This document shows positions 1-64,000 of a DNA stretch of 64,000 nucleotides, piece after piece. Position 1 is the first letter of the stretch. Each line of letters opens with the position of its first letter. The translations under genes were made by a program, and so were the position numbers. The notes beneath the pieces were generated by a model. It was not told the origin of the DNA. It did not search any database and worked only from the letters and a program-made list of their open reading frames with translations. This DNA is from Actinomycetota bacterium. GTDB lineage: Bacteria > Actinomycetota > UBA4738 > JACQTL01. The stretch is taken from assembly GCA_036394995.1 (NCBI GenBank), contig DASWED010000125.1, positions 341 to 64,340 on the forward strand. The letters are read 5' to 3'.

Positions 1-740
1 CCCGGGAGCAGGTCCCCGGCGTCCTCGCCACGGGCCCGAGCCGCCCGCTGGCTCCTCCGGTCGTGGACGTAGCCCAGCTCGCCGATGCCCTGGTAGCCCG
101 CCCACCCGTCGGTGATCACCGCGGCACCGGGCTCGACGTGGTCGGTCAGGAACGCCCGCAGCGATGGCCCGGACGCATCGGGGAGGATCGCCATCCGGCA
201 TCGCCCGTAGCCCTTCGGCTCCCGGAGCTCCACACCCACTCCCACCAGGGCTTTCTTCCCCCTGGCCCGGCCACCTCGGAGCCCCGGCTCCTCTCCGCCG
301 ATGTAGGTCTCGTCCACCTCCACCATCCCTGCCAGGCGCTCCCGGCCCGGGCGCACCAGCACCGAGCGCACCCGGTGCAACATGGCCCACGCCGTCTGGT
401 ACGAGCCGATCTCCAGGGTTCGCTGCAGGCTCTGCGCCGACAGCCCGTCCTTCTGCGTGGCGAACAGCCAGCACGCCATGAACCACACCGTCAGCGGGGT
501 GCGGGTCCGGTCGAAGATCGTCCCGGCGGTCACCGACGTTCGGGCTCCGCACCCACCACACTTGATGCGAGCGTCCTCCAGCCGCCAGCCGCCCGGGCGA
601 CCGCAGTGCGGGCAGACGAAGCCGTCCGGCCACCGCAACCACTCCAGGTAATCCAGGCAGTCGGCGTCGGTTCGGAACCAGGCCAACAGATCACCGGTCG
701 AGGCCGGGTAGTGCAAGCCGCCATTCGGCGTCGACCTCAT
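1..740 (-). mobile_element. IS1595-family (ISXO2-like) transposase gene, first ~246 codons; the ORF continues past the window start
   Basis: My own minus-strand translation from ATG at 740: MRSTPNGGLHYPASTGDLLAWFRTDADCLDYLEWLRWPDGFVCPHCG..IKCGGCGARTSVTAGTIFDRTRTPLTVWF..VEVDETYIGG..ITDGWAGY. This shows a zinc ribbon plus an IS1595-type DDE core. It is absent from the ORF track because there is no stop inside the window. Confidence 0.8.
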
Positions 741-1011
741 CGCTCCGAAGCCTACCCCAGCGTGGTCCGGTTACATGGATACCCCCAAGGCGGCTTTTGC
801 CTGCCGACCGCACGGAGGAGGTCGTCTGCTCCTGGCGGCGACGGCGGAGGAGCGCCGTCGTTCCGAGACCGATGGTCAGCCCGAAGAGCGCGTGTTCGGC
901 GATGAACGTGCCCCGCCCGGCCAGGGTGGGGCATGTCCCTGATGGGGCCCCGGCGTCGAACAGCGCCGCCGCGAGCGGGAGTCCGACGAACGCGCTGAAG
1001 GCCAGGGCCAC
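691..1011 (-). pseudogene. Small membrane-protein ORF that reads into the IS/transposase start region (possibly disrupted by the insertion)
   Basis: ORF track 691..1011. It has hydrophobic segments VALAFSAFVGLPLAAALF and ALFGLTIGLGTTALL, then RRRRQEQ. The frame stays open across position 740 and stops at 691. Confidence 0.25.
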
Positions 1012-1219
1012 GAACCCGAGGACGATCCCAGCCGGAACGCAGAGGTGAACGACCTGCGGCTTCGTTCACGATCGGACGAAGTGTGTCGACGACGGCTGAA
1101 GACTGAGCACTTCTGGCCGGTCGAAAACTGAGCACGTCCGACACCTGCACAGTCGTTCGACCGACCTCCGGTCCAACCGAGACCGGAGGGCCGAGAGCTC
1201 CGACTCGTGACGTACCATC

Positions 1220-1564
1220 GTGTTCGTGGCGTACGACGAGGAACTCGCGGATCGGATCCGCGCGCTGCTCGGCGGCGAGCCCGATCTGACCGAGATGAAG
1301 ATGTTCGGCGGGCTCGGGTTTCTGATCGGGGGCAACATGGCCGTCGCGGCAAGCGGCCAGGGTGGCGTGCTGGTTCGCGTCGACCCTGCCCGGTCGGACA
1401 GGCTCCTCGCCACGACGAACGCCCGTCTCATGGAGATGCGCGGCCGGGGGATGCAGGGGTGGCTCCGGGTCGCCGCGAACGATGTCCGGACCAAGCAGCA
1501 GCTCGCGAAGTGGGTACGGCTCGGCGCGACGTACGCCCGTTCGCTTCCCCCGAAGCGACCATGA
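1220..1564 (+). CDS. TfoX/Sxy N-terminal domain family protein
   Basis: 114 aa: YDEELADRIRALL..TEMKMFGGLGFLIGGNMAVAASGQGGVLVRV..W, a typical TfoX_N pattern. GTG start; an alternative GTG lies 6 nt downstream. Confidence 0.8.
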   Translation: MFVAYDEELADRIRALLGGEPDLTEMKMFGGLGFLIGGNMAVAASGQGGVLVRVDPARSDRLLATTNARLMEMRGRGMQGWLRVAANDVRTKQQLAKWVRLGATYARSLPPKRP

Positions 1565-1654
1565 GCGCGAACCAGGTACGGCCGGCCCGTCATGAGGTGC
1601 CAGACCCCAGCGCAGACCAAAGGCGCGCGTCGACGAAGACTGCGCGGTCTGACA

Positions 1655-1815
1655 TCCAAAGACCGCCAGGAGGACCTGCTGGCCTTGAACGGGCTCATCG
1701 AGGCCGGCAAGGTCGAGCCGGTCATCGACAGGACCTACCCCCTCAGCGAGGCCCCCGAAGCCATCCGGTACCTGGCGGAGGGCACGCCCGAGGGAAGGTC
1801 GTCATCACCGTGTGA
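1655..1815 (+). pseudogene. C-terminal remnant of a zinc-type/MDR NAD(P)H-quinone oxidoreductase, 5'-truncated and frameshifted
   Basis: Frame 1 reads ..QEDLLALNGLIEAGKVEPVIDRTYPLSEAPEAIRYLAEG. The canonical ending HARGKVVITV* follows in the adjacent frame (end of ORF 1207..1815). This fits a 1-nt deletion in GAGGG(C)CACGCC. No N-terminal two-thirds is present. Confidence 0.6.
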
Positions 1816-1885
1816 GGCCACGTCGTCCTCCTCCGCGGGCGGGAGGAGTCAGGCCTGAGCCAGGATCTCGTAGATCTTCCGCCGT

Positions 1886-2257
1886 CTACGACGTCGCGCC
1901 CAGTTGCGAGCCGATCGAATCGCGCAGCGCGAGCGCCGCGCTCAACGGGCGCACCATGACCGTGAAGTCGTCGATGAGCCCTTCCGCGTTGGTGTGGATC
2001 ATGTCGATCCCCTCGACCTCACGGTCGCCCACGCGGGTGCGAAAGTGCAGCACGGTACCGCCGTCGCCCTCGAACTCGGCGACGTAGCGAAAGTCCTCGA
2101 AGGTCCGGAAGAGGAGCGAGAAGAGCGCCGCGACAGCGTCCTTTCCCTGAAAGGGTTTGAAGGTCACCGGGCTGTGCAACACGACGTCTGGCGCCAGCGT
2201 CGCGACTGCGCCGTCAAGATCGCCAGCCTCCACCGCCTTCTTGAACGCGATGGCCAT
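1886..2257 (-). CDS. SnoaL-like / NTF2-fold protein
   Basis: Internal ATG at 2257 of ORF 1886..2545: MAIAFKKAVEAGDLDGAVATLAPDVVLHSPVTFKPFQGKDAVAALF..EGIDMIHTNAEGLIDDFTVMVRP. Confidence 0.7.
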   Translation of the reverse strand: MAIAFKKAVEAGDLDGAVATLAPDVVLHSPVTFKPFQGKDAVAALFSLLFRTFEDFRYVAEFEGDGGTVLHFRTRVGDREVEGIDMIHTNAEGLIDDFTVMVRPLSAALALRDSIGSQLGATS

Positions 2258-2366
2258 GGGTGCCTCCTCGGGTTGGTCCGAAACTGTACAGGTGCACCGG
2301 GCCGCGGCGAGCGAGCCGAGCATCCGGTAGCCCCCGCCCGCAGGTGGGGCGCCGGCCACGTTCTGG

Positions 2367-3809
2367 TCAGCAACGCCGACCGGGCAGAAGCGATGGTCCG
2401 GAGATCTGTCTCGCGGTGACCGTCGAGCCCCGCCCGACGTCGTCCGTCCACGCCGTATGGGCCATGCCGCAGGCGTCGATGACGAGGCCCTGGAAGTCAC
2501 GGAGGCCCCAGTCGTATTGCGAGGAACCCGGGTTCCCGGACGCATCGATGCTCCCGACGTGCGTCACATCGCTCAACCGGCTTCTCGTGAAGGTGGGACG
2601 CGCGGCGACGGCGTCCACGCTCTGCGCGAACATCTCGACCCACCTCGAATGCGGATCGGTGAAGTTCGGCGATCGCGAGCCGTACCACGAAACGTCCACA
2701 CGGCCTGGCGCCCCTGCCGCGAGGGCCGGCATCACGTTGGAGCGCAGAGCCCCGGAGTCGACCCGAACGGGCCGGCTCCAGTGCTCGCCGTGATCCGTGG
2801 AGTGGATGAGGAAGATGTGGGTCTGTGCACTGTCCCCGAGTCGGAGCGAGAAGGCCGCGTACAGCGTTCCCGCCCCGTCGATCGCCGACGCCGGAATGAC
2901 GTGACCGAGGCTTCCCCCCGCGGCCGAGGGGCCGAAGGCGCCCGTGATGTCGAGGACGAGCCGGTTGCTCCAGCTCCGTCCGGCATCGTCCGATTCCGCC
3001 AACCACAGCTGCGTGAGCGGGAAGTCACGAAGCGGCTCCTGGGAGGCCGCTGGCGCCGCGCCGACGGCGCTGGCCTCGTAGAGCATGTAGGTCCGGTCGT
3101 GGTTCGCCGTATCGAACAGCGGGCGGCTCGTCAGTTCGATCGAGCCGGCGTGATCCACGCCCGTGACGAGCGTGGGGCCGGAGAAGATGTGCGCATGGTC
3201 CGTGGAGATCCACGCCACCACGTCACCGGCCCCCTCGCTGTTCGTCACGTAGACGCGACCCGGCCGGTACGGGTCGGGGACGAGCCATGGCCTGTCGGGC
3301 TGGTCGACTCCGTGGGGCAGTGGAAACGTCGCCGGACCCGCCCAGTGGCGCCGATCCAGCGACGAGTACACGAGGATCGTGGGATTCGTGGGCTGCTGCG
3401 GGGGGTCCTGGAAGGCCAGATTCAGGACGTACTGGTATCCGTCGGGTCCGAACGCGGCGTCCGCATCCCCGGTCATCGCCCCGGTGGTGTCGAAGTCCTG
3501 GCCCGAGCCCCAGTGTCTCCCGCCGTCGGAGGAGACCCACCAGGTGGGGTAGCCCGCGTTGGCCCGGGCCGCATCGACGACGAGGACGCGGTGGGGTCCG
3601 ACGGCGATGCCCGGCTCTCCGAACGAGGCGCGATGTCCTCCGGCTGCAGGAGGCAGGGTGAGGATCCGCCACGCCAGGGGGCGGTCGTCCGCCACATCGC
3701 GCACCGGCAGGGCCGTGGCACCAGGCCGGCCGGCTCCTCCCGCGAGCATGGTGACCGCTGCTGCCGCGGCGAGAGTCACCAACAGGACTGCGACGGGCCG
3801 ATTCTTCAT
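2367..3809 (-). CDS. Secreted BNR/Asp-box repeat protein (sialidase-like beta-propeller fold)
   Basis: 480 aa. N-terminal signal-like MKNRPVAVLLVTLAAAAAVTMLAG. Asp-box motifs SSDGGRHW, SDDAGRSW and STDHGEHW. Paralogous in layout to 40481..42136. Confidence 0.8.
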   Translation of the reverse strand: MKNRPVAVLLVTLAAAAAVTMLAGGAGRPGATALPVRDVADDRPLAWRILTLPPAAGGHRASFGEPGIAVGPHRVLVVDAARANAGYPTWWVSSDGGRHWGSGQDFDTTGAMTGDADAAFGPDGYQYVLNLAFQDPPQQPTNPTILVYSSLDRRHWAGPATFPLPHGVDQPDRPWLVPDPYRPGRVYVTNSEGAGDVVAWISTDHAHIFSGPTLVTGVDHAGSIELTSRPLFDTANHDRTYMLYEASAVGAAPAASQEPLRDFPLTQLWLAESDDAGRSWSNRLVLDITGAFGPSAAGGSLGHVIPASAIDGAGTLYAAFSLRLGDSAQTHIFLIHSTDHGEHWSRPVRVDSGALRSNVMPALAAGAPGRVDVSWYGSRSPNFTDPHSRWVEMFAQSVDAVAARPTFTRSRLSDVTHVGSIDASGNPGSSQYDWGLRDFQGLVIDACGMAHTAWTDDVGRGSTVTARQISGPSLLPGRRC

Positions 3810-3930
3810 GCTGCGGTGCGCTCCCAGGGACGGCGCTCACCCATGAGGGACTCTCCTTGTTCCCCTTGGGGGGTCGTGCGAAACTGCCGAGGCGCCCGCT
3901 GCGAGGCGGCGACCCATCCAGAAGGCGGGC

Positions 3931-4099
3931 TTACCCGGCCTTGCCGCTGGGCGGAAGATTCAGCGGGCCGGTCAGATATCGCTGCAGGGTGGGACCGAAG
4001 ATGGAGCACACGGTCTCGGGCGAGGCTGAGGCGATCGGCTCCACCTTGGGCACGTAGCGGTAGAACGCGAGTCCGACCACCTGCGATCCGACCGCGCTC
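3931..4099 (-). pseudogene. C-terminal remnant of a TetR-family regulator
   Basis: The tail of ORF 3931..4332 reads LSAVGSQVVGLAFYRYVPKVEPIASASPETVCSIFGPTLQRYLTG, typical of actinobacterial TetR C-termini. The padR-like gene occupies everything upstream, and no HTH part is present. Confidence 0.4.
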
Positions 4100-4102
4100 A
4101 GG

Positions 4103-4681
4103 TCACGCCTCGGCGAGGACCTCGTAGATCTTCCGGCGGGCTTCCGTGAGGATCTGGGTGGCCTTCTCCACCTGCTCCTGGTCCCCGGCACGGGCGACCT
4201 GCATCGCCGCCCCGGCCAGCTGGAAGCCGGCCTCGCGGAGCTTGGCGAACCCCTCAGGCACCCCGCCGTGGTCCCATGGATCGGCGCCGCCGGCGCGCTC
4301 GCGGCGCCCCTGGAGCTCCGTTCGCCCCGCATCGGTCACCGAGTAGACCTTCTTGCCGTCCTGCTCCTCGCTGGTCACGAGGCTCTCGTCCTCGAGCATC
4401 TGCAGGGTCGGGTAGACGGAACCGGGGCTCGGGCTCCACATGCCGCCGCTCCGCTCCTCGAGCTCGCGGATCACCTCGTAGCCGTGCAGCGGCTTCTCCG
4501 CGAGCACCCCCAGTACCGCGGTGCGGACATCCCCCCGGCGGGCCCGGCGCCCCGCCCAGGGGGCACGGCCGAAGAAGACATCGCCCCACGGCCCCCGGTG
4601 ACCCCAGAACGGGGGTCCCGGCGGGCGGTGATGGAAGTGGCCCACGCCCCAGCCTCTCTCGTGCTCTCCTGCTCCATGCAT
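4103..4681 (-). CDS. PadR family transcriptional regulator
   Basis: ATG at 4681 preceded by GGAAGGAGGA. RRGDVRTAVLGVLAEKPLHGYEVIRELEERSGGMWSPSPGSVYPTLQMLEDESLVTS is a winged-helix PadR signature. Confidence 0.85.
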   Translation of the reverse strand: MHGAGEHERGWGVGHFHHRPPGPPFWGHRGPWGDVFFGRAPWAGRRARRGDVRTAVLGVLAEKPLHGYEVIRELEERSGGMWSPSPGSVYPTLQMLEDESLVTSEEQDGKKVYSVTDAGRTELQGRRERAGGADPWDHGGVPEGFAKLREAGFQLAGAAMQVARAGDQEQVEKATQILTEARRKIYEVLAEA

Positions 4682-4725
4682 CCCGTCCTCCTTCCCGCGC
4701 GCACGGCCCTGTTCTCGTGCGCTCG

Positions 4726-4741
4726 CGATATATCGTAATAG
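4726..4741. promoter_or_regulatory. AT-rich palindrome CGATATATCG followed by TAATAG, upstream of the padR-like gene
   Basis: This is the only AT-rich patch in the 4682-4888 intergenic region. The 10-bp palindrome at 4726-4735 is perfect and lies 45-60 nt upstream of the padR start. Candidate -10 element or operator. Confidence 0.3.
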
Positions 4742-4888
4742 CTCGGCGCGAAACTTGCCTAGCGTACGGTCCATGGTCTTCGCGCAGGGGCGCCAACGAT
4801 GGGCCTGGTGTCCACGATCCAGGTGCTGCAGACCCACAACATCATCGAGGGGTGATCCGCGCCGCGGGGCCCGGTGCTCCCCGCCGTT

Positions 4889-5220
4889 CTACCGCGTGGT
4901 CACCCGCTGCACCTGGATGAAGTCGCTCGCCCCGTTGACCGTGAACACCGTGAAGGTCTCGAGGCCATGCACGGGGGAGTGGATCTGGATCGTGAACGAG
5001 CGGTGTTGGTGGCGTCGACCACCCCTCCGGTCGCGGCCGCGCCGTCCAGGGTGAGCGGGACGGTGCTCGGCAGGAAGTCCCTCGCGTTCTTTCCGTACAG
5101 TCGGTCGACGTTGAGCTTGGCCACCTTGATCCCCGAGTTGACCGTGAGGGGGCGGCGATCCGACTCCGACGGTGAGGCCGCCGAGCCCGCTTCGGGCAGC
5201 CGGCTGGGTGTCCCTGCCAT
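4889..5220 (-). pseudogene. Hypothetical protein gene with an apparent 1-nt frameshift near 4998-5006
   Basis: From ATG 5220: MAGTPSRLPEAG..LTVNSGIKVAKLNVDRLYGKNARDFLPSTVPLTLDGAAATGGVVDATNT. High-GC3 coding then continues in another frame as SFTIQIHSPVHGLETFTVFTVNGASDFIQVQRVTTR*, with the stop at 4889-4891. Confidence 0.35.
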
Positions 5221-5340
5221 CTCCACGGAGTGTCCAGTGCCCGCCTGTTCGATAATGGTCGGGGGTGCGACCGGTCGGTTGACCTGAGCGCCCCGCTCGC
5301 CGCCTTCCGGCTCGAACGGCGCGACCCCAGGAGGACCGTG

Positions 5341-5739
5341 ATGTCGAAGGAGAGCGTGGATCTCATCCGCGCCGCGTACGAGGCGTACGCGCGAGGAGAC
5401 CTGGCGACGATGCTCCAGCACGTCGACCAGGACGTGGAGTGGACGTACCTCGATCCCGGCATCGAGGATCCGGAACCGCAGGTGTGCCATGGCCGCCACG
5501 AGCTGGAACATGCGCTCCGGCGCCAGGCGGAACGCGGTCTGCGGGCCGAGCTCGACGAGGTGGTGGGCAACGGCGACCGGGTCATGGTCATCGCCCGAAC
5601 GCCGGGCATCGATGCGTATCGGGTGTCGAAGGAGGGCGACCGGAACTACACCGTGTTCACCGTGCGGGGAGGCAGGATCGTTGCCCTCCGCGATTGCCGT
5701 GACCGGGACGAGGCGCTGGCCATCGCCGGAATCGGATAG
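5341..5739 (+). CDS. SnoaL-like / ketosteroid-isomerase-like (NTF2 fold) protein
   Basis: ATG 5341 after AGGAGG. MSKESVDLIRAAYEAYARGDLATMLQHVDQDVEWTY..VFTVRGGRIVALRDCRDRDEAL. Confidence 0.8.
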   Translation: MSKESVDLIRAAYEAYARGDLATMLQHVDQDVEWTYLDPGIEDPEPQVCHGRHELEHALRRQAERGLRAELDEVVGNGDRVMVIARTPGIDAYRVSKEGDRNYTVFTVRGGRIVALRDCRDRDEALAIAGIG

Positions 5740-5843
5740 CTGACGGCGAGGAACATGGCCCACGACATCCGGATCTCTCGCTCCGGCACCCGTTCCTGCT
5801 GGCGGGCCAGCTGGCCGTCGCGCAGGCGGTCTCGGGCGGGCGG

Positions 5844-6359
5844 GTGGAGGTGGGAATCGGGGCCGGCTCCCACCACTTCGCGCGCCATGACCACCGGGTC
5901 ACCGGCATCCCTTTCCCCCCGTACGCCGAGCGGATGGCGCGGGTCGAGGCGTGCTGCCGGATCCTTCCGGCCCTGTGGCGTGGCGAGAACGTCATCGACG
6001 AGGCGATGGGGCTGACGGGGGCCTCGCTGGGGCCGGTGGGGGTCGTCCCCCCGCCGATCCTCATGGGAGGCACCAGCGACCGGGCCCTCGACATCGCGGC
6101 CCGTTACGCGGACGGGTGGCACGCTCCGGGCATGGGGCCGGATCAGTTCGCCGACGTCACGCGGAGGCTGGACCGGGCCTGCGAGGACCTCGGACGCCAA
6201 CCCCTCCGGAAGAGCACGCAGCTCCGTCTGGACGATCTCCCGCATGCCCGCGAATGGGTCGAGCGCTTCGCCGAGGCGGGGGCTTCGACCGTCGTGTTCG
6301 TGCTCGACGCCGAACAGGACCGGGACTGGGTGGGCCGCCTGGCGGACGCGGTCCTGTAG
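5844..6359 (+). CDS. LLM-class (luciferase-like) flavin/F420-dependent oxidoreductase, C-terminal ~60% only (N-terminally truncated, likely a remnant)
   Basis: The in-frame sequence upstream of GTG 5844 reads HPFLLAGQLAVAQAVSGGRVEVGIGAG, the mid-protein LLM motif. The frame is closed by a stop at 5700-5702 inside the preceding gene, so about 100 N-terminal residues are missing. Confidence 0.55.
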   Translation: MEVGIGAGSHHFARHDHRVTGIPFPPYAERMARVEACCRILPALWRGENVIDEAMGLTGASLGPVGVVPPPILMGGTSDRALDIAARYADGWHAPGMGPDQFADVTRRLDRACEDLGRQPLRKSTQLRLDDLPHAREWVERFAEAGASTVVFVLDAEQDRDWVGRLADAVL

Positions 6360-6440
6360 CGCGACACTCCGCCCGGAACCCGTCGGCCCCGCGGGCCCGG
6401 AACGAACGACCCTCCGCCGTTCGGCCGGTCGCCGGGTGGT

Positions 6441-7793
6441 CTACTCGCGGGGCCATTCGACGCCGGCCCAGGGATCGTAGTCGACCTCCAGGGGCTCCTG
6501 CGCCGGACGCTGCTGCTCGGGCACGTGGCGGAGGTTGACGCGGATCCTGGTCCACGTCGTGCTCCGTCCTCGCATGGCGTCGACCAGCACGTCGGCCGGT
6601 TCGAGGTGGTCCACGACCTCCGGGTGGCGGGCCTTCCATCGCTCCAGGCCGTCCAGGGCCTGGGCCTGGGTGGCCGCCCGGGCGATCTCCACGAGCGGCA
6701 TCGTGGTCCGCCGACGTCCGGTGGGGCCGGCCGACTTGCCCGGCGCGGGGGGCGGCACGATCCCCTCGGGGCCTCGGTCGTCGTCCCCGCCGGGGCGCCG
6801 CTTCGACGGCTGGACCCGCCTGGGCTCGCCGGGCGCCTTGGGGAACTGCGGGGGCCACGGCGCGTCGCCGAACCCGGCGCGTTCGTGCTCGGCGGACAGC
6901 TCGAGGAGCGGTTCGAGGGAGCCGGCCGCCTCGTCGATCCCCTCGGCCGGGTCGCCGATCGAAGCGAACCTGGCCGGCATGGTCTCGACGGTGAACGCCG
7001 AAGGGTCGCACCCCGGCACCTCGTCCCACCGCAGTGGCGCCGAGACGCGCGCGTCGGGCGTGGGGCGCACCGAGTATGCGGATGCCACCGTGCGGTCCTT
7101 CGCGTTCTGGTTGTAGTCGAGGAACACCCCGTGGCGCTCCTCCTTCCACCACTTGCTGGTGGCGAGGTCCGGGACCCGCCGTTCTACTTCCCGGGCCACG
7201 GCCAGCGCCGCCCGGCGAACCTCGGGGAACGTCCACCGGGGCTCGATCCGTGCGTACACGTGGAATCCCTTCGACCCGGACGTCTTCGGCCAGGCCGTCA
7301 GGCCGAACTCCTCCATGACCTCGCGGCTGGCCAGCGCGACGTCGACGATCTGGGGCCACTCGATCCCGGGCATGGGGTCAAGGTCGACGCGCAGCTCGTC
7401 CGGGTGGTCGAGGTCGTCCGCCCGCACCGGGTGCGGGTTGAGGTCGATGCACCCCAGGTTCACGACCCAGGCGAGCTGTGCGGCGTTGCGCACGACGACC
7501 TCGTTCGCCGTCCGTCCCGACGGGAACGCCAGTTCCACCGTCTCGATCCACGGCGGCCGCGACTCCGGCGCCCGCTTCTGGAAGAAGAACTCGCCCTCGG
7601 CCCCGTTCACGTACCGCTTCATGGCCATGGGCCGGCCGTCCACCCCGCGGATCGCGCCCTCGGCGACCGCCAGGTAGTACCGCACGAGGTCGAGCTTCGT
7701 GTGACCCGTCCTCGGGAAGAACACCTTGTCCGGATTCGAGATCTTCACCTCGATCCCGTCGAGATCGAGGAACTCCTCCTTCCGCCCGGCCAT
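6441..7793 (-). CDS. LigD-type NHEJ polymerase/primase domain protein with a ~110-aa C-terminal extension
   Basis: ATG 7793. ISNPDKVFFP..TKLDLVRYY..WVVNLGCIDLNPHPVR..DELRVDLDP..WPKTSGSKGFHVYARI..GVFLDYNQNAKDRTVASAYSVRP, the LigD PolDom motifs. Confidence 0.85.
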   Translation of the reverse strand: MAGRKEEFLDLDGIEVKISNPDKVFFPRTGHTKLDLVRYYLAVAEGAIRGVDGRPMAMKRYVNGAEGEFFFQKRAPESRPPWIETVELAFPSGRTANEVVVRNAAQLAWVVNLGCIDLNPHPVRADDLDHPDELRVDLDPMPGIEWPQIVDVALASREVMEEFGLTAWPKTSGSKGFHVYARIEPRWTFPEVRRAALAVAREVERRVPDLATSKWWKEERHGVFLDYNQNAKDRTVASAYSVRPTPDARVSAPLRWDEVPGCDPSAFTVETMPARFASIGDPAEGIDEAAGSLEPLLELSAEHERAGFGDAPWPPQFPKAPGEPRRVQPSKRRPGGDDDRGPEGIVPPPAPGKSAGPTGRRRTTMPLVEIARAATQAQALDGLERWKARHPEVVDHLEPADVLVDAMRGRSTTWTRIRVNLRHVPEQQRPAQEPLEVDYDPWAGVEWPRE

Positions 7794-7905
7794 GTCGGAC
7801 ACGATATCGGTCCGGCCCTCATCCACCGGGAGCGGGCATCGGCGACCGGGGCCGCTTCGATAGGATCGGGCGGCCCGAACGACTGGAGGGGGAGGACGAA
7901 CGGCG

Positions 7906-8730
7906 ATGGACGACCTGCCGGACGAGGTGGAGGCGCCGCGGAGGGTCCGGTTCTTCCAGGACCTGACGCCGGAGGATCTGGCGTACACGGCCACCGAGAT
8001 GATGATCGTGGCCTCGGCGAGACTTCTGGCGGGGGAGCGGGTCTGCTTCGTCGGCGTGGGCCCGCCGAACATCGCGTGCAACCTGGCCAAGCGAACGATC
8101 GCCCCCGAGCTCCAGCTCGTCTACGAGGCCGGGGTGTTCGGGGCCGAACCCGCCCGGCTGCCGCTGTCGATCGGCGATCCCTCGCTGGCCACCGGGTCGC
8201 TGGCCATCACCAGCATGTTCGAGCTGTTCGCGTTCTACCTCCAGGCCGGGCTGGTCGACGTGGGGTTCCTGGGCGCGTCGCAGATCGACCGGTTCGGGAA
8301 CATCAACACGACCGTGATCGGGGACTACCGTTCGCCGAAGGTCCGGCTGCCTGGATCGGGCGGCGCGTGCGAGATCGCGATCAACGCCCGGAAAGTGTTC
8401 GTGATCATGCCGCAGTCGAAGCGGTCGTTCGTCGAACGCATCGACTTCACGACGAGCCCCGGTCACGTGAACGGGGGGCGCCCGGCCTCGTGGCTGGGCG
8501 ACGGTCCGTCGGCGGTGGTGACCGGGCTCGGGACGTACCGGTTCGACCGGACCACCGGGGAGATGGAGCTGGCCACCATGCACCCCGGCGTGACCGTGGA
8601 TCGGGTCCGGGAACAGACGTCGTGGGAGCTGCGTGTGGCGGGCGATCTCCGGGAGACCCCGGCGCCGACGGCCGAGGAGCTCAGGCTGATCAGGGAAGAG
8701 CTCGACCCGGAGGGCGCCTACACGCGGTAG
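7906..8730 (+). CDS. CoA-transferase subunit beta (glutaconate/3-oxoacid CoA-transferase B-like)
   Basis: ATG after GGAGGGGGAGGA. MIVASARLL..VCFVGVGPPNIACNLAKRT..LVYEAGVFG..FLGASQIDRFGNINTTVIG..LPGSGGACEIA. Confidence 0.8.
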   Translation: MDDLPDEVEAPRRVRFFQDLTPEDLAYTATEMMIVASARLLAGERVCFVGVGPPNIACNLAKRTIAPELQLVYEAGVFGAEPARLPLSIGDPSLATGSLAITSMFELFAFYLQAGLVDVGFLGASQIDRFGNINTTVIGDYRSPKVRLPGSGGACEIAINARKVFVIMPQSKRSFVERIDFTTSPGHVNGGRPASWLGDGPSAVVTGLGTYRFDRTTGEMELATMHPGVTVDRVREQTSWELRVAGDLRETPAPTAEELRLIREELDPEGAYTR

Positions 8731-8781
8731 GCGCCCCCGGATGAAAGCCTGCGGGCGAGGGCTCGGGCCCTCGCGGCTCGG

Positions 8782-8877
8782 CTAGTAGCGGCGGGCCCCC
8801 CAGAACCTTCCGCGTCCGAACAGCGCGAGCACCCCGACCACCGCCAGGGCGATGATGATGATCCATACGAGGGTCAT
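8782..8877 (-). CDS. 31-aa hydrophobic small membrane protein
   Basis: Internal ATG 8877 preceded by GGAAAGGAGA. MTLVWIIIIALAVVGVLALFGRGRFWGARRY is one TM helix with a basic tail. Confidence 0.45.
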   Translation of the reverse strand: MTLVWIIIIALAVVGVLALFGRGRFWGARRY

Positions 8878-9073
8878 CGAGTCTCCTTTCCCATCGGGAC
8901 GCTCTCGTGGGGTTTCGTACCCGGCGCAACCCCCCGGAAACGGTTTGCGGAGGGCCCCAGCGGGGCACGCGCGACGCACGTCGACTGGCGAACCGTGTCC
9001 GGGTGTCGGCTACAATCGCGCGACCGGACCGGCCACGGCCGGGCGCCGGAGCGGGAGGACCGAGGGAGGTCAG

Positions 9074-9499
9074 GTGGGCACTCGGGATATCGCGGAGCAG
9101 CTCGGGAGGGTTCCCCTGTTCTCCGGCCTGTCGAAGCGCGAGCTGGAGGCCGTCGTCCGGGCCGGCAAGGAGGTCTCGCACGAGGCCGGCCACGTGATCG
9201 CCCGGGAGGGCGACCGGGGGATCGGGTTCTTCCTGATCCTGGACGGCGAGGCCAAGGTCAGCCGGGGAGGCAGGAGCCTGGCCCGCCTGAAGGCCGGGGA
9301 CTTCTTCGGTGAGATCTCGCTGCTCGACCGGGGACCCCGCACGGCGACCGTCACCGCGGCCACCGACATCCGGCTCATCGGCGTCACCGCATGGGTGTTC
9401 CGGGGGCTCCTCACGGAGTATCCGTCGATGGCCCTGAAGCTCCTCGAGGTGGTCACCGCCCGCCTGCGGAAGGTGATGAAGGATCCGCTCGGCGCGTAG
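9074..9499 (+). CDS. Cyclic nucleotide-binding domain protein (no DNA-binding domain)
   Basis: GTG 9074 after GAGGGAGG. VPLFSGLSKRELEAVVRAGKEV..GDRGIGFFLILDGEAKV..LKAGDFFGEISLLDRGPRTATVTA is the cNMP-binding signature. Confidence 0.8.
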   Translation: MGTRDIAEQLGRVPLFSGLSKRELEAVVRAGKEVSHEAGHVIAREGDRGIGFFLILDGEAKVSRGGRSLARLKAGDFFGEISLLDRGPRTATVTAATDIRLIGVTAWVFRGLLTEYPSMALKLLEVVTARLRKVMKDPLGA

Positions 9500-9546
9500 C
9501 GCCAGCCCAGGCCCGGCCCCGAACCTCGATCGCCCGCCTGTGACGG

Positions 9547-11088
9547 TCAGTCGTCGTTGCTGTGGTCGTGGCCCTTGTGGTCGTCGCCCGAGTCCGGCGA
9601 CGGAGGGGGCGAGGCCTGCATGGCAGCGGCCAGGTCCCGGAGCTCTCGGTCGAGCGTCTTCGCCACGTCGGGGGCCACCTTCCCGTGCTCGGCGTCGTCG
9701 GCCAACTTGTCCCTGGCGCTCTGGATGTCATCGAGGGCCTTGTCCAGATCCCCCTCGGTGTAGTGCTTGAGGGCGTCGTCCACCTTCCTTCCGATCTCGT
9801 CGGCGGTGTGATGGTCGATGGACTCCGAGGCGAGTGTGGCCGTGATCGCGCGGACCGCATCCGGGACCGACGGGATGGTCGGCTCGGGTGGAGAGGGCGA
9901 GGGCGACGGGCTGGGACTGGGCGACGGGCTCGGTGACGGACTGGGCGACGGGCTGGGCGGGGTCGGGCTGGCCCGGTGGCTGGGCGGCGCGGTCCGGTGG
10001 GCGGGGCCCGTCGGTCCGCTCTTCGGTTCTCCCGACAGCAGCGCCGGGAGGAACGCCACCGCGAGCAGCGCCAGCAGGACCAGCAGCACCACCACCGCCG
10101 GCCACCACCGCCGGCGCCGGGGAGGGGCCCGGTGGGCGGGGATCGATCTGGACGGCCCGGTGAGGGCCGCGGGGACCTCCGCGGTGGGGAGCCGGGCCGT
10201 GGAATCGGGGAGCACCACCGTGGGCCCCGAGCCCACGCTCCCCGCCCCGCCGCTCGCCGCGGCGAACGGCGCCAGGGCCGCCGCCATCTCCGCCGCGCCC
10301 TGATAGCGGGCCGCCCGGTCCTTGGCCAGGGCCCGCATGACCACGGCCTCCAGCCCGGGCGTGATGCCACGGCGCTGCGAGGACGGCGGCGGCGGGTCCT
10401 CGTGGATGTGCTTGAACGCGAGCGCCACCGGTGAGTCGGCGGCGAAGGGCGCCCGGCCGGTGAGCATCTCGTACAGCACGACCCCCAGCGCATACACGTC
10501 GGACCGCCCGTCCACCCGCTCTCCCTGGGCCTGCTCGGGCGACAGGTACGCCGCCGTCCCGAACACCGTGGCGGTCTGGGTCAGCGTGTGCGCCGAGACC
10601 ACCCGAGCGATCCCGAAGTCCATCACCTTCACCCGGCCGGAGTCGGTGAGCATGATGTTCGCCGGCTTCACGTCCCGATGGACCAGGCCCTCCGCGTGCG
10701 CGAACGCGAGCGCCTCGGCGACGCTGGCCGCGATGGCGGCGGCAAGCTCCGGGGGCAGGGGGCCGTCCTCGGCCACCACCTGGGCCAGGGTCCGGCCGTG
10801 CACGTACTCCATGACGATGTAGTGCACGCCGTCGTCGGAGCCGGTGTCGAACACCGACACGACGCCGTGATGGTTGAGTCCCGCGGCGGCCCGGGCCTCC
10901 CGGCGGAAGCGGTCCACGAACGTCGGGTCCGCGGCCTGTTCGGTCTCGAGGACCTTGATGGCCACGGTGCGACCGAGGACCGTGTCGGTCCCCCGGTACA
11001 CACGGGCCATCCCGCCCCGGCCGATCTCGGCCTCCACCCGGTAGCGCCCGGACAGGATGCGGTCTCCGGTGAGCATGCGCCCATTCAT
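9547..11088 (-). CDS. Transmembrane Ser/Thr protein kinase (Hanks type) with an (SP)n linker and a helical His/Asp-rich ectodomain
   Basis: RYRVEAEIGRGGMARVYRG..VAIKVL..HRDVKPANIML..VMDFGIAR..GTAAYLSPEQ. TM helix WWPAVVVLLVLLALLAVAF. The C-terminus ends GDDHKGHDHSNDD. I chose start ATG 11088 (GGAGAG upstream). Confidence 0.9.
   Translation of the reverse strand: MNGRMLTGDRILSGRYRVEAEIGRGGMARVYRGTDTVLGRTVAIKVLETEQAADPTFVDRFRREARAAAGLNHHGVVSVFDTGSDDGVHYIVMEYVHGRTLAQVVAEDGPLPPELAAAIAASVAEALAFAHAEGLVHRDVKPANIMLTDSGRVKVMDFGIARVVSAHTLTQTATVFGTAAYLSPEQAQGERVDGRSDVYALGVVLYEMLTGRAPFAADSPVALAFKHIHEDPPPPSSQRRGITPGLEAVVMRALAKDRAARYQGAAEMAAALAPFAAASGGAGSVGSGPTVVLPDSTARLPTAEVPAALTGPSRSIPAHRAPPRRRRWWPAVVVLLVLLALLAVAFLPALLSGEPKSGPTGPAHRTAPPSHRASPTPPSPSPSPSPSPSPSPSPSPSPSPPEPTIPSVPDAVRAITATLASESIDHHTADEIGRKVDDALKHYTEGDLDKALDDIQSARDKLADDAEHGKVAPDVAKTLDRELRDLAAAMQASPPPSPDSGDDHKGHDHSNDD
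9889..9966. repeat. Low-complexity 6-bp periodic repeat encoding (Ser-Pro)n inside the kinase gene
   Basis: The plus strand reads ggcgag ggcgac gggctg ggactg ggcgac gggctc ggtgac ggactg ggcgac gggctg. It encodes PSPSPSPSPSPSPSPSPSPSPSPP on the minus strand. Confidence 0.7.
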
Positions 11089-11183
11089 ACCCCATCTCTC
11101 CGAGCGGGAGCACGCCCGGTTCAACGGCAGCGGCGTCCGCCGAACGGCCCCGGGGGAGACTGGACGGGTAGGCTCGCGGGACC

Positions 11184-12188
11184 ATGGACCTCGGGATCGT
11201 GATCGGTGGGGAGCTCCGGACGATCCCCGACCTGGCCCGCCGGGCCGAGGAGGCCGGGTTCGAGAGCGTGTGGGTGGCCGAGACCGCCCGTTCCGTGTAC
11301 GTGCAGGCGGCCCTCGCCGCCCAGGCCACCGAACGGATCACCGTGGGCACGGCCGTGGCGCTGGCGTTCCCCCGGAGCCCGGCCATCACCGCCATGACCG
11401 CCCGCGACCTGGCCGAGCTCTCCGGAGGCCGGTTCGTCCTGGGCCTGGGCTCGCAGGTCAAGCGGGTGAACGAGGAACGGTTCGGGGTCCCGTTCGAGCA
11501 TCCGGCGCCGAAGATGGCCGAGTACGTCGAGGCCGTGCGGGCTGTGCTCGGTTCGTTCGGGGGGGTGAAGCCGGAGCACCGGGGCCGGTTCTATTCGATC
11601 ACGATGGCTCCGTTCCCCGGGGCCGGGCCCGCGCCGGGGCCGGTACCGATCTACCTGGCCGCGGTGAACGTGCGGATGGCCGAGGCCGCCGGACGGGTGG
11701 CCGACGGCGTCTCGGGGCATCCCATGACCAGCCCCCGGTACGTGGCCGAGGTGATCCGTCCGGCTCTCGAACGGGGAGCCCGGGATGCCGGCCGGGACCC
11801 GTCGGCGGTGAGCGTCACCACGAACCTCGTGGTCCAGGTCGATCCGGACGGCGATCGGGCCCGGCGGGAGGCCGCCCTCCAGATCGGGTTCTACGCCACC
11901 ACCCGGACCTACGCGCCGGTGCTGGCGATGCACGGGTTCGAGGACAGGATCGGTTCGCTCCGCAAGGCCTTCGTGCAGGGCGACACGGCCACGATGGCCG
12001 AGACCGCCCTGCCCATGGTGGACGCCCTGGCCGTGGCCGGGACCCCGGAGGAGGTCCGCGAGGGGATCCGGCGGTTCGACGGGGTGGTCGACCGGATCAT
12101 CCTGGGGAGCGCCTGGGTCGGTCCCGATCCCGACCGGCATCGCGAGGTCTTCGAGCTGCTGGTGGAGACGTTCGCCCCGGGGAGCTGA
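11184..12188 (+). CDS. LLM-class F420-dependent oxidoreductase
   Basis: 334 aa. AEEAGFESVWVAE..ITVGTAVALAFPRSPAITAMTARDLAELSGGRFVLGLGSQV..YLAAVNVRMAE. Confidence 0.85.
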   Translation: MDLGIVIGGELRTIPDLARRAEEAGFESVWVAETARSVYVQAALAAQATERITVGTAVALAFPRSPAITAMTARDLAELSGGRFVLGLGSQVKRVNEERFGVPFEHPAPKMAEYVEAVRAVLGSFGGVKPEHRGRFYSITMAPFPGAGPAPGPVPIYLAAVNVRMAEAAGRVADGVSGHPMTSPRYVAEVIRPALERGARDAGRDPSAVSVTTNLVVQVDPDGDRARREAALQIGFYATTRTYAPVLAMHGFEDRIGSLRKAFVQGDTATMAETALPMVDALAVAGTPEEVREGIRRFDGVVDRIILGSAWVGPDPDRHREVFELLVETFAPGS

Positions 12189-12197
12189 ATCCCGGCG

Positions 12198-12866
12198 TCA
12201 GCAGGCCGTGCCGACGGCCGGGGTCAGCGTGATGGTCTCCGGGAGGCCCACCGTCGTGTGCCGGGTCAGGCCCAGCAGGTGGAACTCCACCGGGACCTGG
12301 GCGAACGTGACGGCCTGGCCCGATGGGAGGCAGTGCGTGACCCGGATCGTGAGCCGGAGCTCCCGGGTGTCGCCGGCCGGCAGCGACATCGGTCGGAACC
12401 GCCCCGGCCCGTGTCGTCCCGGGGCGGGATCGACCTGGGTCTGGACAACGGGGAAGCCCCGGTTCTGTCCGGGGCCCGGGCCGATCCGGGAGAGGGTGAC
12501 GCCGACCGGCCCCCTGTTCTTGAGCGTGAACCAGAACACGAACGTGGTTCCCTCCCGAACTGCCACGGTGTACGCGGCGAAGGGGCTCCCGCCCGGGGAG
12601 TAGAAGTCCCCTCGCTTGCTCACGGTCTCGCCGGCCGCGCCGGACACGCCGCCGGGATCGGTCCGCAGGGGCTGGTAGTTCGTCGCGAACGAGGCCCCCA
12701 GGGCCGCCACGGCCAGGACGAGCAGTCCGCCCACCCGCCCCGCCCGGAACAGCCAGCGCGACAGCCTTCGCGGTTCGGCCGGCGGCGCCAGCCGGAGCGG
12801 CGGGCGATCGGACGCGGTTGCCAAGGGCTCCCCCTCGTCGGGCGCGGGCAACACTGTCATACCCAC
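12198..12866 (-). CDS. Hypothetical membrane-anchored protein (single TM, beta-rich ectodomain)
   Basis: High-GC3 ORF. TM helix VGGLLVLAVAALGASF. I recognised no family motif. The start is GTG 12866 or ATG 12860. Confidence 0.55.
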   Translation of the reverse strand: MGMTVLPAPDEGEPLATASDRPPLRLAPPAEPRRLSRWLFRAGRVGGLLVLAVAALGASFATNYQPLRTDPGGVSGAAGETVSKRGDFYSPGGSPFAAYTVAVREGTTFVFWFTLKNRGPVGVTLSRIGPGPGQNRGFPVVQTQVDPAPGRHGPGRFRPMSLPAGDTRELRLTIRVTHCLPSGQAVTFAQVPVEFHLLGLTRHTTVGLPETITLTPAVGTAC

Positions 12867-12915
12867 TTGGCTCCGTAAACTCCCGGAGGTGCGGACATCT
12901 GCGACGGTGCGCTAG

Positions 12916-13395
12916 GTGGGACTCGACGCGCTGGAGCTCCGCCGGGTCCTGTCGCGGTACCCGACCGGCGTGACCGTGGTCGGGACCCGCCACGTGCCGA
13001 CCGGGGTGTGCGGGCTGACCGTGAACGCCTTCACCTCGGTGTCGCTCGAGCCGCCGCTGGTCCTCGTCTGCGTGGACCGGTCGGCGAACACCCACGGGTG
13101 CATCGAGGCCTGCGGCATGTTCTCGGTGAACGTCCTGTCCCGGGGGCAGGGCGACGTCGCGGTGCGGTTCGCCCAGCGGCGCGACGACAAGTTCGAGGGG
13201 ATCGCCTGGCGGGAGGGCGTGGAGGGCCTGCCCCTGCTGGACGGGGCGTCGGCGTGGGTCCAGTGCCGGGTGGATCGGTCGTTCGACGGCGGCGACCACA
13301 CGATCTTCCTGGCCCACGTCCTCGAAGCGTCGAACTCCGAGGAGCCGCCGTTGGTGTTCCACCTGGGGTCCTACACCGGCGTGGCCGGGGCGTGA
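12916..13395 (+). CDS. Flavin reductase family protein (HpaC-like NAD(P)H:flavin oxidoreductase)
   Basis: LRRVLSRYPTGVTVVGT..GLTVNAFTSVSLEPPLVLVCVDR..GDHTIFLAHV. Confidence 0.85.
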   Translation: MGLDALELRRVLSRYPTGVTVVGTRHVPTGVCGLTVNAFTSVSLEPPLVLVCVDRSANTHGCIEACGMFSVNVLSRGQGDVAVRFAQRRDDKFEGIAWREGVEGLPLLDGASAWVQCRVDRSFDGGDHTIFLAHVLEASNSEEPPLVFHLGSYTGVAGA

Positions 13396-13399
13396 TCCG

Positions 13400-14170
13400 G
13401 TGGAGCTGGTCCGGCCGGACGGCTGCCGCCTGTACCTGGAGACCCACGGGCCGTCGGACGGCGAGCCCCTGATCCTGCTCGAAGGCCTGGGAGGCGACAT
13501 CCCGGGTTGGCGGAGGAACATCCCGAACCTGGCCCGGGAGCTGTTCGTGGTGGCGTTCGACTTCCGGGGGAACGGCCGCTCGGACGCCCCCGATGAGCCC
13601 GTGTCGATGTCCACGTTCGTGGACGACACACTGGCCGTCATGGACCATCTCGGCCTGGACTCGGCGCACGTGTACGGGCAGTCGTTCGGCGGGATGGTGG
13701 CCCAGGTGCTGGCCCTCGACCACCCGGAGCGGGTCCGTTCGGTGATCCTGGCCGCGACCCATGCGGGGCACCGGCACGCCGTCCGGTCCCGGGCCCGGGT
13801 CCCCAAGGACCGGCCCTGGCTGGCCCTGTACTCGCCGGGGTTCGCCGAGGCCCATCCCGAGCACGTTGAGGAGGACGTCATGGTGGGATCGCAGCGCCCG
13901 GGGGCACCCCACGCCGCCCGCCGCCAGCGGGAGGCCATCGAGGGGTTCGATCCGTGGGACCGCCTGCCGTCGCTCGCCGTGCCGTCGCTGGTGCTCCACG
14001 GGAGCGAGGACCGCCTGATCGACGTGGAGAACGCGCGGCGGCTGGCCGAACGGATCCCCGGTGCGGAGCTCGTCATCCTGGAGGGCGCCGGCCACGTGTA
14101 CCACTCCGAGCAGCCCGAGGCGGCCGACGCCTCCGTCCTGGACTTCGTCCGGAGACACGCCCGTGGATGA
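13400..14170 (+). CDS. Alpha/beta hydrolase
   Basis: GEPLILLEGLGG..FDFRGNGRSD..nucleophile elbow YGQSFGG..LVLHGSEDRLI..GAGHVYHSE. Confidence 0.85.
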   Translation: MELVRPDGCRLYLETHGPSDGEPLILLEGLGGDIPGWRRNIPNLARELFVVAFDFRGNGRSDAPDEPVSMSTFVDDTLAVMDHLGLDSAHVYGQSFGGMVAQVLALDHPERVRSVILAATHAGHRHAVRSRARVPKDRPWLALYSPGFAEAHPEHVEEDVMVGSQRPGAPHAARRQREAIEGFDPWDRLPSLAVPSLVLHGSEDRLIDVENARRLAERIPGAELVILEGAGHVYHSEQPEAADASVLDFVRRHARG

Positions 14171-14174
14171 CGCG

Positions 14175-15059
14175 ATGGAGGTGGCTCGCCGGCTGGCCGC
14201 CCAACGCGACGAGCACCGCCGGGCCCGGGACTTCGCACAGGCCGACGCCCTCCGGGACCGCATCCGCGAGCTCGGCTACGAGGTCGTGGACACCCCGGAC
14301 GGTCCGGACCTCCGCCCGGCGCCCGAGCCCCTCGCCCGGGAGGCGCCCGCGCTCCATCGCCCGGCCCGGTTCGGGTTCTCGGTGCACTGGCTGCCCCAGG
14401 CCTGGCCGGAGGACGTCCTCCGGGGAATCGAGGCCTTCCGGCGCCACCATCCGGGTCACGAGATCCAACACATCGTGGTGCAGACTGAGGGTCCCGCCAC
14501 GGCGTGGCCGGACGACGTGGAGGTGGTTCACCCCGAAGAGGACCCCGGGTTCGGCGGGGCCCGGAACGCGGGACTGCAGCGGGCTGCGGGGGAGATCGTG
14601 GTGATCGCCGACGGCTCCGTCGAGCCCGCCGGCGACGTCCTCACTCCGCTGGCGGAAGCGCTCGCCGACCGGTCGGTGGGCCTGGCGGGTCCGTTCGGCG
14701 TCGTCACCGACGACCTCCGCGAGTTCCGCGAGTCGCCGGGCCCCGAGGTGGACGCGATCGAGGGCTACCTCATGGGCTTCCGCCGCCGGGTGATCGCCGA
14801 CGCCGGCGGGTTCGACGAGAAGTTCCGCTTCTACCGAGCCGCTGACCTCGACCTGTCCTTCCGCATCCGCGACCGGGGCTTGTCCGCCAAGGTGGTGGAT
14901 CTGCCCCTCACCCGCCACGAACACCGCATGTGGTCGGCCACTCCGGAGGACGAACGGGCCCGCCTGTCGAAGCGCAACTTCTACCGCTTCCTCGACCGTT
15001 GGGGCTCCCGCCACGACCTCCGGGTGGGGCGTTCCCCGCCGCCGGCCGGGCCGGCCTGA
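14175..15059 (+). CDS. Glycosyltransferase-2-like protein with an N-terminal CysRS-C-terminal-like helical motif
   Basis: N-terminus ARRLAAQRDEHRRARDFAQADALRDRIRELGYEVVDTPDG resembles the CysS/YqeB C-terminal motif. The remainder reads GFGGARNAGL..VVIADGSVEP..EGYLMGFRRRV..FDEKFRFYRAADLDLSFR. Confidence 0.65.
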   Translation: MEVARRLAAQRDEHRRARDFAQADALRDRIRELGYEVVDTPDGPDLRPAPEPLAREAPALHRPARFGFSVHWLPQAWPEDVLRGIEAFRRHHPGHEIQHIVVQTEGPATAWPDDVEVVHPEEDPGFGGARNAGLQRAAGEIVVIADGSVEPAGDVLTPLAEALADRSVGLAGPFGVVTDDLREFRESPGPEVDAIEGYLMGFRRRVIADAGGFDEKFRFYRAADLDLSFRIRDRGLSAKVVDLPLTRHEHRMWSATPEDERARLSKRNFYRFLDRWGSRHDLRVGRSPPPAGPA

Positions 15060-15060
15060 G

Positions 15061-17052
15061 CTACTCGTTCGGGGTGGCGGTGATGGAGGGGCCCGGGACC
15101 CTGGAAGCCTGGCCGTTCCGCGCGGCTTCGTCGGGATCGGGGATGGGAACGGATCCCTCGACGTAGTCCATGAGGTCCTTCCCCTCGATGACCTCGCTGG
15201 CCATCAACAGCTTGGACAGGCGGTCCAGCAGGTCGCGGCGCTCCTCCAGGATCTCGGTGGCCCGGCGATGGGCCTCCGTGAGCAGACGGCTGATCTCGGT
15301 GTCCACGCGGTCGGCCAGCGAGCCGGAGAGGCGGGGGGCCTCACCCGGGAACAGGAGCTGGCCCTCGCCGCCCCGGAACCCGTCGCGCCCCAGCGAGATC
15401 GGCCCGATCTCGTCGCTCATCCCGTACTCGACGACCATGGCCCGGGCGATCTCGGTGGCCTTCTCCAGGTCGTTCTGCGCGCCGGTGGAGACCTGCTTGA
15501 ACACGATCTCCTCGGCCGTCCGGCCGCCCAGGAGGATGACCAGGCGGTCGGCCAGCTCGGGTTCGGTGAGCAGGTAGCGGTCCTCCAGGGGGCGCTGCAT
15601 GGTCATGCCCAGGGCGGCCGCGCCGCGGGGGATGATCGACACCCGGTGTACGGGGTCGCCCGTGGGAACGGTGAGCGCCACCAGCGCATGGCCCATCTCG
15701 TGGACGGCCACCACCACGCGGTCCCGTTCGCTCATCACCCGGCTCTTGCGCTCCAGGCCGGCCACCACGCGGTCGATGGCCTCCTCGAGGTCCCGGCCCT
15801 CCACGGAGTTCTTCTCCGCCCGCGCGGCGAGGAGCGCCGCCTCGTTCACCACGTTCGCCAGGTCCGCCCCGGTGAACCCCGGCGTCCGCGACGCGATGAC
15901 CCGGAGGTCCACGGAGGGGTCGAGGGCCACCCCCCGGGCGTGGACCCGCAGGATGGCCTCCCGGCCCTTGAGGTCCGGACGGTCCACCACCACCTGCCGG
16001 TCGAACCGGCCCGGCCGGATGAGCGCGGGGTCCAGGACGTCGGGCCGGTTCGTGGCGGCCATGATGATCACGCCGCCCTTGGCGTCGAACCCGTCCATCT
16101 CGACCAGGAGCTGGTTGAGGGTCTGTTCGCGTTCGTCGTGGGACCCGAGCGACCCGCCGACCCCGCCCATGCGGCCCTTGCCGATCGTGTCGATCTCGTC
16201 CAGGAACACCAGGGTCGGAGCCTTCTCCTTGGCCTGCTGGAACAGCTCACGCACCCTGGCCGCGCCGAGCCCCACGAACATCTCGACGAACTCCGAGCCG
16301 GACATGAAGAAGAACGGCACGTTGGCCTCGCCGGCCACGGCCCGGGCCAGGAGGGTCTTTCCGCACCCCGGCGGGCCCAGCAGCAGGACGCCCTTCGGGA
16401 TCCGTCCCCCCAGGCGCTGGTACTTCTTGGGGTTCTTCAGGAAGTCGACGATCTCCTTGAGCTCCTCCACGGCCTCGTCCAGCCCGGCCACGTCGCCGAA
16501 GGTCGTCTTCAGCTCCTTGCGGTCGTAGATCCGGACCTTGTTCCGCCCGAGGTTCAGCGCGTTGGCCCCGGCCGCGCCCATGCGCCGGAACAGCAGGAAG
16601 TACAGACCCCCGATGAGGAGCAACATGAAGAAGAGCTGTCCGAGGATGGGACCCCATCCGCTGGGATGGCTCCCGCGGTACACGATGTCGTGGCTCTGCA
16701 GGAGGCGGAAGATGGAGTCGTCCCCGGTTGGCCGAACGGCCACGATCCGCTGCGTCGCTCCTTCCTTGTGGACCACCCCCTGCACGGAGGTCTCACCCAC
16801 GTCGACATCGGTGAGCACCTTGGGCCCCTGCTCCACGTACCCGATGAACTGCGAGTACGGGACGGTCTTTTCGCCCGTCGGGATCTGCTGGAACAGCAGC
16901 CAGCCGACGAGCAGGATCACGGCGAGCCACAGCAGCAGGCGGTTCCGGCGGCTCCGTTCCGTCTGGGGGGTGCCGCCCGAGCCGCCGCCGGGCTCGTACC
17001 CGGACAGGCCGCCTCGCCGGGGCCGGTTGGGGGGTCGGTCGTCGTTGGCCAT
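15061..17052 (-). CDS. ftsH: ATP-dependent zinc metalloprotease FtsH
   Basis: ATG 17052 inside the 1287-aa track ORF. Two TM helices, Walker [16 protein letters not shown], the SRH region [20 protein letters not shown], and zinc site HEMGHAL. Confidence 0.95.
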
Positions 17053-17160
17053 GGGAAATCCATCTTCCCACACGCCTGTCGCTCCGCCGGGGTCCGGTCG
17101 TCCGGTGGCAGGCCGGCGCCCATCGCGTAACGAAGGCCCGCGGGCGGGGGACCCCACACG

Positions 17161-18774
17161 GTGAGCAGGCGAACGAAGGCCCGGGCATCGCCGGCCTCCA
17201 CACCACCGAAGGGCGATCCCGAGGCAACGGCCGGCAGGGGGGCGGGCGTCGCCGCGGGCCTGACCAGCGCCGCGGCGGCCATGGGCCTGTCCGCCGTCCT
17301 GCACACCGTGGTCCCCGCGGTGCCGTTCCCGCCGGTGGCGGTGGCCCAGGAGGTCATCCGGCTGGCCCCCGGGAGCGTGGACGCCTTCTTCATCGACCGC
17401 TTCCAGCACGGGGCCCGCCCCGCGGCGGTCATCGGCTCGGGTTTGGGGTTCCTGGTGGCGGCGGCGCTGCTGGGCCTGGCGCTCCCGTGGCTCCGGCGCA
17501 CGCTGGGCGGTCGGACGGCCCCGGCCGCCACGATCCTGGCGCTCCCGCTGTTCGCCGTGGCGATCGTGACGTACCGGCGGATGACGGGGTGGGTCCCACT
17601 GCCCGTCTACGCGATCGCCCTCGTCCCGGTGTTCGCCGCCTCGGTGGCGTTCGGCGTGGCCGCGTTCCGGCGCATCGCCTCGGGCCGGGCCCGGCAGGAC
17701 CAGGACGTGATGCGGCGGGAGGTCGTGCGGGCCATGTGGGTCGGCGGCGCCGGCTTCCTGGTGGGGTGGGCCAGCCTGGGCCGGTTCGTCTTCCGGCGGC
17801 CCGACCCCGGCCACCAGCGGCTGGCCGCGCCCCGCGTCTCGCCGACGAAGCCGCCGGGCCCGGCGCCGGCCGACGCCGCGTTCGGCCGCATCCGCGGACT
17901 GACGCCGGAGATCACGTCGAACGACCGGTTCTACACGGTGAACGAGGAGCTGTTCCCGCCGGACATCGACCCCGAGACCTGGAGGCTCCGGATCGGGGGC
18001 CTGGTGGACCGGCCGTTCGAGCTCACGTACCAGCAGCTGAAGGCGCTCCCCGCCGTGGAGCAGTTCATGACGCTCGAGTGCATCAGCAACAAGATCGGAG
18101 GCCACCTCATCTCCACCGCGAAGTGGGTGGGAGTGCCCCTGCCCGACCTCCTGGACCGGGCCGGGGTGCGCGACGGCGCCCTGGAGGTGGTGTCGCGGTC
18201 CGTGGACGGGTACTCCGACTCGATCCCGGTGGACAAGGCCATGGAGCGAACCACGATCATCGCGTTCGGCATGAACGGCCATCTCCTGCCCCGGGCCCAC
18301 GGGTTCCCCGCCCGGATCCTGGTCCCCGGCTACTACGGGATGAAGCAGCCCAAGTGGCTGGGGTCCGTCGAGGTGGTGGACCGCCCCCATCGCGGCTACT
18401 GGGAGCAGCGGGGATGGATCAAGGAGGCCGTGGTGAGGACGATGTCCCGGATCGACGTCCCCCTTTCCGGCGCGTCGGAGACCGGCGAGGTCACGGTCGC
18501 CGGGATCGCGTTCGCCGGGGATCGGGGGATCTCGCGAGTGGAGATCTCCACCGACGGCGGCCGGACGTTCGCCGACGCCGAGCTGAAGACCGCGCTCTCC
18601 GAGTTCACGTGGCGGATGTGGCGCCACTCGTTCAGGCCCGATCCGGGCCGGGTCACGATCCTCGTCCGGGCCACCGACGGCGGGGGAGCCACCCAGACCT
18701 CCGCTGTCACCCCGCCGGAGTACAGTGGGTCGACGGGATGGCACGGAGTGGAGGTCGTTGAGCAGGAGGGCTGA
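17161..18774 (+). CDS. Membrane-anchored molybdopterin-dependent oxidoreductase (sulfite-oxidase/MsrP-like fold)
   Basis: The N-terminal ~200 aa is polytopic and hydrophobic. Then [71 protein letters not shown]. Confidence 0.85.
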
Positions 18775-19396
18775 GGCGGAGCGGCGGACCCCCCGGGGGG
18801 TTTCGCCGGACGGGGTGTCCGACGGCTCCGGCGAGACCGAGGAGCAGCGGCGCGAGCGGTTCGAGCGCGACGCCATGCCCCTCATGCCGAGCCTGTACGC
18901 CGCCGCCCTGCGACTGACCCGCAACCCCGCCGACGCCGAGGACCTGGTCCAGGAGGCCTACCTGCGCGCCTACCGAGGGTTCGGGGGGTTCACCGAGGGG
19001 ACGAACCTCAAGGCGTGGATGTACCGCATCCTCACGAACACGTTCATCAACGCCTACCGCAAGCGTCAGCGCGAGCCGATCACGGTGCTGGAGGACGAGA
19101 TCCCCGACTGGTACCTGTACGACCGGCTGTCGCAGACGGGGGAGACCTCCTCGGCCGAGACCCAGGCCCTCGAGCACATCCCCGACGAGGACGTGCAGGC
19201 GGCGCTCGACTCGCTGCCGGAGGGATTCCGGATGGCGGTGTGGCTGGCCGACGTGGAGGGGTTCTCCTACAAGGAGATCGCCGGGATCCTGGGCATTCCC
19301 ATCGGAACCGTGATGTCGAGGCTCCACCGCGGAAGGAAATCCCTGGAGAAGATGTTGTGGGAGAAGGCACGGGAGCGAGGACTTGTCAGGGATTGA
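18725..19396 (+). CDS. sigH: ECF-type RNA polymerase sigma factor SigH/SigR
   Basis: [103 protein letters not shown] closely matches the mycobacterial SigH pattern. The start is ambiguous: GTG 18725 overlaps the upstream gene, and TTG 18758 after GGAGTGGAGG is an alternative. Confidence 0.9.
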
Positions 19397-19631
19397 CTGC
19401 GAAGAGGTGCTGAGGGAGGTCGAGGCCTACCTGGACGGCGAGCTGCCGGATGACCGCTGCGCATTCATCGCGAAGCACCTCCGGGACTGCGGGCCGTGCG
19501 CGGACCGGGCCGACTTCCAGCATCGGCTGAAGGAGCTCGTGGCGCGGAAGTGCCACCGGGCCCAGTCAACCGTTCCCGAGCACCTCGTCACCCGGGTCCG
19601 GATGATCATCTACGAGGAGCCGGGGCCCTAG
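19383..19631 (+). CDS. rshA: Zinc-binding anti-sigma factor RshA/RsrA (ZAS family)
   Basis: 82 aa overlapping the sigH 3' end. [23 protein letters not shown] carries the HxxxCxxC ZAS motif. Confidence 0.9.
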
Positions 19632-19641
19632 CGGGCGCCTC

Positions 19642-19671
19642 GAAGTCGGGGGGCTCCGCCCCCCCGACTTC
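19642..19671 (+). terminator. Perfect 12-bp GC-rich hairpin directly after rshA
   Basis: GAAGTCGGGGGG-ctccgc-CCCCCCGACTTC, starting 11 nt after the stop. There is no U-tract, as is common in high-GC actinobacteria. Confidence 0.5.
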
Positions 19672-19809
19672 CCCCGAACAGCATCTCCGCGGGGCGGGCT
19701 TGTTGCGATCCCGTGGAGGCTGAAGGCCGGGGCGATCCGGGGAACCTCCCCGAGCGTCGAACCTCTGACGCCGACGTGTCGAATGACGTTGCGAGGAGGA
19801 CGAAGCTCG

Positions 19810-19995
19810 ATGAAGGGAACGCGCCCCGGGCACCTGCCCCAGCCGAGTCGCACCACGAGCACGGGACGGACCTGCGCGGAGCCGGGGTGCACCACGAAGC
19901 TCTCCGTCTACAACACCTCCGACCTGTGCTGGCAGCACGCCGAGGTGGTGTTCCCGAACTACCGGGGCAAGCGCCTGGCCCCCGGGAAGCCCTGA
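19810..19995 (+). CDS. Small (61 aa) putative zinc-ribbon protein
   Basis: ATG 19810 lies 9 nt after AGGAGGA. TCAEPGCTTKLSVYNTSDLCWQH gives C-x4-C-x12-C-x2-H. Confidence 0.5.
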   Translation: MKGTRPGHLPQPSRTTSTGRTCAEPGCTTKLSVYNTSDLCWQHAEVVFPNYRGKRLAPGKP

Positions 19996-20061
19996 GCCCG
20001 CGGCACGCCCTCGACCTCACGCTCCCGCTCCCCTTGCGATGCTGAGCGACACCCGGTAATC

Positions 20062-20115
20062 CTCTCCGGGCCCCGACCCCGGAGAGACCACGGCCCCTGC
20101 CGCGGCGGGGGCCGT
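20062..20115 (+). terminator. Two consecutive hairpins between the small Zn-ribbon gene and the biotin carboxylase gene
   Basis: CTCTCCGGG-ccccgac-CCCGGAGAG (20062-20086) and ACGGCCCC-10 nt-GGGGCCGT (20090-20115). Confidence 0.35.
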
Positions 20116-20141
20116 CGGCGTCTCCCGTATCCTTCGCGGAC

Positions 20142-21470
20142 ATGTTCGGATCGGTGCTCGTGGCGAACCGGGCGGAGATCGCCTGCCGGGTGATCCGGAC
20201 CCTCCGGAGGCTGGGGATCCGGTCGGTGGCCGTCCACAGCGACGCGGACGTGCGGGCCAGGCACGTCCGGGAGGCCGACACCGCCGAGCGGGTCGGCGAG
20301 TCGCCCGCTCCGGCCTCGTACCTCAACCCGGCCGCCATCGTGGAGGCCGCGCTCCGCTCGGGGGCGGAGGCCGTGCATCCGGGGTACGGGTTCCTGTCCG
20401 AGTCCCCGAAGTTCGCCCAGGCCGTGATCGACGCCGGCCTCGCCTGGATCGGCCCCTCGCCCGACGTGCTGGAGCTCACCGGCGACAAGGTGGCCTGCCG
20501 GGAGGCCTTCGCGAAGACGGGGTTCCCGGTGCTTCCCGGAGCCGGCCCGTTCGTGGAGGCCGGCGAGGCGGTGGAGGCCGCTGACGGCGTGGGGTTCCCG
20601 GTGATGGTGAAGGCGGTGATGGGGGGCGGCGGGATCGGGATGGGCATCGCCCGGGACCCGGGCGAGCTGGTGAAGGCCGTCGAGACGGCGTCCACGCGGG
20701 GGGCCCGGTTCTTCTCCGACCCGGCCGTGTACCTGGAGCGCTACGTGGAGCGCGCCAGGCACATCGAGGTCCAGGTCCTGGCAGACGACGAACGGACCAT
20801 CCACCTGAACGAACGCGAGTGCTCGGTGCAGCGCCGCCACCAGAAGGTGATCGAGGAGACTCCCTCGCCGGCCCTCACCGGGGAGCTCAGGCGCAGGATG
20901 TGCGCGGCCGCCGTGACCTCCCTGGAGGCGATCGGGTACCGCGGGGCCGGAACCGTGGAGAGCGTGCTCACGCCCGACGGCGAGTTCTTCTTCCTCGAGG
21001 TGAACGCCCGCCTGCAGGTGGAGCACCCGGTGACCGAGATGACCACCGCCGTCGACCTCGTCGAGCAGCAGCTCCGGGTCGCCGCCGGCGAGAGGATCGG
21101 TCTCGACCGCCGCCCTCCCCGCAGCGGGCACTCCCTGGAGTGCCGGGTGTACGCGGAGGACCCCCGCACGTTCCTCCCAGCTCCCGGACGCATCTCCAGG
21201 CTGGACTTCGGGGAGTCGGCCCGGGTGAACCCCAACCGCTACGACTTCGGGTACGACACGGGGGACGAGGTGCCGATGTTCTACGACCCGCTGATCGGCA
21301 AGGTCGTGGTGCACGGGGGGAGCCGGACAGGCTCGATCGGGATGATGGTCGCGGCGCTCGGCGACATCCGTCTGGACGGGCTGAAGACGAACATCCCGGC
21401 GCTGGAGCGGGTCATGCGGGACGAACGGTTCGTGTCCGGCGACTACGACACCGGGCTGCTCGGGAAGTAG
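20142..21470 (+). CDS. Biotin carboxylase subunit of an acyl-CoA carboxylase (no fused BCCP domain)
   Basis: 442 aa. VLVANRAEIACRVIRT..HPGYGFLSE..ATP-grasp region GFPVMVKAVMGGGGIGM..ECSVQRRHQKVIEE..FLEVNARLQVEHPVTE. Confidence 0.9.
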   Translation: MFGSVLVANRAEIACRVIRTLRRLGIRSVAVHSDADVRARHVREADTAERVGESPAPASYLNPAAIVEAALRSGAEAVHPGYGFLSESPKFAQAVIDAGLAWIGPSPDVLELTGDKVACREAFAKTGFPVLPGAGPFVEAGEAVEAADGVGFPVMVKAVMGGGGIGMGIARDPGELVKAVETASTRGARFFSDPAVYLERYVERARHIEVQVLADDERTIHLNERECSVQRRHQKVIEETPSPALTGELRRRMCAAAVTSLEAIGYRGAGTVESVLTPDGEFFFLEVNARLQVEHPVTEMTTAVDLVEQQLRVAAGERIGLDRRPPRSGHSLECRVYAEDPRTFLPAPGRISRLDFGESARVNPNRYDFGYDTGDEVPMFYDPLIGKVVVHGGSRTGSIGMMVAALGDIRLDGLKTNIPALERVMRDERFVSGDYDTGLLGK

Positions 21471-21481
21471 GGTTGCTGCCC

Positions 21482-22249
21482 GTGGGCGAGGCCGTTCGAT
21501 TCGAGCTCCGGAGCCCGGCGGCGTGGATCACGATCGACCGGGAGGAGCGCCGGAACGCGCTGTCGGCCGAGGTCATCGACGGCCTCCTGGAGGCCCTCCG
21601 GCGGGCGTCGGCGGCGGACGGGGCCGGGGTCGTGGTGCTGACCGGCGCCGGCGACAGGGCGTTCTGCGCGGGTGGGGACATCGGCGGGTTCGCCGCGGAC
21701 ACGGCGGACTCGGCCCCCGCGGCGATCGGACGGCTCCTCGACGCCCTGTGGCACCACGCCAAGCCCACCGTGGCCCGGGTCAACGGCCGGGCCCTGGGCG
21801 GCGGGTTCGGCCTGATGATGGCCTGCGACCTGGCCGTCGCCGCGGACGACGTCGAGGTGGGGATGCCGGAGATCAACCTTGGCCTGTGGCCCCACGTGAT
21901 CACCGCGGTCGTCCAGCGAACGGTGCCCCGGCGGCTGGCGCTGGAACTGATGTTCACCGGCCGGCGCGTGGCCGCCGAGGAGGCACTGCGGTGGGGCCTG
22001 GTGAACCGGGTGGTCGCGCGCGACGCGCTCGACGGTGCCGTGGACGATCTGATCGGGGAGATCGCGAGCAAGAGTCCGGCGATCATTCGACTGGGGAAGC
22101 GCTCGTTCACGGGCGCCGAGGAGCTGGGGTTCGCCGCGGCCATCGCGCACCTCAAGGAACGCCTGGCCGAGAACTTCGACGAGGAGGACCTGGCCGAGGG
22201 GGTCAGCGCGTTCCTGCAGAAGCGAAGGCCAGAGTGGAAGGGCCGCTGA
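21482..22249 (+). CDS. Enoyl-CoA hydratase/isomerase (crotonase) family protein
   Basis: GTG 21482. ITIDREERRNALS..VVVLTGAGDRAFCAGGDI..VARVNGRALGGGFGLMMACDLAVAA..EGVSAFLQKRRPEW. Confidence 0.85.
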   Translation: MGEAVRFELRSPAAWITIDREERRNALSAEVIDGLLEALRRASAADGAGVVVLTGAGDRAFCAGGDIGGFAADTADSAPAAIGRLLDALWHHAKPTVARVNGRALGGGFGLMMACDLAVAADDVEVGMPEINLGLWPHVITAVVQRTVPRRLALELMFTGRRVAAEEALRWGLVNRVVARDALDGAVDDLIGEIASKSPAIIRLGKRSFTGAEELGFAAAIAHLKERLAENFDEEDLAEGVSAFLQKRRPEWKGR

Positions 22250-22310
22250 CCGGGCGATCGGCATCGTCGATCCTTCGTGGAACGCAGCGGTTCGGGGGTG
22301 CCTGTGCGTT

Positions 22311-22859
22311 GTGTCCCATGTGAGGGCGCGGGAGCTGGTGATGGCGGCTGACGTACCGGGAGTCGGTGTCGAGGCGGGGCGGGTGGCGCAGCTGTACGCC
22401 GTGCACATCGACGAGGCCTTCCGGATCGCGTACCTGCTGACGGGGAACCGTCAGCTCGCCGAGGATCTGGCCCAGGACGGGTTCCTCCGGCTCATGGGAC
22501 GCCTCGTGCACCTCCGCCCGTCGGTCGACTTCGGCGCGTATCTCCGCCGGACCGTGGTGAACCTGGTGAACTCGCACTACCGGCGCCGGCGGGTCGAGCA
22601 GCGGTATCTCCAGCGCGAGGGAGGGATGCCCCCGCCGGACGCGAAGGGGCCCGACCTCGGCGACCGCGACAGGATGCGCCTCGCATTGCTCACGCTGCCG
22701 CGACGCCAGCGGACGGCGGTCGTCCTGCGGTACTACGCGGACCTGTCGGACAGGCAGGCCGCCGAGATCATGGGGTGCCGGCCGAGCACGGTGCGGGCGC
22801 TCGTCTCGAGGGGAATGGCGTCGTTGCGATCGCAGGTGGGAGGTTCCGATGATCAGTGA
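22311..22859 (+). CDS. ECF sigma factor (actinobacterial SigE-family type)
   Basis: AFRIAYLLTGNRQLAEDLAQDGFLRL..YLRRTVVNLVNSHYRRRR..LPRRQRTAVVLRYYADLSDRQAAEIMGCRPSTVRALVSRGMASLR. The start is uncertain (GTG 22311 or ATG 22341). Confidence 0.85.
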   Translation: MSHVRARELVMAADVPGVGVEAGRVAQLYAVHIDEAFRIAYLLTGNRQLAEDLAQDGFLRLMGRLVHLRPSVDFGAYLRRTVVNLVNSHYRRRRVEQRYLQREGGMPPPDAKGPDLGDRDRMRLALLTLPRRQRTAVVLRYYADLSDRQAAEIMGCRPSTVRALVSRGMASLRSQVGGSDDQ

Positions 22860-23595
22860 GGACCGGGCCCGGGCCCTGCTCCAGGACCTGGCCGACGGCG
22901 TGCCCGGGCCGGAGCGCCAGATCCCCCCGACGATGGTGACCCGCGCCCGCCGGCGGGTCGCCCTCTCCGTCAGCTCGATCGCGGTCGTGGTGGCGGTGAC
23001 CGCTGTGGGGGTCGGGGTCGGGGGAGCTCGCCTGCTGGCCTCGGGCGACGAGGGGCGGCCCGCGAACCCCCCGACCGCGACCGCCCCCTCACCCACGGCC
23101 ACCGCGCCGTCCCCCACGGCCTCACCGGGCGCGCCGGTGCCAATTCGCCGGACGTTCACCTCGTCGCTGTACGGCTACACCATCGGCGTCCCGCAGGGGT
23201 GGGTGCACGACCGGGCGACGAGGGAGCTCGGGGACCGCGAGGTTCCCATGCTCGTGAGCCCGGCGGTCGACACGATCTCGGGAGCCGAGGGGACCGTGAT
23301 CGTGGCCGCGCAGCCCACGGGGAAGATCACCGACCTCGCCGGATGGGCGGCGAAGGTGGACGGTGTGGTCCACCTCGCCGGTTGCATCCCGGGACCCACC
23401 GAGCGCATCGTCGTGGATGGCGAGCCCGCCCGCATCCAGCACCTCGGGATCTGCAGCGGCCTGCACCACGAGTGGGTCGCGGTCGTCCACGGGAGCCGGG
23501 CGTACCACATCGTCTGGGTGCACTCCCCGGGCACGGAGGAGGCGGACAACGCCCTGTTCGCCCGCATCCTGGACACGTTCTCGTTCGCCTCCTGA
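22849..23595 (+). CDS. Membrane-anchored protein coupled to the ECF sigma (candidate anti-sigma/sensor)
   Basis: The ATG overlaps the sigma stop (ATGATCAGTGA). TM helix VALSVSSIAVVVAVTAVGVGVGG, a TATAPSP repeat linker, and a ~150-aa ectodomain with no motif I recognise. Confidence 0.6.
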   Translation: MISEDRARALLQDLADGVPGPERQIPPTMVTRARRRVALSVSSIAVVVAVTAVGVGVGGARLLASGDEGRPANPPTATAPSPTATAPSPTASPGAPVPIRRTFTSSLYGYTIGVPQGWVHDRATRELGDREVPMLVSPAVDTISGAEGTVIVAAQPTGKITDLAGWAAKVDGVVHLAGCIPGPTERIVVDGEPARIQHLGICSGLHHEWVAVVHGSRAYHIVWVHSPGTEEADNALFARILDTFSFAS

Positions 23596-23693
23596 GGAGG
23601 CCGCGACCCGCAGCGGCGTACACTCGGCCCGAGAGCGGGTCCGGGTTGGCATCGGCGCTCCGGGCGCCGGCGAAGGGCCCCGAAGGAGGCACC

Positions 23694-25343
23694 ATGGGCG
23701 AGACCACCGCCCCCATCCCCGACGCGCCCGCGTCCCCACCCGCCCAGCCCGAACGCGCTGCCACGTTCGTGTACTCGGGACCCGATCTGCGCGGGCACGC
23801 AGAGCAGCTCGCGCAGAAGAAGGACAAGTTCCGCGAGATGGGCGGGCCGGAGCGGATCGAACGCCAGCACGCCGACGGCAAGCTCACGGTCCGGGAGCGC
23901 CTGGACCTGCTGTTCGACCCGGGGTCGTTCTCCGAGTTCGCGCTGCTGGGGCACCACCAGTCCTCGTCGCCCCAGATGCAGGGGAAGCTCACCCCGGCCG
24001 ACGGCGTGGTCACGGGCGTCGGCCGGATCGACGGCCGCCGGGTGTGCGTGATCGCGTACGACTTCACGGTCATGGCGGGGTCCATGGGGATGGTCGGGGA
24101 GCTGAAGGCGTCCCGGATGCGCGAGCTGGCGTTGCGCGAGCGGATCCCGATCGTGTGGCTGGTCGATTCGGGGGGCGCGCGGATCCAGGAGGCCGCGGGA
24201 TCGATGTTCGCCCGGACCGGCGACCTGTTCCGGGAGCAGGTCGTGATGAGCGGCGTGGTCCCGCAGGTGGCCGCGATGATGGGCCCGGGGGCTGCGGGCA
24301 CCGCGTACATCCCCGGGCTGGCCGACTTCGTGCCGATGGTGAAGGGCACGTCGAACATGGCCCTGGGCGGTCCCCACCTGGTGAAGGCCGCGGTGGGGGA
24401 GATCGTCACCGCCGAGGAGATGGGCGGCTCGGCCGTCCACTGCAAGATCAGCGGTGTGGCCGACCTGGAGGTGGCCGACGACCGCGAGTGCATCGACGTG
24501 GTCCGGAAGTACCTGGGCTACTTCCCCGCGAACAACATGGAGCCACCGCCCCGGGCCGAGGACGTGACGGACCCGGCCGACCGCTCGTGCGACGCGCTCC
24601 TCGACATCGTGCCCGCGAACCCCCGCCAGGCCTACGACGTGCGCAAGGTCATCACCGAGATCGCCGACGACGGCGACTTCTTCCCGATGAAGCCGGACTG
24701 GGCCCGGAACCTGGTGACGGGCTTCGCCCGGTTCGACGGCCATCCGGCCGGGATCGTGGCCAACCAGCCCATGTTCCTGGGCGGCGCCCTGGACGTGAAC
24801 GCGGCGGACAAGGCCGCCCGGTTCGTGTGGCTGTGCGACGCGTTCGGCATCCCGCTGGTGTTCCTCATGGACTGCCCGGGGTTCCTGGTGGGCTCGGCGG
24901 TGGAGAAGCAGGGGATCATCCGCCACGGCGCGAAGATGCTGTTCGCGGTCAGCGAGGCGACGGTGCCGAAGGTCACGGTCGTGCTGCGCAAGGGGTACGG
25001 CGCCGGGTACTACGTGATGAACGGACGGGCCTACGAGCCCGACTACATCGTGGCCTGGCCCACGGCGGAGATCAGCGTGATGGGGCCGGAGGGCGCGGTG
25101 AACATCATCTTCCGCAAGCAGATCGAGGCGGCGGGGGACGCGGAGGCCCAGGACGCCATGCGGAACCAGATGGTGGACATGGTCCGCGACCAGATCAACG
25201 CGTACATCGCGGCGGGGTGGTCGTTCGTGGACGACCTCATCGAACCCCAGGACACCCGCGCCGCGATCGTCCGGGGCCTGGAGATCGGCGAGACCAAGAC
25301 CGTCGAACGCCCCTGGCGCAAGCACGGCGTCCTGCCGGTCTGA
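23694..25343 (+). CDS. Acyl-CoA carboxylase carboxyltransferase (beta) subunit, AccD/PccB type
   Basis: ATG 23694 after GAAGGAGG. KLTVRERLDLLFDPGSF..VVTGVGRIDGRRVCVIAYDFTVMAGSMG..GGARIQE..NQPMFLGGALDVNAADKAARFVWLCDAFGIPLVFLMDCPGF. Confidence 0.9.
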   Translation: MGETTAPIPDAPASPPAQPERAATFVYSGPDLRGHAEQLAQKKDKFREMGGPERIERQHADGKLTVRERLDLLFDPGSFSEFALLGHHQSSSPQMQGKLTPADGVVTGVGRIDGRRVCVIAYDFTVMAGSMGMVGELKASRMRELALRERIPIVWLVDSGGARIQEAAGSMFARTGDLFREQVVMSGVVPQVAAMMGPGAAGTAYIPGLADFVPMVKGTSNMALGGPHLVKAAVGEIVTAEEMGGSAVHCKISGVADLEVADDRECIDVVRKYLGYFPANNMEPPPRAEDVTDPADRSCDALLDIVPANPRQAYDVRKVITEIADDGDFFPMKPDWARNLVTGFARFDGHPAGIVANQPMFLGGALDVNAADKAARFVWLCDAFGIPLVFLMDCPGFLVGSAVEKQGIIRHGAKMLFAVSEATVPKVTVVLRKGYGAGYYVMNGRAYEPDYIVAWPTAEISVMGPEGAVNIIFRKQIEAAGDAEAQDAMRNQMVDMVRDQINAYIAAGWSFVDDLIEPQDTRAAIVRGLEIGETKTVERPWRKHGVLPV

Positions 25344-25344
25344 C

Positions 25345-26166
25345 ATGAGCGTGGTTCCCGGCGGGGCGTCACGGGCCGAGCTGCTGGAAGCCGTCGACCG
25401 GCACCAGTGGGAGCTCGCCGTCCGGTGGGCGGCGGTGCAGGGCGGGGACGTCCACGACACGCCGGGGTTCGTGCGGTGCATCAATCCCGGGGTGAACGTG
25501 CCGTTCGCGAACGGCGTGATGCGCGTGCGGCTGTCGGAGGAGGAGCTTCCGCACGCCGTGCGGGAGTGCACCGCGGCGTTCCGGGAAGCGGGGGTCCCGG
25601 CGCTGTGGTGGACGAATCCGCTGTCGCGGCCGGAGGATCCCGGACCGGACCTCCGGGCGCACGGCTGGCGGGCGGACGAGGGCATGCCGTGGATGGCCGC
25701 GGCCATCCATCGGATCGAGTGGCCGGATCGGCCCGTGCGCCTGCGGATCGAACGGGTCACCGGCGAGGCGCTGCAGGACGCCTGGCTGCAGGGGATGACG
25801 GCCGGGTTCTCCATGACTCCGGTGGAGCGGTTCGCCATGACCAACCTGGCCACCGCGGTGGGGTACGGGGAGGACGCGCCGTGGGTCCGGTGGGTGGGGT
25901 TCGTCGACGGCCGTCCCGTGGCCACGTCGGGGCTCATGCAGGGGGGCGGGGTCGCGGGGATCTACAACGTGGCGACCGCTCCCGACGCCAGGCGCCGCGG
26001 CTTCGGCGCGGCCATGACGGCCGAGGCCGTGCGGGCCGGGCGGGAGCGCGGGTACGAGGTGGCGGTCCTGGGGGCCTCCGACCTGGGACGCGGGGTCTAC
26101 GAGCGGATGGGATTCGCCGAGGTGTGCCGCGAACAGGTCTTCCTGTGGCCGGGCCCAGCGCGATGA
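25345..26166 (+). CDS. GNAT family N-acetyltransferase (two-lobed, 273 aa)
   Basis: ATG 1 nt after the carboxyltransferase stop. The C-terminal GNAT core reads IYNVATAPDARRRGFGAAMTAEAVRAGRERGYEVAVLGASDLGRGVYERMGF. Confidence 0.8.
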   Translation: MSVVPGGASRAELLEAVDRHQWELAVRWAAVQGGDVHDTPGFVRCINPGVNVPFANGVMRVRLSEEELPHAVRECTAAFREAGVPALWWTNPLSRPEDPGPDLRAHGWRADEGMPWMAAAIHRIEWPDRPVRLRIERVTGEALQDAWLQGMTAGFSMTPVERFAMTNLATAVGYGEDAPWVRWVGFVDGRPVATSGLMQGGGVAGIYNVATAPDARRRGFGAAMTAEAVRAGRERGYEVAVLGASDLGRGVYERMGFAEVCREQVFLWPGPAR

Positions 26167-26217
26167 TCCGCGCAGGCCGTGGAGCGGTTCCCTCGTCTGG
26201 CCGAGAGGAGCGGGCCG

Positions 26218-27309
26218 ATGTCCGATGAGGATCAGGAGCTCACGCGGGAGGAGGAGCAGGCGCTCAGGCGCACCTGCTCGCGGTTCCTGACGTGGCACGG
26301 GCTGCGCTCGGCGTCGGACTTCCTGAGCGAGATCCCTCCGGACGTCGCCACCGACGTGTACGGAGAGGGCGGGGTGGTGGAGGAGCTCGAGGACGAGATC
26401 GCCTCGCTCCTGGGGAAGCCGGCCGCCGCGTTCCTCCCGAGCGGGGTCATGTCCCAGCAGATCGCGCTCCGGGTGCACGCCGACCGGCGGGGCAGGCACA
26501 CGGTCCTGTTCCACCCCTTCTCCCACCTCGACCACCACGAGGAGCGCGGGTACGAACGGCTCCACGGCCTCCACGGCCGGCCCGTCGGCGAGTTCCAGCG
26601 CCTGATCGAGATGGACGACCTGAAGGGCGTCGCCGAGCCGCCCGCAGCGCTGCTGCTCGAGTTGCCGCAGCGAGACCTGGGTGGGCAGCTCCCCGGCTGG
26701 GACGACCTCGTCGCCCAGGCGGACTGGGCCAGGGGGCGGGGGGCCGCCGTGCACATGGACGGCGCCCGGCTGTGGGGGTGCGAGTCCTTCTACGGTCGTA
26801 CGTTCCGGGAGATCTGCGAGCCGTTCGACACCGTGTACGTGTCGTTCTACAAGCAGCTGGGGGGCCTGCCCGGGTCCGGCCTGGCCGGCCCCGGGGACGT
26901 GGTGGCCGAGGTCCGGGAGTGGCGGAGGCGCCACGGCGGCACGGTCCACGGCATGTGGCCGAACGCCGGGTCCGCGCTGAACGTGCTGCGGATGCGCCTC
27001 CCCCGGATCGCCGCGTACCAGGAGCATGCGCTGGCCATCGCCGATGCCCTGCGGGACCTCCCGGACGTGGACGTTGTCCCGGACCCGCCCCACACCCCGA
27101 TGATGCACCTCGTGCTGTATCGGGAGGCCGGCCCGCTGCGGAGCGCCGCCCTGCGCATGGCCCGGGAGGACGGCATCTGGACGTGGGCTCGCTATGCGCT
27201 CACCGGCGCGCCCCGGGCCCAGCGCGCGGAGCTGGACGTGGGCGACGCCACCCTCCAGCTCGCCCCCTCGGAGGTCGGGACGATCGTCGAACGGCTGCTC
27301 CGGGACTGA
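26218..27309 (+). CDS. Threonine-aldolase-like / beta-eliminating-lyase family PLP enzyme
   Basis: ATG 26218 after GAGAGGAG. FLPSGVMSQQIAL..HMDGARLW..VYVSFYKQLGG, with the putative PLP Lys in SFYK. Confidence 0.7.
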   Translation: MSDEDQELTREEEQALRRTCSRFLTWHGLRSASDFLSEIPPDVATDVYGEGGVVEELEDEIASLLGKPAAAFLPSGVMSQQIALRVHADRRGRHTVLFHPFSHLDHHEERGYERLHGLHGRPVGEFQRLIEMDDLKGVAEPPAALLLELPQRDLGGQLPGWDDLVAQADWARGRGAAVHMDGARLWGCESFYGRTFREICEPFDTVYVSFYKQLGGLPGSGLAGPGDVVAEVREWRRRHGGTVHGMWPNAGSALNVLRMRLPRIAAYQEHALAIADALRDLPDVDVVPDPPHTPMMHLVLYREAGPLRSAALRMAREDGIWTWARYALTGAPRAQRAELDVGDATLQLAPSEVGTIVERLLRD

Positions 27310-27389
27310 AGCTGCTCGACCGCGCGACCCGCGGTTGCCGGGGAAGCACCGGGCGGCGAGACTCTGAGCCTGCGTCAGGAGAGGAGCAC

Positions 27390-28127
27390 GTGAGCGACGA
27401 ATCATCATCGGCCCGCGCCCTCGGGACCATCCTCGGGGTGTGGGCGCATCCCGACGACGAGGCGTACCTGACCGCGGGACTCATGGCCACGGCCATTCGC
27501 GAGGGCCGGCGGGTGGCGTGCGTCACGGCCACGCGCGGAGAGGAGGGCTCCTGGGACGAGGAGCGGTGGCCTACCGCGACCCTGGGCAAGGTCCGGGAGG
27601 CCGAGCTGCTCCGTTCCCTGGAGATCCTCGGCGTGACCGAGCACCGGTTCCTGGACTACCACGACGGAGCGTGCGCGGAGGTGGACCCGGAGGAGGCGAT
27701 CGGGAGGGTCGCCGCGATCATGGAGGACGTCCGGCCCGACACGGTGTTCTCGTTCGGACCGGACGGCATGACCGACCACCCCGACCACAAGGCCACGTGC
27801 GCCTGGGCCACCGAGGCCTTCCGGCGCGCCGGGAAGCCCGGCGCCCGCCTGTACCACGCGGTCATGACGCCGGAATGGGCGAAGGAGTTCGTCCCGATGA
27901 TGAACCGGTTCAACGTGTTCATGTCGCCGGACACGCCGCCCGTGGTCGAACATGGCGACCTGGCCATCGACTTCGAGCTGCCGCCCGACCTCCTGGAGCT
28001 GAAGCTCGAGGCCATCGAGGCCCACGTGAGCCAGGTGGACGGGATGATGAACGCGTTCGGCAAGGACTTCTTCCGCCGGGCGCACCGGGCCGAGTTCTTC
28101 CGCCGAGCCGAGGAGCGCCGATGGTGA
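27390..28127 (+). CDS. PIG-L (LmbE/MshB/Mca-like) family deacetylase
   Basis: GTG 27390 after AGGAGAGGAG. ILGVWAHPDDEAYLTAG..TRGEEG..GMTDHPDHKA carries the AHPDDE and HPDH motifs. Confidence 0.85.
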   Translation: MSDESSSARALGTILGVWAHPDDEAYLTAGLMATAIREGRRVACVTATRGEEGSWDEERWPTATLGKVREAELLRSLEILGVTEHRFLDYHDGACAEVDPEEAIGRVAAIMEDVRPDTVFSFGPDGMTDHPDHKATCAWATEAFRRAGKPGARLYHAVMTPEWAKEFVPMMNRFNVFMSPDTPPVVEHGDLAIDFELPPDLLELKLEAIEAHVSQVDGMMNAFGKDFFRRAHRAEFFRRAEERRW

Positions 28128-29662
28128 GCGAGCTCGACGACCGCCCGGGACGAACGGCGCCGGCGCCCCAGGCCCCACCCGCCGTCGACGACCTCGACTG
28201 GGACCCGGAGCGGGCCCGCCGGTTCACCGAGGCCGCGGTGGACCTGTTCGTGGAGTACCTGGAGCGCCTCCCGGACATGCCGGTGGCCCCCCCGGAGGGC
28301 GAGGACGAGGTCCGGGCCGCCATGGCCATCCCCGTGCCCGACCAGCCCATGGCGGACGAGGACGTCCTGGCGTACCTCCGCGAGGTGGCGTTCCGGTGGT
28401 CGATGTATCCGGGGCACCCGCGGTTCCTGGCCTACATCACGGGCGCCGGGACCGTGCCCGGCGTGGCCGCCGACCTCCTGGCCTCCGGGCTGAACCAGAA
28501 CCTGGGCGGCTGGCGCCTGTCGCCGGCCGGCACGGAGATCGAGCTCCATCTGACGCGGTGGTTCGCCCAGCAGTTCGGGCTCCCGTCCGGGGCCGGGGGG
28601 CTGTTCGTGTCCGGGGGGGCCATGGCGAACTTCGTGGCGCTGAAGGTGGCACGGGACCGCATGGCCGGCCTCGCCGTCCGCCAGCAGGGGGTCGCGGCCG
28701 CCGGACCGGCCGCGCTGTACGCCTCCGCCGAGGTCCACGTGGTGACCGACCGGGCCGCCGACATGCTCGGACTGGGAATGGACGCCGTGAGGAAGGTCCC
28801 CGTGGACGGGGGGCTCCGCATGCGGATGGACGCCCTGCGGGAGGCGGTGGCGCGGGACCGGGCCGCGGGGGTCCGGCCGCTGGCCGTTGTGGCGACTGCC
28901 GGGACGGTGGCCACCGGGGCGGTCGATCCGATGGTGGAGATCGCGGACCTCTGCGCGGAGGAGGGGATGTGGATGCACGTGGACGCGGCCTACGGGGGTC
29001 CCGCCGTCCTGGCCGAGGACCTCCGGCCGTTGTTCACGGGGATCGAGCGAGCCCATTCGATCGCGTTCGACCCACACAAGTGGATGTACACGCCGCACTC
29101 CGGCGGGTGCGTCCTGGTCCGGGACCTGTTCTGGTTGGTCGACTCGTTCGGGGCGTCGGCGACCTACGTCTACGAGGACAAGGAGCGCACGAAGCACGGC
29201 CTCGACCTGGGGATGTTCGGGCCGCAGTACAGTCGCGGATTCCAGGCGCTCAAGGTCTGGGTGTCGCTGCTGTCGCACGGCCGGCTGGCCTACGGCCGGC
29301 GCATCTCCCACGACGCCCGGCTGGCCCGGTACCTCGGCGACGTGATCGAGGCTCGCCCGGACTTCGAGCTGGCCTGTCCCGTGGGCCTGTCGATCACGTG
29401 CTTCCGGTACGTGCCGCCCGGCCTCCCCGACGGCCCGGAGCGGGATCCCTACCTGAACCGGCTCAATGAACGGCTCATGACCGAGATCCAGCTGGACGGC
29501 CGGGTGTTCTACTCGAACGCCGTCCTGGACGGACGGTTCGTGCTCAGGTCCTGCCTGGTGAACTTCCGGACCGAGGCGGGGGACATGGACGCCGTGGTGG
29601 AGGTCACGGCCGAGCTGGGGGCCAAGCTCGACCAGGAGCTCAGGCCGGAGTCGCTCCGGTGA
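28121..29662 (+). CDS. Group II pyridoxal-dependent amino-acid decarboxylase
   Basis: The ATG overlaps the PIG-L stop (ATGGTGA). HPRFLAYITGAG..FVSGGAMANFVAL..WMHVDAAYGG..SIAFDPHKWMYTP, with the PLP Lys in DPHKW. Confidence 0.85.
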   Translation: MVSELDDRPGRTAPAPQAPPAVDDLDWDPERARRFTEAAVDLFVEYLERLPDMPVAPPEGEDEVRAAMAIPVPDQPMADEDVLAYLREVAFRWSMYPGHPRFLAYITGAGTVPGVAADLLASGLNQNLGGWRLSPAGTEIELHLTRWFAQQFGLPSGAGGLFVSGGAMANFVALKVARDRMAGLAVRQQGVAAAGPAALYASAEVHVVTDRAADMLGLGMDAVRKVPVDGGLRMRMDALREAVARDRAAGVRPLAVVATAGTVATGAVDPMVEIADLCAEEGMWMHVDAAYGGPAVLAEDLRPLFTGIERAHSIAFDPHKWMYTPHSGGCVLVRDLFWLVDSFGASATYVYEDKERTKHGLDLGMFGPQYSRGFQALKVWVSLLSHGRLAYGRRISHDARLARYLGDVIEARPDFELACPVGLSITCFRYVPPGLPDGPERDPYLNRLNERLMTEIQLDGRVFYSNAVLDGRFVLRSCLVNFRTEAGDMDAVVEVTAELGAKLDQELRPESLR

Positions 29663-30399
29663 GCCTGTTCGCGCTGCTGGGGTCCGGGGAGTTCCTCCCG
29701 TGGACCTCGGAGGTCGACCGGTGGCTCCTGGAGCGGACGAGGGGGGAGCTCGTGCTGGTGCTGCCCACGGCGAGCGCGCCGGAGGGGGAGACCGTGTTCC
29801 GGCGGTGGGGCGACATGGGCGTGGACCACTACACGGAGATGGGCGTGCCGGTGGAGCTCGTCCCGCTGCGGAACCGGGACGACGCCGAGGATCCCGCGCT
29901 CGCCGGGCTGGTGGAGGGCGCCGCGGTGGTGTTCTTCTCCGGCGGGAACCCCGCGTACCTCGCCGCCACGCTGCAGGGCACCGCCTTCTGGACGGCCGTG
30001 CTCGCGGGCCTGGACCGGGGGATGGCCTACGCCGGGTGCAGCGCGGGCATCTCCGCCCTCGGCGACGTGGCGCCGGACAGCACGTCGAACGACCCCACCA
30101 GCGCGAGCTTCTGGCGACCGGGGCTGGCGCAGTTCCCCAAGACCTACTTCGGCCCTCACTGGGACGCGCTCGACGTCTACGTGCCCGGGCTGCGGGCCAA
30201 GGTGGTGGCGTCGGTGCCGTCCGACTGCCGCCTGCTGGCCATCAACGAGGACACCGCGCTGGTCGGCGACGGCACCAAATGGACCGTGATCGGCGCAGGC
30301 CGGGTCGCGCTCCTCGAGAACGGCGGGTGGAGCGAACACCCGAGCGGCACGAGCTTCACGAAGGAGCTGGAGCACCACACGGAGGGTGCCGGCCACTGA
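29659..30399 (+). CDS. Peptidase S51 / cyanophycinase-like (type-1 glutamine-amidotransferase-like fold) protein
   Basis: The GTG overlaps the decarboxylase stop (GTGA). VVFFSGGNPAYL..YAGCSAGISAL, with the Ser nucleophile context G-x-S-A-G. Confidence 0.7.
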   Translation: MSLFALLGSGEFLPWTSEVDRWLLERTRGELVLVLPTASAPEGETVFRRWGDMGVDHYTEMGVPVELVPLRNRDDAEDPALAGLVEGAAVVFFSGGNPAYLAATLQGTAFWTAVLAGLDRGMAYAGCSAGISALGDVAPDSTSNDPTSASFWRPGLAQFPKTYFGPHWDALDVYVPGLRAKVVASVPSDCRLLAINEDTALVGDGTKWTVIGAGRVALLENGGWSEHPSGTSFTKELEHHTEGAGH

Positions 30400-30419
30400 G
30401 ACGATCGGCCCGCGGAGCT

Positions 30420-31439
30420 TCAGATCCAGCGCTTGCGCTTGAAGAACAGCCACAGGGCCGCCCCGGCGCCGAACATGATCAGCACGACGCCGACGAATCC
30501 CCGACTGCCGATGTCCGGATCGGGCCACAGCTTGTAGTTCGTGCCGTACACGCTGGCGATGAGCGTGGGGATCGCGATGATGGCGGCCCACGCGCTGAGC
30601 TTCTTGTTGACCTCGTTCAGCATGTCGGCCTGGACGCTCCGGGTGAGGTCGATCACCGCGGTGGCCAGGTCGTCGACGTTGCGGATCTGCCCGCCGATCC
30701 GGAGCACGTGGTCGTGCACGTCACGGAACAGCAGGTCGGTCCGGTCGTCCCCGTCACCGTCCGCATCGAGCTCAGCCTCGGCCCCGGCCTGGAGGGCCTC
30801 CAGGACGCCGTTCAGCGGCAGGGCGTACCGCCGGAGCATCGAGACCTGCTGCTTGATCGCGTACAGCATCGGCTGGCTGGGGAGGTCCTCGGCGTTGCGC
30901 GCCGCGTTCGACACGCTCCGGCGGGACACCCGCAGGGCCTGCGCCTCCAGGTCCTCGACGTCGATCTCCAGCCGGTCGGCGATTCGTTGGTGGTCGTCCA
31001 CCACGGCGTCCACCAGGGCGTGCAGGGCCCGGTCGACGTCGAGGTCGTCCGGTTCGACCTGCTGGAGGCGCTTGCGGCCGTCCCCGACCAGCCGTCCGGC
31101 TCCGTTGTGCAGGATCAGCAGGAACCTCGGTCCGGCGAAGCAGGCGATCTGCCGGGCCTCCAGCTGGTCGTCCTCCTCGTCGAGCTGGTCCAGGACGACG
31201 AACCGGTGGGACTCGTAGGTCTCGAGCTTGGGCCGCTGCCGCGGGTTCAGCGCGTCCTCCACGGCCAGGGGGTCCAGGTCGAACCGCTCGGCCACCTCCC
31301 GGACCCGCTCGGGATCCTCGTGCGGGAGCTCGACCTCCACCCACGAGAACCCCCCGTCGGTCCGGGACCGGTCCGCGGCCACCACGACGTCGGGACCGTC
31401 GGCCCAGCCGTCGCGAGCCGTATGCGACAGTGCTCGCAT
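30420..31439 (-). CDS. corA: CorA-family divalent cation transporter with a GTN variant of the GMN motif
   Basis: A cytoplasmic acidic domain, then KLSAWAAIIAIPTLIASVYGTNYKLWP and a second TM helix FVGVVLIMFGAGAALWLFFKRKRW. I chose start ATG 31439. Confidence 0.8.
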   Translation of the reverse strand: MRALSHTARDGWADGPDVVVAADRSRTDGGFSWVEVELPHEDPERVREVAERFDLDPLAVEDALNPRQRPKLETYESHRFVVLDQLDEEDDQLEARQIACFAGPRFLLILHNGAGRLVGDGRKRLQQVEPDDLDVDRALHALVDAVVDDHQRIADRLEIDVEDLEAQALRVSRRSVSNAARNAEDLPSQPMLYAIKQQVSMLRRYALPLNGVLEALQAGAEAELDADGDGDDRTDLLFRDVHDHVLRIGGQIRNVDDLATAVIDLTRSVQADMLNEVNKKLSAWAAIIAIPTLIASVYGTNYKLWPDPDIGSRGFVGVVLIMFGAGAALWLFFKRKRWI

Positions 31440-31543
31440 CCCTGACGTTCTACCCATTCGGTGGATGGAGCCACCACGCGTTGACGGTGCTCGCGGGCCG
31501 GACGTACCGTCGCCGCTGCCCCGCGTCGGACGAAGGGACGGGC

Positions 31544-32122
31544 ATGACGGAGCTGTGGGAGTTCCATCGGAGGGCCGGCGAGATGCTGGCCGGGAACGTG
31601 AAGCGGATCCGGGAGGACCAGTGGGGCCTCCCGACGCCCTGCGCGGGCTGGGACGTCCGTGACCTCATGCACCACATCGCGTGGAGCAACCTGTGGGTGG
31701 CGCCGCTCGTAGCCGGCCGGTCCCTGGCGGAGGTCGCGCCGGAGCTGGAGGGGGACGTGCTCGGCGAGGATCCCATCGGGGTGGCGCTCCGTTCGATCGA
31801 CGTGTCCAGCGACGCGTTCGAACGTGGGTACGACCGGACCGTGCAGCTCTCCCGGGGGATGGCCCCGGCCCGCGAGTACTGCGGGGAACGGATGAACGAC
31901 CTGGTGGTGCACAACTGGGACCTGGCCGCGGCCATCGACGGCGACCGCCGCCTGGACGAGGAATGTATGGAGGCCGCGCTCGAGGTGTACCGTCCGTTCG
32001 AGGCGGTGCTCCGCCCGGCCGGCGAGCTGGGCCCCGACGTGGAGGTCCCGGAGGGCGCCGACCTCCAGACCCGCTACCTGGCCTTCTTCGGCCGCCGGGC
32101 CGACTGGACCCAGCCCGGCTGA
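31544..32122 (+). CDS. DinB-fold, mycothiol-dependent maleylpyruvate isomerase-like (TIGR03086-type) protein
   Basis: ATG 31544. VKRIREDQWGLPTPCAGWDVRDLMHHIAWSNLW..MNDLVVHNWDLAAAI. Confidence 0.7.
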   Translation: MTELWEFHRRAGEMLAGNVKRIREDQWGLPTPCAGWDVRDLMHHIAWSNLWVAPLVAGRSLAEVAPELEGDVLGEDPIGVALRSIDVSSDAFERGYDRTVQLSRGMAPAREYCGERMNDLVVHNWDLAAAIDGDRRLDEECMEAALEVYRPFEAVLRPAGELGPDVEVPEGADLQTRYLAFFGRRADWTQPG

Positions 32123-32190
32123 TCCCTGGAGGCGCCCGCCGAGGGCGTCCTCGAGGAGGCCCGCTGAGCTCCACCGGTATCCTCTGAGCC

Positions 32191-32796
32191 ATGCGGAGGC
32201 CCGGCGTCGGCGACCCGGCGCCCGACGTGTCGTTGGTGAACCGGGGCGGCCGGCAGGTCCGGCTCTCGGCGCGGTGGCGGCGGAAGCCGCTGGTCGCGGT
32301 GTTCCTTCGGCACTTCGGGTGAACGTTCTGCCAGGAGCACGTCGTGCAGTTGCGCGACGACCGTGAGGGGTTCGATGCAGCCGGCGCCGGCATCACGCTG
32401 ATCGGCCTGGGCCCCCACACCCGCGCGCAGCTGTTCTGCGACGAACGCCATGTCCCCTTCGAGTGCCTGTCCGATCCGACCCAGGATGCCTACCGGGCAT
32501 TCGGCCTGGAACGGGGGACGAACCGCCAGCTGTTCGGCCCCCAGCTGATCCTGCGATACGCCCGCGCACTGCTCCGGCGTGACGTCGACGCGGCCAAGCT
32601 CTCCGGCGACGACTACCGCCAGATGCCGGGCACCTTCGTCATCGACCGTTCCGGCGTGATCCGCTACGCCCACCGCAACCGCGACGTCGCCGACAACCCC
32701 CCCAACGACGACGTCCTGGCCGCGCTGGCGGAGCTCCGGCGAGGTAGCGGTCGGGCCCGTGCGATACCCTCCGGGCACCAGGAGGACCCGCGATGA
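32191..32796 (+). CDS. Peroxiredoxin-like (AhpC/TSA, PRX_like2-type) protein read through an in-frame TGA at codon 44: candidate selenoprotein (UxxC)
   Basis: ATG 32191: MRRPGVGDPAPDVSLVNRGGRQVRLSARWRRKPLVAVFLRHFG-TGA(32320-32322)-TFCQEHVVQLRDD.. continues in the same frame as track ORF 32344..32796. Homologs carry G/W-C-x-x-C at this position. The conventional call would be the N-terminally truncated 32344..32796 only. Confidence 0.5.
32340..32359 (+). promoter_or_regulatory. SECIS-like hairpin 17 nt downstream of the in-frame TGA
   Basis: CGUCGUGC-AGUU-GCGCGACG: 8 bp including one G-U pair. The apical loop starts 25 nt after the UGA, with G at loop position 2. Confidence 0.35.
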
Positions 32797-33683
32797 CCCT
32801 GAGCGACCAGTGCATCATCACGTGCGCCGTCTCCGGCGCGGTGGCGAACAAGCAGCAGTGCGAGGGCATCCCGTACACGCCGGAGGAGTACGCGAAGGAG
32901 GTCCGCCGCGCGCGGGACGCCGGGGCCTCGATGGTCCACATCCACGCCCGGGAGCCGAACGGCTCCCCGACCGTGCAGCCCGAGCACTACCGGGCCATCA
33001 CGCAGGCCATCCTGGCCGAGACCCCGGACATCATCATCAACTACTCGACCGGCTGGGTGGGCCTCCCCATGGCCGAGCGCGTGGCGCACATCACGGACCT
33101 GAAGCCCGAGATCGGGGCCCTCAACATGGGCTCGATGAACTACGCGAAGTACTCGGAGAAGCGCAAGGGGTTCGTGTTCAACTTCGTGTTCGAGAACCAC
33201 TTCGACGACATCGTGTTCCTGCTCCGGCGGATGAACGAGGCCGGGGTGAAGCCGGAATGCGAGTGCTTCGACGTCGGCCACGTCGAGTCGGTGGCTCCGC
33301 TCGTGGACATGGGGGTCATCCGGGAGCCGGTGCAGTTCTCGCTGATCCACGGCGTGCTGGGCGGCATCCAGGCTACCGCCAGGAACCTGGCCCACATGTC
33401 GAGCGTCGTCCCCGACGGCTCCACGTGGGGGGTCATCGCCGTCTCCCGCGAGCAGTGGATGATGGTCGCCGCCTCGGCGGCCCTCGGGGGCAACGTGCGC
33501 GTGGGCTTCGAGGACAACTTCTACCTCCCGTCGGGGCAGATGGCGTCGTCGAACGGCGACCTGGTGGAGGGGGCGGCCACCATCGTCCGGCTCCAGGGCC
33601 GCGAGGTGGCCGAGCCCGCGGAGGCCCGCCGCCTGCTGTCGCTCCCGGCCGAGCCGGACCGGTCCGCGGTTCTCGGAAGCTGA
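32793..33683 (+). CDS. BKACE family enzyme (DUF849; 3-keto-5-aminohexanoate cleavage enzyme-like)
   Basis: The ATG overlaps the upstream stop (ATGA) after AGGAGGA. IITCAVSGA..TPEEYAKEVRRARDAGASMVHIHAR..PECECFDVGHV..GGNVRVGFEDNFYLP. Confidence 0.85.
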   Translation: MTLSDQCIITCAVSGAVANKQQCEGIPYTPEEYAKEVRRARDAGASMVHIHAREPNGSPTVQPEHYRAITQAILAETPDIIINYSTGWVGLPMAERVAHITDLKPEIGALNMGSMNYAKYSEKRKGFVFNFVFENHFDDIVFLLRRMNEAGVKPECECFDVGHVESVAPLVDMGVIREPVQFSLIHGVLGGIQATARNLAHMSSVVPDGSTWGVIAVSREQWMMVAASAALGGNVRVGFEDNFYLPSGQMASSNGDLVEGAATIVRLQGREVAEPAEARRLLSLPAEPDRSAVLGS

Positions 33684-33691
33684 CCGGGACC

Positions 33692-33904
33692 ATGCCGGAG
33701 GTCCAGGCCGAGATGGTGGCGAACGTCTGGAAGGTCGTGGTGGCGGCGGGGGATAACGTGGCGCCCGGGGACCCTCTGGTGATCCTGGAGTCCATGAAGA
33801 TGGAGATCCCGGTGGAGTCGCCCGTGGCCGGGACCGTCACCGAGGTTCGGGTGCAGGAGGGCGGCGTCGTCCAGGAGGGCGACGTGATCGCCGTGGTGGA
33901 CTGA
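33692..33904 (+). CDS. Stand-alone 70-aa biotin carboxyl carrier protein (TB7.3-like biotinyl domain)
   Basis: MPEVQAEMVANVWKVVVAAGDNVAPGDPLVILESMKMEIPVESPVAGTV..GDVIAVVD, with the biotinyl-Lys motif E-S-M-K-M. Confidence 0.85.
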   Translation: MPEVQAEMVANVWKVVVAAGDNVAPGDPLVILESMKMEIPVESPVAGTVTEVRVQEGGVVQEGDVIAVVD

Positions 33905-33910
33905 CCCGCG

Positions 33911-34717
33911 ATGGAGCAACGGGCGTCGATGATCCGGGTGGAGCGAGGGGGGCCGGTGGTCCGCGTGACCCTCTCGCGGGTCGAACAGCGCAACGCGGTG
34001 TCCACGGAGATGATCGAGGAGCTCATCGAGGCGCTGGGGGGCCTGGCCGCCGACCGTGAGACCCGGGTGGTGGTCCTGGCCGGCGACGGCCCGGACTTCT
34101 GCGCGGGGGCTGACTTCGCCGAGCTCGAGGTGATGCGATCCGGCCCCGGCGAGTTCGATTACGGCCGGAGCTTCGAGGAGCTGCTCCAGGCCATCGCCAA
34201 CCATCCGGTTCCGGTCATCGCGCGGGTTCACGGGGCCGCCCTCGGCGCCGGCTGCCAGATCGCGGTTGCCTGTGACCTCGCCGTGGTGGCCGAGGACGCG
34301 AAGATCGGCATCCCCTCGGCCCGCCTGGGGATCCTGATCAACTTCGAGAACATCCAGCGGCTCGTCCTGGCGGTGGGGCCGAAGCGGGCCGGCGAGATGC
34401 TGTTCACCGGCCGGGCCGTGGACGGGGTTCACGGCGCAGCCTGGGGCCTGGCCAACCTCGCCGTACCCGAGGACCAGCTCGACGAGGCGGTGGAGCGGCT
34501 GGCGCGGACCATCGCGGAGTCGGCCCCCCTGTCGGTGCAGGGCTCCAAGCGCGGCATCGGGGTGGTCCTGCAGAACCTGGCGGTGGACCGGTTCACCGAG
34601 GGGCACCGCGTGGCCGACTTCGACATGATGGCCGCCCAGGCATTCGCCAGCGAGGACCTCCAGGAGGGCATCCGGGCGTTCCGGGAGCGCCGCAAGCCCG
34701 AGTTCGAGGGCCGGTAG
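33911..34717 (+). CDS. Enoyl-CoA hydratase/isomerase (crotonase) family protein
   Basis: VTLSRVEQRNAVS..VVVLAGDGPDFCAGADF..ARVHGAALGAGCQIAVACDLAVVA..EGIRAFRERRKPEF. Confidence 0.85.
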   Translation: MEQRASMIRVERGGPVVRVTLSRVEQRNAVSTEMIEELIEALGGLAADRETRVVVLAGDGPDFCAGADFAELEVMRSGPGEFDYGRSFEELLQAIANHPVPVIARVHGAALGAGCQIAVACDLAVVAEDAKIGIPSARLGILINFENIQRLVLAVGPKRAGEMLFTGRAVDGVHGAAWGLANLAVPEDQLDEAVERLARTIAESAPLSVQGSKRGIGVVLQNLAVDRFTEGHRVADFDMMAAQAFASEDLQEGIRAFRERRKPEFEGR

Positions 34718-34721
34718 CCCT

Positions 34722-35402
34722 ATGGCGCCGGCGCGGAAGCCCAGGGGGCTCACCCGGTCGAGCCCGGCCCGGGAACGGGCACCCGAGATCGTCCGGCGTC
34801 TGTCGGAGGCCTATCCGGACGCCCACGTCGCGCTGAAGTTCACCAACCCCCTGGAGATGCTGGTGGCCACCATCCTGTCGGCGCAGTGCACCGACGAGCG
34901 GGTGAACATGGTGACCCAGGGCCCCAAGGGGCTGTTCGCCAAGTACCGGAAGCCGAACGACTACCTGCGGGTCCCGGACTCGGAGCTGGCCGCGGACATC
35001 CGCCCGACCGGGTTCTTCAACAACAAGACGAAGTCGATCCGGGGGGCGGCCCTGATGATCGTGGAGGAGTTCGGCGGCCGCGTGCCGGACACCATGGAGG
35101 AGATCCTGCGGCTCCCCGGCGTGGCCCGGAAGACCGGGAACATCGTGCTGGGGAACTCGTTCGGGGTCGTCGAGGGGATCGCCGTGGACACGCACGTCCG
35201 GCGGGTGTCGCAGCGGCTGGGGTTCACCGAGGAGCAGGACCCCGACAAGATCGAACGGGACCTCATGGCGCTGATCCCCCGGGAGCGCTGGTTCGACTTC
35301 ACCTACGTGCTCATCGACCACGGCCGCGCCGTGTGCAAGTCGGGCACGCCGCGATGCGAGGAGTGCGCGGTGAGCGACCTCTGCCCGTCCAGCCGCGTGT
35401 AG
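34722..35402 (+). CDS. nth: Endonuclease III (DNA glycosylase/AP lyase)
   Basis: LVATILSAQCTDERVN..LPGVARKTGNIVLG..AVDTHVRRV, with the 4Fe-4S ligands C-x6-C-x2-C-x5-C in CKSGTPRCEECAVSDLC. Confidence 0.9.
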   Translation: MAPARKPRGLTRSSPARERAPEIVRRLSEAYPDAHVALKFTNPLEMLVATILSAQCTDERVNMVTQGPKGLFAKYRKPNDYLRVPDSELAADIRPTGFFNNKTKSIRGAALMIVEEFGGRVPDTMEEILRLPGVARKTGNIVLGNSFGVVEGIAVDTHVRRVSQRLGFTEEQDPDKIERDLMALIPRERWFDFTYVLIDHGRAVCKSGTPRCEECAVSDLCPSSRV

Positions 35403-35405
35403 GGC

Positions 35406-35906
35406 TCAGCCCTTCGTGGGGGCCGTGGTCGGGCTGTCCGGCAGGACGACCGGGAGGGCGATCGCATGCTCCTGGACCACGCGGGCCCGACGGCCCTCGG
35501 GGCCGGCGTCGATCTCGAACCACACCAGGCTGCCACCCTGGCGGACCACGCCCCACCGGTCGGCCAGCCGGTCCACGATGTAGAGGCCCCAGCCGCCCGG
35601 CTCCGCGGGGTCGTGGACCCGGACGGCCGACGGCTCGAAGCCGGAACCCTGGTCCACGACCTCCAGCCGGACCGACGACCTCGTCGCCCGGATCCGGAGA
35701 TCGATCGCCTCCCCGGGCGCCTGCCCCGAGTGGCGCACGACGTTGGTGACCACCTCGCTCACCAGCAGCACGAGGTCGTCGAGGACGTCCGTGGACACGT
35801 GGTCGTGGAAGGCCGAAACCAGCGTCCGGGCGTAGGCGGGCGCCCTCGGCCCGGTGGGGACCTGGAGATCCAGCTCGATCGGGTGATCGCGACCCTCGGT
35901 CTTCAC
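35406..35906 (-). CDS. RsbW/SpoIIAB-like HATPase anti-sigma regulatory factor (Ser kinase)
   Basis: GTG 35906 after AGGAGGGGG. LLVSEVVTNVVRHS..LEVVDQGSGF..GGWGLYIVDRLADRWGV. Confidence 0.7.
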   Translation of the reverse strand: MKTEGRDHPIELDLQVPTGPRAPAYARTLVSAFHDHVSTDVLDDLVLLVSEVVTNVVRHSGQAPGEAIDLRIRATRSSVRLEVVDQGSGFEPSAVRVHDPAEPGGWGLYIVDRLADRWGVVRQGGSLVWFEIDAGPEGRRARVVQEHAIALPVVLPDSPTTAPTKG

Positions 35907-36016
35907 CGTCCCCCTCCTGTGTACGCACACCATGCCCACTGGAAGGGGGTTGTACGCGCACCGCGGACGGAAATCCGGCGGAACGTGGTCGCTCGGGCGG
36001 ACCGGGTGACCACCGT

Positions 36017-37405
36017 CTAGCCGACGGAGCGCAGGACCACGATGGCGACGTCGTCCCGGAGGACCCCGCCCTGGAACTCGATCACGGCGTCCTCCAGGTG
36101 TGCGGCGATGTCCGAGGCGCTACGGCCGGCGAGGGGCTCGAGCATCCTCGCCACCCGGTCCTCGGTCATGACCTTGCCCTTCGACGGGGTTCCGATGACG
36201 CCGTCCGTGTACAGGATCATGGCGTCCCCGTGCTCCAGGTTGGCCAGCTCGTCGTCAAGCTCGGGGTCGGGGAACACCCCGAGGAGGGTCCCGGCGTGCC
36301 CCACGGACTCGACCAGGCCGTTGCGGCGGAGGATCACCGGTGGCGGGTGGCCGCCGCAGGCCACCGTGAGCCTGGCCCCGGAGTCGGTGAGCCGCATCCG
36401 CACGAACGTGACCGTGCAGAACCGGGCGTCGTCGCGCTGCTGGCGGAGGGCCTCGTTCAGCGTGTCCAGGATCCGGCTGGGACGGCGCTGCCGCATGGCC
36501 GCCGCCCGGACCGTGTAGCGGGCCTGGCCGGTGACGGCCGCCGCCTCGGGCCCCTTCCCGCACACGTCGCCGATGACGACCGCCCATCCCCGGTCGTCGG
36601 TCTCGAACAGGTCGTAGAAGTCGCCGCCCACCTCGTTGCCCTCGCCCGCGGCGTGGTACCGGGCCGCCACCTCGAACCCAGGGACGTCGGGCAGCTCGCG
36701 GGGCAGGAGGCTGGCCTGCAGCGCCCGGGCCACCCGGGTCCGCTCCCCGTACAGCCGAGCGTTGTCGGCGGCGAGGGCCGCCCGCCGGGCCAGGTCCTCC
36801 GCCAGCCCCACCTCGGCCTGGTCGAACGAACGCTCGGGCGACGTCGACACCAGCGTGATGGCCCCGAGGATCCGGCCCCGGGCCAGCAGGGGGAGGCATA
36901 TGAACGACCGGAATCCCAGCTCGTTGACCAGTCGGAAGTGCTCCTCGTCGCGGGTCGTGGCGCGGAGGGACTCCGGTCCGAACGCACCGAACCGGGATCG
37001 TCCCGTCTTCATGACGTCGACGCTCGGATGGGGGCCCGCCGGGTCGGGGGGGTAGCGGTCCCGCAGGACGTCCGCGACGGGCTGGAGCATGGGGTCGGCG
37101 TGCGCGGCGGCCATCCTCCGGACCGCGCCGGACGGGTCCAGCACGTCGATCAGGCACACGTCGGCCAGGCCCGACACGGCCAGCCTTGCCAGCCGCTCCA
37201 GGGTCTGTTCGAAATCGAGCGACGCCCCCAGCAGCGAGCTCGCCTCCAGGAGGAAGTCCAGGCGCTGCCGGGTGGCCTCGGCCTCGGCCAGCGCGATGTC
37301 CCGGGCCGCCAGGAACTCGTCCTTCTCCGCCGCGGTGGCCCGGAGCTCGTCCTCGATCCGTCTGAGCTCTGCGGGATCCGCGGTGCGCTCGGTCCCCGTG
37401 CTCAC
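36017..37405 (-). CDS. GAF-domain PP2C (SpoIIE/RsbU-type) Ser phosphatase
   Basis: An N-terminal coiled coil, a GAF-like core (CLIDVLD..SFICLPLLARGRILGAITLVS), then LQASLLP..GGDFYDLF..VVIGDVCGKG..ILYTDGV. Confidence 0.85.
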   Translation of the reverse strand: MSTGTERTADPAELRRIEDELRATAAEKDEFLAARDIALAEAEATRQRLDFLLEASSLLGASLDFEQTLERLARLAVSGLADVCLIDVLDPSGAVRRMAAAHADPMLQPVADVLRDRYPPDPAGPHPSVDVMKTGRSRFGAFGPESLRATTRDEEHFRLVNELGFRSFICLPLLARGRILGAITLVSTSPERSFDQAEVGLAEDLARRAALAADNARLYGERTRVARALQASLLPRELPDVPGFEVAARYHAAGEGNEVGGDFYDLFETDDRGWAVVIGDVCGKGPEAAAVTGQARYTVRAAAMRQRRPSRILDTLNEALRQQRDDARFCTVTFVRMRLTDSGARLTVACGGHPPPVILRRNGLVESVGHAGTLLGVFPDPELDDELANLEHGDAMILYTDGVIGTPSKGKVMTEDRVARMLEPLAGRSASDIAAHLEDAVIEFQGGVLRDDVAIVVLRSVG

Positions 37406-37565
37406 GGGGAGCCCTCCGCCGAGAGCCCGGGCGGAAGCGACGTCAGGGTGAGGGGGCGAACGATCATCGGCTCCACGAGGTCATCTGCCCGGCGCGTCCC
37501 ACGGGCCGGGGGGGAGATGCGTCGAATGGATCCGGCCCCGCCGCTGGCCTCGAAGGTGCCCGCGT

Positions 37566-37582
37566 GGCGCCCAACGGGCGCC
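37566..37582 (-). terminator. Short GC hairpin ~47 nt downstream of the whiB-like stop
   Basis: GGCGCCC-aac-GGGCGCC: 7-bp stem, 3-nt loop. Confidence 0.25.
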
Positions 37583-37628
37583 CGGGCAAGTGTACCGAAC
37601 GGGGTCCCGGTGCGAGCGCGCCCGAGGA

Positions 37629-37886
37629 TCAGCCCGTGACCACCATGCGGTGGGACCGGCGACGGGACCTCCGGAGGGCCCGTCGTTCGTCCTCGGACAG
37701 TCCTCCCCACACGCCCGCCTCCTGGCCGGTCTCCATGGCCCACTCCAGGCACTCGGGACGGACGTCGCACCGGACGCACACGGCCTTGGCGGCCTCGATC
37801 TGGACGGCGGCCTGCCCCGTGGAGCCGATCGGGAAGAACAGCTCGGGGTCCTCGTTGCGGCAGCGTGCGTGGTGGACCCAGTCCAT
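37629..37886 (-). CDS. whiB1: WhiB-family Fe-S transcription factor, WhiB1-like
   Basis: ATG 37886 after GGGGGAGGGG. MDWVHHARCRNEDPELFFPIGSTGQAAVQIEAAKAVCVRCDVRPECLEWAMETGQEAGVWGGLSEDERRALRR has four Cys and the GVWGG turn, and is near-colinear with mycobacterial WhiB1. Confidence 0.9.
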   Translation of the reverse strand: MDWVHHARCRNEDPELFFPIGSTGQAAVQIEAAKAVCVRCDVRPECLEWAMETGQEAGVWGGLSEDERRALRRSRRRSHRMVVTG

Positions 37887-37965
37887 CGACCCCTCCCCCG
37901 ACTCTGCGCCAATGGTCGGCGATTCCGGCACGCCGACCCCCCCAACCGGGCGGCGCGAGGGCGCG

Positions 37966-37973
37966 AGTATACT
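37966..37973. promoter_or_regulatory. Palindromic AGTATACT, which reads as a TATACT -10 hexamer on both strands, between the divergent whiB1-like and GDPD genes
   Basis: This is the only AT-rich element in the 37887-37994 intergenic region. It lies ~22 nt upstream of the GDPD ATG and ~80 nt upstream of the whiB1-like ATG. Confidence 0.3.
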
Positions 37974-37994
37974 GACCCCCTCTTCGCACACGCA

Positions 37995-38780
37995 ATGGCT
38001 ACGCTCGATTTCCCCTCCGAATCCAGGCCCCTCGTCGTCGCGCACCGCGGGGCATCCGCGACATACCCGGAAAACACCCTCGAATCGTTTGCCGCGGCCA
38101 TCGAATCCGGGGCCCAGGCCGTGGAGTTCGACGTCCGGATGTCCGCGGACGGCGTGGCGGTGGTCATGCACGACCCGGACGTCTCGCGAAGCACCGACGG
38201 GACCGGGCTGGTCCACGAGCTGACCGTGGCGGAGCTGAAGCGGCTGGACGCATCGGGTGGACGGGAGGACCGGGCGGAGGTTCCGACGCTCCGGGAGGTC
38301 CTGGAGCTGTGCTCCGGCCGCATCGGTGTCGACCTCGAGATCAAGAACATCCCCGGCGAGCCTGGGTTCGACTCGCCCCGGGAGGCCGCGGCGGAAGCCG
38401 CGCTGCGGGACCTCGAGGGGAGCGGCTTCTCCGGGCCCGTGCTGATCTCGTCGTTCAACTGGCTGTCCATCGAACGGTGCCGGGAGCTGGCCCCGGGCGT
38501 CCCCACCGGGTTCCTGACCATCGGGGCCATGGATCCCGCCGAGGCGTTCGCGTACGCCCGGGGTGCCGGCCATCCATGGGTCCTCCCGCATGCGGCGGCG
38601 CTGCTCCCCGCCGGCGCCGGGTTCGTCGAGCGGGTCCACCGGGCGGGGATGTTCGTCGGGACGTGGGTGGTGGACGACCCGGACACCATGACGCGGCTGT
38701 TCGCCATGGACGTCGACGCCGTGGCCACGAACGACCCCGCGCTCGGGGTGGAGGTCAGGGCGGCGGCCCGGTCGGGCTGA
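37995..38780 (+). CDS. Glycerophosphodiester phosphodiesterase family protein
   Basis: ATG 37995. LVVAHRGASATYPENTLESFAAAIESGAQAVEFDVRMSADGVAVVMHD..VPTLREVL..DLEIK. Confidence 0.85.
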   Translation: MATLDFPSESRPLVVAHRGASATYPENTLESFAAAIESGAQAVEFDVRMSADGVAVVMHDPDVSRSTDGTGLVHELTVAELKRLDASGGREDRAEVPTLREVLELCSGRIGVDLEIKNIPGEPGFDSPREAAAEAALRDLEGSGFSGPVLISSFNWLSIERCRELAPGVPTGFLTIGAMDPAEAFAYARGAGHPWVLPHAAALLPAGAGFVERVHRAGMFVGTWVVDDPDTMTRLFAMDVDAVATNDPALGVEVRAAARSG

Positions 38781-38794
38781 CGGTTGGGTCAGCC
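38775..38794. terminator. Hairpin spanning both stop codons of the convergent GDPD and sigF-like genes
   Basis: GGCTGAC-ggttgg-GTCAGCC: 7-bp stem. Confidence 0.3.
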
Positions 38795-39538
38795 GGCCAG
38801 GCCGTCCCGGAGGTTCGCCAGCGTCTTCGCCAGCAGCCGGGAGACGTGCATCTGGGAGATCCCGAGCTTGTCGGCGATCTCGCTCTGGGTCATGCCCTTG
38901 AAGAACCGGAGGTACAGCATGGCCCGTTCCCGCGGAGGGAGCTGGTCCAGCAGGGGCGTGAGACTGGTCCGGTACTCCAGGAGCTCCAGCGTCTCGTCCT
39001 CGGAGCCGATCTGGTCCCGCAGGGCCAGATCCTCGTCCCCGGACGGCGCGTCGAGCGAGGTCAGGGTGTAGGCGTGGGCGGACTCCAGGCCCTCGAGGAC
39101 CTCGTCCTCGGTGGTCCCGGCGGCCTGGGCCATCTCGGCCACGGTGGGGGCCCGCCCGAGCTCCTGGGACAGCTTGCCCGTGATCTCGCCCAGCTGGAGG
39201 TTCAGCTCCTGCAGGCGGCGGGGGACCCGGACGGCCCACCCCTTGTCGCGGAAGTGCCGCTTCAGCTCGCCCACGATGGTCGGGGTGGCGTACGTCGAGA
39301 ACTCCACAGCGCGGTCGGGGTCGAACCTGTCCACGGCCTTGATCAGCCCGATCGTGGCGACCTGGATGAGGTCCTCGAGCGGCTCCCCCCGGCCGGCGAA
39401 CCGACGGGCCAGGTACTCCACGAGCCCCAGGTGCGCCTCGATGAGCTCCTGGCGGATCTCGGGGTCCTCGTTCGCCCGGAACTGCCGGAACAGCTCCTTG
39501 ACGTAGTCGCGGTCGGGGACGCCTCGTCTGAACGTCAA
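38789..39538 (-). CDS. sigF: SigB/SigF/SigG-family (group 3) sigma factor, SigF-like
   Basis: TTG 39538, 2 nt after the upstream stop. LARRFAGRGEPLEDLIQVATIGLIKAVDRFD..PTIVGELKRHFRDKGWAVRVPRRLQEL..GISQMHVSRLLAKTLANLR closely parallels mycobacterial SigF. Confidence 0.85.
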   Translation of the reverse strand: MTFRRGVPDRDYVKELFRQFRANEDPEIRQELIEAHLGLVEYLARRFAGRGEPLEDLIQVATIGLIKAVDRFDPDRAVEFSTYATPTIVGELKRHFRDKGWAVRVPRRLQELNLQLGEITGKLSQELGRAPTVAEMAQAAGTTEDEVLEGLESAHAYTLTSLDAPSGDEDLALRDQIGSEDETLELLEYRTSLTPLLDQLPPRERAMLYLRFFKGMTQSEIADKLGISQMHVSRLLAKTLANLRDGLAG

Positions 39539-39540
39539 GC

Positions 39541-39915
39541 TCAGCCCCCCGTTCTGGCCACCGAGAGCGACAGGGTGGTCGAGCCGTCCGCGAGATCCGG
39601 GCGGATGTCGCGGGCGATTGCTTCCAGGATCACCCGCGACCACTCGGACAGCAGCTCCCGTCCCGTCCGTCGCGGGCCCTCGGTCCGGGCGATCAGGTCG
39701 ATGCCCTGCTCCGCCGGGCGCAGCTCCATCGTGATGTGGGTGGGGGTCTCGGTGACGGCCATCAGGCGCGAGCACACCTCGTCGACCACGATCTGCAATT
39801 CCGTGATGCGGTCGATGGGAAAGTCCATCCGGGCGGCCAGCGCGGAGGCCGCAGCTCGCAGGAGCGCCACGTGGGAGGTGTCGCCCGGGATCCGGACCGT
39901 GACGGTGTCTGACAT
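39541..39915 (-). CDS. UsfX/RsbW-like anti-sigma-F factor
   Basis: 124 aa. VALLRAAASALAARMDFPIDRITELQIVVDEVCSRL matches the UsfX pattern (..LRLAVDEVCTRL..). It sits immediately upstream of the sigF-like gene. Confidence 0.65.
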   Translation of the reverse strand: MSDTVTVRIPGDTSHVALLRAAASALAARMDFPIDRITELQIVVDEVCSRLMAVTETPTHITMELRPAEQGIDLIARTEGPRRTGRELLSEWSRVILEAIARDIRPDLADGSTTLSLSVARTGG

Positions 39916-39996
39916 CCGGCCGCATTCTACGGGAGGCCCGGGGATCCGGTTTCCGGCGGGAGAAACGGCGGGGCCCGGCCGCTATCCTGGGGCGCT

Positions 39997-40392
39997 GTGT
40001 TCCGGCGGAAGCGACTGCCCGCGGATCTCGAGGGGCCCTACGAGGGCTTCCTGGAGGTCCTGCGGCGCGTGGAGGAGGCCAAGGAGGCCCTGGTGACGGC
40101 CGTCCCGATGGCCCGGAATCCCGGCCGGCCCCTGGCCGACGGGCTGGCCGAGTACCAGGCCGGGCTGGAGGACGCCCGGGACCACATGATCAGGTGGCGG
40201 GCCCCCGTGGTCGAGCGGCACTGGGATGCCTGCCGGGATGGGCTGGACCGCGCGCTGAAGGTCGCCGAACGGTTCCGCCTGGACACCCCGGACCTGCCGT
40301 TCGACGCGCTGATGTTCGGCCTCCAGGACCTCATGGCCCCACTCGACGTGTTCGAACAGGCCGAGCAGGCCTTCCGCCGCCTCCGCCGCTGA
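39997..40392 (+). CDS. Hypothetical helical protein
   Basis: 131 aa, GTG start, consistently high GC3. I recognised no family motif. Confidence 0.5.
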   Translation: MFRRKRLPADLEGPYEGFLEVLRRVEEAKEALVTAVPMARNPGRPLADGLAEYQAGLEDARDHMIRWRAPVVERHWDACRDGLDRALKVAERFRLDTPDLPFDALMFGLQDLMAPLDVFEQAEQAFRRLRR

Positions 40393-40427
40393 CGCGTCCG
40401 TCCGGGGGCCCGGGGCCGGGCACGCGT

Positions 40428-40460
40428 GAGGGGGCGGCGCCATGGACGCGCCGCCCCCTC
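40428..40460. terminator. Perfect 13-bp hairpin between convergent genes (bidirectional terminator candidate)
   Basis: GAGGGGGCGGCGC-catggac-GCGCCGCCCCCTC. Confidence 0.6.
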
Positions 40461-40480
40461 GACGAACCCCCGCCCAGGGG

Positions 40481-42136
40481 CTACTCCCTGGCGAAGTAGA
40501 TGAACTGGAGGTACCGGCCGAGCGGCGCGTAGAGGTCACGCATGTCGGTCCACACCATGTTCACCGACCCGTCCGAGCCGTACTCGATGTTGTTGTAGTC
40601 CCCCTCGAACCGGGTGCACCTCTTGCATCCCGGCGCGAAGGCCCTGAAGAACACCGAGTTCCTCGTGTGCGACGGGGCGGTCGTGACCTCGTGCTGCGCG
40701 AACGCGGCGCCGCCGGCCGGGCTCTCGGCCAGCGTGGTCCCGTGCGGTCGGAAATGCGTCGTGTAGGAGCGGTCGAAGAAGAGGACCCCCACCGTCCCGT
40801 CCACGGGGTTCACGTCGACCCACGGGTAGTACTGGTCGTTCCCGGCGCCCTCGTCCGCGGGGTTGACCTGCGCCGGGGCGGTCCACGTGTCGCCGCCGTT
40901 GACCGAGGACACGATGAAGACATCGGTGTTCGTGACCGGGTCGTCCACGTCGTGGGTCCCGTTGCGGTTGTCCGAGAACACGAAGTACAGCCGCCCGTTC
41001 AGCGTGGGGTCGGCGACGACGCCCGCACTGCTCGACACGCGCATCTGCTGATTCGAGAGCGTCTGGCGTCCGTTCACGTTGATCGGGAAGTCGCGGCTGC
41101 CGTCCTCGAGCCCGGCGATCTGCACCGGGTCCGACCACGTCCCGCCGCCGTTCGAGGACTTCACCAGGAGGAACTGGTCGTCGAACACCTCACCGGACTC
41201 CCAGAGGCCCTCGTTCTGCTCGTTGACGTACGACACGTAGACGGTCCCGTCCGGCCCCACCGTGGGGACGCCGAACTGGTCCTCGTCGCACTCGCTCGCC
41301 GGGCCGTCCTCCTGGTACGTGCACAGGGAGGCGTTCGAGCCGGAGATCTCCTGCGGCGTGCTCCAGTTGAACCCGCCGTCCGTGGAGTGGGCCTCCCAGA
41401 TCGGCGACTCCAGCACGTGGCCGGCGGACGAGAGGAATGCGGTCCACACGAGGTACGAGGTGCCGTAGTGGTCGGACTCCGGGTTGTTGTCCGTGGTGAT
41501 CCACTCCTTGTCGTTGAACAACCCGTCATCCTCGCACTGGCTCGGGCCGCCGGCATCGGCGACCTGGACGACCGTGTTCCACTTCTTGCCCCCGTCCTGC
41601 GAGATCGACGCGACGACGTCGCCGTCGCAGGCGTCGTTCAGGAAGTTGAGCGACGAGTGGATGACCGTCCCGTTCTTCACGTCGAAGGTGGTCACGGGGT
41701 CGGACCCGGTCCGCTTGTTCTGGCCGGGAGCTTCGACGGACATGTCGCCGACATACCAGGTCTTGCCGCCGTTGAACGTCGTGTAGAAGGCGTCACAGCA
41801 CTGGTCGTAGTCGTTCGACGACCCGACCATGTTCATCGGGTCGGCCGGGTTCACGGCGATGTCCGGCTCGTTGTTCGGCAGTATCGTGTCGCAGTCGAGC
41901 TTGAGGTTCGCCGCCCCGCTCGCGTTGTTGGTCTTGCACTGGATCTGCGAGGCGGAGTCTCCCGGGTTCAGGTCGGCGCTCTGCGCCTTCTGCTTCAGGT
42001 GCAGGCTCTCCAGGGCCAGCGGACTGAAATGGCTGCGCGGCGTGGCCCTGGTGGCGCCGGGCGCCGCCGTCGCCCATTGCGACACAGCCAGGGCCATCCC
42101 CACGGCCAGCACAGCAGCGATCCGGAGTCTTCTCAT
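40481..42136 (-). CDS. Secreted BNR/Asp-box repeat protein (sialidase-like beta-propeller), paralog-type of 2367..3809
   Basis: ATG 42136 after GGGGAGGG. Signal peptide MRRLRIAAVLAVGMALAVSQWATAA. Asp-boxes SQDGGKKW, STDGGFNW, SSNGGGTW and SVNGGDTW. It is N/D/S/T-rich and visibly less GC-rich than its neighbours. Confidence 0.8.
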   Translation of the reverse strand: MRRLRIAAVLAVGMALAVSQWATAAPGATRATPRSHFSPLALESLHLKQKAQSADLNPGDSASQIQCKTNNASGAANLKLDCDTILPNNEPDIAVNPADPMNMVGSSNDYDQCCDAFYTTFNGGKTWYVGDMSVEAPGQNKRTGSDPVTTFDVKNGTVIHSSLNFLNDACDGDVVASISQDGGKKWNTVVQVADAGGPSQCEDDGLFNDKEWITTDNNPESDHYGTSYLVWTAFLSSAGHVLESPIWEAHSTDGGFNWSTPQEISGSNASLCTYQEDGPASECDEDQFGVPTVGPDGTVYVSYVNEQNEGLWESGEVFDDQFLLVKSSNGGGTWSDPVQIAGLEDGSRDFPINVNGRQTLSNQQMRVSSSAGVVADPTLNGRLYFVFSDNRNGTHDVDDPVTNTDVFIVSSVNGGDTWTAPAQVNPADEGAGNDQYYPWVDVNPVDGTVGVLFFDRSYTTHFRPHGTTLAESPAGGAAFAQHEVTTAPSHTRNSVFFRAFAPGCKRCTRFEGDYNNIEYGSDGSVNMVWTDMRDLYAPLGRYLQFIYFARE

Positions 42137-42250
42137 CGACACCCTCCCCTGGGCAGTTGGACGAGGGTTGTATAGCACGAACGGTGCTCGAAGACGAAAC
42201 AGCATGAACCCCCCGGGGGGCCGGCGGACAGCGTGCCGGAGCCGGGCCGG

Positions 42251-42982
42251 CTACCCGGAGCGCTGCGGGCGAGGGGCCCTGGCGGCGCCGGGGTCGATGC
42301 CCTTCCAGACGGTCCGGACGAGCTCGATGGCGTAGTGCCCGTCGTCGAGGACGCCGCCGTCGCGGTGGGTGACCTGGCCCGCCTCTCCCACCAGCTCGAC
42401 GAGCACGGCATGGGCGAAGCACGTCCCCAACACGAGGCGGGCCGCCATCTCGGGGGAGGCGTGCCGGTCGATCCGGCCCAGTCGCTGCTCCGCCCGGAGG
42501 TACCCGGTGAGCGCCCGGATGGCCCGCAGCGGGCCGCCCTCCTTGCGCTCCCAGTCGGCCCGCTGGCCCTCGAGGAGCTCGGGATCCGCCAGGTGCGCGG
42601 CGATCATCGGCACGATCGACCGGTGGAACTCCAGCGCGGAGACCGCGAAGTCCTCCAGGGTGTCGCGGACCGTCCCCTGTCCGGCCCGGCCCGGGAGGGA
42701 GTCCACCATGGCCGCCCAGCCCTCGAACCGGCCCATGACGACGGCGTGGAGGAGGGCGTGCTTGTCCGGGAAGTAGCGGTAGATGCTCCCCTCGGCGCAC
42801 TCCGCCCGTACCGCGATGGCCCGGGTGGTGGCGGCGAGGACCCCTCGCTCCGCGATGATCTGGGCGGTGGCCTGGACGATGCGCTCGCGGGGCCCGAGGC
42901 GGGCGACGGCGACCGCACCGGGACCGCCCTGCGCCGCCTCGAGCGGGTCCCTCGGAGGAGTCTCAGTGGCCACCGGCGGCAT
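42251..42982 (-). CDS. TetR family transcriptional regulator
   Basis: RERIVQATAQIIAERGVLAATTRAIAVRAECAEGSIYRYFPDKHALL is a TetR HTH. Its start overlaps the MFS stop by 20 nt. Confidence 0.85.
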   Translation of the reverse strand: MPPVATETPPRDPLEAAQGGPGAVAVARLGPRERIVQATAQIIAERGVLAATTRAIAVRAECAEGSIYRYFPDKHALLHAVVMGRFEGWAAMVDSLPGRAGQGTVRDTLEDFAVSALEFHRSIVPMIAAHLADPELLEGQRADWERKEGGPLRAIRALTGYLRAEQRLGRIDRHASPEMAARLVLGTCFAHAVLVELVGEAGQVTHRDGGVLDDGHYAIELVRTVWKGIDPGAARAPRPQRSG

Positions 42983-44561
42983 CCTCTCCCGCCCCGACGT
43001 GGCTCCGGACGAAGATCGCCGACACCACCGAGGCGAGCACGGCGAATCCCACCGCGACCAGGAACGCGATGTGGATGGAGTGCGTGAACGAGACCCGGAC
43101 CGCCTCCTGGACGGTGTGCACGACCTGGGGCGAGGTCCCGGGAGGCGGCGCCACCGCGTGCGTCGAGCCCGACGCCGCAGCGGAGCCGGCCTTGTCCACG
43201 ATCGCGTTGGCCGTCCGGGTCGGGAACCCAGCGTCCACCAGGCGGGCCAGGAAGGACCGCTTGAACGACGATGTCACCACGGCTCCGAGCAGGGCGATAC
43301 CGAACACCCCCCCCAGCTCCCGGCTCGTGTTCGTGGCCGCCGAGGCCACGCCGGCCCGCTGGACGGGGACGCTCGCCATCACCGCGGCGGTCATCGGAGC
43401 CATGGTCGAGGCCATCCCGGCGCCCATGACCACCATGGAGGGCAGGATCACCCACATGTAGGACGAGTCCGGCTGGAGGCGAAGGGCCAGGGCCAGCCCG
43501 GTTCCCAGGGTCAGCGTCCCGAACGTCATGAACCACCGGGAGCCGAACCGGTCGGACAGCCGGCCGGCCACCGGCGCGATGAGGAGGATCATCACGGTGA
43601 ACGGGAACAGCCGGACCCCCGCGCCGATGGGGGAGAAGCCCCGGACGTTCTGGAGGTACAGCGACAGGAAGAACGTCGACCCGAACAGGGCGAAGAACAC
43701 CGAGGCCGCGACGACGTTCGCCGCGGCGAACGTGGGGATCCGGAAGAACGCCAGGGGGAGCATCGGGTACTCGCGGCGCGACTCGATGACGAAGAACGTC
43801 ACCAGCAGGACCGCCGACAGGGCGAACGAGCCGAGGATCACCCCGTCGGTCCATCCTCGATCGTTCCCCTCGATGAGGGCGTAGACCAGGAAGAACAGGC
43901 CGGAGGTCCCCGTGATCAGGCCCGGCGGATCGAGCCGGCGGGAGCGCGACTGGTCGCGGGATTCACGGACCACGATCCAGGCCAGGGTCGCGCCGACGAA
44001 CCCGATCGGGACGTTCACGAAGAAGATGCTCTGCCAGCTGACGTGTTCGACCAGCCACCCCCCGATGAGCGGACCCAGGGCGATGGCCAGCCCCGACATG
44101 GCGGCCCAGATGCCGATGGCCGCCCCCCGCTCCTTGCCGGTGAACGTCGCCGTGATGATCGAGAGCGTCCCGGGCAGGAGCATCGCCGCCCCGAGTCCCT
44201 GGACGGCCCGGAACGCGATGAGCTGGTCGATGCTCTGGGACAGCCCGCAGGCCAGTGAGCCCAGGACGAACACGCCCAGGCCGGTCAGGAAGAAGCGCTT
44301 GCGCCCGTACAGGTCGCCGAGCGCGCCGCCGGTGAGCATGAACGACGCGAACGTCAGGGTGTAGGCGTCGATGATCCACTGGAGCCCCGACACGCCGGAT
44401 CCCAGCTTGTCCTGGATCGTGGGCAGCGCCACGTTCACCACGAGGTTGTCGAGCATGGGCATGAACAGCCCGAACACCATCGCGACGAGGACCCACCACT
44501 TCCGTCCGTCGGCCGGCGGGGCCGTCGCGTCCGATGAGGTCCTCTGCAAGGTCCTCGCCAT
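42963..44561 (-). CDS. MFS transporter, DHA2 (EmrB/QacA, 14-TMS) drug-efflux type
   Basis: ATG 44561 after AAGGAGGA. WWVLVAMVFGLFMPMLDNLVVNVALPTI..GALGDLYGRKRFF..FRAVQGLGAAM. Confidence 0.85.
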   Translation of the reverse strand: MARTLQRTSSDATAPPADGRKWWVLVAMVFGLFMPMLDNLVVNVALPTIQDKLGSGVSGLQWIIDAYTLTFASFMLTGGALGDLYGRKRFFLTGLGVFVLGSLACGLSQSIDQLIAFRAVQGLGAAMLLPGTLSIITATFTGKERGAAIGIWAAMSGLAIALGPLIGGWLVEHVSWQSIFFVNVPIGFVGATLAWIVVRESRDQSRSRRLDPPGLITGTSGLFFLVYALIEGNDRGWTDGVILGSFALSAVLLVTFFVIESRREYPMLPLAFFRIPTFAAANVVAASVFFALFGSTFFLSLYLQNVRGFSPIGAGVRLFPFTVMILLIAPVAGRLSDRFGSRWFMTFGTLTLGTGLALALRLQPDSSYMWVILPSMVVMGAGMASTMAPMTAAVMASVPVQRAGVASAATNTSRELGGVFGIALLGAVVTSSFKRSFLARLVDAGFPTRTANAIVDKAGSAAASGSTHAVAPPPGTSPQVVHTVQEAVRVSFTHSIHIAFLVAVGFAVLASVVSAIFVRSHVGAGEDAAGGH

Positions 44562-44624
44562 CCGTGTCCTCCTTGCAGTCTCGTGGGGGCGCCTCGCCCC
44601 GCATCCCGCCGCCGGTGGCGCGAC

Positions 44625-44660
44625 TGAGTGAGCGCTCACTCATTGTGAGTGCGCACTCAC
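44625..44660. promoter_or_regulatory. Two adjacent perfect palindromes (operator candidates) in the divergent MFS-TetR / MarR-MFS intergenic region
   Basis: TGAGTGAGC|GCTCACTCA (44625-44642, 18 bp) and GTGAGTGC|GCACTCAC (44645-44660, 16 bp). They share the half-site GAGTG(A)GC. Confidence 0.55.
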
Positions 44661-44728
44661 TCACTCGTCAAATCCAGCTCCCGCCTGGTCCGGTTGTCGC
44701 TGCGGTCGACCTCTGAGATAGTTGCGCG

Positions 44729-45241
44729 ATGCAAAGGTCCCGAGACGCAACCATCGAACGTGCCGCCGACGATCTCCGGCTGGCCGAGCTCGCCGACGCC
44801 TTCGAGGCCCACTGGGCCGAGGTGGCCCGGTTCGTCCTCAACAAGCGGTGGAAGGCCGCCATGTACTCGGGTCCCGAGGCCCATCTGTCCCATCTCGAGC
44901 TGGCGGCCCTGACGCTCCTCGGCGATCGCGACTTCCGCATGGGCGACCTCGCCGCCCAGATCGGGCTCTCCGAGAGCTCGGCGACGCGTCTGGTCGACCG
45001 TCTGGCGGCGGCCGGCCTGGTCGAGCGGCGGGCCTCGCTGGCGGACCGGCGTTCCGTGTCGGCCGGGCTCACCGCCGAGGGCCGGAAGTCCGTGACGCGG
45101 ATCCGCGACGGCCGCCGGCGGTTCCTCACCGAGATCCTCACCGCGCTCCCCGCGGACGAGCGGGCGGAGCTGGTCAGGTTGTTCGGTCGCGTCGCCGACG
45201 AGCTCCGCCTCCGCGAAGGATCCAGCGAGGCCCACTCGTGA
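44729..45241 (+). CDS. MarR family transcriptional regulator
   Basis: LSHLELAALTLLGDRDFRMGDLAAQIGLSESSATRLVDRLAAAGLVERRASLADRRSVSAGLTAEG. Confidence 0.85.
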   Translation: MQRSRDATIERAADDLRLAELADAFEAHWAEVARFVLNKRWKAAMYSGPEAHLSHLELAALTLLGDRDFRMGDLAAQIGLSESSATRLVDRLAAAGLVERRASLADRRSVSAGLTAEGRKSVTRIRDGRRRFLTEILTALPADERAELVRLFGRVADELRLREGSSEAHS

Positions 45242-46752
45242 CCCGCCGCCAGATCCTCGTGGTGTTCGCCGGCGTCATGCTGGGCCTGTTCCTGGCGGCG
45301 CTCGACCAGACCATCGTCGCGACGGCCCTGCCGAGGATCGTGCAGGACCTCCACGGCGGCGAGCACCTGTCGTGGGTGGTCACGGCCTACCTGCTGACCT
45401 CGACGGTGACCGTGCCCCTCTACGGCAAGCTGTCCGACCTGCTCGGGCGGCGTGTCCTGTTCATCTTCTCGATCTCGGTGTTCCTCGTGGGGTCGGCGCT
45501 GTCGGGGCTGGCGCAGGACATGACCCAGCTGATCCTCTTCAGGGGGCTGCAGGGCCTCGGCGCCGGCGGGATCCTGCCCCTCGGCCTCATCGTGATCGGC
45601 GATCTGTTCTCGCCCCGGGAACGCGGCCGCTACCAGGGGATCACCGGAGGGGTGTTCGCGATGTCCTCCGTCATCGGCCCGCTCGTCGGCGGCTACCTCA
45701 CCGACAACGTCTCGTGGCGGTGGATCTTCTACGTGAACATCCCCATCGGCGCGGTGGCGCTGTTCGTGATCGTGACCACCATGCACCTCCCGCACGTGCG
45801 CAAGGAGCACCGCATCGACTACATGGGCGCGGCCGTGCTGACCTCCGCGGTCACGTGCCTGCTCCTGGTCTCGACCTGGGGCGGGAGGACCTACCCCTGG
45901 GGTTCGGCGCAGATCCTGGTTCCGGGCGCGGCGGCACTGGTCGGGCTCGCCGCGTTTGTCGTCATCGAGCGGCGGGCGTCCGAGCCCGTGCTGCCGCTCA
46001 CCCTGTTCCGCAGCGGCATCTTCACCGTGTCGAGCCTGGCCAGCCTGGTGATCGGCGCGGCGATGTTCGGCACGATCGTGTTCATCCCGCTGTTCGTGAC
46101 CGGCGTGATCCGGGGATCGGCCACCAACGCAGGGATCGTGCTGATCCCGCTCATGCTCGCGATCGTCTCCTCCGTCGTCGTGAGCGGGCAGATCGTGACG
46201 CGAACGGGGCGGTACAAGATCTTCCCGATCCTGGGGTCCGCGGTCACCCTGGCCGGGTTCTGGTTGCTGACCCGCCTCACGGTGGACGCCACGTCCGGGC
46301 AGGCCACGATCGCCATGGTGGTGATCGGGCTCGGGATCGGGCAGATGATGCAGACGTACACGCTCGCGGTGCAGAACGACGCACGCCGGGAGGACATGGG
46401 GGTGGCCACCGCCACGGTCCAGTTCGCCCGGTCCATCGGAGGGACCTTTGGAGTGGCCGTGTTCGGAACCGTCCTCGCCCAGCGTCTCGTGACGGAGGGC
46501 GACCTGCACGGGAGTGGCTCCCGGCTGGCCCTCGCCAACTCGCTCCACACGGTGTTCCTGATCGCCCTGCCGCTCGCGGCGCTCGCGCTGGTCCTGGCGT
46601 TCGCGCTGAAGGAGAAGCCTCTGCGGACGGTGGCGTTCGTGCACGACTCCGCCGCCGAGGTGGGCACCGACATGTCCGCCACCCCGGTGGGAGAGGAGGG
46701 GTCGGCAGAGATCGTCGACCTCGAGCTCTGCCGAGCGGAGGGGCGCAGCTGA
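45238..46752 (+). CDS. MFS transporter, DHA2 drug-efflux type
   Basis: The GTG overlaps the MarR stop (GTGA). VFAGVMLGLFLAALDQTIVATALPRI..YGKLSDLLGRR..FRGLQGLGAGG. Confidence 0.85.
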   Translation: MTRRQILVVFAGVMLGLFLAALDQTIVATALPRIVQDLHGGEHLSWVVTAYLLTSTVTVPLYGKLSDLLGRRVLFIFSISVFLVGSALSGLAQDMTQLILFRGLQGLGAGGILPLGLIVIGDLFSPRERGRYQGITGGVFAMSSVIGPLVGGYLTDNVSWRWIFYVNIPIGAVALFVIVTTMHLPHVRKEHRIDYMGAAVLTSAVTCLLLVSTWGGRTYPWGSAQILVPGAAALVGLAAFVVIERRASEPVLPLTLFRSGIFTVSSLASLVIGAAMFGTIVFIPLFVTGVIRGSATNAGIVLIPLMLAIVSSVVVSGQIVTRTGRYKIFPILGSAVTLAGFWLLTRLTVDATSGQATIAMVVIGLGIGQMMQTYTLAVQNDARREDMGVATATVQFARSIGGTFGVAVFGTVLAQRLVTEGDLHGSGSRLALANSLHTVFLIALPLAALALVLAFALKEKPLRTVAFVHDSAAEVGTDMSATPVGEEGSAEIVDLELCRAEGRS

Positions 46753-46762
46753 ATCCACGGTG

Positions 46763-46807
46763 CACCCATCTGTCGCGGGCGGAGGACCTCCGCTGGCCCG
46801 ATGGGTG
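46763..46807 (+). terminator. Nested two-tier stem-loop just after the MFS gene
   Basis: The outer stem CACCCATC...GATGGGTG encloses GCGGAG-gac-CTCCGC. It starts 11 nt after the stop. Confidence 0.35.
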
Positions 46808-46899
46808 GATGGCTCCCCGAGCCACGGACCGGTAGCCTGCCCCGGAGCGCACGGGCTTCAGGAGCGCCCGGGCGAGAAGTCCCGAGGAGGTTCGCGAAC

Positions 46900-48255
46900 G
46901 TGGGCACCATCGACATGGTCACGGAGATCCCCGGCCCGAGATCGCGGGCCATCCTGGAACGCAAGGAGCGGGTGGTGTGCAACCCGCTCGACATCCACGC
47001 CCCGGCGGTCATCGCCGAGGCCCTCGGCGCGGCGTTCACCGACGCCGACGGCAACACGCTCCTGGACTTCTCGGGCGGCCTGGGGTGCCACCTCGTCGGT
47101 TACTCGCACCCCAAGGTCGTGGAGGCGGTCCAGCGCCAGGCCGCGCGGTTCTCCCACACGGACTTCTCGGTGATCCCGTACGAGGTCTACTTGGAGCTGG
47201 CCGAGTGGCTGGTCCGGCTCACCGGTGGCGGCGACCGGAAGGTCGCGCTGTTCAACGCCGGGGCCGAGGCCGTGGAGAACGCGGTGAAGTTCGCCAAGGC
47301 CTTCACCGGCCGGACCGCGCTGATCTGCTTCGAGGGCGCGTTCCACGGACGGACCCTGCTCACGATGTCGCTGACCAGCCGGCACCGGCCGTACAAGACC
47401 GGCTTCGGGCCGTTCGCGCCGGAGGTGTACCGGTTCCCGTTCCCGTACCCCTACCGCAGCACGCACCCCGAGGAGGCCGGCCGGGCGGCACTCGAGGCGC
47501 TGGAGCGAGGGTTCACGACCGTCGTCGACCCCCGGACGGTGGCCGCCGCCATCGTCGAACCGATCCAGGGCGAGGGCGGCTTCATCGTTCCCACCCCGGA
47601 GTTCCTGTCCGGCCTGAAGGACCTGTGCGCCCGCCACGGCATCCTGGTGATCGCCGACGAGATCCAGTCGGGGACCGGCCGAACCGGGACGTTCCTGGCC
47701 TCGGAGCACTTCGATTTCGAACCGGACCTGGTGTGCCTGGCCAAGTCCCTGGCGAACGGATATCCGCTCTCGGCGGTCGTGGGCAGGGCAGAGATCATGG
47801 ACTCGCCGGGACCGAGCGCGATCGGCGGCACCTACGTGGGGAACCCGGTGGCCTGCGCCGCCGCGGTCGCCGTCCTCGACGTCATCGAGGAGGAGGGGCT
47901 GCTGGAGCGGGCGGAGGTCGTGGGCAAGACGATCCGGTCGCGGTGGGAGCACATCGCCGAGGACGTCCCCGAGGTGGGCGAGGTCCGGGGCGTGGGCGCC
48001 ATGATCGGCGTCGAGTTCGTCCAGGACCGGGAGACTCGCGAGCCGAGCGGGGAGTTCGTCGGGGCCCTCATGCAGGAGGCCATGGGCCGCGGCGTGGTCA
48101 CCGTGTCCTGCGGGCCGTACCACAACGTGCTCCGGCACCTCGTGCCGCTGGTCATCACCGACGAGCAGCTGGACGAGGGGCTCGACGTCCTGGCCGAGAG
48201 CGCCGCGGCGGCGCACCGGCGCCCCGGCCGGATGGGCGGCGACGACCCCAGCTGA
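46900..48255 (+). CDS. gabT: Class III aminotransferase, 4-aminobutyrate:2-oxoglutarate transaminase-like
   Basis: GTG 46900 after GAGGAGG. TEIPGPRS..NAGAEAVENAVKFAKAFTGR..FHGRTLLTMSLTS..EPIQGEGGFIVP..IADEIQSGTGRTG..LAKSLANGYPLSAV. Confidence 0.8.
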   Translation: MGTIDMVTEIPGPRSRAILERKERVVCNPLDIHAPAVIAEALGAAFTDADGNTLLDFSGGLGCHLVGYSHPKVVEAVQRQAARFSHTDFSVIPYEVYLELAEWLVRLTGGGDRKVALFNAGAEAVENAVKFAKAFTGRTALICFEGAFHGRTLLTMSLTSRHRPYKTGFGPFAPEVYRFPFPYPYRSTHPEEAGRAALEALERGFTTVVDPRTVAAAIVEPIQGEGGFIVPTPEFLSGLKDLCARHGILVIADEIQSGTGRTGTFLASEHFDFEPDLVCLAKSLANGYPLSAVVGRAEIMDSPGPSAIGGTYVGNPVACAAAVAVLDVIEEEGLLERAEVVGKTIRSRWEHIAEDVPEVGEVRGVGAMIGVEFVQDRETREPSGEFVGALMQEAMGRGVVTVSCGPYHNVLRHLVPLVITDEQLDEGLDVLAESAAAAHRRPGRMGGDDPS

Positions 48256-48280
48256 CGATCGGGCCCGGGACCGGGCGCCA

Positions 48281-49891
48281 TCACGAAGGCGCGGACGGGC
48301 TGGGGCTCGGGCTTCCGCTGGGACTCGGGCCCGGCGATGGCGCGACGGCGTCGACCAGGATGCCGAGGGTGGCCGGTCGCGAACCGGTGCCGTTCGACGA
48401 CAGCGCCTGGATGGTCACCCGGTAGACCCCCGGTGGGACGGGGGAGCCCGATCCATCGGTGCCGTCCCACTCCAGACTCAGGCCGTCCCGGTACTGGAAC
48501 CGGCTGGCGTAGACGGAGCCGTCCACCCCGCTCACGGTGACGTGCCAGGTCAGGGGCCCGGCCGACGTGGCGTAGAAGCGCGTGGAGGTCACCCCCGCCT
48601 TCACCACCCGCCTGGTCTCGCCGGGCCGGTACAGCTTGGGCTGGCCGGCCGCCTCCACCACGTCGCGGATGTCCGGCAGCCGGGGGTAGAGCAGGGCGCC
48701 CGGGCAGTCGGTGTTCCCGGTGTCGAGGTGGCCCGCGATCACCGGCAGGGTCACGCGGGTTCCGGCCGGGTAGCGGGTCGTGGAGCCGCCCTCGGACACC
48801 ATCGACGTGGTCCCGAGCGGCGGGAGGTGCGCGACGTCCAGCCGCCACGTCAGCAGCCGCTCCAGCGAGGCCACGGTGGCGGCGGGCGGTGCCTCCTCCT
48901 GCCAGTTCCCCATGGTGGAGATCGAGAACGTGTTCGGGTTGAACCCCATCTGCGAGCCGGGCTGCACCGGGCGGCTCGGCCCGCCGGCCCGGCCCACGAA
49001 GATCGTGCCGAACCGGTCGATCAGGAAGTTGTACGCGATGTCGCAGTAGCCCCGTTCCTGGGTGTGGTACCAGTAGATCGCCCGCACGATGTCGTCGGAC
49101 TGCGCGGCCGTGTACCCGTTCGTTCCGGACGTGTGATGGACGAACGCCATCTTCACCCGGTCGTTGTAGTACGGGGCCGAACAGCCCGCGGTGCCGGTGT
49201 TGAAGTAGCGGGGGTCCGCGCCCCACTGCGCGCGGGTCACCCACGCCGGCCGGGCCTCGGATGCGCTGGCGGAGGACACGCCGGGCGCCGCCTGCACCGG
49301 TTCCTGGGGGGGCGCCGTCTCCGGGCCCGCGGCCGACCCCGACGTGTTCACGAACGCTGCGTGCAGCCCCGCCAGGGCGGTGTGCGCGGGGACGGTGAGG
49401 GTGAACCGGATGCACCGGCTGCCGCCCGTCCACACGAGCCCGGTGTCCTGGCGTTCCGGATGGTAGTCCGGCGTGGTGGGGCCGGGGCCCTCGCTGGGCT
49501 CCGCGCCGACCACCTGCGGCAGCTCGAACGCGGTACGCGAGCTCCCAGCCGCCACCCTGCCGTCGACGGGCGCAACCGATCCGGTCTGGTTCCATCCCAG
49601 GGCCACGGCCGTGAACCAGATCGGTGAGCACACGGTCTGCGGCGACGTCGTCGCCGGGCGCGCGAAGGCCCGGATCGTCCCGTCGCGGCTCACGGCGAGG
49701 GCGTCGCCGGCCGACCGGGCGGATCGCGCCATCGCGGCCGGGGCGATCGGGACCTCCCGGGCGACCGTGGTGGGCGCGGGCGACCCGTGCGCGCTCGGCA
49801 GCAGCGGGATCCATCCGGCGACCGTGACCGTCACGGCCGTGGCGAGCACGGCTGCGGCGCGGCGGGCACGGCTCCTGCGGACAGCTGGCAT
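48281..49891 (-). CDS. Secreted N-acetylmuramoyl-L-alanine amidase (Amidase_2/PGRP domain) with a C-terminal FlgD-Ig-like domain
   Basis: ATG 49891. Signal peptide AAAVLATAVTVTVAGWIPLLPSAHG. Core MAFVHHTSGTNGY..IYWYHTQERGYCDIAYNFLIDRFG. Tail LEWDGTDGSGSPVPPGVYRVTIQA and a PS-rich end. Confidence 0.8.
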   Translation of the reverse strand: MPAVRRSRARRAAAVLATAVTVTVAGWIPLLPSAHGSPAPTTVAREVPIAPAAMARSARSAGDALAVSRDGTIRAFARPATTSPQTVCSPIWFTAVALGWNQTGSVAPVDGRVAAGSSRTAFELPQVVGAEPSEGPGPTTPDYHPERQDTGLVWTGGSRCIRFTLTVPAHTALAGLHAAFVNTSGSAAGPETAPPQEPVQAAPGVSSASASEARPAWVTRAQWGADPRYFNTGTAGCSAPYYNDRVKMAFVHHTSGTNGYTAAQSDDIVRAIYWYHTQERGYCDIAYNFLIDRFGTIFVGRAGGPSRPVQPGSQMGFNPNTFSISTMGNWQEEAPPAATVASLERLLTWRLDVAHLPPLGTTSMVSEGGSTTRYPAGTRVTLPVIAGHLDTGNTDCPGALLYPRLPDIRDVVEAAGQPKLYRPGETRRVVKAGVTSTRFYATSAGPLTWHVTVSGVDGSVYASRFQYRDGLSLEWDGTDGSGSPVPPGVYRVTIQALSSNGTGSRPATLGILVDAVAPSPGPSPSGSPSPSPSAPS

Positions 49892-50094
49892 CGACGGCGT
49901 CTCCCGGTGTTCGCCGGCATGGGTCGGGGGGTCCTTCCTACCCGACCGGCGGAGTCCTGGCAAGCATTCGTATCGGCATCGCCGGTGGATCCGCTGAAAT
50001 CACGGCCACCGGGCGGGGCGGGGATACCGGGAATCGGGGAGCGCGGGCTCCGCGTCCGGGGCATTCGGGCCGCCGGTCTGGGATGCTCGGCGCC

Positions 50095-50301
50095 ATGTGC
50101 CGGAGCATCAAGGTCCTCCGCCGGCCCGACGAGCCGGCCACCGAGCAGGAGATCCAGGAGGCCGCGCTGCAGTTCGTTCGCAAGGTGAGCGGGTATCGCG
50201 CGCCGTCGCGGGCCAACGCCGAGGCGTTCGACGCGGCGGTGCGCGACGTGGCCGAGGCCTCCCGCCGGCTGCTCGAGGCCGTCGCGGCCCCGAAGCGGTA
50301 G
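50095..50301 (+). CDS. DUF2277-type small conserved protein
   Basis: MCRSIKVLRRPDEPATEQEIQEAALQFVRKVSGYRAPSRANAEAFDAAVRDVAEASRRLL matches the pattern I recall for this actinobacterial family. Confidence 0.65.
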   Translation: MCRSIKVLRRPDEPATEQEIQEAALQFVRKVSGYRAPSRANAEAFDAAVRDVAEASRRLLEAVAAPKR

Positions 50302-50343
50302 CCGGACCCCCCGCGGGCGTTCGTATCTGCGAAGCTGCCCGCC

Positions 50344-51219
50344 GTGAACGACCAGACCGACTCCGCCCCGGGGCGGCCCCCCGCACCGGCGGAAAGCGCC
50401 GTCGAACGGGCCCTGGCCTCGAACCGCGCGCTGTGGGACGAGTGGGCCGACATCAACGCCCGGTCGGAGTTCTACCGGATCGATGAGTTCCGGGCGGGCC
50501 GGTCCAAGCTGCGTCCGTACGAGCTGGATGAGATCGGCCCGGTCCTCGGCAGGACCCTGCTCCACCTGCAGTGCCACTTCGGGCTCGACACCCTGTCGTG
50601 GGCCAGGGAGGGGGCGGTGGTCACGGGGGCGGACTTCTCGCCGCGAGCCCTCGAGATCGCCCGGGCGCTGGCCGACGAGCTCGGCGTGCCCGCCACCTTC
50701 GTGGAATCGGACCTGTATGAGCTGCCGGATCGGCTCGAGGGGCAGTTCGACGTGGTCTACACCTCCCGCGGCGTGATCGGGTGGTTGCCGGACGTCCGCC
50801 GGTGGGCCGAGGTGGCGGCGCATTTCGTGGCGCCGGGCGGGTTCTTCTACGTCACCGAGGTCCATCCGATCTTCTGGGCGTTCGACGACGAGGGCGAGGT
50901 CGACTTCCGCAGTCCCCGGCTGCGGTATCCGTACTGGACGCACGACGACCCCCTGGAGTTCGAGGTGCAGGGCTCCTACGCGGACCGGACGGCGACGGTG
51001 GCCTCCACGCACGAGTACGGCTGGAACCACTCGCTCGGCGAGATCGTCACGGCGCTCGCCGAGAACGGCCTGCGGATCGAGTTCCTCCAGGAGTTCCCGT
51101 TCCTCGAATGGCCGGCGCCAGGGCTGGAGCCGCGGGACGACGGCACCCACCGGCTGCCCGCAGAGCTGGACGGGACCCTCCCGCTGTTCTTCTCGCTGAA
51201 GGCGTCGAAACCGGCGTGA
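50344..51219 (+). CDS. Class I SAM-dependent methyltransferase
   Basis: TLLHLQCHFGLDTLSWAREGAVVTGADFSPRALEIAR..FDVVYTSRGVIGWLPD is a motif I / post-I pattern. Confidence 0.8.
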   Translation: MNDQTDSAPGRPPAPAESAVERALASNRALWDEWADINARSEFYRIDEFRAGRSKLRPYELDEIGPVLGRTLLHLQCHFGLDTLSWAREGAVVTGADFSPRALEIARALADELGVPATFVESDLYELPDRLEGQFDVVYTSRGVIGWLPDVRRWAEVAAHFVAPGGFFYVTEVHPIFWAFDDEGEVDFRSPRLRYPYWTHDDPLEFEVQGSYADRTATVASTHEYGWNHSLGEIVTALAENGLRIEFLQEFPFLEWPAPGLEPRDDGTHRLPAELDGTLPLFFSLKASKPA

Positions 51220-51716
51220 ACGCGCAGGTCGCCATCGGACCGATGCGCCCCGAGGACTGGCCGGCGGTTCGGGGGATCTTCGAGGAGGGCATCGCCGGCG
51301 GGAACGCGACGTTCGAGATGTACGCCCCGACCTGGGACGCCTGGGACCGCGGCCACCTCCGGGAGTGCCGCCTGGTGGCCCGGAGCGGGGACCGGGTCGT
51401 CGGGTGGGTCGCTCTGTCCCCGGTCTCCCAGCGGGCCGTGTACCGGGGCGTTGCTGAACTGAGCATCTACGTCGCCGGGGACGCCCGCGGCAAGGGAGTG
51501 GGACGAGCGCTGCTCCGGCGACTGATCGATGACTCCGAGGAGGCCGACATCTGGACCCTCCAGGCCGGCGTCATGGCCGAGAACGAGGCCAGCCTCGCGT
51601 TGCACCGTTCGTGCGGGTTCCGCGAGGTCGGCCGCCGCGAGCGCATCGGCAAGCACGCCGACGGTTGGCGCGACGTGGTCCTCCTGGAGCGCCGCAGCCC
51701 CGTGGTCGGCCGCTGA
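51216..51716 (+). CDS. GNAT N-acetyltransferase (phosphinothricin-acetyltransferase-like)
   Basis: The GTG overlaps the upstream stop (GTGA). IRPMRPEDWPAVRGIFEEGIAGGNATFE..VYRGVAELSIYVAGDARGKGVGRALL..FREVGRRERIGKHADGWRDVVLLER. Confidence 0.85.
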   Translation: MNAQVAIGPMRPEDWPAVRGIFEEGIAGGNATFEMYAPTWDAWDRGHLRECRLVARSGDRVVGWVALSPVSQRAVYRGVAELSIYVAGDARGKGVGRALLRRLIDDSEEADIWTLQAGVMAENEASLALHRSCGFREVGRRERIGKHADGWRDVVLLERRSPVVGR

Positions 51717-51732
51717 CGCCCGCCGCAGGAGC

Positions 51733-52131
51733 TCAGACCCGGTAGCCGACCACGGTCACCTCCAGGCGGGTCCCGGCCGCGACGCCCGATGCCTGGACCT
51801 TGATGCACCACGGTGCGCTCGGGGGCGAGGTGGGGCGGCTGATCAGCGGCAGCGGGTAGGCGAGGTGCTGCGTCGAGGCGGCCGGGACGAACACCGAGGT
51901 GTACGTCCCCAGGCTGGATCCGGTAGTGCTGAAGCAGCTCTGGCCGGAGCTCGGCTGGAAGCCGAACAGCTCCACCTTGTTCGATGTGTTCCCCACGTTG
52001 GCGACGGTCAGGGTCGTCAGCGCGAACCGCGCCGAGGTGGACAGATTCGAGAGCACGGGTGAGCTGGGGCCGGCGGACGACAGGACCACCCAGGACGTCA
52101 GCGACAGGTAGTCGGCCGGCCGCGCGTACAA
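51733..52131 (-). CDS. Hypothetical Ser/Thr-rich beta-type protein, no recognisable family
   Basis: 132 aa, TTG start, high GC3 throughout. ..FALTTLTVANVGNTSNKVELFGFQPSSGQSCFSTTGSSLGTYTSVFVP..RLEVTVVGYRV. No signal peptide. Confidence 0.45.
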   Translation of the reverse strand: MYARPADYLSLTSWVVLSSAGPSSPVLSNLSTSARFALTTLTVANVGNTSNKVELFGFQPSSGQSCFSTTGSSLGTYTSVFVPAASTQHLAYPLPLISRPTSPPSAPWCIKVQASGVAAGTRLEVTVVGYRV

Positions 52132-52261
52132 AGCGTGTGCGGGTCGTGGCTCTCGGCGTTCGTTCGGGTGCCTGCCGGGAGGTCGCGGACCACCCGTGAC
52201 GGGTATACAGACTGGGCACTAGCATCGCCTGGACCGCTACCTGCCTGAAAGGAACGGGTCG

Positions 52262-53227
52262 ATGACCACGCGCGTGACCAGGCCGAGGCGTTCGTGCCTG
52301 TCGGTGCCCGGCTCCTCGCCGAAGATGCTGTCGAAGGCTCCGGGTCTCCCCGCCGACGAGGTGTTCATGGACCTCGAGGACTCCGTGGCGCCGGGCGCCA
52401 AGGAGGAGGCCCGCCAGAACATCGTCCAGGGCCTCAAGGAGGGCGACTGGACCGGCAAGACGGTCGTCGTGCGGGTGAACGGCGTCTACACGAAGTGGTG
52501 CGCCCGGGACGTGATCGAGGTGGTGGAGAACGCCGGCGAGCTCCTCGACTGCCTGATGATCCCCAAGGTCGAGCACGCGTCCGACGTGACGTTCGTCGAC
52601 AACCTCCTGCGGATGATCGAGGACACGCTGGGCCTGGAGAAGCGCATCGGCCTGGAGATCCAGATCGAGACGGCCACCGGCCTGACGAACATCGACGAGA
52701 TCGCCGCGGCCTCGGATCGCGCCGAGACCCTCATCTTCGGCCCGGCCGACATGAGCGCGTCGCTCGGCCTGCCCACCGTCACCGCCGGGCTCGCCATGCC
52801 GAACTACCCCGGCGATCACTTCCACTACGTGCTGGAGCGGATCCTCATCGCCGCCCGGCACCAGGGGCTCCAGGTGATCGACGGGCCGTACCTCGTGATC
52901 AAGGACCTCGACGGGTTCCGGGAGATGTCGCTCCGCAGCCGCGCCCTCGGCTACGACGGCAAGTGGGCCCTGCACCCCGGCCAGATCGACGTCCTCAACG
53001 AGGTGTTCACCCCGAGCCAGGACGAGTTCGACAAGGCCGAGGCCATGCTCGAGGCTTACGAGCACGCCACGGACGTCCAGCTCACCGGCGCGGTGATGTT
53101 CGGCACCGAGATGATCGACGAGGCCTCCCGGAAGATGGCCGAGCAGCTGGCCCTCCGCGGCCGCGCCGCCGGCCTGACGCGCATGAAGTCGCTCGGGGAC
53201 TTCACGGCACCGAAGGGCGAGGGGTAG
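52262..53227 (+). CDS. HpcH/HpaI aldolase / CitE-like acyl-CoA lyase (malyl-/citramalyl-/HMG-CoA lyase type)
   Basis: RRSCLSVPGSSPKML..DEVFMDLEDSVAP..VVVRVNG..LMIPKVE..IETATGL..LIFGPADMSASLG..DGKWALHPGQI. Confidence 0.85.
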   Translation: MTTRVTRPRRSCLSVPGSSPKMLSKAPGLPADEVFMDLEDSVAPGAKEEARQNIVQGLKEGDWTGKTVVVRVNGVYTKWCARDVIEVVENAGELLDCLMIPKVEHASDVTFVDNLLRMIEDTLGLEKRIGLEIQIETATGLTNIDEIAAASDRAETLIFGPADMSASLGLPTVTAGLAMPNYPGDHFHYVLERILIAARHQGLQVIDGPYLVIKDLDGFREMSLRSRALGYDGKWALHPGQIDVLNEVFTPSQDEFDKAEAMLEAYEHATDVQLTGAVMFGTEMIDEASRKMAEQLALRGRAAGLTRMKSLGDFTAPKGEG

Positions 53228-53230
53228 CCG

Positions 53231-54430
53231 ATGGCCGGCGGGACGCCCATCGGCTCAGGACTGGTCGAGCTCACCGACGAGCAGCGGGAGATCGTCTCGA
53301 CGGTCCGCGACTTCGTGGAACGGGAGGTCATCCCGGTCGCGGACGAGCTGGAGCACCGGGACGAGTTCCCCGAGAAGATCGTCGAGCACATGAAGGAGCT
53401 CGGCCTGTTCGGGCTCACGGTGCCCGAGGAGTACGGTGGGGCCGGGCTCGACCTCATGACCTACGCGCTGGTCGGCGTGGAGCTGTCCCGGGGCTGGATG
53501 TCGCTCTCCGGGATCATGAACACGCACTTCATGGCCATCTACCTGCTGAAGAAGCAGGGATCCGACGAGCAGAAGGAGAGATGGCTCCCCCGGATGGCCA
53601 CCGGCGAGCTCCGGGCCGCGCTCTCCATGTCCGAACCCGGCGCGGGCTCCGACGTCCAGGCCATCCAGTGCAGGGCCGTCCGCGACGGCGACTCCTACGT
53701 CGTGAACGGCACCAAGATGTGGGTGACGAACGGCCTCCGCGCCGGGCTCGTCGTGCTCCTGTGCAAGACCGACCCCGAGGCCGACCCGCCCTACAAGGGC
53801 ATGTCCGTCCTGATGGTGGAGAAGGACGCCGACGAGCGGAAGTTCGAGGGCATCACGGTCCCGCCGAACATCGAGAAGATGGGCTACCACGGCGTGGAGA
53901 CCACCGAGCTGGTCTTCGAGGACCACCGGGTGCCGGCGGAGAACCTCCTGGGGTCGGAGGGCGAGGGGTTCCGCTACATCATGGACGGCATCGAGGTGGG
54001 GCGGGTGAACGTGAGCGCGCGCGCCGTTGGCCTGGCCACAAGGGCGTTCGAGGAGGCCATCGAGTACGCGCAGCAGCGGGTGGCGTTCGGCAAGCCCATC
54101 GCCCAGCACCAGATGATCCAGGAGAAGCTGGCCCACATGGGCACGCTGCTCGAGGCCTCACGCCTGATGCTGCTCCAGGCCGCCAAGAAGAAGTCGGCCG
54201 GCGAGCGCAGCGACCTCGAGGCCGGCATGGCCAAGTACTTCTGCACCGAGGCCTGCCACGAGATCGTGACCGAGTCCCTCCGCGTCCACGGCGGATACGG
54301 CTACAGCGCCGAGTACACGATCGAGCGCCTGTACCGCGACGCCCCGTTCCTGCTGATTGGAGAGGGCACCAGCGAGATCCAGAAGCTGGTGATCTCCCGG
54401 CAGCTCCTGGAGCGCTACAAGGTCACGTAG
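53231..54430 (+). CDS. Acyl-CoA dehydrogenase
   Basis: LTDEQREIVSTVRDFVE..ALSMSEPGAGSDV..YVVNGTKMWVTNG..RVAFGKPIAQHQMIQEKLA..GGYGYSAEYTIERLYRDA..IGEGTSEIQ. Confidence 0.9.
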   Translation: MAGGTPIGSGLVELTDEQREIVSTVRDFVEREVIPVADELEHRDEFPEKIVEHMKELGLFGLTVPEEYGGAGLDLMTYALVGVELSRGWMSLSGIMNTHFMAIYLLKKQGSDEQKERWLPRMATGELRAALSMSEPGAGSDVQAIQCRAVRDGDSYVVNGTKMWVTNGLRAGLVVLLCKTDPEADPPYKGMSVLMVEKDADERKFEGITVPPNIEKMGYHGVETTELVFEDHRVPAENLLGSEGEGFRYIMDGIEVGRVNVSARAVGLATRAFEEAIEYAQQRVAFGKPIAQHQMIQEKLAHMGTLLEASRLMLLQAAKKKSAGERSDLEAGMAKYFCTEACHEIVTESLRVHGGYGYSAEYTIERLYRDAPFLLIGEGTSEIQKLVISRQLLERYKVT

Positions 54431-54439
54431 GGGGTCCGG

Positions 54440-55171
54440 CTACGCGGGGCTCTCCCCCCGGTCCGGAACGGCCAGGCCCTCGACCTCCGGAACGCGCTGC
54501 CACCTCCGTAGCAGCCCGTACAGCACGCCTGCGGCTGAGCCGCCGATGAGCGGCCCGAAGATGTAGATCCACAGGTCGGTGGAGGACCCGGCGACGATGG
54601 CGGGAGTGATCGACCGGGCGGGGTTGAACGACCCGCCCGAGACCGGGCCGATCACCGTGGCCGCGACGAAGATGAACCCGCCGATGGCGATCGGTGCGAA
54701 CACGCCCTGCCACGGGGCCCGCGTGTCGGTGGCGACGGCGTGGATTACCAGCACGAACAGGAACGTCCCGATGACCTCCAGCCAGAACGCGGTGCTGGTC
54801 TCGATCCCGGGGCCCGGCGCGTTCACCAGAGCCTTGCCGACGTTCGAGTCGAACAACCCCCGGACCGCGGCCGACGCCCCGATCCCGCCCACCAGCTGGG
54901 CCACCCAGTACGCCGGGACCTCCAGCCACGGGAACTGCCCGCCGAATGCCAGGCCCAAGGACACCGCCGGATTGAGATGCCCGCCCGAGATGTGACCGAA
55001 GGCGAAGATCATCATGGCCACGCCGAGGCCGAATCCCGCCGCGACACCGCCACTGCCGATGCTCCCGGAGATCGAGGTCGCCGCCGCGATGCCCATGAAC
55101 CCGAGGAAGAAGAACCCGAACGTCCCGATGGCCTCGACGATCGCCCGCTGGACGAGCGGTGGCTTGTTCAC
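54440..55171 (-). CDS. MIP/aquaporin family channel
   Basis: GTG 55171 after AAGGAGGA. Two NPA boxes, SGGHLNPAVSLG and SGGSFNPARSI. Confidence 0.9.
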   Translation of the reverse strand: MNKPPLVQRAIVEAIGTFGFFFLGFMGIAAATSISGSIGSGGVAAGFGLGVAMMIFAFGHISGGHLNPAVSLGLAFGGQFPWLEVPAYWVAQLVGGIGASAAVRGLFDSNVGKALVNAPGPGIETSTAFWLEVIGTFLFVLVIHAVATDTRAPWQGVFAPIAIGGFIFVAATVIGPVSGGSFNPARSITPAIVAGSSTDLWIYIFGPLIGGSAAGVLYGLLRRWQRVPEVEGLAVPDRGESPA

Positions 55172-55291
55172 TGCGGTCCTCCTTCCCCGGGCGGCTGCGG
55201 CCTCACGGTGTCCCGGACCCTACGCGCGACGGACAACCGACTCAAGCATCCGAGCGCCGCCACCGGGTCCCTCCTGCTAGCGTCGCGGCAC

Positions 55292-55837
55292 ATGGAGTCC
55301 GTTTGCGGAAGCCTGCTCGTGGCGGGGCCGGCCCTGCTCGACCCCAACTTCGCGCGGTCCGTGGTGCTGATCGCGGACCACGACGAGGACGGCGCCCTCG
55401 GGGTCATCCTCAACCGCCCGTTGCCGGTGGCCGTGCACGACGCCGCCCCGCCGCTCGCGCCGCTCGTCGACGCCGACGCGTCGCTGTTCCGGGGCGGCCC
55501 CGTGCAGCCCCAGGCTGTGGTGGTCCTGGCCGAGTTCGAACGGGTGGAGGACGCGGGGGTGCTGGCGTTCGACTCCATCGGGTTCCTGCTGGGTGACGTG
55601 GACCCCGACGTCGCGGGGCGCCTCCGCCGGGCGCGGGTGTTCGCCGGGTACGCGGGCTGGGGGCCCGGCCAGCTGGACGCGGAGCTCGAGGAGGATGGCG
55701 GCTGGATCGTCGAACCGGCCCTGCCCGCCGACCCCTTCACCGGCGAGCCCGACCAGCTGTGGAGCGCCGTCCTTCGCCGCAAGGGCGGCCACTACGCGAT
55801 CCTCGCCATGATGCCCCTCGACCCCTCATTGAACTAG
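55292..55837 (+). CDS. YqgE/AlgH family (UPF0301) protein
   Basis: GSLLVAGPALLDPNFARSVVLIADHDEDGALGVILNRP..LFRGGPVQP..VFAGYAGWGPGQLDAELEEDGW. Confidence 0.85.
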   Translation: MESVCGSLLVAGPALLDPNFARSVVLIADHDEDGALGVILNRPLPVAVHDAAPPLAPLVDADASLFRGGPVQPQAVVVLAEFERVEDAGVLAFDSIGFLLGDVDPDVAGRLRRARVFAGYAGWGPGQLDAELEEDGGWIVEPALPADPFTGEPDQLWSAVLRRKGGHYAILAMMPLDPSLN

Positions 55838-55900
55838 GGCGCCGGGCGTCGCGGAACCACTCCCTCCTCACCGGTTGGGTTCCCGGACGTCCGCAAGTGG

Positions 55901-56302
55901 GTGCAAGATGTGTCGCCGCCGGGGCGTCCCCCCCATGGCAACTCGATCTCCGACAACTCCTCGTACGGGATCTTGCCGATGTCCGGTGCGAACCACACCC
56001 AGCCGTACCCGGTCGTCACCACCGTGAAGCTCGCCAACGGGCAGCTGACCGTGAAGGGCACCCTCCAGAGCGACCCCAGCACGAACCACGCGGTCGAGCT
56101 GTTCGGCAACGCCGCGTGCGACCCGTCCAGGTTCGGGGAGGGGATGACCTACCTCGCGCAGGTCAAGGTGCTGACGGACGCGTCCGGGCAGGGGTCGTTC
56201 ACCGTGAACATCCCCTACAACGGCGCGGCGAAGCCGGTGGTCACCGCGACCGCGACGAACGTCAAGAAGGGCACCACGTCCGAGTTCTCGGCCTGCAAGT
56301 GA
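55901..56302 (+). pseudogene. Orphan C-terminal module of a beta-helix-type secreted protein (..TSEFSAC end), lacking the N-terminal body and signal peptide
   Basis: GNSISDNSSYGI..QPYPVVTTVKLANGQLTVKGTLQSDPSTNHAVELFGNAACDPSRFGEGMTYLAQVKVLTDASGQGSF..VTATATNVKKGTTSEFSACK. Only 63 nt separate it from the upstream gene. High GC3, so it may still be translated. Confidence 0.45.
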
Positions 56303-56324
56303 ACCGAACCCCGCGCGGCGATCC

Positions 56325-58841
56325 CTAGATCTGGGCCTCCGACGTGATCCTGTCGTTCTCGACGACCTTCTGACAGCCGGTCGCCCCCGGCAGCGGGGTC
56401 TGGTTGGAAAGGAAGACGCCGGTCATCTTGGTGGCCCGCCACACGCCGGCCACCACGTCGGCCTCCTTGACCCGGACCTCGAGCTTCTGGGAGAAGCGGG
56501 CCTTGCCGTCCCCGCAGTCGAACGTCTGGTTGATGATCTCGCGGTACGTCCCGTCCGCCGCCGGCTGGAGCTGGTTCCGGGAGATCCCGTCCGCCGACTC
56601 GCGGATGAGGGTCAGCCCGCAGCCGGTCGCCTCCCGGCAGTTGGGGACGAAGACGTACAACCGCTGGAGATCGTCGCCGACCTTCTTGTTGGGGACGTTG
56701 ACCAGCTTGGTCACGTGCAGCGTCGTGTCCCACGTTCCCAGCACGGCGCCCTCCGCGATTGGCGGGGGCTGCTCGCCGGGCTGGAGCGGCTGAGGCGAGG
56801 GCAGCTTCCGCAGGGAGCCGTTCACGCCGTCGGTCTCGTCCACCTTCGGGCACCCGGGCACGTTCTGGCCGGGCGGCGGCTCCCAGACGAAGTGGAACGC
56901 ACCCGTGAACGAGGTGGCCTGTGGGACGCCGACGACCCGTTGCACGTCGCTCACGTGCACGGTGAAGGTCCCGACGGTCTCCTCGTATTCGAAGGTCGTC
57001 GCGCCCGTGGACGAGTCCACGCACCGGAGCGGCGAGCTGGCCTGTCCGCTGACGGTCCTGCCGACGAACGGCCCGGTCGCGTCGATCTTCTCCCCGGTCC
57101 GGCTCTCGCCGATCAGCGCGAGGTCGCACGGCCGGGCCGCGCAGTCCGTGGAGAGGATCCAGCTGCTGCTGCGGCTCTGCCCCACCTTCACGCCCCGGAC
57201 CGTCGTGCTGAGGTGTTTCACGGTGACCTTCACGTTGTAGGAGCCGGACAGCGCCGTGGGCGGGGACAGCTCGGACTCGGTCGGGGACGGCGGTGCCGGC
57301 GAGGCCGGCGAGGCGGGCGGTGACGAGTTCGCGGGTGTCGTCGGCGGCGCCACCGCCGACGCGGTGGGACCGGTTGCCGAGGGCGGGGCGGACGACGCGA
57401 CCGCCTCGGGCTTCGAGCCCCCGCCCCCGAGCGCGATCGCGGCGATCGCGGCGATGACCAGGAGGGCGACGACCGCGACGCCGATCAGAAGGCCGCGCCG
57501 GGGCGCCCGCTGGCCCGCGGCCGCGACCGGTGGCTCGGCTCGCCGGGGCCTGGGCCTGCGCTGGTCCTTGGCGTGCCGGCCACCCGGCAGCGTCGGCCCC
57601 CCTCGACCGGCCGGGGGACGCTCGGGCGGCAGGAGCCGGGTGGGGTCGCCGATCCCGTCGTACAACCCCGGCTCGCGGGTCTGGCCGTGCTCGGCGAGGA
57701 TCCGGGGCGTTCGCTCGGTCGCCACGAACTCCTCGACGAGTGGATCCAGCCGGCCCCGGTGCATCGCCCCGAGGAACCCCTCCAGGCCATCTCGCGGGAT
57801 GCAGGCGTAGGCCACACGTCCCCGGCAGCGCGCCTCGAACACGACGAAGTCCCACGTGATGAATGTCGGGCGGACGTACAGCGACCCGCTGCGGTACGGG
57901 CGCAGGGCGTCGCCGAACGGTCCCGGGCGTGGGGACGCGCTCACCGGGTCGACGTCCACCGCGAGCGGCGCCTCCGACACGAGCGGCAGCCGACCGACGA
58001 CGAGTGAGTCCAGGAGCGTCACGTCAGACGCGGCGCCGTCGGATCCCAGGTGGTCCCGGGCGGCTTCCCACGCGGCCTCGAGGACCTGCTGTCCGGTGAC
58101 CGCCCGGCCGGTCCGTGTCCGCATCGCGGCCTCGCGTCCCTCGCGGTAGAGGTCCCCGCCGAACGCAGCGCTGCCGACGAATGTCCCGTATCGACGAACC
58201 GCGGGTTCGGTTCGAGCCCGCAGGGCCGGAGGGAGCGCGCGCCGAGCCGCCCGGTCGCCCGCCACCGCAGCGGCGCAGGCGCGCGCCGCCCCGACGGCGA
58301 AGGCGCTCGCGGCGGCGAGCAGCGGACCGTCGACGTGTTCGACCCCCAGCTCCGTGCGCGACGGACGCGGCCGCACCAGCATCCCGGGTGTCTCGGCCCG
58401 GCCGGTCAGCAGCATCATGGCGGGGGCGAACCGCCGTACGAACAGCCGGCAGACGCGGTCGTTCAGGCGGTCGGGCATGGCCACCGAGACGTGCGTCGAA
58501 TACCCCTCGAGCCGCATCTCGGGCGGGATCGCCCCGGCGAGCTCCTCGAGACCGGTCCGGACGAGTCCGCGTGCCGCGACGGTGAATCCGGGCCGCACGG
58601 GGACCGGCGGGATCGCGATCTCGGCCTCGGCCCCGTCGGCGGTGATGACGCCGCCCCACGCGCAGCGGAGGGCCAGCGGATCTCCCGGATCCACACGGCG
58701 CCCGGCCACGGGCAGCGTCGGGGCCAGCCAGCGGAAGTCGACGGGCTCCCGGCCCAGCCTGACGGTGTACTCCTGTTCGACGCCGAGCAGGGACGCGGGC
58801 TCCGGGTGCGCCACCCCGGAGCGGGGATCGCCGGCCTTCAC
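56325..58841 (-). CDS. Large single-pass membrane protein: cytoplasmic GCS2/glutamine-synthetase-fold-like (amidoligase-like) domain, TM helix, Pro/Ser linker, duplicated 4-Cys ectodomain
   Basis: Track ORF 56325..58913. I prefer GTG 58841, 7 nt after the upstream small-ORF stop. LGVEQEYTV, GAEAEIAIPP and EGYSTHVSVAMP resemble carboxylate-amine ligase motifs. TM helix LLIGVAVVALLVIAAIAAIAL. Two ~140-aa repeats each carry 4 Cys. Confidence 0.7.
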   Translation of the reverse strand: MKAGDPRSGVAHPEPASLLGVEQEYTVRLGREPVDFRWLAPTLPVAGRRVDPGDPLALRCAWGGVITADGAEAEIAIPPVPVRPGFTVAARGLVRTGLEELAGAIPPEMRLEGYSTHVSVAMPDRLNDRVCRLFVRRFAPAMMLLTGRAETPGMLVRPRPSRTELGVEHVDGPLLAAASAFAVGAARACAAAVAGDRAARRALPPALRARTEPAVRRYGTFVGSAAFGGDLYREGREAAMRTRTGRAVTGQQVLEAAWEAARDHLGSDGAASDVTLLDSLVVGRLPLVSEAPLAVDVDPVSASPRPGPFGDALRPYRSGSLYVRPTFITWDFVVFEARCRGRVAYACIPRDGLEGFLGAMHRGRLDPLVEEFVATERTPRILAEHGQTREPGLYDGIGDPTRLLPPERPPAGRGGPTLPGGRHAKDQRRPRPRRAEPPVAAAGQRAPRRGLLIGVAVVALLVIAAIAAIALGGGGSKPEAVASSAPPSATGPTASAVAPPTTPANSSPPASPASPAPPSPTESELSPPTALSGSYNVKVTVKHLSTTVRGVKVGQSRSSSWILSTDCAARPCDLALIGESRTGEKIDATGPFVGRTVSGQASSPLRCVDSSTGATTFEYEETVGTFTVHVSDVQRVVGVPQATSFTGAFHFVWEPPPGQNVPGCPKVDETDGVNGSLRKLPSPQPLQPGEQPPPIAEGAVLGTWDTTLHVTKLVNVPNKKVGDDLQRLYVFVPNCREATGCGLTLIRESADGISRNQLQPAADGTYREIINQTFDCGDGKARFSQKLEVRVKEADVVAGVWRATKMTGVFLSNQTPLPGATGCQKVVENDRITSEAQI

Positions 58842-58848
58842 GAGGGCG

Positions 58849-59043
58849 TCAGGCCTGGGGGCCCGTGGGGCCCGCCGAGCTGCCGGAGTCGTCTTCCTCG
58901 TCGTCCGCGCCACCCGTGGTCAGGCCGCGAACCGTCTGGAAATCGGAGATCAGCTGCATGACTCGATCGCGCAGCCCGGGCTCCTGCTGCTGCGCCATGG
59001 CCTTGAGCTGCTCGAGCACCTCGACGTTGGCCTTCTCGCCCAT
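58849..59043 (-). CDS. 64-aa helical protein with an acidic, disordered C-terminal tail
   Basis: ATG 59043 after GAGGAGAGGA, high GC3. MGEKANVEVLEQLKAMAQQQEPGLRDRVMQLISDFQTVRGLTTGGADDEEDDSGSSAGPTGPQA. Confidence 0.55.
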   Translation of the reverse strand: MGEKANVEVLEQLKAMAQQQEPGLRDRVMQLISDFQTVRGLTTGGADDEEDDSGSSAGPTGPQA

Positions 59044-59248
59044 ATCCTCTCCTCAGTCCGGCCGGGCCATCCTGGACCCATGCACATGGAAGACGCCTCG
59101 CCGGCGCACCCTAGCGCATCGACACCCGCCCGCGGAAGAGGTCCGGAGGCCCACGGCGACCCCCGAAGCGAAGTCGTAGGCTCTGCGATCCGGCCCGCCG
59201 TCACCGTCGGCCGGCGACCGGAATCCCCGCAGGAGGAGGTTTGCATCG

Positions 59249-59767
59249 ATGGGCGAGGCGCGGCCGTTCGGACGCTATCTGGAGGACTTCGAGGTCGGCG
59301 ACGTCTACAAGCACTGGCCGGGGAAGACCATCACCGAGTACGACGACCACCTGTTCTGCATGATCACGATGAACCACCATCCGCTGCACACGAACGCCCA
59401 CTACGCGGAGACCCAGACGCAGTTCGGGCGCAACGTGGTGGTGGGGAACCTCGTGTACTCGCTGGCGCTGGGGATGAGCGTGCCGGACGTCTCCGGGAAG
59501 GCCATCGCGAACCTCGAGGTGGAGACGCTGCAGCACCGGGCGCCGATGTTCCATGGCGACACGCTGTACGCGGAAACCACGGTGCTGGAGGTGAAGCCAT
59601 CCGGTTCCAAGCCGGACCGCGGCATCGTCACCGTGGAGACCCGCGGCTACAACCAGGACGGCGCCGAGGTTCTCTACTTCCGCCGCAAGGTCATGGTCCC
59701 GAAGCGCGGGACGGTGGACGAGCAACCCGGCCGCCCGGAGCCGAAGGCCGCCGATTCGGCGGGTTGA
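59249..59767 (+). CDS. MaoC-family (hot-dog) enoyl-CoA hydratase (mesaconyl-/itaconyl-CoA hydratase-like)
   Basis: ATG after AGGAGGAGG. FEVGDVYKHWPGKTITEYDDHLFCMITMNHHPLHTNAHYA..RNVVVGNLVYSL..HGDTLYAETTVLEVKPS. Confidence 0.85.
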   Translation: MGEARPFGRYLEDFEVGDVYKHWPGKTITEYDDHLFCMITMNHHPLHTNAHYAETQTQFGRNVVVGNLVYSLALGMSVPDVSGKAIANLEVETLQHRAPMFHGDTLYAETTVLEVKPSGSKPDRGIVTVETRGYNQDGAEVLYFRRKVMVPKRGTVDEQPGRPEPKAADSAG

Positions 59768-59774
59768 GGCCGGC

Positions 59775-60017
59775 GTGGCGCTTCGACTGGTCGATCGCCT
59801 CGACAGCGACCTCCCCGACCAGCTCCACCGGCTCTACCTGGCCGAATGGTGGACGCACCGCCGGGACGCGGACGACGTCCGCCGCATGCTGGAGGGCTCG
59901 GACGTCGTGATCGGGCTCGTGGACGAAGAGGGCGATCGGCCCCGAGTGGCCGGGTTCACCGCGGAACTCGGCGAGCTTCGGCTCATGCGCCGCGGGACGT
60001 CCCCCACGCCTCCGTGA
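59775..60017 (+). pseudogene. Possible N-terminal fragment of a GNAT acetyltransferase
   Basis: LHRLYLAEWWTHRRDADDVRRMLEGSDVVIGLVDEEGDRPRVAGF resembles the first ~60 aa of a GNAT. The acetyl-CoA-binding half is absent, and the ORF ends inside the UDG start. Confidence 0.3.
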
Positions 60018-60727
60018 GCCCCGCCGGACGAGCCCGTGCGCTGACGGCGCTGTCGAAGGAGGTGTCGACCTGCCGCCGGTGCCCCCGGCTGGTCGCCTGG
60101 CGCGAGGAGGTGGCCCGGACCAGGGTTGCCCGGTTCGCCGACGAGGAGTACTGGGGCCGGCCCCTCCCCGGCTTCGGCGACCCCGCGGCCCGGGTCCTGG
60201 TGGTGGGCTTGGCGCCCGCCGCCCACGGCGGGAACCGGACCGGCCGGATCTTCACCGGCGACCGGTCGGGCGACTTCCTGTTCGCGTCGCTGCACCGCAC
60301 CGGGTTCGCCAACCAGCCCGTCTCGACCCACCGGGGGGACGGCCTGCGCCTCAACGGCTTGTACGTGGCCGCGGCCGTTCGGTGCGCCCCGCCCGCCAAC
60401 CGCCCCACGCCCGCCGAGCGCGACGCGTGCCTCCCGTATCTGGCGCGTGAGCTCGGGCTGCTCACCGACGTCCGCGTCCTCGTCACGCTGGGCTCGTTCG
60501 CCTGGGACGCCGCGCTCCGGGCGCTCGCTTCGAGCGGCCATCGGGTCCGCCCCCGGCCGGAGTTCGGTCACCTGGCACAGGCGACGATCGGCCCCTACGT
60601 CCTCCTCGGTTCGTTCCACCCCAGCCAGCAGAACACCTTCACCGGGAAGCTCACGCCGCCCATGCTCGATGCCGCCTTCCGTCGGGCCGGTGAGATCGCG
60701 TTCGCAGGGTCGGAGGATAGGCCATGA
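60014..60727 (+). CDS. Uracil-DNA glycosylase, family 5 (UdgB-like)
   Basis: GTG 60014. CRRCPRLVAWRE..VLVVGLAPAAHGGNRTGRIFTGDRSGDFLF..LLGSFHPSQQN. Confidence 0.85.
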   Translation: MSPAGRARALTALSKEVSTCRRCPRLVAWREEVARTRVARFADEEYWGRPLPGFGDPAARVLVVGLAPAAHGGNRTGRIFTGDRSGDFLFASLHRTGFANQPVSTHRGDGLRLNGLYVAAAVRCAPPANRPTPAERDACLPYLARELGLLTDVRVLVTLGSFAWDAALRALASSGHRVRPRPEFGHLAQATIGPYVLLGSFHPSQQNTFTGKLTPPMLDAAFRRAGEIAFAGSEDRP

Positions 60728-61188
60728 TGACGCCGTTTTCGTCGATGACCATGGCCGACATCCGACGCTACGCAGCCGAGGCCGACTCGACCGACACCCT
60801 CGGGCGACCGCGCCTCTCGGCGAGGCACCACCACGTGCCGGTGGACGGCCCGCCGTGGAACGGTTTCCCGGGCGAGGAGATCATGCCCGGCGAGCTGTTC
60901 CTGGGCGGCATCGCGACCTGCGCCGTCGAGCTGATCCAGATGTTCGCCCGCGACGATGGCATCCCCCTCGGCGTGGTGCACGTCGACGTCCGGGCCGAGG
61001 TGGATCGGGAGCGCCAGCCACACGTGGGGCGCACCGTGCTCAGCCGCGTCCGGATGCGAGTGGAGGTGCAGGGCGTGTCCGGCGCGACGGCCGAGGAGCT
61101 GGTCGAGCGCTTCAAGGCGAGGTGACCGCTGTTCGGCACGGTCGCGGTCGCGACCGACGTGGAGGTGGAAGTAGAGGCGAGGGGCTGA
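60724..61188 (+). CDS. OsmC/Ohr-family peroxidase-like protein read through an in-frame TGA at the conserved C-terminal Cys-Pro position: candidate selenoprotein
   Basis: Track ORF 60724..61125 ends ..ELVERFKAR-TGA(61123-61125). The same frame continues PLFGTVAVATDVEVEVEARG* with its stop at 61186-61188. E. coli OsmC reads KAKAGCPVSQVLKAEITLDYQL here. The first conserved Cys is present (GGIATCAVE). Confidence 0.5.
61139..61156 (+). promoter_or_regulatory. SECIS-like hairpin 13 nt downstream of the in-frame TGA
   Basis: CGGUCGC-GGUC-GCGACCG: a perfect 7-bp stem. The GGUC apical loop starts 20 nt after the UGA and resembles the G/U-containing loop of the E. coli fdhF SECIS. Confidence 0.35.
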
Positions 61189-61667
61189 GCGGGGGCTGCA
61201 CGATCACCGGCACGTCCGGTGACGATCACCTCGTCGGAACGTCCGGGCACGATCAGATCTGCGGCGGCAACGGGGACGACGTGATCGAGGGCAGGGGAGG
61301 CGGCGACGTGTTGATCGGGGGTCCCGGTGCCGACAGCCTGATCGGCGGCCTCGGCAACGACACCATGCTGGGTGGCCCCGGTCCGGACGTGCTCCTCGGC
61401 GGCCGGGGCGCCGACTACGGCGAGGGTGGCCGGGGGAACGACTCGCTGAACGGCGGTCCGGGGGCGGAGGTCCTGGCCGGGCAGGAGGGCAACGACATCA
61501 TCCACGGCCAGGGCGGCAACGACCGGTGCCTCTCGGCATCCGACCTGGTGGAGGGCAACGACTCCGTGGACGGCGGTCCGGGGACCGACACGGGCGACGC
61601 CGACGACGGCGACGAGGTCATCAGCCTCGAGAACGAGTTCGCCGACGGGTCCTGCTTCGCCGAGTAG
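61185..61667 (+). pseudogene. RTX-type (GGxGxD nonapeptide) calcium-binding repeat ORF with no canonical start codon or signal peptide
   Basis: ..GGCTITGTSGDDHLVGTSGHDQICGGNGDDVIEGRGGGDVLIGGPGADSLIGGLGNDTMLGGPGPDVLLGGRGADYGEGGRGNDSLNGGPGAEVLAGQEGNDIIHGQGGND... The upstream in-frame codons include no ATG, GTG or TTG before the repeats, only CTG at 61185. The first GTG, at ~61279, is already inside the repeats. Confidence 0.4.
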
Positions 61668-61709
61668 ACGCGGCGGAAACGGCGCGGCCTGCGTATGCTC
61701 GGAGGCGAG

Positions 61710-61982
61710 ATGGACATCGTCGGGCTTCTCATCATGGGGCTCATCGTGGGGGCCATCGGACGACTGGTCGTCCCGGGCCGCCACCGCCTCGGGTTCTTCG
61801 GGACCATGGCCGTCGGCGTGGCCGGCGCGTTCCTCGGCTGGTGGATCGGCAAGGGCATGGTCGGCGACCGCTACCACCTGCACCCGTGGATCTGGGCCAT
61901 CATCGGGTCGATCCTCGTCGTCCTGGTGGTGAGCGCGCTCACACGGGGCCGCTCCGGCCGGCCGCTGAGCGGTCGCTGGTAG
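61710..61982 (+). CDS. GlsB/YeaQ/YmgE (transglycosylase-associated) family stress membrane protein
   Basis: ATG 61710 after GGAGG. MDIVGLLIMGLIVGAIGRLVVPGRHRLGFFGTMAVGVAGAFLGWWIG. Confidence 0.8.
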   Translation: MDIVGLLIMGLIVGAIGRLVVPGRHRLGFFGTMAVGVAGAFLGWWIGKGMVGDRYHLHPWIWAIIGSILVVLVVSALTRGRSGRPLSGRW

Positions 61983-62004
61983 CGCTCCTGCGCATCGCCG
62001 GCCG

Positions 62005-62021
62005 ACCCCGGGGACCGGGGT
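62005..62021 (+). terminator. Short GC hairpin after the GlsB-family gene
   Basis: ACCCCGG-gga-CCGGGGT: 7-bp stem. Confidence 0.25.
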
Positions 62022-62049
62022 AGTCCGGACCCGGCAGTATCCTGGCCGG

Positions 62050-64000
62050 ATGGCGCGACGCGGCTACCACATGATGATGGCCGCCCCCGACCCCGACGCG
62101 AAGCCGGTCGATCGAGCGACGGTCCGGCGCGTGATCGGCATCTTCCGGCCGTACCGGCGCAAGGTGGCCATCGTCGGCGCGGCCATCTTCGTCACGTCCG
62201 TCATCGGAGTGGCGAACCCACTCCTCATCAAGCTGATCTTCGACCGGGCCCTGTTCGGGAACGCCCAGCACCTGTGCGCCGGGGGCGTGGAGTGCCCGAA
62301 CCTCGGCCTGCTGTACTTCTACGTCGGCCTCATGATCGCGATCCCGGTGGCGTCGGGGATCATCGGCGTGGGCCAGACCTACCTGGCCAACGTGGTGGGC
62401 CTGCGCGTCATGCAGGACCTCCGGAACTCCCTGTACCGGCACCTCCAGCACATGCCCCTGCGGTTCTTCACGAACACCCGGACCGGGGAGATCCAGTCGC
62501 GCCTGACGAACGACGTCGGCGGCATCCAGAGTGTGGTCACCGACACGGCGTCCACGATCCTGTCGAACGTCGTGGTGATCCTGAGCACGCTGATCGCCAT
62601 GCTCGTGCTGTCCTGGCAGCTGACCCTGCTGTCGCTGTTCATGCTGCCGTTCTTCATGTGGTGGCAGGTGCGGGTGGGGCGGGCCCGGCAGGCGGTGGTC
62701 CGGAACACCCAGAAGACCCTGGCCGACCTCACGACGATCACCGAGGAGACGCTCTCGGTCTCCGGGATCCTGCTGTCGAAGGCGTTCGGCCGGCAGCGGT
62801 TCGAGATCGAACGGTTCCGCGGGGAGAACGAGCGCCTGGCCGCGCTGCAGATCCGCCAGCAGATGATCACCCGGGCGTTCTTCGCACTGATCCAGATCTT
62901 CTTCTCGATCACGCCGGCCCTCGTGTACCTGGTGGCCGGGTGGGTTGGCGCGGGGCGTCCCGGCAACCCCCTCACCGCGGGCGCGATCGTTGCGTTCACC
63001 ACCCTGCAGAGCCGCCTGTTCTTCCCGCTGGGCTCGATGCTCCAGGTGAGCGTGGAGATCCAGTCCTCGATGGCGCTGTTCGAGCGGATCTTCGAGTACC
63101 TCGACATGCCGCACGAGATCGCCGACGCGCCCGACGCCGTGACCCTCGAGCCCGCCGGCGTGCGGGGCCGGGTGCGGTTCCGGGGGGTCTCGTTCCGCTA
63201 CGACACGCCGCGCGAGGAGGTGGCGGAGGACGGCCCCGCGGACGACCGGGAACTGGCCGCCGCGGCCCCGGACCTGGCCGCCGCGGAGGTCCGGGGCGCC
63301 CCGGAACGGGCCGCGTTCGGCGTGGCCGGTGTGTCCCCGAACGGCGATGCCGGCCGGGGGTGGACCCTGCGCGACGTGGACATCGAGATCGAACCGGGGC
63401 AGCTGGCCGCCCTGGTGGGGCCGTCCGGCGCCGGCAAGACCACCATGACCTACCTCGTCCCCCGGCTGTACGACGTGCAGGAGGGGGCCGTCGAGATCGA
63501 CGGGGTCGACGTCCGGAGGATCTCGCTGGCCTCGCTCGGGGACCTGATCGGCATCGTGACCCAGGAGACGTATCTCTTCCACGCCACGGTCCGGCGGAAC
63601 CTGCTGTACGGCAAGCCCGATGCGACCCAGGAGGAGCTGGAGGCGGCGGCGAAGGCGGCGTTCATCCACGAACGCATCGCCGAGCTCCCCGAGGGCTACG
63701 ACACCATGGTGGGGGAGCGCGGCTACAAGCTCTCGGGCGGGGAGAAGCAGCGCCTGGCCATCGCCCGGGTGGTGCTGAAGGATCCCCGCATCCTGATCCT
63801 CGACGAGGCCACGTCGTCGCTCGACACAACGTCCGAACGGCTGGTCCAGGAGGCCCTCCGGCCGCTGATGCGGGGCCGCACCACGCTGGCCATCGCCCAC
63901 CGGCTGTCGACGATCCTGTCCGCCGACGTGATCTTCGTGGTGGACCGCGGCGCCGTCGTGGAGCGGGGCACCCACCAGGAGCTGCTGGAACGGGGCGGGC
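62050..64000 (+). CDS. ABC exporter, fused permease/ATPase (MsbA-like), 3' end beyond the window
   Basis: My own translation from ATG 62050: MARRGYHMMMAAPDPDAKPVDRATVRRVIGIFRPYRRKVAIVGAAIF... Walker A GPSGAGKTT, signature LSGGEKQR, Walker B ILILDEATS. It is not in the ORF track because there is no stop in the window. Confidence 0.9.
   Translation, partial: MARRGYHMMMAAPDPDAKPVDRATVRRVIGIFRPYRRKVAIVGAAIFVTSVIGVANPLLIKLIFDRALFGNAQHLCAGGVECPNLGLLYFYVGLMIAIPVASGIIGVGQTYLANVVGLRVMQDLRNSLYRHLQHMPLRFFTNTRTGEIQSRLTNDVGGIQSVVTDTASTILSNVVVILSTLIAMLVLSWQLTLLSLFMLPFFMWWQVRVGRARQAVVRNTQKTLADLTTITEETLSVSGILLSKAFGRQRFEIERFRGENERLAALQIRQQMITRAFFALIQIFFSITPALVYLVAGWVGAGRPGNPLTAGAIVAFTTLQSRLFFPLGSMLQVSVEIQSSMALFERIFEYLDMPHEIADAPDAVTLEPAGVRGRVRFRGVSFRYDTPREEVAEDGPADDRELAAAAPDLAAAEVRGAPERAAFGVAGVSPNGDAGRGWTLRDVDIEIEPGQLAALVGPSGAGKTTMTYLVPRLYDVQEGAVEIDGVDVRRISLASLGDLIGIVTQETYLFHATVRRNLLYGKPDATQEELEAAAKAAFIHERIAELPEGYDTMVGERGYKLSGGEKQRLAIARVVLKDPRILILDEATSSLDTTSERLVQEALRPLMRGRTTLAIAHRLSTILSADVIFVVDRGAVVERGTHQELLERGG

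What the first reader, a model, noticed from the sequence alone, without database searches (positions are those of the whole stretch)
56325..59043. Amidoligase-like membrane protein paired with a small acidic-tailed protein: an architecture I cannot place
The 64-aa ORF (58849-59043) has a strong GAGGAGAGGA RBS. It encodes a helical N-terminal half and a disordered tail, GGADDEEDDSGSSAGPTGPQA, and ends 7 nt before GTG 58841 of an ~838-aa protein. That protein's cytoplasmic N-terminal region carries motifs reminiscent of the GCS2/YbdK carboxylate-amine ligase and amidoligase fold. LGVEQEYTV compares with LGIELEMQV, GAEAEIAIPP with an E-x-E strand, and EGYSTHVSVAMP with GQHVHVG. A further cytoplasmic region follows, then an Arg/Pro-rich stretch, one TM helix (aa 474-495 in 862-aa numbering; nt ~57429-57494), a Pro/Ser linker and a large Cys-containing ectodomain. 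Glutamine-synthetase-fold ligases that act on small disordered proteins are established for Pup/PafA/Dop, and amidoligase plus small-peptide gene pairs have been predicted computationally. A membrane-tethered version with an extracellular sensor-like domain would be unusual. This is a hypothesis built on weak motif similarity only.
Basis: inference. Interest (0 to 1): 0.62.

Follow-up and report, generated by a model that had tools for sequence, protein, structure and literature searches.

The report
PafA-like membrane ligase with small partner protein
This is a conserved two-gene unit in uncultured soil bacteria: a membrane protein whose inner part has the fold of the enzyme that attaches the bacterial ubiquitin-like tag Pup, next to a small acidic protein that always begins Gly-Glu-Lys-Gly-Asn, so it may be a second, undescribed Pup-like protein-modification system.

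Summary
No Pfam, NCBIfam, PADLOC or PDB-sequence search names either one.

- **Fold.** An AlphaFold2 model of the cytoplasmic 449 aa (pLDDT 88) matches PafA, Dop, YbdK/GCS2 and glutamine synthetases by Foldseek (E 3e-7 to 1e-5, probability 1.0).
- **Active-site residues.** They are GhExE, D-x4-E with the same spacing as Dop D94/E99, a strand His, and RPRPxRxE.
- **Family size.** The family has about 600-1000 clusters (50%-identity representatives). It occurs in Actinomycetota and Chloroflexota MAGs. About 80% of the members examined carry a TM helix and a swappable ectodomain.
- **Small ORF.** It is a near-obligate neighbour: at least 57 of 80 species-level loci and all seven gene-called contexts. 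Its conserved part is the N-terminus (M)GEKGN, with synonymous codon variation, not the acidic tail. Glu3 is the most constant residue.
- **Neighbours.** No third gene is conserved and no proteasome link was seen in the contexts examined.

The best reading is a receptor-like ATP-dependent carboxylate-amine ligase that acts on the N-terminal Glu of its own small protein, analogous to Pup and PafA. The chemistry and the acceptor are inferred, not shown. I found no description of this family in the literature I could search.

The parts
59045..59054 (-). Shine-Dalgarno sequence GAGGAGAGGA of the small ORF
   Evidence: Read directly from the sequence. Similar purine-rich boxes precede the MGEK start in related loci.
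58849..59043 (-). Small partner protein, 64 aa, net acidic, stop codon included
   Evidence: ORF. It has 25 homologues at 58-98% identity. An equivalent ORF lies next to the ligase gene in at least 57 of 80 genome loci and in all gene-called contexts.
59026..59040 (-). Codons 2-6, Gly-Glu-Lys-Ala-Asn: the family-wide N-terminal G-E-K-G-N handle
   Evidence: G2, E3, K4 and N6 are invariant among close homologues. MGEK occurs in 47 of 80 loci and MGEKGN in 32 of 80, with synonymous codon variation (G2: GGA/GGC/GGT/GGG; E3: GAG/GAA; K4: AAG/AAA; N6: AAC/AAT). Glu is kept even in variants that lose Lys (MGEVGN, MGEFGN) or Gly2 (MEKGN, MERGN).
58930..59022 (-). Helix - invariant Pro22 - amphipathic helix region of the small protein (aa 8-38)
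   Evidence: A5 aligns 14 small proteins from both phyla. Pro22 is invariant, and aromatic residues follow it in most of the other subfamilies, though not in the window's own sequence.
58852..58914 (-). Acidic, Gly/Ser/Pro-rich tail (aa 44-64), variable between relatives
   Evidence: Tails are usually acidic or Pro-rich, but no residue is conserved and there is no GGQ/GGE C-terminus.
56325..58841 (-). Large gene, 838 aa from GTG 58841, stop codon included
   Evidence: The start position agrees with homologues P0002 and P0005. The 7-nt gap after the small ORF's stop suggests translational coupling (inference).
57942..58799 (-). Cytoplasmic carboxylate-amine ligase (GS-fold) core, aa ~15-300
   Evidence: AF2 model, pLDDT 88, pTM 0.86. 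Foldseek against the PDB: PafA 4bjr E 3.4e-7, Dop 7oy3 E 6.9e-7, YbdK 1tt4 E 5.2e-6, all at probability 1.0.
58770..58784 (-). G20-V-E22-Q-E24: GhExE signature on the first strand
   Evidence: G20 and E24 are invariant in both alignments; E22 is invariant in A1 and nearly so in A3. GhE[HQL]E[YF] is present in nearly all genome loci. Iyer et al. [quoted passage not shown]
58605..58643 (-). T67-A-D69-G-A-E72-A-E74-I-A-I-P-P79: acidic residues on two adjacent strands
   Evidence: T67, D69, E72, E74 and P79 are invariant. The D-x4-E-x-x-x-P spacing equals Dop D94...E99-Y-S-T-P103.
58485..58505 (-). G113-Y-S115-T-H117-V-S119: strand His, candidate equivalent of Dop His155
   Evidence: G113, S115 and H117 are invariant. 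G[YF]S[TA]H is found in most loci. The equivalence to Dop H155 was made by eye and from a weak hhalign register.
58350..58373 (-). R157-P-R159-P-S-R162-T-E164: arginine-rich strand pair
   Evidence: R157, P158, R159, R162 and E164 are invariant. RPRPxRxE is found in most loci. It resembles the conserved arginines of the superfamily by inference.
57627..57890 (-). C-terminal alpha/beta subdomain of the cytoplasmic region (aa ~318-405), with invariant W330, P349, G363 and D366
   Evidence: Model secondary structure and family alignment. There are only weak ACT-like fold hits. It differs from the C-terminal domain of PafA/Dop, which I recall as helical.
57495..57611 (-). Arg/Lys/Pro-rich disordered juxtamembrane stretch (aa 411-449)
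   Evidence: pLDDT below 50. Its positive charge places this side in the cytoplasm (positive-inside rule, inference).
57426..57494 (-). Single transmembrane helix (aa 450-472)
   Evidence: Sequence. In a hydropathy scan, 201 of 250 family members have a hydrophobic helix after aa 380.
57249..57425 (-). Pro/Ser/Thr/Ala-rich extracellular linker (aa 473-531)
   Evidence: Sequence.
56328..57248 (-). Ectodomain: two tandem all-beta repeats, each with 4 Cys (C567, 572, 607, 664 and C735, 741, 776, 823)
   Evidence: AF2 model pLDDT 76. Weak Foldseek matches to two-barrel lipocalin-like proteins (2o62, BFA1) and to lipocalins, E >= 1.3e-3. Found only in a narrow clade.

Best explanation
The locus is a self-contained two-gene module. 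The large gene encodes a type-I-like membrane protein. Its cytoplasmic N-terminal ~410 aa form an ATP- and Mg-dependent carboxylate-amine ligase of the glutamine-synthetase fold, structurally closest to the Pup ligase PafA, the depupylase Dop and GCS2/YbdK. One TM helix and a Pro/Ser linker follow. The extracellular module is exchanged freely between relatives. Here it is two Cys-bonded beta domains that may be lipocalin-like.

The small gene just upstream is probably translationally coupled. It encodes the ligase's cognate partner, a ~64-aa acidic and largely disordered cytoplasmic protein. After Met removal its N-terminus is Gly-Glu-Lys-Gly/Ala-Asn.

Proposed mechanism, by analogy with Pup and PafA:
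- The amphipathic helix-Pro-helix segment docks on the ligase.
- The flexible N-terminal G-E-K-G-N reaches the beta-sheet active site.
- The gamma-carboxylate of Glu3 is phosphorylated by ATP.
- The acyl-phosphate is resolved by an amine: a lysine of a target protein, of the ligase or of another copy, or a small amine.
- The TM anchor and variable ectodomain place or gate this reaction at the membrane, as in receptor kinases.

Shown here: the genes, the fold, conservation of the putative catalytic residues, the N-terminal motif and the obligate gene pairing. Inferred: that the small protein is the substrate, that Glu3 is the reactive residue, the nature of the amine, and any control by the ectodomain.
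For: **Fold.** The AF2 model has pLDDT 88. Foldseek's ten best PDB hits are all PafA, Dop or YbdK, at E 3e-7 to 1e-5 and probability 1.0. A gamma-glutamylmethylamide synthetase and glutamine synthetases come next.

**Catalytic signature.**
- GhExE, which Iyer et al. 2008 treat as diagnostic of carboxylate-amine ligases. G20 and E24 are invariant in both alignments; E22 is invariant in A1 and nearly so in A3.
- D69-x4-E74-x-x-x-P, with the same spacing as Dop D94/E99. D94 is the catalytic Asp and E99 a Mg ligand.
- H117.
- R157, R159, R162 and E164.

These residues lie on alternate positions of predicted strands, so they face one side of the sheet.

**Gene pairing.** A small ORF starting (M/V/L)GEK lies 0-60 nt upstream in most loci. 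A few loci have it just downstream. Flanking genes differ. Genomes with two ligases have two small ORFs.

**Selection acts on the peptide.** Synonymous codons vary at G2, E3, K4 and N6.

**Glu is the most constant residue.** Lys is replaced by V, F or R in some loci and Gly2 is lost in others, but Glu was retained in every motif-bearing variant seen. This parallels Pup's reactive Glu preceded by Gly.

**The small proteins are homologous beyond the motif.** They share a helix-Pro-helix element, which recalls, from my memory of the PafA-Pup structure, the helices Pup forms when it binds PafA.

**Topology.** An Arg-rich stretch precedes the TM helix, and paired Cys and a Pro/Ser linker follow it.
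Against: - No sequence-level link to PafA, Dop, GCS2 or Amidoligase_2 was found. Pfam, NCBIfam and a PDB profile search are empty. hhalign against PafA gives probability 0.2%.
- Foldseek TM-scores are modest, 0.30-0.46.
- The strand-4 motif is H-x-S, not [HD]x[NH]. No clear strand-6 motif or equivalent of Dop His241 was found.
- The small protein has no GGQ/GGE C-terminus.
- No proteasome gene or any other third gene is linked.
- No complex model, transcript data or biochemistry is available.
- In a few small proteins the EKG motif is internal or repeated, so a strictly N-terminal reaction is not required.
- About 20% of members lack the TM and ectodomain, so membrane tethering is not essential to the chemistry.
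Confidence: 0.5

Rival explanations
1. The ligase modifies only its own small protein rather than tagging other proteins with it. Examples are adding an amino acid or amine to Glu3, acylating Lys4 or the free Gly alpha-amine, or making an intramolecular lactam. The modified small protein is then the end product: a signalling or regulatory molecule, or a RiPP-like product.
For: The evidence for fold, active site and pairing is the same as for the best explanation. E and K are adjacent and Gly has a free N-terminus, so both a carboxylate and amines are available within the motif. No target-handling machinery such as a proteasome or unfoldase is linked.
Against: RiPP precursors usually have a conserved leader and a variable core that is then cleaved and exported. 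No protease or exporter is linked here, and the products would be 36-214 aa. Lys4 is not strictly conserved. This differs from the best explanation only in the acceptor.
Confidence: 0.2
2. The enzyme is a small-molecule gamma-glutamyl-type ligase, like GCS2/YbdK or gamma-glutamylamine synthetases. The small protein is a regulator, inhibitor, pseudosubstrate or adaptor rather than a substrate.
For: YbdK (1tt4) and gamma-glutamylmethylamide synthetase are among the fold matches. Iyer et al. 2008 conclude that most members of the superfamily make small molecules.
Against: A strict one-to-one pairing with a small ORF is not seen for the small-molecule families. The invariant part of the small protein is a terminal Gly-Glu motif, as in Pup. 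The catalytic Asp with Dop-like spacing points to the PafA/Dop branch.
Confidence: 0.15
3. The domain works as a Dop-like amidase or deamidase. It would use ATP/ADP-Pi as a cofactor to hydrolyse an amide in the small protein, for example deamidating Asn6, or to remove a modification.
For: Dop structures are among the top fold hits, with the highest TM-scores, 0.41-0.46. An Asp sits at the Dop D94-equivalent position. Asn6 is strongly conserved. A conserved ~30-aa loop (D51, P52, D54) precedes strand 2, where the Dop-loop sits.
Against: PafA has the same Asp and scores equally well. There is no second paralogue to act as the ligase. Asn6 is less conserved than Glu3.
Confidence: 0.1
4. The pairing reflects expression control and not protein function. 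The short ORF would be a leader or uORF whose translation regulates the large gene, or the ligase domain would be a pseudoenzyme scaffold.
For: The ORFs are tightly spaced, with gaps of 0-60 nt, and no strong Shine-Dalgarno sequence precedes GTG 58841.
Against: Regulatory leader peptides are short and, as far as I know, conserved near their stop or stall site. Here only the first six residues and an internal helix are conserved, lengths are 36-214 aa, some copies carry Zn-ribbons, and codons vary synonymously. Invariant Glu, Asp, His and Arg residues argue against a pseudoenzyme.
Confidence: 0.05

Closest known systems
Pup with the Pup ligase PafA and the depupylase Dop (pupylation, Actinobacteria)
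   Same: Both have a GS-fold enzyme with a GhExE strand, an Asp-x4-Glu pair and an adjacent gene for a ~60-70-aa, acidic, largely disordered protein. In both, the reactive end is a Gly-preceded Glu at a chain terminus. These are the best structural matches.
   Different: There is no detectable sequence homology to Pfam Pup_ligase or Pup. The conserved handle is N-terminal (GEKGN), not C-terminal (GGQ/GGE). There is one enzyme and not a PafA/Dop pair. No proteasome, Mpa or PAC2 genes are nearby. The C-terminal subdomain is alpha/beta. Most members are single-pass membrane proteins with an ectodomain. The family occurs in Chloroflexota as well as Actinomycetota.
GCS2/YbdK carboxylate-amine ligases (PDB 1tt4, 1r8g) and Amidoligase_2
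   Same: YbdK matches by Foldseek at E 5e-6.
   Different: There is no Pfam match to GCS2 or Amidoligase_2 at E<=1. Those families act on free amino acids or small molecules and have no conserved small-ORF partner. They have no TM helix or ectodomain.
Membrane-anchored Pup ligases of Plesiocystis and Rhodopirellula (Iyer et al. 2008)
   Same: They are a precedent for a GS-fold protein ligase held at the cytoplasmic face of the membrane, with an adjacent small protein gene and no proteasome link.
   Different: Those are true PafA-family members with four TM segments inserted inside the fold, and they use true Pup. Here there is one C-terminal TM helix, a large ectodomain and an unrelated small protein.
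Receptor-type Ser/Thr kinases of Actinobacteria and Chloroflexi (PknB-like architecture), recalled from general knowledge
   Same: The overall layout is the same: a cytoplasmic ATP-using enzyme, a basic juxtamembrane stretch, one TM helix and a variable extracellular ligand-binding module. Several paralogues occur per genome.
   Different: The catalytic domain is a carboxylate-amine ligase fold, not a kinase, and each copy brings its own small protein partner.

Membership tests
Carboxylate-amine/ammonia ligase superfamily (GS fold; features as listed by Iyer et al. 2008) | GS-type fold: curved antiparallel beta-sheet with helices packed on the convex face | tested here: met
   AF2 model pLDDT 88. 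Foldseek top 12 hits are PafA, Dop, YbdK, GmaS and GS; the first ten have E 3e-7 to 1e-5 and probability 1.0. TM-scores are only 0.30-0.46.
Carboxylate-amine/ammonia ligase superfamily (GS fold; features as listed by Iyer et al. 2008) | GhExE (Ex[EH]) on core strand 1 | tested here: met
   G20-V-E22-Q-E24 lies on predicted strand 18-29. G20 and E24 are invariant in both alignments and E22 is invariant in A1 and nearly so in A3. The motif is present in nearly all genome loci.
Carboxylate-amine/ammonia ligase superfamily (GS fold; features as listed by Iyer et al. 2008) | [quoted passage not shown] | tested here: met
   D69 lies on strand 65-69, and E72 and E74 on strand 72-76. All are invariant. 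Strand numbering was assigned from the model without a residue-level superposition.
Carboxylate-amine/ammonia ligase superfamily (GS fold; features as listed by Iyer et al. 2008) | [HD]x[NH] motif on core strand 4 | tested here: inconclusive
   Strand 109-121 carries invariant H117 followed by x-S119 (H-x-S). The His is present, but the second position is Ser and not Asn or His.
Carboxylate-amine/ammonia ligase superfamily (GS fold; features as listed by Iyer et al. 2008) | Conserved Arg on core strand 5 and another in the loop before it | tested here: inconclusive
   Invariant R157, R159 and R162 lie on strands 153-159 and 162-168. Equivalence to the superfamily arginines rests on position only.
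Carboxylate-amine/ammonia ligase superfamily (GS fold; features as listed by Iyer et al. 2008) | Strand-6 motif Ex[RK]x2D or [QH]x4D | tested here: inconclusive
   Invariant R217 and G219 lie at the RRYG position, which resembles PafA RRLHV by eye. No His/Gln...Asp pattern is conserved.
Carboxylate-amine/ammonia ligase superfamily (GS fold; features as listed by Iyer et al. 2008) | ATP-dependent carboxylate phosphorylation and amide formation | not testable with these tools
   This needs an enzyme assay.
PafA/Dop family (Pfam Pup_ligase) | Sequence match to the family profile | tested here: not met
   No Pfam or NCBIfam hit at E<=1 for the query or for 36 family members. A profile search of PDB sequences finds no PafA or Dop. 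hhalign against PafA gives probability 0.2%.
PafA/Dop family (Pfam Pup_ligase) | Catalytic Asp (Dop D94) five residues before the Mg-binding Glu (E99), followed by x-x-T-P | tested here: met
   Dop reads D94-H-A-H-P-E99-Y-S-T-P. The window reads D69-G-A-E-A-E74-I-A-I-P, and the family consensus has T at the second-to-last position. The motifs were aligned by eye, and the weak hhalign register is consistent.
PafA/Dop family (Pfam Pup_ligase) | [quoted passage not shown] | tested here: not met
   The model shows three strands and helices at aa 322-374. The only weak fold hits for this part are ACT-like.
PafA/Dop family (Pfam Pup_ligase) | Adjacent Pup gene ending in GGQ/GGE, and usual linkage to proteasome genes | tested here: not met
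   The small proteins end in PQA, TSA, PAG, DES and other sequences. The neighbours are unrelated metabolic genes.
GCS2/YbdK (Pfam GCS2) and Amidoligase_2 | Sequence match to the family profiles | tested here: not met
   No Pfam hit. Only a fold match to 1tt4.
Pup (prokaryotic ubiquitin-like protein) | Small disordered protein with a C-terminal Gly-Gly-Gln/Glu and a match to the Pup profile | tested here: not met
   No Pfam hit for the window protein or for ten other subfamilies. The conserved end is N-terminal. Size, acidity and probable disorder are similar.

The most novel reading that the evidence does not exclude
This is a second, independently evolved Pup-like conjugation system. In it, a receptor-type GS-fold ligase covalently attaches its cognate small protein, through the side chain of an N-terminal Glu in the GEKGN handle, to lysines of cytoplasmic or membrane proteins in response to what the ectodomain binds. 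That would be transmembrane signalling, or local protein marking, by protein conjugation rather than by phosphorylation.
Probability: 0.2. Interest if true: 0.95.

Novelty: new variant of a known kind. Interest (0 to 1): 0.8.

Why it matters
Pupylation is the only known protein-tagging system built on the glutamine-synthetase fold. When the fold of PafA was first recognised, the authors noted that the other newly found ligase families of this superfamily have no Pup-like small ORF next to them, and called pupylation distinctive.

This family contradicts that picture. It comprises hundreds of clusters in soil and groundwater Actinomycetota and Chloroflexota, nearly all from uncultured lineages. 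Each member pairs a PafA/Dop-fold enzyme with its own small disordered protein, recognised through a five-residue N-terminal motif. Most members are wired to a variable extracellular domain like a receptor.

If the ligase conjugates the small protein, this is a new post-translational modification and possibly a new mode of transmembrane signalling. A short GEKGN tag with a dedicated ligase could also become an orthogonal protein-ligation or proximity-labelling tool, as PafA and Pup already are.

Even the modest reading, in which the ligase modifies only its partner, defines an unannotated enzyme family and a family of small proteins that gene callers sometimes miss (it was uncalled in L005).

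Tried and rejected
- **Sequence searches.** Pfam, NCBIfam, PADLOC and PDB-sequence searches of both proteins and of the family profile gave nothing relevant. The only hits were low-complexity matches to GltJ, SrfA, DotF and PD-T4-6 over the Pro/Arg-rich linker.
- **hhalign of the family against PafA.** I used C. glutamicum PafA read and M. tuberculosis PafA from memory. The global alignment failed. The local alignment had probability 0.2%, with a register consistent for the first three motifs only. It is not counted as evidence of homology.
- **Pfam on ten small-protein subfamilies.** No hits except a sub-threshold Zn-ribbon.
- **Natural fusions of small protein and ligase.** None were found among the 275 held proteins. 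P0218 has an N-terminal extension containing SGFEKGE, but that may be a frameshift.
- **Lasso-type macrolactam.** I considered a bond from the Gly1 amine to Asp/Glu at position 7-9 and rejected it, because no acidic residue is conserved there.
- **A conserved third gene.** None was found in seven gene-called contexts.
- **Promoter, terminator and Rfam scans.** Nothing was found.
- **RNA sequencing runs.** None hold the locus, so co-transcription could not be tested.
- **Literature.** Six full-text searches found no description of this family. The 2009 amidoligase survey by Iyer et al. is not held and could not be checked.
- **Ectodomain search.** Homologues occur only in the same narrow clade, so I could not test whether it is a sensor domain shared with other receptors.

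Full report
**1. The observation**

The window carries a 64-aa ORF on the minus strand at 58849-59043. The purine-rich box GAGGAGAGGA (59045-59054) precedes it, and an in-frame stop lies four codons upstream, so the ATG is the start of that ORF. Its TGA is followed after 7 nt by GTG 58841, which opens an 838-aa reading frame ending at 56325. The longest form of this frame (862 aa, from GTG 58913) would overlap the small ORF. Close homologues begin at the position of GTG 58841. The locus is 73% G+C in a 71% G+C window. At least ten soil-metagenome DNA runs hold it.

**2. Standard annotation fails**

Pfam, NCBIfam, PADLOC and a search of all PDB sequences return nothing meaningful for either protein. 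The same is true for a profile of the family and for 36 members scanned one by one. The only Pfam hits in relatives fall in their C-terminal parts.

**3. The large protein belongs to a big, unannotated family with a constant N-terminal domain and a swappable C-terminal part**

A word-indexed search found over 130 relatives.
- Four are full-length relatives at 55-61% identity, from Actinomycetota MAGs.
- The rest match only the first 45-60% of the query, at 37-50% identity.
- Their C-terminal parts carry IPT/TIG, Big_3, HYR, He_PIG, Cep192/ASH-type Ig, fn3, SprB, and even VHL-beta or TIR domains.

An exhaustive profile search of 1.84 billion representatives found 1026 clusters at E<=1e-3 and 592 at E<=1e-30. 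Of the 250 members I held, 201 have a hydrophobic helix after residue 380, and about a fifth are 415-480-aa proteins without one.

A scan of one genome per species found 157 relatives. The 80 best are 47 Actinomycetota (many Acidimicrobiia), 31 Chloroflexota and 2 gammaproteobacterial bins. All but one are labelled as MAGs.

**4. The cytoplasmic domain has the PafA/Dop/GCS2 fold**

An AlphaFold2 model of residues 1-449, built on 36 sequences, has mean pLDDT 88 and pTM 0.86. Only the first 8 residues and the Arg/Pro-rich residues 413-449 are disordered.

Foldseek against the PDB returns the following:
- PafA-Pup complex 4bjr, E 3.4e-7.
- Five Dop structures, E 7e-7 to 8e-6.
- YbdK/GCS2 1tt4, E 5e-6.
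- M. smegmatis Dop, E 9.5e-6.
- Then a gamma-glutamylmethylamide synthetase, PafA 4b0t and glutamine synthetases.

All ten best hits have probability 1.0. The first unrelated hits (aspartate kinase ACT domains) start at E 6e-3 with low probability, and probably reflect the C-terminal alpha/beta subdomain. TM-scores are modest (0.30-0.46), so the shared part is the core and not the periphery.

**5. The catalytic residues are there and invariant**

Iyer, Burroughs and Aravind (2008) define the carboxylate-amine ligase superfamily by the following features:
- GhExE on strand 1, which they call a distinctive signature.
- Acidic residues on strands 2 and 3.
- [HD]x[NH] on strand 4.
- Arginines on and before strand 5.
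- A strand-6 motif.

For Dop, the Mg ligands are E8, E10, Y92, E99, H155 and H241, with catalytic D94 and phosphate-binding R227. I confirmed these positions on the Dop sequence printed.

The invariant columns in this family are as follows:
- G20-h-E22-x-E24, on predicted strand 18-29 (E22 is invariant in A1 and nearly so in A3).
- T67-x-D69 and E72-x-E74-x-x-x-P, on strands 65-69 and 72-76.
- G113-x-S115-x-H117-x-S119, on strand 109-121.
- R157-P-R159 and R162-x-E164, on strands 153-159 and 162-168.

The spacing D69-x4-E74-I-A-(T/I)-P equals Dop D94-x4-E99-Y-S-T-P. The conserved residues alternate along strands, so they face one side of the sheet, as expected for the active-site cradle. The same four motifs recur in nearly all 80 genome loci.

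What is not matched:
- The second position of the strand-4 motif is Ser, not Asn or His.
- I could not identify a strand-6 motif or an equivalent of His241.
- hhalign against PafA is not significant.

I therefore place the domain in the superfamily. Its strongest structural matches are PafA and Dop. It is not in the PafA/Dop family as Pfam defines it.

**6. The small ORF is a conserved, near-obligate partner, and its conserved part is the N-terminus**

The window's small protein has 25 homologues at 58-98% identity. They share an invariant MGEKxN start, a helical L..MA.QQEPGLRD.VM segment, a variable acidic tail and a P(Q/P/T)A end.

In four contigs of a relative, the small gene abuts an 843-aa homologue of the large gene while the upstream neighbour differs: katG there, a MaoC hydratase here.

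The partner also appears next to distant ligase homologues:
- A Chloroflexi homologue at 50% identity to the ligase domain is preceded by a 69-aa ORF starting VGEKGNVLD.
- An actinobacterial homologue on a 359-kb contig is preceded by an uncalled 73-aa ORF starting MGEKGNLLD.
- Three further gene-called cases start VGEKGNAEV, VGEKGNLTA and MGEKGTRGA. The last belongs to a TM-less ligase.

In the 80 species-level loci:
- 57 have an upstream ORF starting M-G-E-K or a close variant (MEKGN, MERGN, MSEKGQ, MGEVGN, MGEFGN).
- 47 start MGEK and 32 start MGEKGN.
- The gap to the ligase gene is mostly 0-60 nt.
- Three more loci have the ORF just downstream of a frameshifted ligase gene.
- Several of the remainder have Zn-ribbon proteins with an internal or repeated (F/Y/A)EKG(N/S).

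Codons vary synonymously at G2, E3, K4 and N6, so selection acts on the peptide and not on the RNA. After position 6 the sequences diverge into several subfamilies of 36-214 aa, usually net acidic. Fourteen of them, from both phyla, still align around an invariant Pro between two helix-like segments, and aromatic residues follow the Pro in most of them.

Glu is the most constant residue. Lys is replaced by Val, Phe or Arg in some loci and Gly2 is missing in others, but Glu was retained in every motif-bearing variant seen. No other gene is conserved around the pair. Genomes with two ligase genes have a small ORF at each.

**7. Topology and ectodomain**

The stretch before the hydrophobic helix (aa 450-472) is rich in Arg and Lys. 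After the helix come a Pro/Ser/Thr/Ala linker and about 307 aa with eight Cys in two sets of four. By the positive-inside rule and the paired Cys, the ligase domain is cytoplasmic and the C-terminal part extracellular (inference).

The ectodomain occurs only in a narrow clade. It is modelled at pLDDT 76 as two all-beta domains. It gives only weak Foldseek matches, to two-barrel lipocalin-like proteins (2o62, BFA1) and to lipocalins, with best E 1.3e-3. I treat 'tandem lipocalin-like barrels' as tentative.

**8. How it most likely works**

Taken together, this is a GS-fold ligase whose best structural matches are PafA and Dop. Its metal, phosphate and general-base residues are intact. It is always encoded with its own small, acidic and mostly disordered protein, whose invariant feature is a flexible Gly-flanked Glu at the chain end. 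That is the logic of Pup and PafA with the polarity reversed: N-terminal G-E-K-G-N instead of C-terminal G-G-E.

I therefore propose the following steps:
- The small protein docks through its helix-Pro-helix segment.
- Glu3 is phosphorylated by ATP.
- The acyl-phosphate is captured by an amine.
- The TM helix and exchangeable ectodomain localise or gate this reaction, as in receptor kinases.

My confidence in each level of the claim:
- About 0.9 that the domain is a carboxylate-amine ligase-superfamily fold.
- About 0.75 that the small protein is its functional partner.
- About 0.5 for the mechanism as stated.
- About 0.2 that the outcome is tagging of other proteins.

The rivals are scored separately in the Rival explanations section: self-modification only, a small-molecule ligase with a regulatory partner, Dop-like hydrolysis, and a leader-peptide or pseudoenzyme reading.

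**9. Comparison with what is known, and novelty**

The closest system is pupylation. A precedent for membrane-anchored Pup ligases without a proteasome link exists in Plesiocystis and Rhodopirellula. This family differs in these respects:
- It has no detectable sequence homology to PafA, Dop or Pup.
- Its handle is N-terminal.
- It has a single enzyme.
- Its C-terminal subdomain is alpha/beta.
- It has a receptor-like architecture.
- It occurs in Chloroflexota as well as Actinomycetota.

Iyer et al. noted that the other new ligase families of the superfamily lack Pup-like neighbours, and this family is an exception. Six full-text searches found no description of it. The 2009 amidoligase survey could not be read, so prior computational mention cannot be excluded. 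I class it as a new variant of a known kind, with high interest.

Noticed in passing
P0060 (homologue), residues ~686-787: One family member has a TIR domain (Pfam TIR_2; PADLOC ThsB and SAVED-TIR-like models) where others have the TM helix and ectodomain, and no hydrophobic helix. This hints that some versions may belong to conflict or defence systems.
   Followed up: partly
P0107 and P0114 (L089:6001-8214): Two divergent members give weak hits to the VHL beta domain (PF01847) in the region after the ligase domain. This is unusual for bacteria and unexplained.
   Followed up: no
L054:2764-2919, L066 ~2800-2920, L081:2663-2881, L085, L086:2788-2919, L087 ~218-526: A subfamily of the small partner proteins ends in a zinc-ribbon, ...EKGN(D/E)APCxxCGEPRGDxxPCPxCG(M)(D/E). 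Some carry the (F/Y)EKG(S/N) motif twice and internally instead of at the N-terminus.
   Followed up: partly
P0218 (1072 aa), residues 1-82: This ligase homologue has an 82-aa N-terminal extension containing SGFEKGE. It is either a natural fusion of small protein and ligase or a frameshifted gene call. It would be a useful Rosetta-stone case if real.
   Followed up: no
L073:2914-5422 (also L074, L079): In three long-read MAGs the ligase gene is split by a frameshift (301-aa and 527-aa ORFs), and the MGEKGN ORF lies just downstream instead of upstream. This is either a gene-order variant with a pseudogene or an assembly error.
   Followed up: partly
L010+L026, L016+L047, L024+L044, L036+L043: Several MAGs carry two ligase genes of this family on different contigs, with different architectures (for example with and without a TM helix). 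Where a small ORF could be identified it is divergent; none was confidently found at L036 or L044.
   Followed up: partly
window 55901-56302 (+): A 133-aa ORF converges on the 3' end of the large gene. It has no Pfam match and a Cys-flanked, beta-rich C-terminal half. It is absent from the equivalent position in relatives L001 and L088, and may be a gene fragment or a spurious ORF.
   Followed up: partly
window 61077-61667 (+): This ORF carries five matched stretches of the RTX calcium-binding nonapeptide repeat (HemolysinCabind, E 3e-28), downstream of an OsmC-like gene (60724-61125).
   Followed up: partly
window 52262-60727 compared with L088: The surrounding genes (HpcH-like lyase, acyl-CoA dehydrogenase, MIP channel, DUF179/AlgH, MaoC hydratase, UDG) are the same set as in the closest relative's 1.98-Mb contig. 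There, however, the ligase pair sits at a different place in the block, with katG beside it. The pair moves as a unit.
   Followed up: yes
window 43165-43257 (-): tRNA-Gly (CCC) is the only tRNA in the window, and there are no Rfam matches at gathering threshold.
   Followed up: no

What the first reader, a model, noticed from the sequence alone, without database searches (positions are those of the whole stretch)
60724..61188. Second TGA-for-Cys: OsmC-like gene continues in frame past TGA at the conserved Cys-Pro motif, with a GGUC-loop hairpin downstream
The OsmC/Ohr-like ORF has its first conserved Cys in GGIATCAVE. It ends ..VERFKAR at TGA 61123-61125, but the same frame continues PLFGTVAVATDVEVEVEARG to a stop at 61186-61188. 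This restores the family's C-terminal strand, and the TGA falls on the invariant second Cys (E. coli OsmC: KAKAG-C-PVSQVLKAEITLDY). A perfect 7-bp hairpin with loop GGUC starts 13 nt after the TGA (61139-61156), and the loop begins 20 nt after the UGA. The geometry and loop are reminiscent of the E. coli fdhF SECIS. Two unrelated thiol-peroxidase-type genes 29 kb apart, each with TGA exactly at a catalytic Cys and a properly spaced hairpin, are hard to explain as two random nonsense mutations.
Basis: partly seen in the sequence, partly recalled or inferred. Interest (0 to 1): 0.78.

Follow-up and report, generated by a model that had tools for sequence, protein, structure and literature searches.

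The report
Selenocysteine-containing OsmC/Ohr-like peroxidase gene
The 'stop' codon inside this small antioxidant-enzyme gene almost certainly encodes selenocysteine: it belongs to a widespread family, seen mostly in soil metagenomes, that annotation pipelines cut short, and the selenium sits at a different catalytic position from the only OsmC-like selenoprotein catalogued so far.

Summary
The OsmC-family ORF at 60724 meets TGA at 61123-61125. The frame then continues for 20 codons to a true stop at 61186-61188. A perfect 7-bp hairpin with loop GGUC lies at 61139-61156.

Comparative data settle the interpretation. Across 82 sequences (81 related loci plus the window), this column is TGA 76 times and TGC 6 times, and never TAA or TAG. 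The tail after the TGA is under protein-level purifying selection. A confident model of a natural Cys-form homolog shows the tail forming the last helix and strand of the OsmC/Ohr fold. All 65 unique TGA-form sequences aligned carry the hairpin, with an invariant GU in the loop, and no Cys form has it. Paired positions covary through double synonymous changes, with at least 12 independent switches at one pair.

This is therefore a SECIS-directed UGA-recoding gene, almost certainly a selenoprotein. Sec replaces the second, resolving Cys of the Ohr/OsmC active site. The catalogued OsmC-like selenoprotein (UxxT, COG1765) has Sec at the first Cys, and this protein scores far below the cutoff of NCBI's model for that family.

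The window holds no selA, selB, selC or selD, and the rest of the genome could not be searched. I rate it a new variant of a known kind.

The parts
60712..60717 (+). Shine-Dalgarno-like GGAGGA, 6 nt upstream of the ATG at 60724
   Evidence: Read directly from the sequence. The ATG overlaps the TGA stop (60725-60727) of the upstream UDG-family gene as ATGA.
60724..61188 (+). Full selenoprotein CDS: 154 codons (Sec at codon 134) plus the terminator. OsmC/Ohr-like.
   Evidence: Pfam OsmC scores 51.1 bits over profile positions 3-100 of 100 only when the tail is included. Relatives show the same read-through architecture, 76 TGA and 6 TGC among 82 sequences. Many homologs start at the position of M10 (60751), so the exact start is not certain.
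60919..60921 (+). TGC codon for Cys66, the first conserved Cys, which aligns to the peroxidatic Cys of Ohr
   Evidence: Invariant in alignments A1, A2 and A4. It aligns with the Cys of 'AGYAAC' in solved Ohr structures. Cp is assigned in PMC5962072.
61123..61125 (+). In-frame UGA, inferred Sec134, at the resolving-Cys column
   Evidence: The column is TGA in 76 and TGC in 6 of 82 sequences, never TAA or TAG. TGA is found in 66 of 66 unique sequences, while the true terminators are mixed (TAG 32, TGA 29, TAA 18). It aligns to the Cys of 'vCPYS' in Ohr structures.
61126..61185 (+). Coding tail PLFGTVAVATDVEVEVEARG, which forms the last helix and terminal beta-strand of the fold
   Evidence: Pairwise synonymous:nonsynonymous codon differences are 9218:5544 in the tail against 9941:22004 in the 20 codons upstream, and the tail frame never contains a stop. 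In the AlphaFold2 model of Cys-form homolog P0049 the equivalent segment is helix 128-136 plus strand 139-147 at pLDDT about 95-97. The model superposes on OsmC/Ohr structures over about 145 columns.
61139..61156 (+). Bacterial SECIS hairpin: stem 61139-61145 / 61150-61156, loop G-GU-C at 61146-61149 (G61147 and U61148 are the invariant GU)
   Evidence: Present at the same register in 65 of 65 unique TGA forms. 93.3% of cells are paired and the covariation score is 0.267 against 0.113 in shuffles (0 of 500 reach it); slid registers give 0.07 or less. The loop-flanking pair is A-U in 37 and G-C in 28, never unpaired. On a tree it switched at least 12 times. The hairpin is absent from all 6 TGC forms.
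61186..61188 (+). True terminator (TGA)
   Evidence: TGA is also the commonest ordinary terminator in the window, ending 30 of 45 predicted genes.
32191..32796 (+). Companion candidate selenoprotein gene (SelL-related redox protein, U-x-x-C). UGA at 32320-32322; hairpin 32340-32347 / 32352-32359 with loop AGUU.
   Evidence: The translation reads ...FLRHFG*TFCQEHV.... NCBIfam NF040769 scores 153.6 bits against a cutoff of 120 with U written as C. The hairpin is shown. This is supporting evidence that the organism recodes UGA.

Best explanation
The gene encodes a 154-residue Ohr/OsmC-fold thiol peroxidase in which UGA 61123-61125 is translated as selenocysteine.

Decoding. As the ribosome reaches the UGA, the mRNA hairpin 13 nt downstream acts as a bacterial SECIS. 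Its loop is N-GU-N', with the GU exposed and the flanking positions able to pair. It recruits SelB-GTP-Sec-tRNASec, which competes with RF2. Translation then continues for 20 more codons that build the last helix and strand of the fold.

Chemistry. Cys66 on the central helix, with the conserved Glu57 and a conserved first-loop Arg (R34 or R28), attacks the hydroperoxide as the peroxidatic residue. Sec134 occupies the position of the resolving Cys. It condenses with Cys66-SOH to give an intramolecular selenenylsulfide, which a dithiol reductant (lipoylated protein or thioredoxin) then reduces.

What is shown: the UGA/Cys homology, coding selection downstream of the UGA, the SECIS structure and its covariation, the fold, and the alignment of the Sec column to Cr.

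What is inferred: that the inserted residue is Sec, that the genome carries selABCD, which of the two residues attacks the peroxide first, and the identity of the substrate and reductant.
For: 1. The sequence is as described.
2. Among 78 database homologs, most are about 124 aa and end at ...RFKG[RK]. Full-length ones read R-C-PLYG.
3. Across 82 sequences (81 loci plus the window), the column is TGA 76 times and TGC 6 times. TGA is found in 66 of 66 unique sequences, whereas the true terminators are TAG 32, TGA 29 and TAA 18.
4. The tail codons wobble synonymously (Pro CCG/CCA/CCC; Leu CTC/CTG/CTT/TTG; Tyr TAC/TAT; Gly GGC/GGA/GGT/GGG). The synonymous:nonsynonymous count is 9218:5544.
5. The hairpin is conserved in 65 of 65 unique TGA forms, with G25 and U26 invariant. 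Pair 24-27 is AU 37 / GC 28 with none unpaired, and pair 18-33 is GC 50 / CG 14. All shuffle and slid-register controls are exceeded. On a tree built from the upstream protein, these pairs switched at least 12 and at least 4 times.
6. The Cys forms lack the hairpin even where the peptide is the same: L062 encodes VAVAT with GCC codons.
7. The AlphaFold2 model of a natural Cys homolog has mean pLDDT 92.4, the tail is structured, and it matches OsmC/Ohr crystal structures with TM 0.7-0.85.
8. In a profile alignment to Ohr structures, C66 falls on Cp and the Sec column on Cr. The roles of Cp and Cr are taken from PMC5962072 and PMC5384416.
9. A second gene in the window has UGA at the U of a UxxC motif in a recognised SelL-related family, with an A-GU-U hairpin.
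10. The identical ORF with its TGA occurs on 15 independent contigs, so it is not a sequencing error.
11. TGA is the normal terminator of 30 of 45 window genes.
12. In a census of cluster representatives, 29 end at the column, 20 continue with Cys, and none continue with any other residue.
Against: - No selA, selB or selD and no tRNA-Sec were found in the 64-kb window. None lie within +/-10 kb of the gene on other contigs, and no tRNA was found in 45 related loci. The rest of the genome could not be searched.
- No Rfam family matches the hairpin.
- Its folding energy is not better than shuffled sequence in this GC-rich DNA.
- Sec usually replaces the primary nucleophile, so Sec at the position of the resolving Cys is less common. 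This leaves the order of the chemical steps uncertain.
- The identity of the inserted residue (Sec or Cys) cannot be read from DNA.
Confidence: 0.85

Rival explanations
1. UGA plus SECIS is decoded here, but as cysteine rather than selenocysteine. The agent would be a tRNA-Sec-like tRNA-Cys (tRNA-ReC, selC*). Alternatively, the site is facultative: Sec when selenium is available, Cys otherwise.
For: tRNA-ReC has been reported to decode UGA as Cys when a downstream SECIS is present (Vargas-Rodriguez et al. 2018, as cited in PMC13582414). DNA evidence cannot distinguish Sec from Cys at a SECIS-dependent UGA. No selA or selD was seen in the window.
Against: Keeping a costly UGA+SECIS across at least 66 distinct sequences merely to insert Cys is hard to explain, because a single change to TGC does the same job, and lineages that made that change lost the hairpin. 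According to PMC13582414, tRNA-ReC was detected alongside canonical tRNA-Sec in the genomes highlighted there. The second UGA gene in the window belongs to a selenoprotein-related family.
Confidence: 0.06
2. It is a selenoprotein, but the roles of the two residues are inverted. Sec134 would be the residue that attacks the peroxide, and Cys66 would resolve the selenenic acid.
For: In most thiol-peroxidase selenoproteins, Sec replaces the primary nucleophile; for example, the published OsmC-like form has Sec at the first Cys. In Ohr/OsmC, Cp and Cr condense to an intramolecular disulfide within one active site (PMC5962072), so a residue at the Cr position may be able to reach the substrate.
Against: The elements that activate the first Cys are retained: Cys66 and Glu57 are invariant, and there is a conserved first-loop Arg (R34 invariant, R28 nearly so). 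This fits Cys66 remaining the peroxidatic residue.
Confidence: 0.2
3. The TGA is a genuine stop. Either the 133-aa truncated protein is the product, or the gene is a pseudogene with a nonsense mutation.
For: All annotation pipelines call the 124-133-aa form, and NCBI names it 'OsmC family protein'. RF2 termination at some frequency is expected at any Sec UGA.
Against: The column is TGA in 66 of 66 unique sequences and never TAA or TAG. The tail shows protein-level purifying selection and never contains a stop. The hairpin covaries. The tail supplies the last helix and strand of the fold. Homologs have Cys at the column.
Confidence: 0.02
4. TGA is reassigned genome-wide to a sense codon (Trp or Gly, as in genetic codes 4 and 25).
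For: None specific. It is considered only because there are two in-frame TGAs in one window.
Against: TGA terminates 30 of 45 predicted genes in the window, including this gene and the overlapping upstream UDG gene. TGA also terminates 29 of 79 family members. Homologs carry Cys, not Trp or Gly, at the column.
Confidence: 0.005

Closest known systems
OsmC-like selenoprotein of marine metagenomes (Sargasso Sea 2005, GOS 2008; COG1765/YhfA type, motif UxxT; NCBIfam NF041052 'OsmC-related (seleno)protein')
   Same: Same Pfam superfamily (PF02566), a small redox protein with two conserved Cys positions, one of which is encoded by UGA followed by a bacterial SECIS.
   Different: The published form has Sec at the FIRST Cys and keeps Cys at the second...AGIGF-U-LLTQL... 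and ...AKQG-C-FAENL (supplement of PMC1088965). The window protein has Cys at the first position (C66) and Sec at the SECOND. Pairwise BLASTP finds no significant similarity (E = 16). A weak hhalign match puts the marine Sec on the C66 column. NF041052 scores 29.6 bits against a cutoff of 95. The reviews of 2022 and 2026 list only the UxxT form.
Ohr/OsmC Cys-based hydroperoxide reductases (e.g. Xylella fastidiosa Ohr: Cp Cys61, Cr Cys125, Arg19, Glu51)
   Same: The fold is the same (Foldseek TM 0.7-0.85 to 2onf, 1lql, 6mjn, 3eer, 1usp, 1zb9 and others). There are two redox positions, 68 residues apart here against about 60 in the family. A conserved Glu lies upstream of Cp and a conserved Arg in the first loop. 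The motif at the second position is C/U-P-[LIY].
   Different: The resolving position is Sec instead of Cys. The sequence falls below the NCBIfam cutoffs for both the Ohr subfamily (28.3 against 88.85) and the OsmC subfamily (15.4 against 85.8), so it is a separate clade of the superfamily. No biochemistry exists for it.
E. coli fdhF SECIS (SelB-binding hairpin)
   Same: A hairpin immediately downstream of the UGA within the coding sequence, with the identical apical loop GGUC and a GU dinucleotide (verifies the fdhF sequence).
   Different: The loop lies 2 nt further from the UGA (+24 to +27 against +22 to +25). The stem sequence is unrelated, and no bulged U is evident. About 57% of family members use loop AGUU instead.
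tRNA-ReC / selC* system (UGA plus SECIS decoded as Cys)
   Same: It would use the same mRNA signals, UGA plus a downstream SECIS (PMC13582414, citing Vargas-Rodriguez 2018).
   Different: It inserts Cys, not Sec. Nothing here indicates its presence, and it could not be tested.

Membership tests
Bacterial SECIS-dependent selenoprotein gene | In-frame UGA aligned with Cys in homologs (Sec/Cys pair) | tested here: met
   The column is TGA in 76 and TGC in 6 of 82 sequences. Protein homologs read R-C-PLYG. In the census, 29 representatives are cut at the column, 20 have Cys, and none have any other residue.
Bacterial SECIS-dependent selenoprotein gene | Coding conservation continues downstream of the UGA | tested here: met
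   Synonymous:nonsynonymous differences in the tail are 9218:5544. No stop occurs in the tail frame in 66 of 66 sequences. Tail length is conserved at about 20-21 codons.
Bacterial SECIS-dependent selenoprotein gene | Stem-loop shortly downstream of the UGA with conserved G(U) in the apical loop, supported by covariation | tested here: met
   65 of 65 unique TGA forms have it, with GU invariant. The covariation score is 0.267 against 0.113 in shuffles (0 of 500 reach it). One pair switched at least 12 times independently. It is absent from the Cys forms.
Bacterial SECIS-dependent selenoprotein gene | selA, selB, selC (tRNA-Sec) and selD in the same genome | not testable with these tools
   Not present in the 64-kb window or within +/-10 kb on other contigs.
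Bacterial SECIS-dependent selenoprotein gene | Selenium actually incorporated into the protein | not testable with these tools
   Requires 75Se labelling or mass spectrometry.
Ohr/OsmC superfamily (Pfam PF02566) | Pfam OsmC domain above the gathering score over the full profile | tested here: met
   51.1 bits against 27.5, covering profile positions 3-100 of 100 with the tail.
Ohr/OsmC superfamily (Pfam PF02566) | OsmC/Ohr three-dimensional fold | tested here: met
   Tested on the natural Cys-form homolog P0049, which is 51% identical. Mean pLDDT is 92.4, and Foldseek E-values are 1e-9 to 1e-6 with TM 0.7-0.85 to OsmC/Ohr structures.
Ohr/OsmC superfamily (Pfam PF02566) | Pair of catalytic Cys about 60 residues apart, plus catalytic Glu and Arg | tested here: met
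   C66 and U134 are 68 residues apart. E57 is invariant, R34 is invariant and R28 nearly so. C66 aligns to Cp and the Sec column to Cr. The assignment of the catalytic Arg rests on conservation and approximate alignment only.
Ohr subfamily (TIGR03561) / OsmC subfamily (TIGR03562) | Score above the NCBIfam curated cutoff | tested here: not met
   Ohr 28.3 bits against 88.85; OsmC 15.4 bits against 85.8.
Known OsmC-like selenoprotein (NF041052; UxxT, COG1765) | Score above the NF041052 cutoff | tested here: not met
   29.6 bits against a cutoff of 95.
Known OsmC-like selenoprotein (NF041052; UxxT, COG1765) | Sec at the first conserved Cys (UxxT), Cys retained at the second | tested here: not met
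   The window protein has Cys at the first position (T-C-A-V-E) and UGA at the second (U-P-L-F-G-T). The published sequence is the reverse (alignment).

The most novel reading that the evidence does not exclude
The UGA is a facultative Sec/Cys site. The same UGA+SECIS would be read as Sec by tRNA-Sec when selenium is available and as Cys by a tRNA-ReC-type tRNA when it is not. That would give this widespread Ohr/OsmC-like clade, seen mostly in soil metagenomes, a peroxidase whose resolving residue depends on selenium supply. Short of that, the better-supported novelty is that this is an uncatalogued selenoprotein family with Sec at the resolving, not the peroxidatic, position. I put that at roughly 0.55 probability of being both real and undescribed.
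Probability: 0.05. Interest if true: 0.75.

Novelty: new variant of a known kind. Interest (0 to 1): 0.55.

Why it matters
- Annotation. Most family members in public databases are recorded as C-terminally truncated 'OsmC family proteins' of about 124-133 aa. They lack the second catalytic residue and the last helix and strand of the fold. A profile that treats this column as Sec would correct all of them and add a marker for selenium use in soil Actinomycetota and their relatives.
- Enzymology. Sec at the resolving position of a two-residue peroxidase gives a natural system for asking what selenium contributes beyond peroxide attack. Possibilities include faster resolution of Cys-SOH (protection from over-oxidation) and a more readily reduced Se-S bond.
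- SECIS biology. The family supplies a clean natural data set of 65 variants of a minimal SECIS. The two positions flanking the invariant GU covary perfectly, which constrains models of how SelB recognises the loop.

Tried and rejected
- Rfam, at gathering thresholds over the whole window and at E <= 10 over 60000-62000: no SECIS or other relevant hit. To my knowledge Rfam has no general bacterial SECIS model, so this is uninformative.
- Single-sequence folding z-scores for both hairpin regions are not significant in 71% GC DNA, so structure alone was not used as evidence.
- ARAGORN reported one 'tRNA-Gly(ccc)' of 93 nt at 43165-43257 (-). I considered it as a possible aberrant tRNA-Sec and rejected it because it lies inside an MFS transporter ORF.
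- tRNA scans of 45 related loci found nothing.
- Gene neighbourhoods of three divergent family members share no conserved partner and no sel genes.
Model coordinates are not exposed, so the Cys-Cys distance could not be measured.
- My first regular expression for the Sec column was too strict, missing 65 of 81 loci, and was replaced.
- A first PDB profile search (A2) stopped before the tail because most rows were truncated. It was redone with read-through sequences.
- Genome-wide TGA reassignment and the pseudogene explanation were considered and rejected.
Full report
**1. The observation.** The + strand of the window carries an ORF from ATG 60724 to TGA 61123-61125. It encodes 133 aa ending ...VERFKAR. 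The same frame continues PLFGTVAVATDVEVEVEARG to a second TGA at 61186-61188. A GGAGGA lies 6 nt upstream of the ATG, and the ATG overlaps the stop of an upstream UDG-family gene as ATGA. Pfam OsmC (PF02566) scores 37.7 bits over profile positions 3-82 of 100 for the 133-aa form, and 51.1 bits over 3-100 of 100 for the read-through form. A perfect 7-bp hairpin (61139-61145 paired with 61150-61156, loop GGUC) starts 13 nt after the TGA.

**2. Chance.** The folding energy of the hairpin region is not unusual for 71% GC DNA (z = 0.46), so the hairpin alone proves nothing. I therefore scanned all 1119 TGA triplets on both strands. Six are followed, 10-22 nt downstream, by a stem of at least 6 bp with an N-GU-N tetraloop. 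Shuffles give 1.6 +/- 1.0. Only two of the six have stems of at least 7 bp and a coding signature (GC3 >= 0.87) on both sides of the TGA.

**3. Homologs decide the question.**
- A search of 5.8 billion proteins gave 78 relatives. Most are about 124 aa and end at ...RFKG[RK]. A few of 146-150 aa continue R-C-PLYG[ST]VA..., with Cys exactly at the TGA column.
- One genome locus and 80 metagenome loci, mostly from soil samples, were fetched. With the window, that makes 82 sequences. At this column 76 have TGA and 6 have TGC. None have TAA or TAG.
- Among 66 unique TGA sequences, the in-frame codon is always TGA. The real terminators about 21 codons later are mixed: TAG 32, TGA 29, TAA 18.
- The tail never contains a stop in its frame, and its codons vary mainly synonymously. 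The synonymous:nonsynonymous count is 9218:5544 in the tail, against 9941:22004 in the 20 codons upstream.
- The exact 133-aa ORF, with its TGA, occurs on 15 independently assembled contigs.
- In an unbiased HMMER census of 1.84 billion cluster representatives, there were 294 hits at E <= 1e-10. Of the 49 classifiable among the best 149, 29 end one residue before the column and 20 continue with Cys. None continue with anything else.
- The 133-aa form is therefore an artefact of gene calling, not the conserved product.

**4. The RNA element.** An ungapped alignment of 65 distinct 48-nt segments starting at the UGA (A3) shows the hairpin in the same register in every one.
- G25 and U26 (window 61147-61148) are invariant.
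- The stem (columns 17-23 with 28-34) plus the loop-flanking pair 24-27 is 93.3% paired. The covariation score is 0.267 against 0.113 +/- 0.011 in shuffles (0 of 500 reach it). All slid registers give 0.07 or less.
- Pair 24-27 is A-U in 37 sequences and G-C in 28, and is never unpaired. These are the third positions of an Ala and a Val codon, so both changes are synonymous.
- Pair 18-33 is G-C in 50 and C-G in 14. Pair 19-32 is G-C in 62 and A-U in 3.
- On a neighbour-joining tree built only from the 100 residues upstream of the UGA, pair 24-27 switched state at least 12 times, pair 18-33 at least 4 times, and Sec/Cys at least 4 times. The signal is therefore not inherited from a few ancestors.
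- The six Cys forms have no such hairpin. L062 encodes the same VAVAT peptide but with GCC codons that destroy the stem. This is what is expected when a SECIS decays after a Sec-to-Cys change.
- The E. coli fdhF UGA-SECIS sequence was verified in 5419 of 5426 E. coli genomes. Its loop is GGUC at +22 to +25, and here the identical loop is at +24 to +27.
- That SelB reads the exposed GU of this loop comes from my own knowledge of the fdhF and Moorella SECIS structures. It was not checked in a paper here.

**5. The protein.**
- A profile of 22 read-through sequences (A4) was aligned to solved structures. The family's invariant first Cys (C66) falls on the Cys of 'AGYAAC' in Ohr. The Sec column ('arCPly') falls on the Cys of 'vCPYS'.
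- In Ohr/OsmC, the first Cys on the central helix is the peroxidatic Cys (Cp, Cys61 in Xylella Ohr). The second is the resolving Cys (Cr, Cys125). Arg19 and Glu51 complete the catalytic triad (PMC5962072, PMC5384416).
- The family keeps an invariant Glu (E57) nine residues before C66, and a conserved Arg in the first loop (R34 invariant, R28 nearly so).
An AlphaFold2 model of the natural Cys-form homolog P0049 has mean pLDDT 92.4. The segment after the Cys forms helix 128-136 and strand 139-147 at pLDDT about 95-97. The model superposes on OsmC/Ohr crystal structures over about 145 columns with TM 0.7-0.85.
- Truncation at the UGA would remove both the second redox residue and the edge of the fold.

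**6. Mechanism proposed.** SelB-GTP-Sec-tRNASec binds the hairpin and decodes the UGA. The resulting peroxidase uses Cys66 as the peroxide-attacking thiolate. Sec134 then condenses with Cys66-SOH to form a selenenylsulfide, which a dithiol reductant reduces. The decoding signals, the fold and the residue positions are shown. The identity of the inserted residue, the order of the chemical steps, the substrate and the reductant are inferred. I put about 0.2 on a variant in which Sec134 is the first nucleophile and Cys66 resolves.

**7. What could not be shown.**
- The window has no selA, selB or selD (Pfam scans of 40 predicted proteins across four calls, 48, 49, 51, 52, together with the precomputed annotation).
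- It has no tRNA-Sec. The single ARAGORN call, a 93-nt 'tRNA-Gly' at 43165-43257, lies inside an MFS transporter ORF and is a false positive.
- No sel gene lies within +/-10 kb of three divergent family members. No tRNA was found in 45 related loci.
- The rest of the genome was out of reach.
- Indirect support for UGA recoding in this organism comes from the second gene at 32191-32796. It has UGA at the U of a UxxC motif, passes the NCBIfam cutoff for 'SelL-related redox protein' (153.6 bits against 120), and has an 8-bp hairpin with loop AGUU, the other loop type used by the OsmC family.
- Genome-wide TGA reassignment is excluded, because TGA terminates 30 of 45 predicted genes in the window.
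- Decoding of UGA+SECIS as Cys by a tRNA-ReC-type tRNA (Vargas-Rodriguez 2018, cited in PMC13582414) cannot be excluded from DNA. It is unlikely for a signal kept across so many lineages that could simply mutate to TGC.

**8. Comparison with what is known.**
- OsmC-like selenoproteins were described in the Sargasso Sea and GOS selenoproteomes. They are still the only OsmC entry in the reviews of 2022 and 2026: COG1765/YhfA type, PF02566, motif UxxT.
- The published sequence (AACY01145085) reads ...IVAGIGF-U-LLTQL... and ...AKQG-C-FAENL... Its Sec is at the first Cys and the second stays Cys.
- The window protein is the reverse. It shows no significant pairwise similarity to that sequence. A weak profile alignment puts the marine Sec on the C66 column. 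It scores 29.6 bits against the 95-bit cutoff of NCBIfam NF041052 'OsmC-related (seleno)protein'.
- It is also below the cutoffs for the Ohr and OsmC subfamilies.
- It works like a known kind of thing, a bacterial SECIS-dependent thiol-peroxidase selenoprotein of the OsmC superfamily. It is not a member of the catalogued OsmC-like selenoprotein family, and selenium is at a different catalytic position. I could not find this form in the literature I could search. Supplementary tables of large screens may still contain it.

**9. Verdict.** I rate it a new variant of a known kind and of moderate interest. It is a solid, testable and apparently uncatalogued selenoprotein clade that is widespread in public metagenomes (mostly soil) and usually mis-annotated as truncated, with Sec at the resolving position. 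It does not reveal a new principle of decoding.

Noticed in passing
window 32191-32796 (+); UGA 32320-32322; hairpin 32340-32359: This is a second candidate selenoprotein gene, reading ...FLRHFG-U-TFCQEHV... (a UxxC motif). With U written as C, it passes the NCBIfam cutoff for NF040769 'SelL-related redox protein' (153.6 bits against 120). An 8-bp hairpin with loop AGUU starts 17 nt after the UGA. No homolog survey was done for it.
   Followed up: partly
window 43165-43257 (-): ARAGORN calls a 93-nt 'tRNA-Gly(ccc)' here, but it lies inside an MFS_1 transporter ORF (42963-44639, -). It is almost certainly a false positive in GC-rich coding DNA.
   Followed up: yes
L062:619-666 (also L059, L066): These Cys (TGC) forms sit among Sec forms and keep a nearly identical tail peptide (CPIFGSVAVATPDV in L062). 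Synonymous GCG-to-GCC changes have destroyed the hairpin. They look like recent Sec-to-Cys conversions followed by SECIS decay.
   Followed up: partly
family alignment A4 (e.g. L007, L010, L025); window residues 31 and 48: Most family members carry two further conserved Cys, in GRVLC and NGCPGE. The window protein and its closest relatives lack them (GRPRLS, NGFPGE). Their role is unknown; they might form an extra redox or metal site.
   Followed up: no
window 61308-61667 (+): A small 119-aa ORF immediately downstream consists of RTX/hemolysin-type calcium-binding nonapeptide repeats (PF00353, E = 9e-22). One pipeline instead calls a 181-aa ORF whose start falls inside the OsmC gene and which therefore covers the OsmC tail region (L086).
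   Followed up: no
window 15061-18924 (-): This 1287-aa ORF has its AAA, AAA_lid_3 and Peptidase_M41 (FtsH-like) domains only in residues 846-1252. The first roughly 845 residues have no Pfam hit. It is either an unusually extended FtsH or an over-called start in GC-rich DNA.
   Followed up: no
window 56325-58913 (-) and 2367-3809 (-): Two large ORFs with a strong coding signature have no Pfam match (862 aa by my call, 838 aa in public gene calls; and 480 aa).
   Followed up: no
window 3-740 (-): An IS1595-family transposase (DDE_Tnp_IS1595 plus zinc ribbon) lies at the very start of the window.
   Followed up: no
proteins P0085, P0107, P0121, P0144, P0152, P0156 and others: More distant Cys-form relatives (motif RCPIYTT) occur in long proteins of 370-714 aa with two to four matched OsmC-like stretches. 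This suggests tandem or fused OsmC-like domains in another branch of the clade.
   Followed up: no
L089/L090 8811-9182 (-), and the gap 9183-10000: In a divergent family member's contig, a 123-aa CMD/AhpD-like gene lies about 800 bp upstream on the opposite strand, with no gene called in between. CMD/AhpD-like is a family that also has selenoprotein forms. It was not examined for a missed UGA extension.
   Followed up: no
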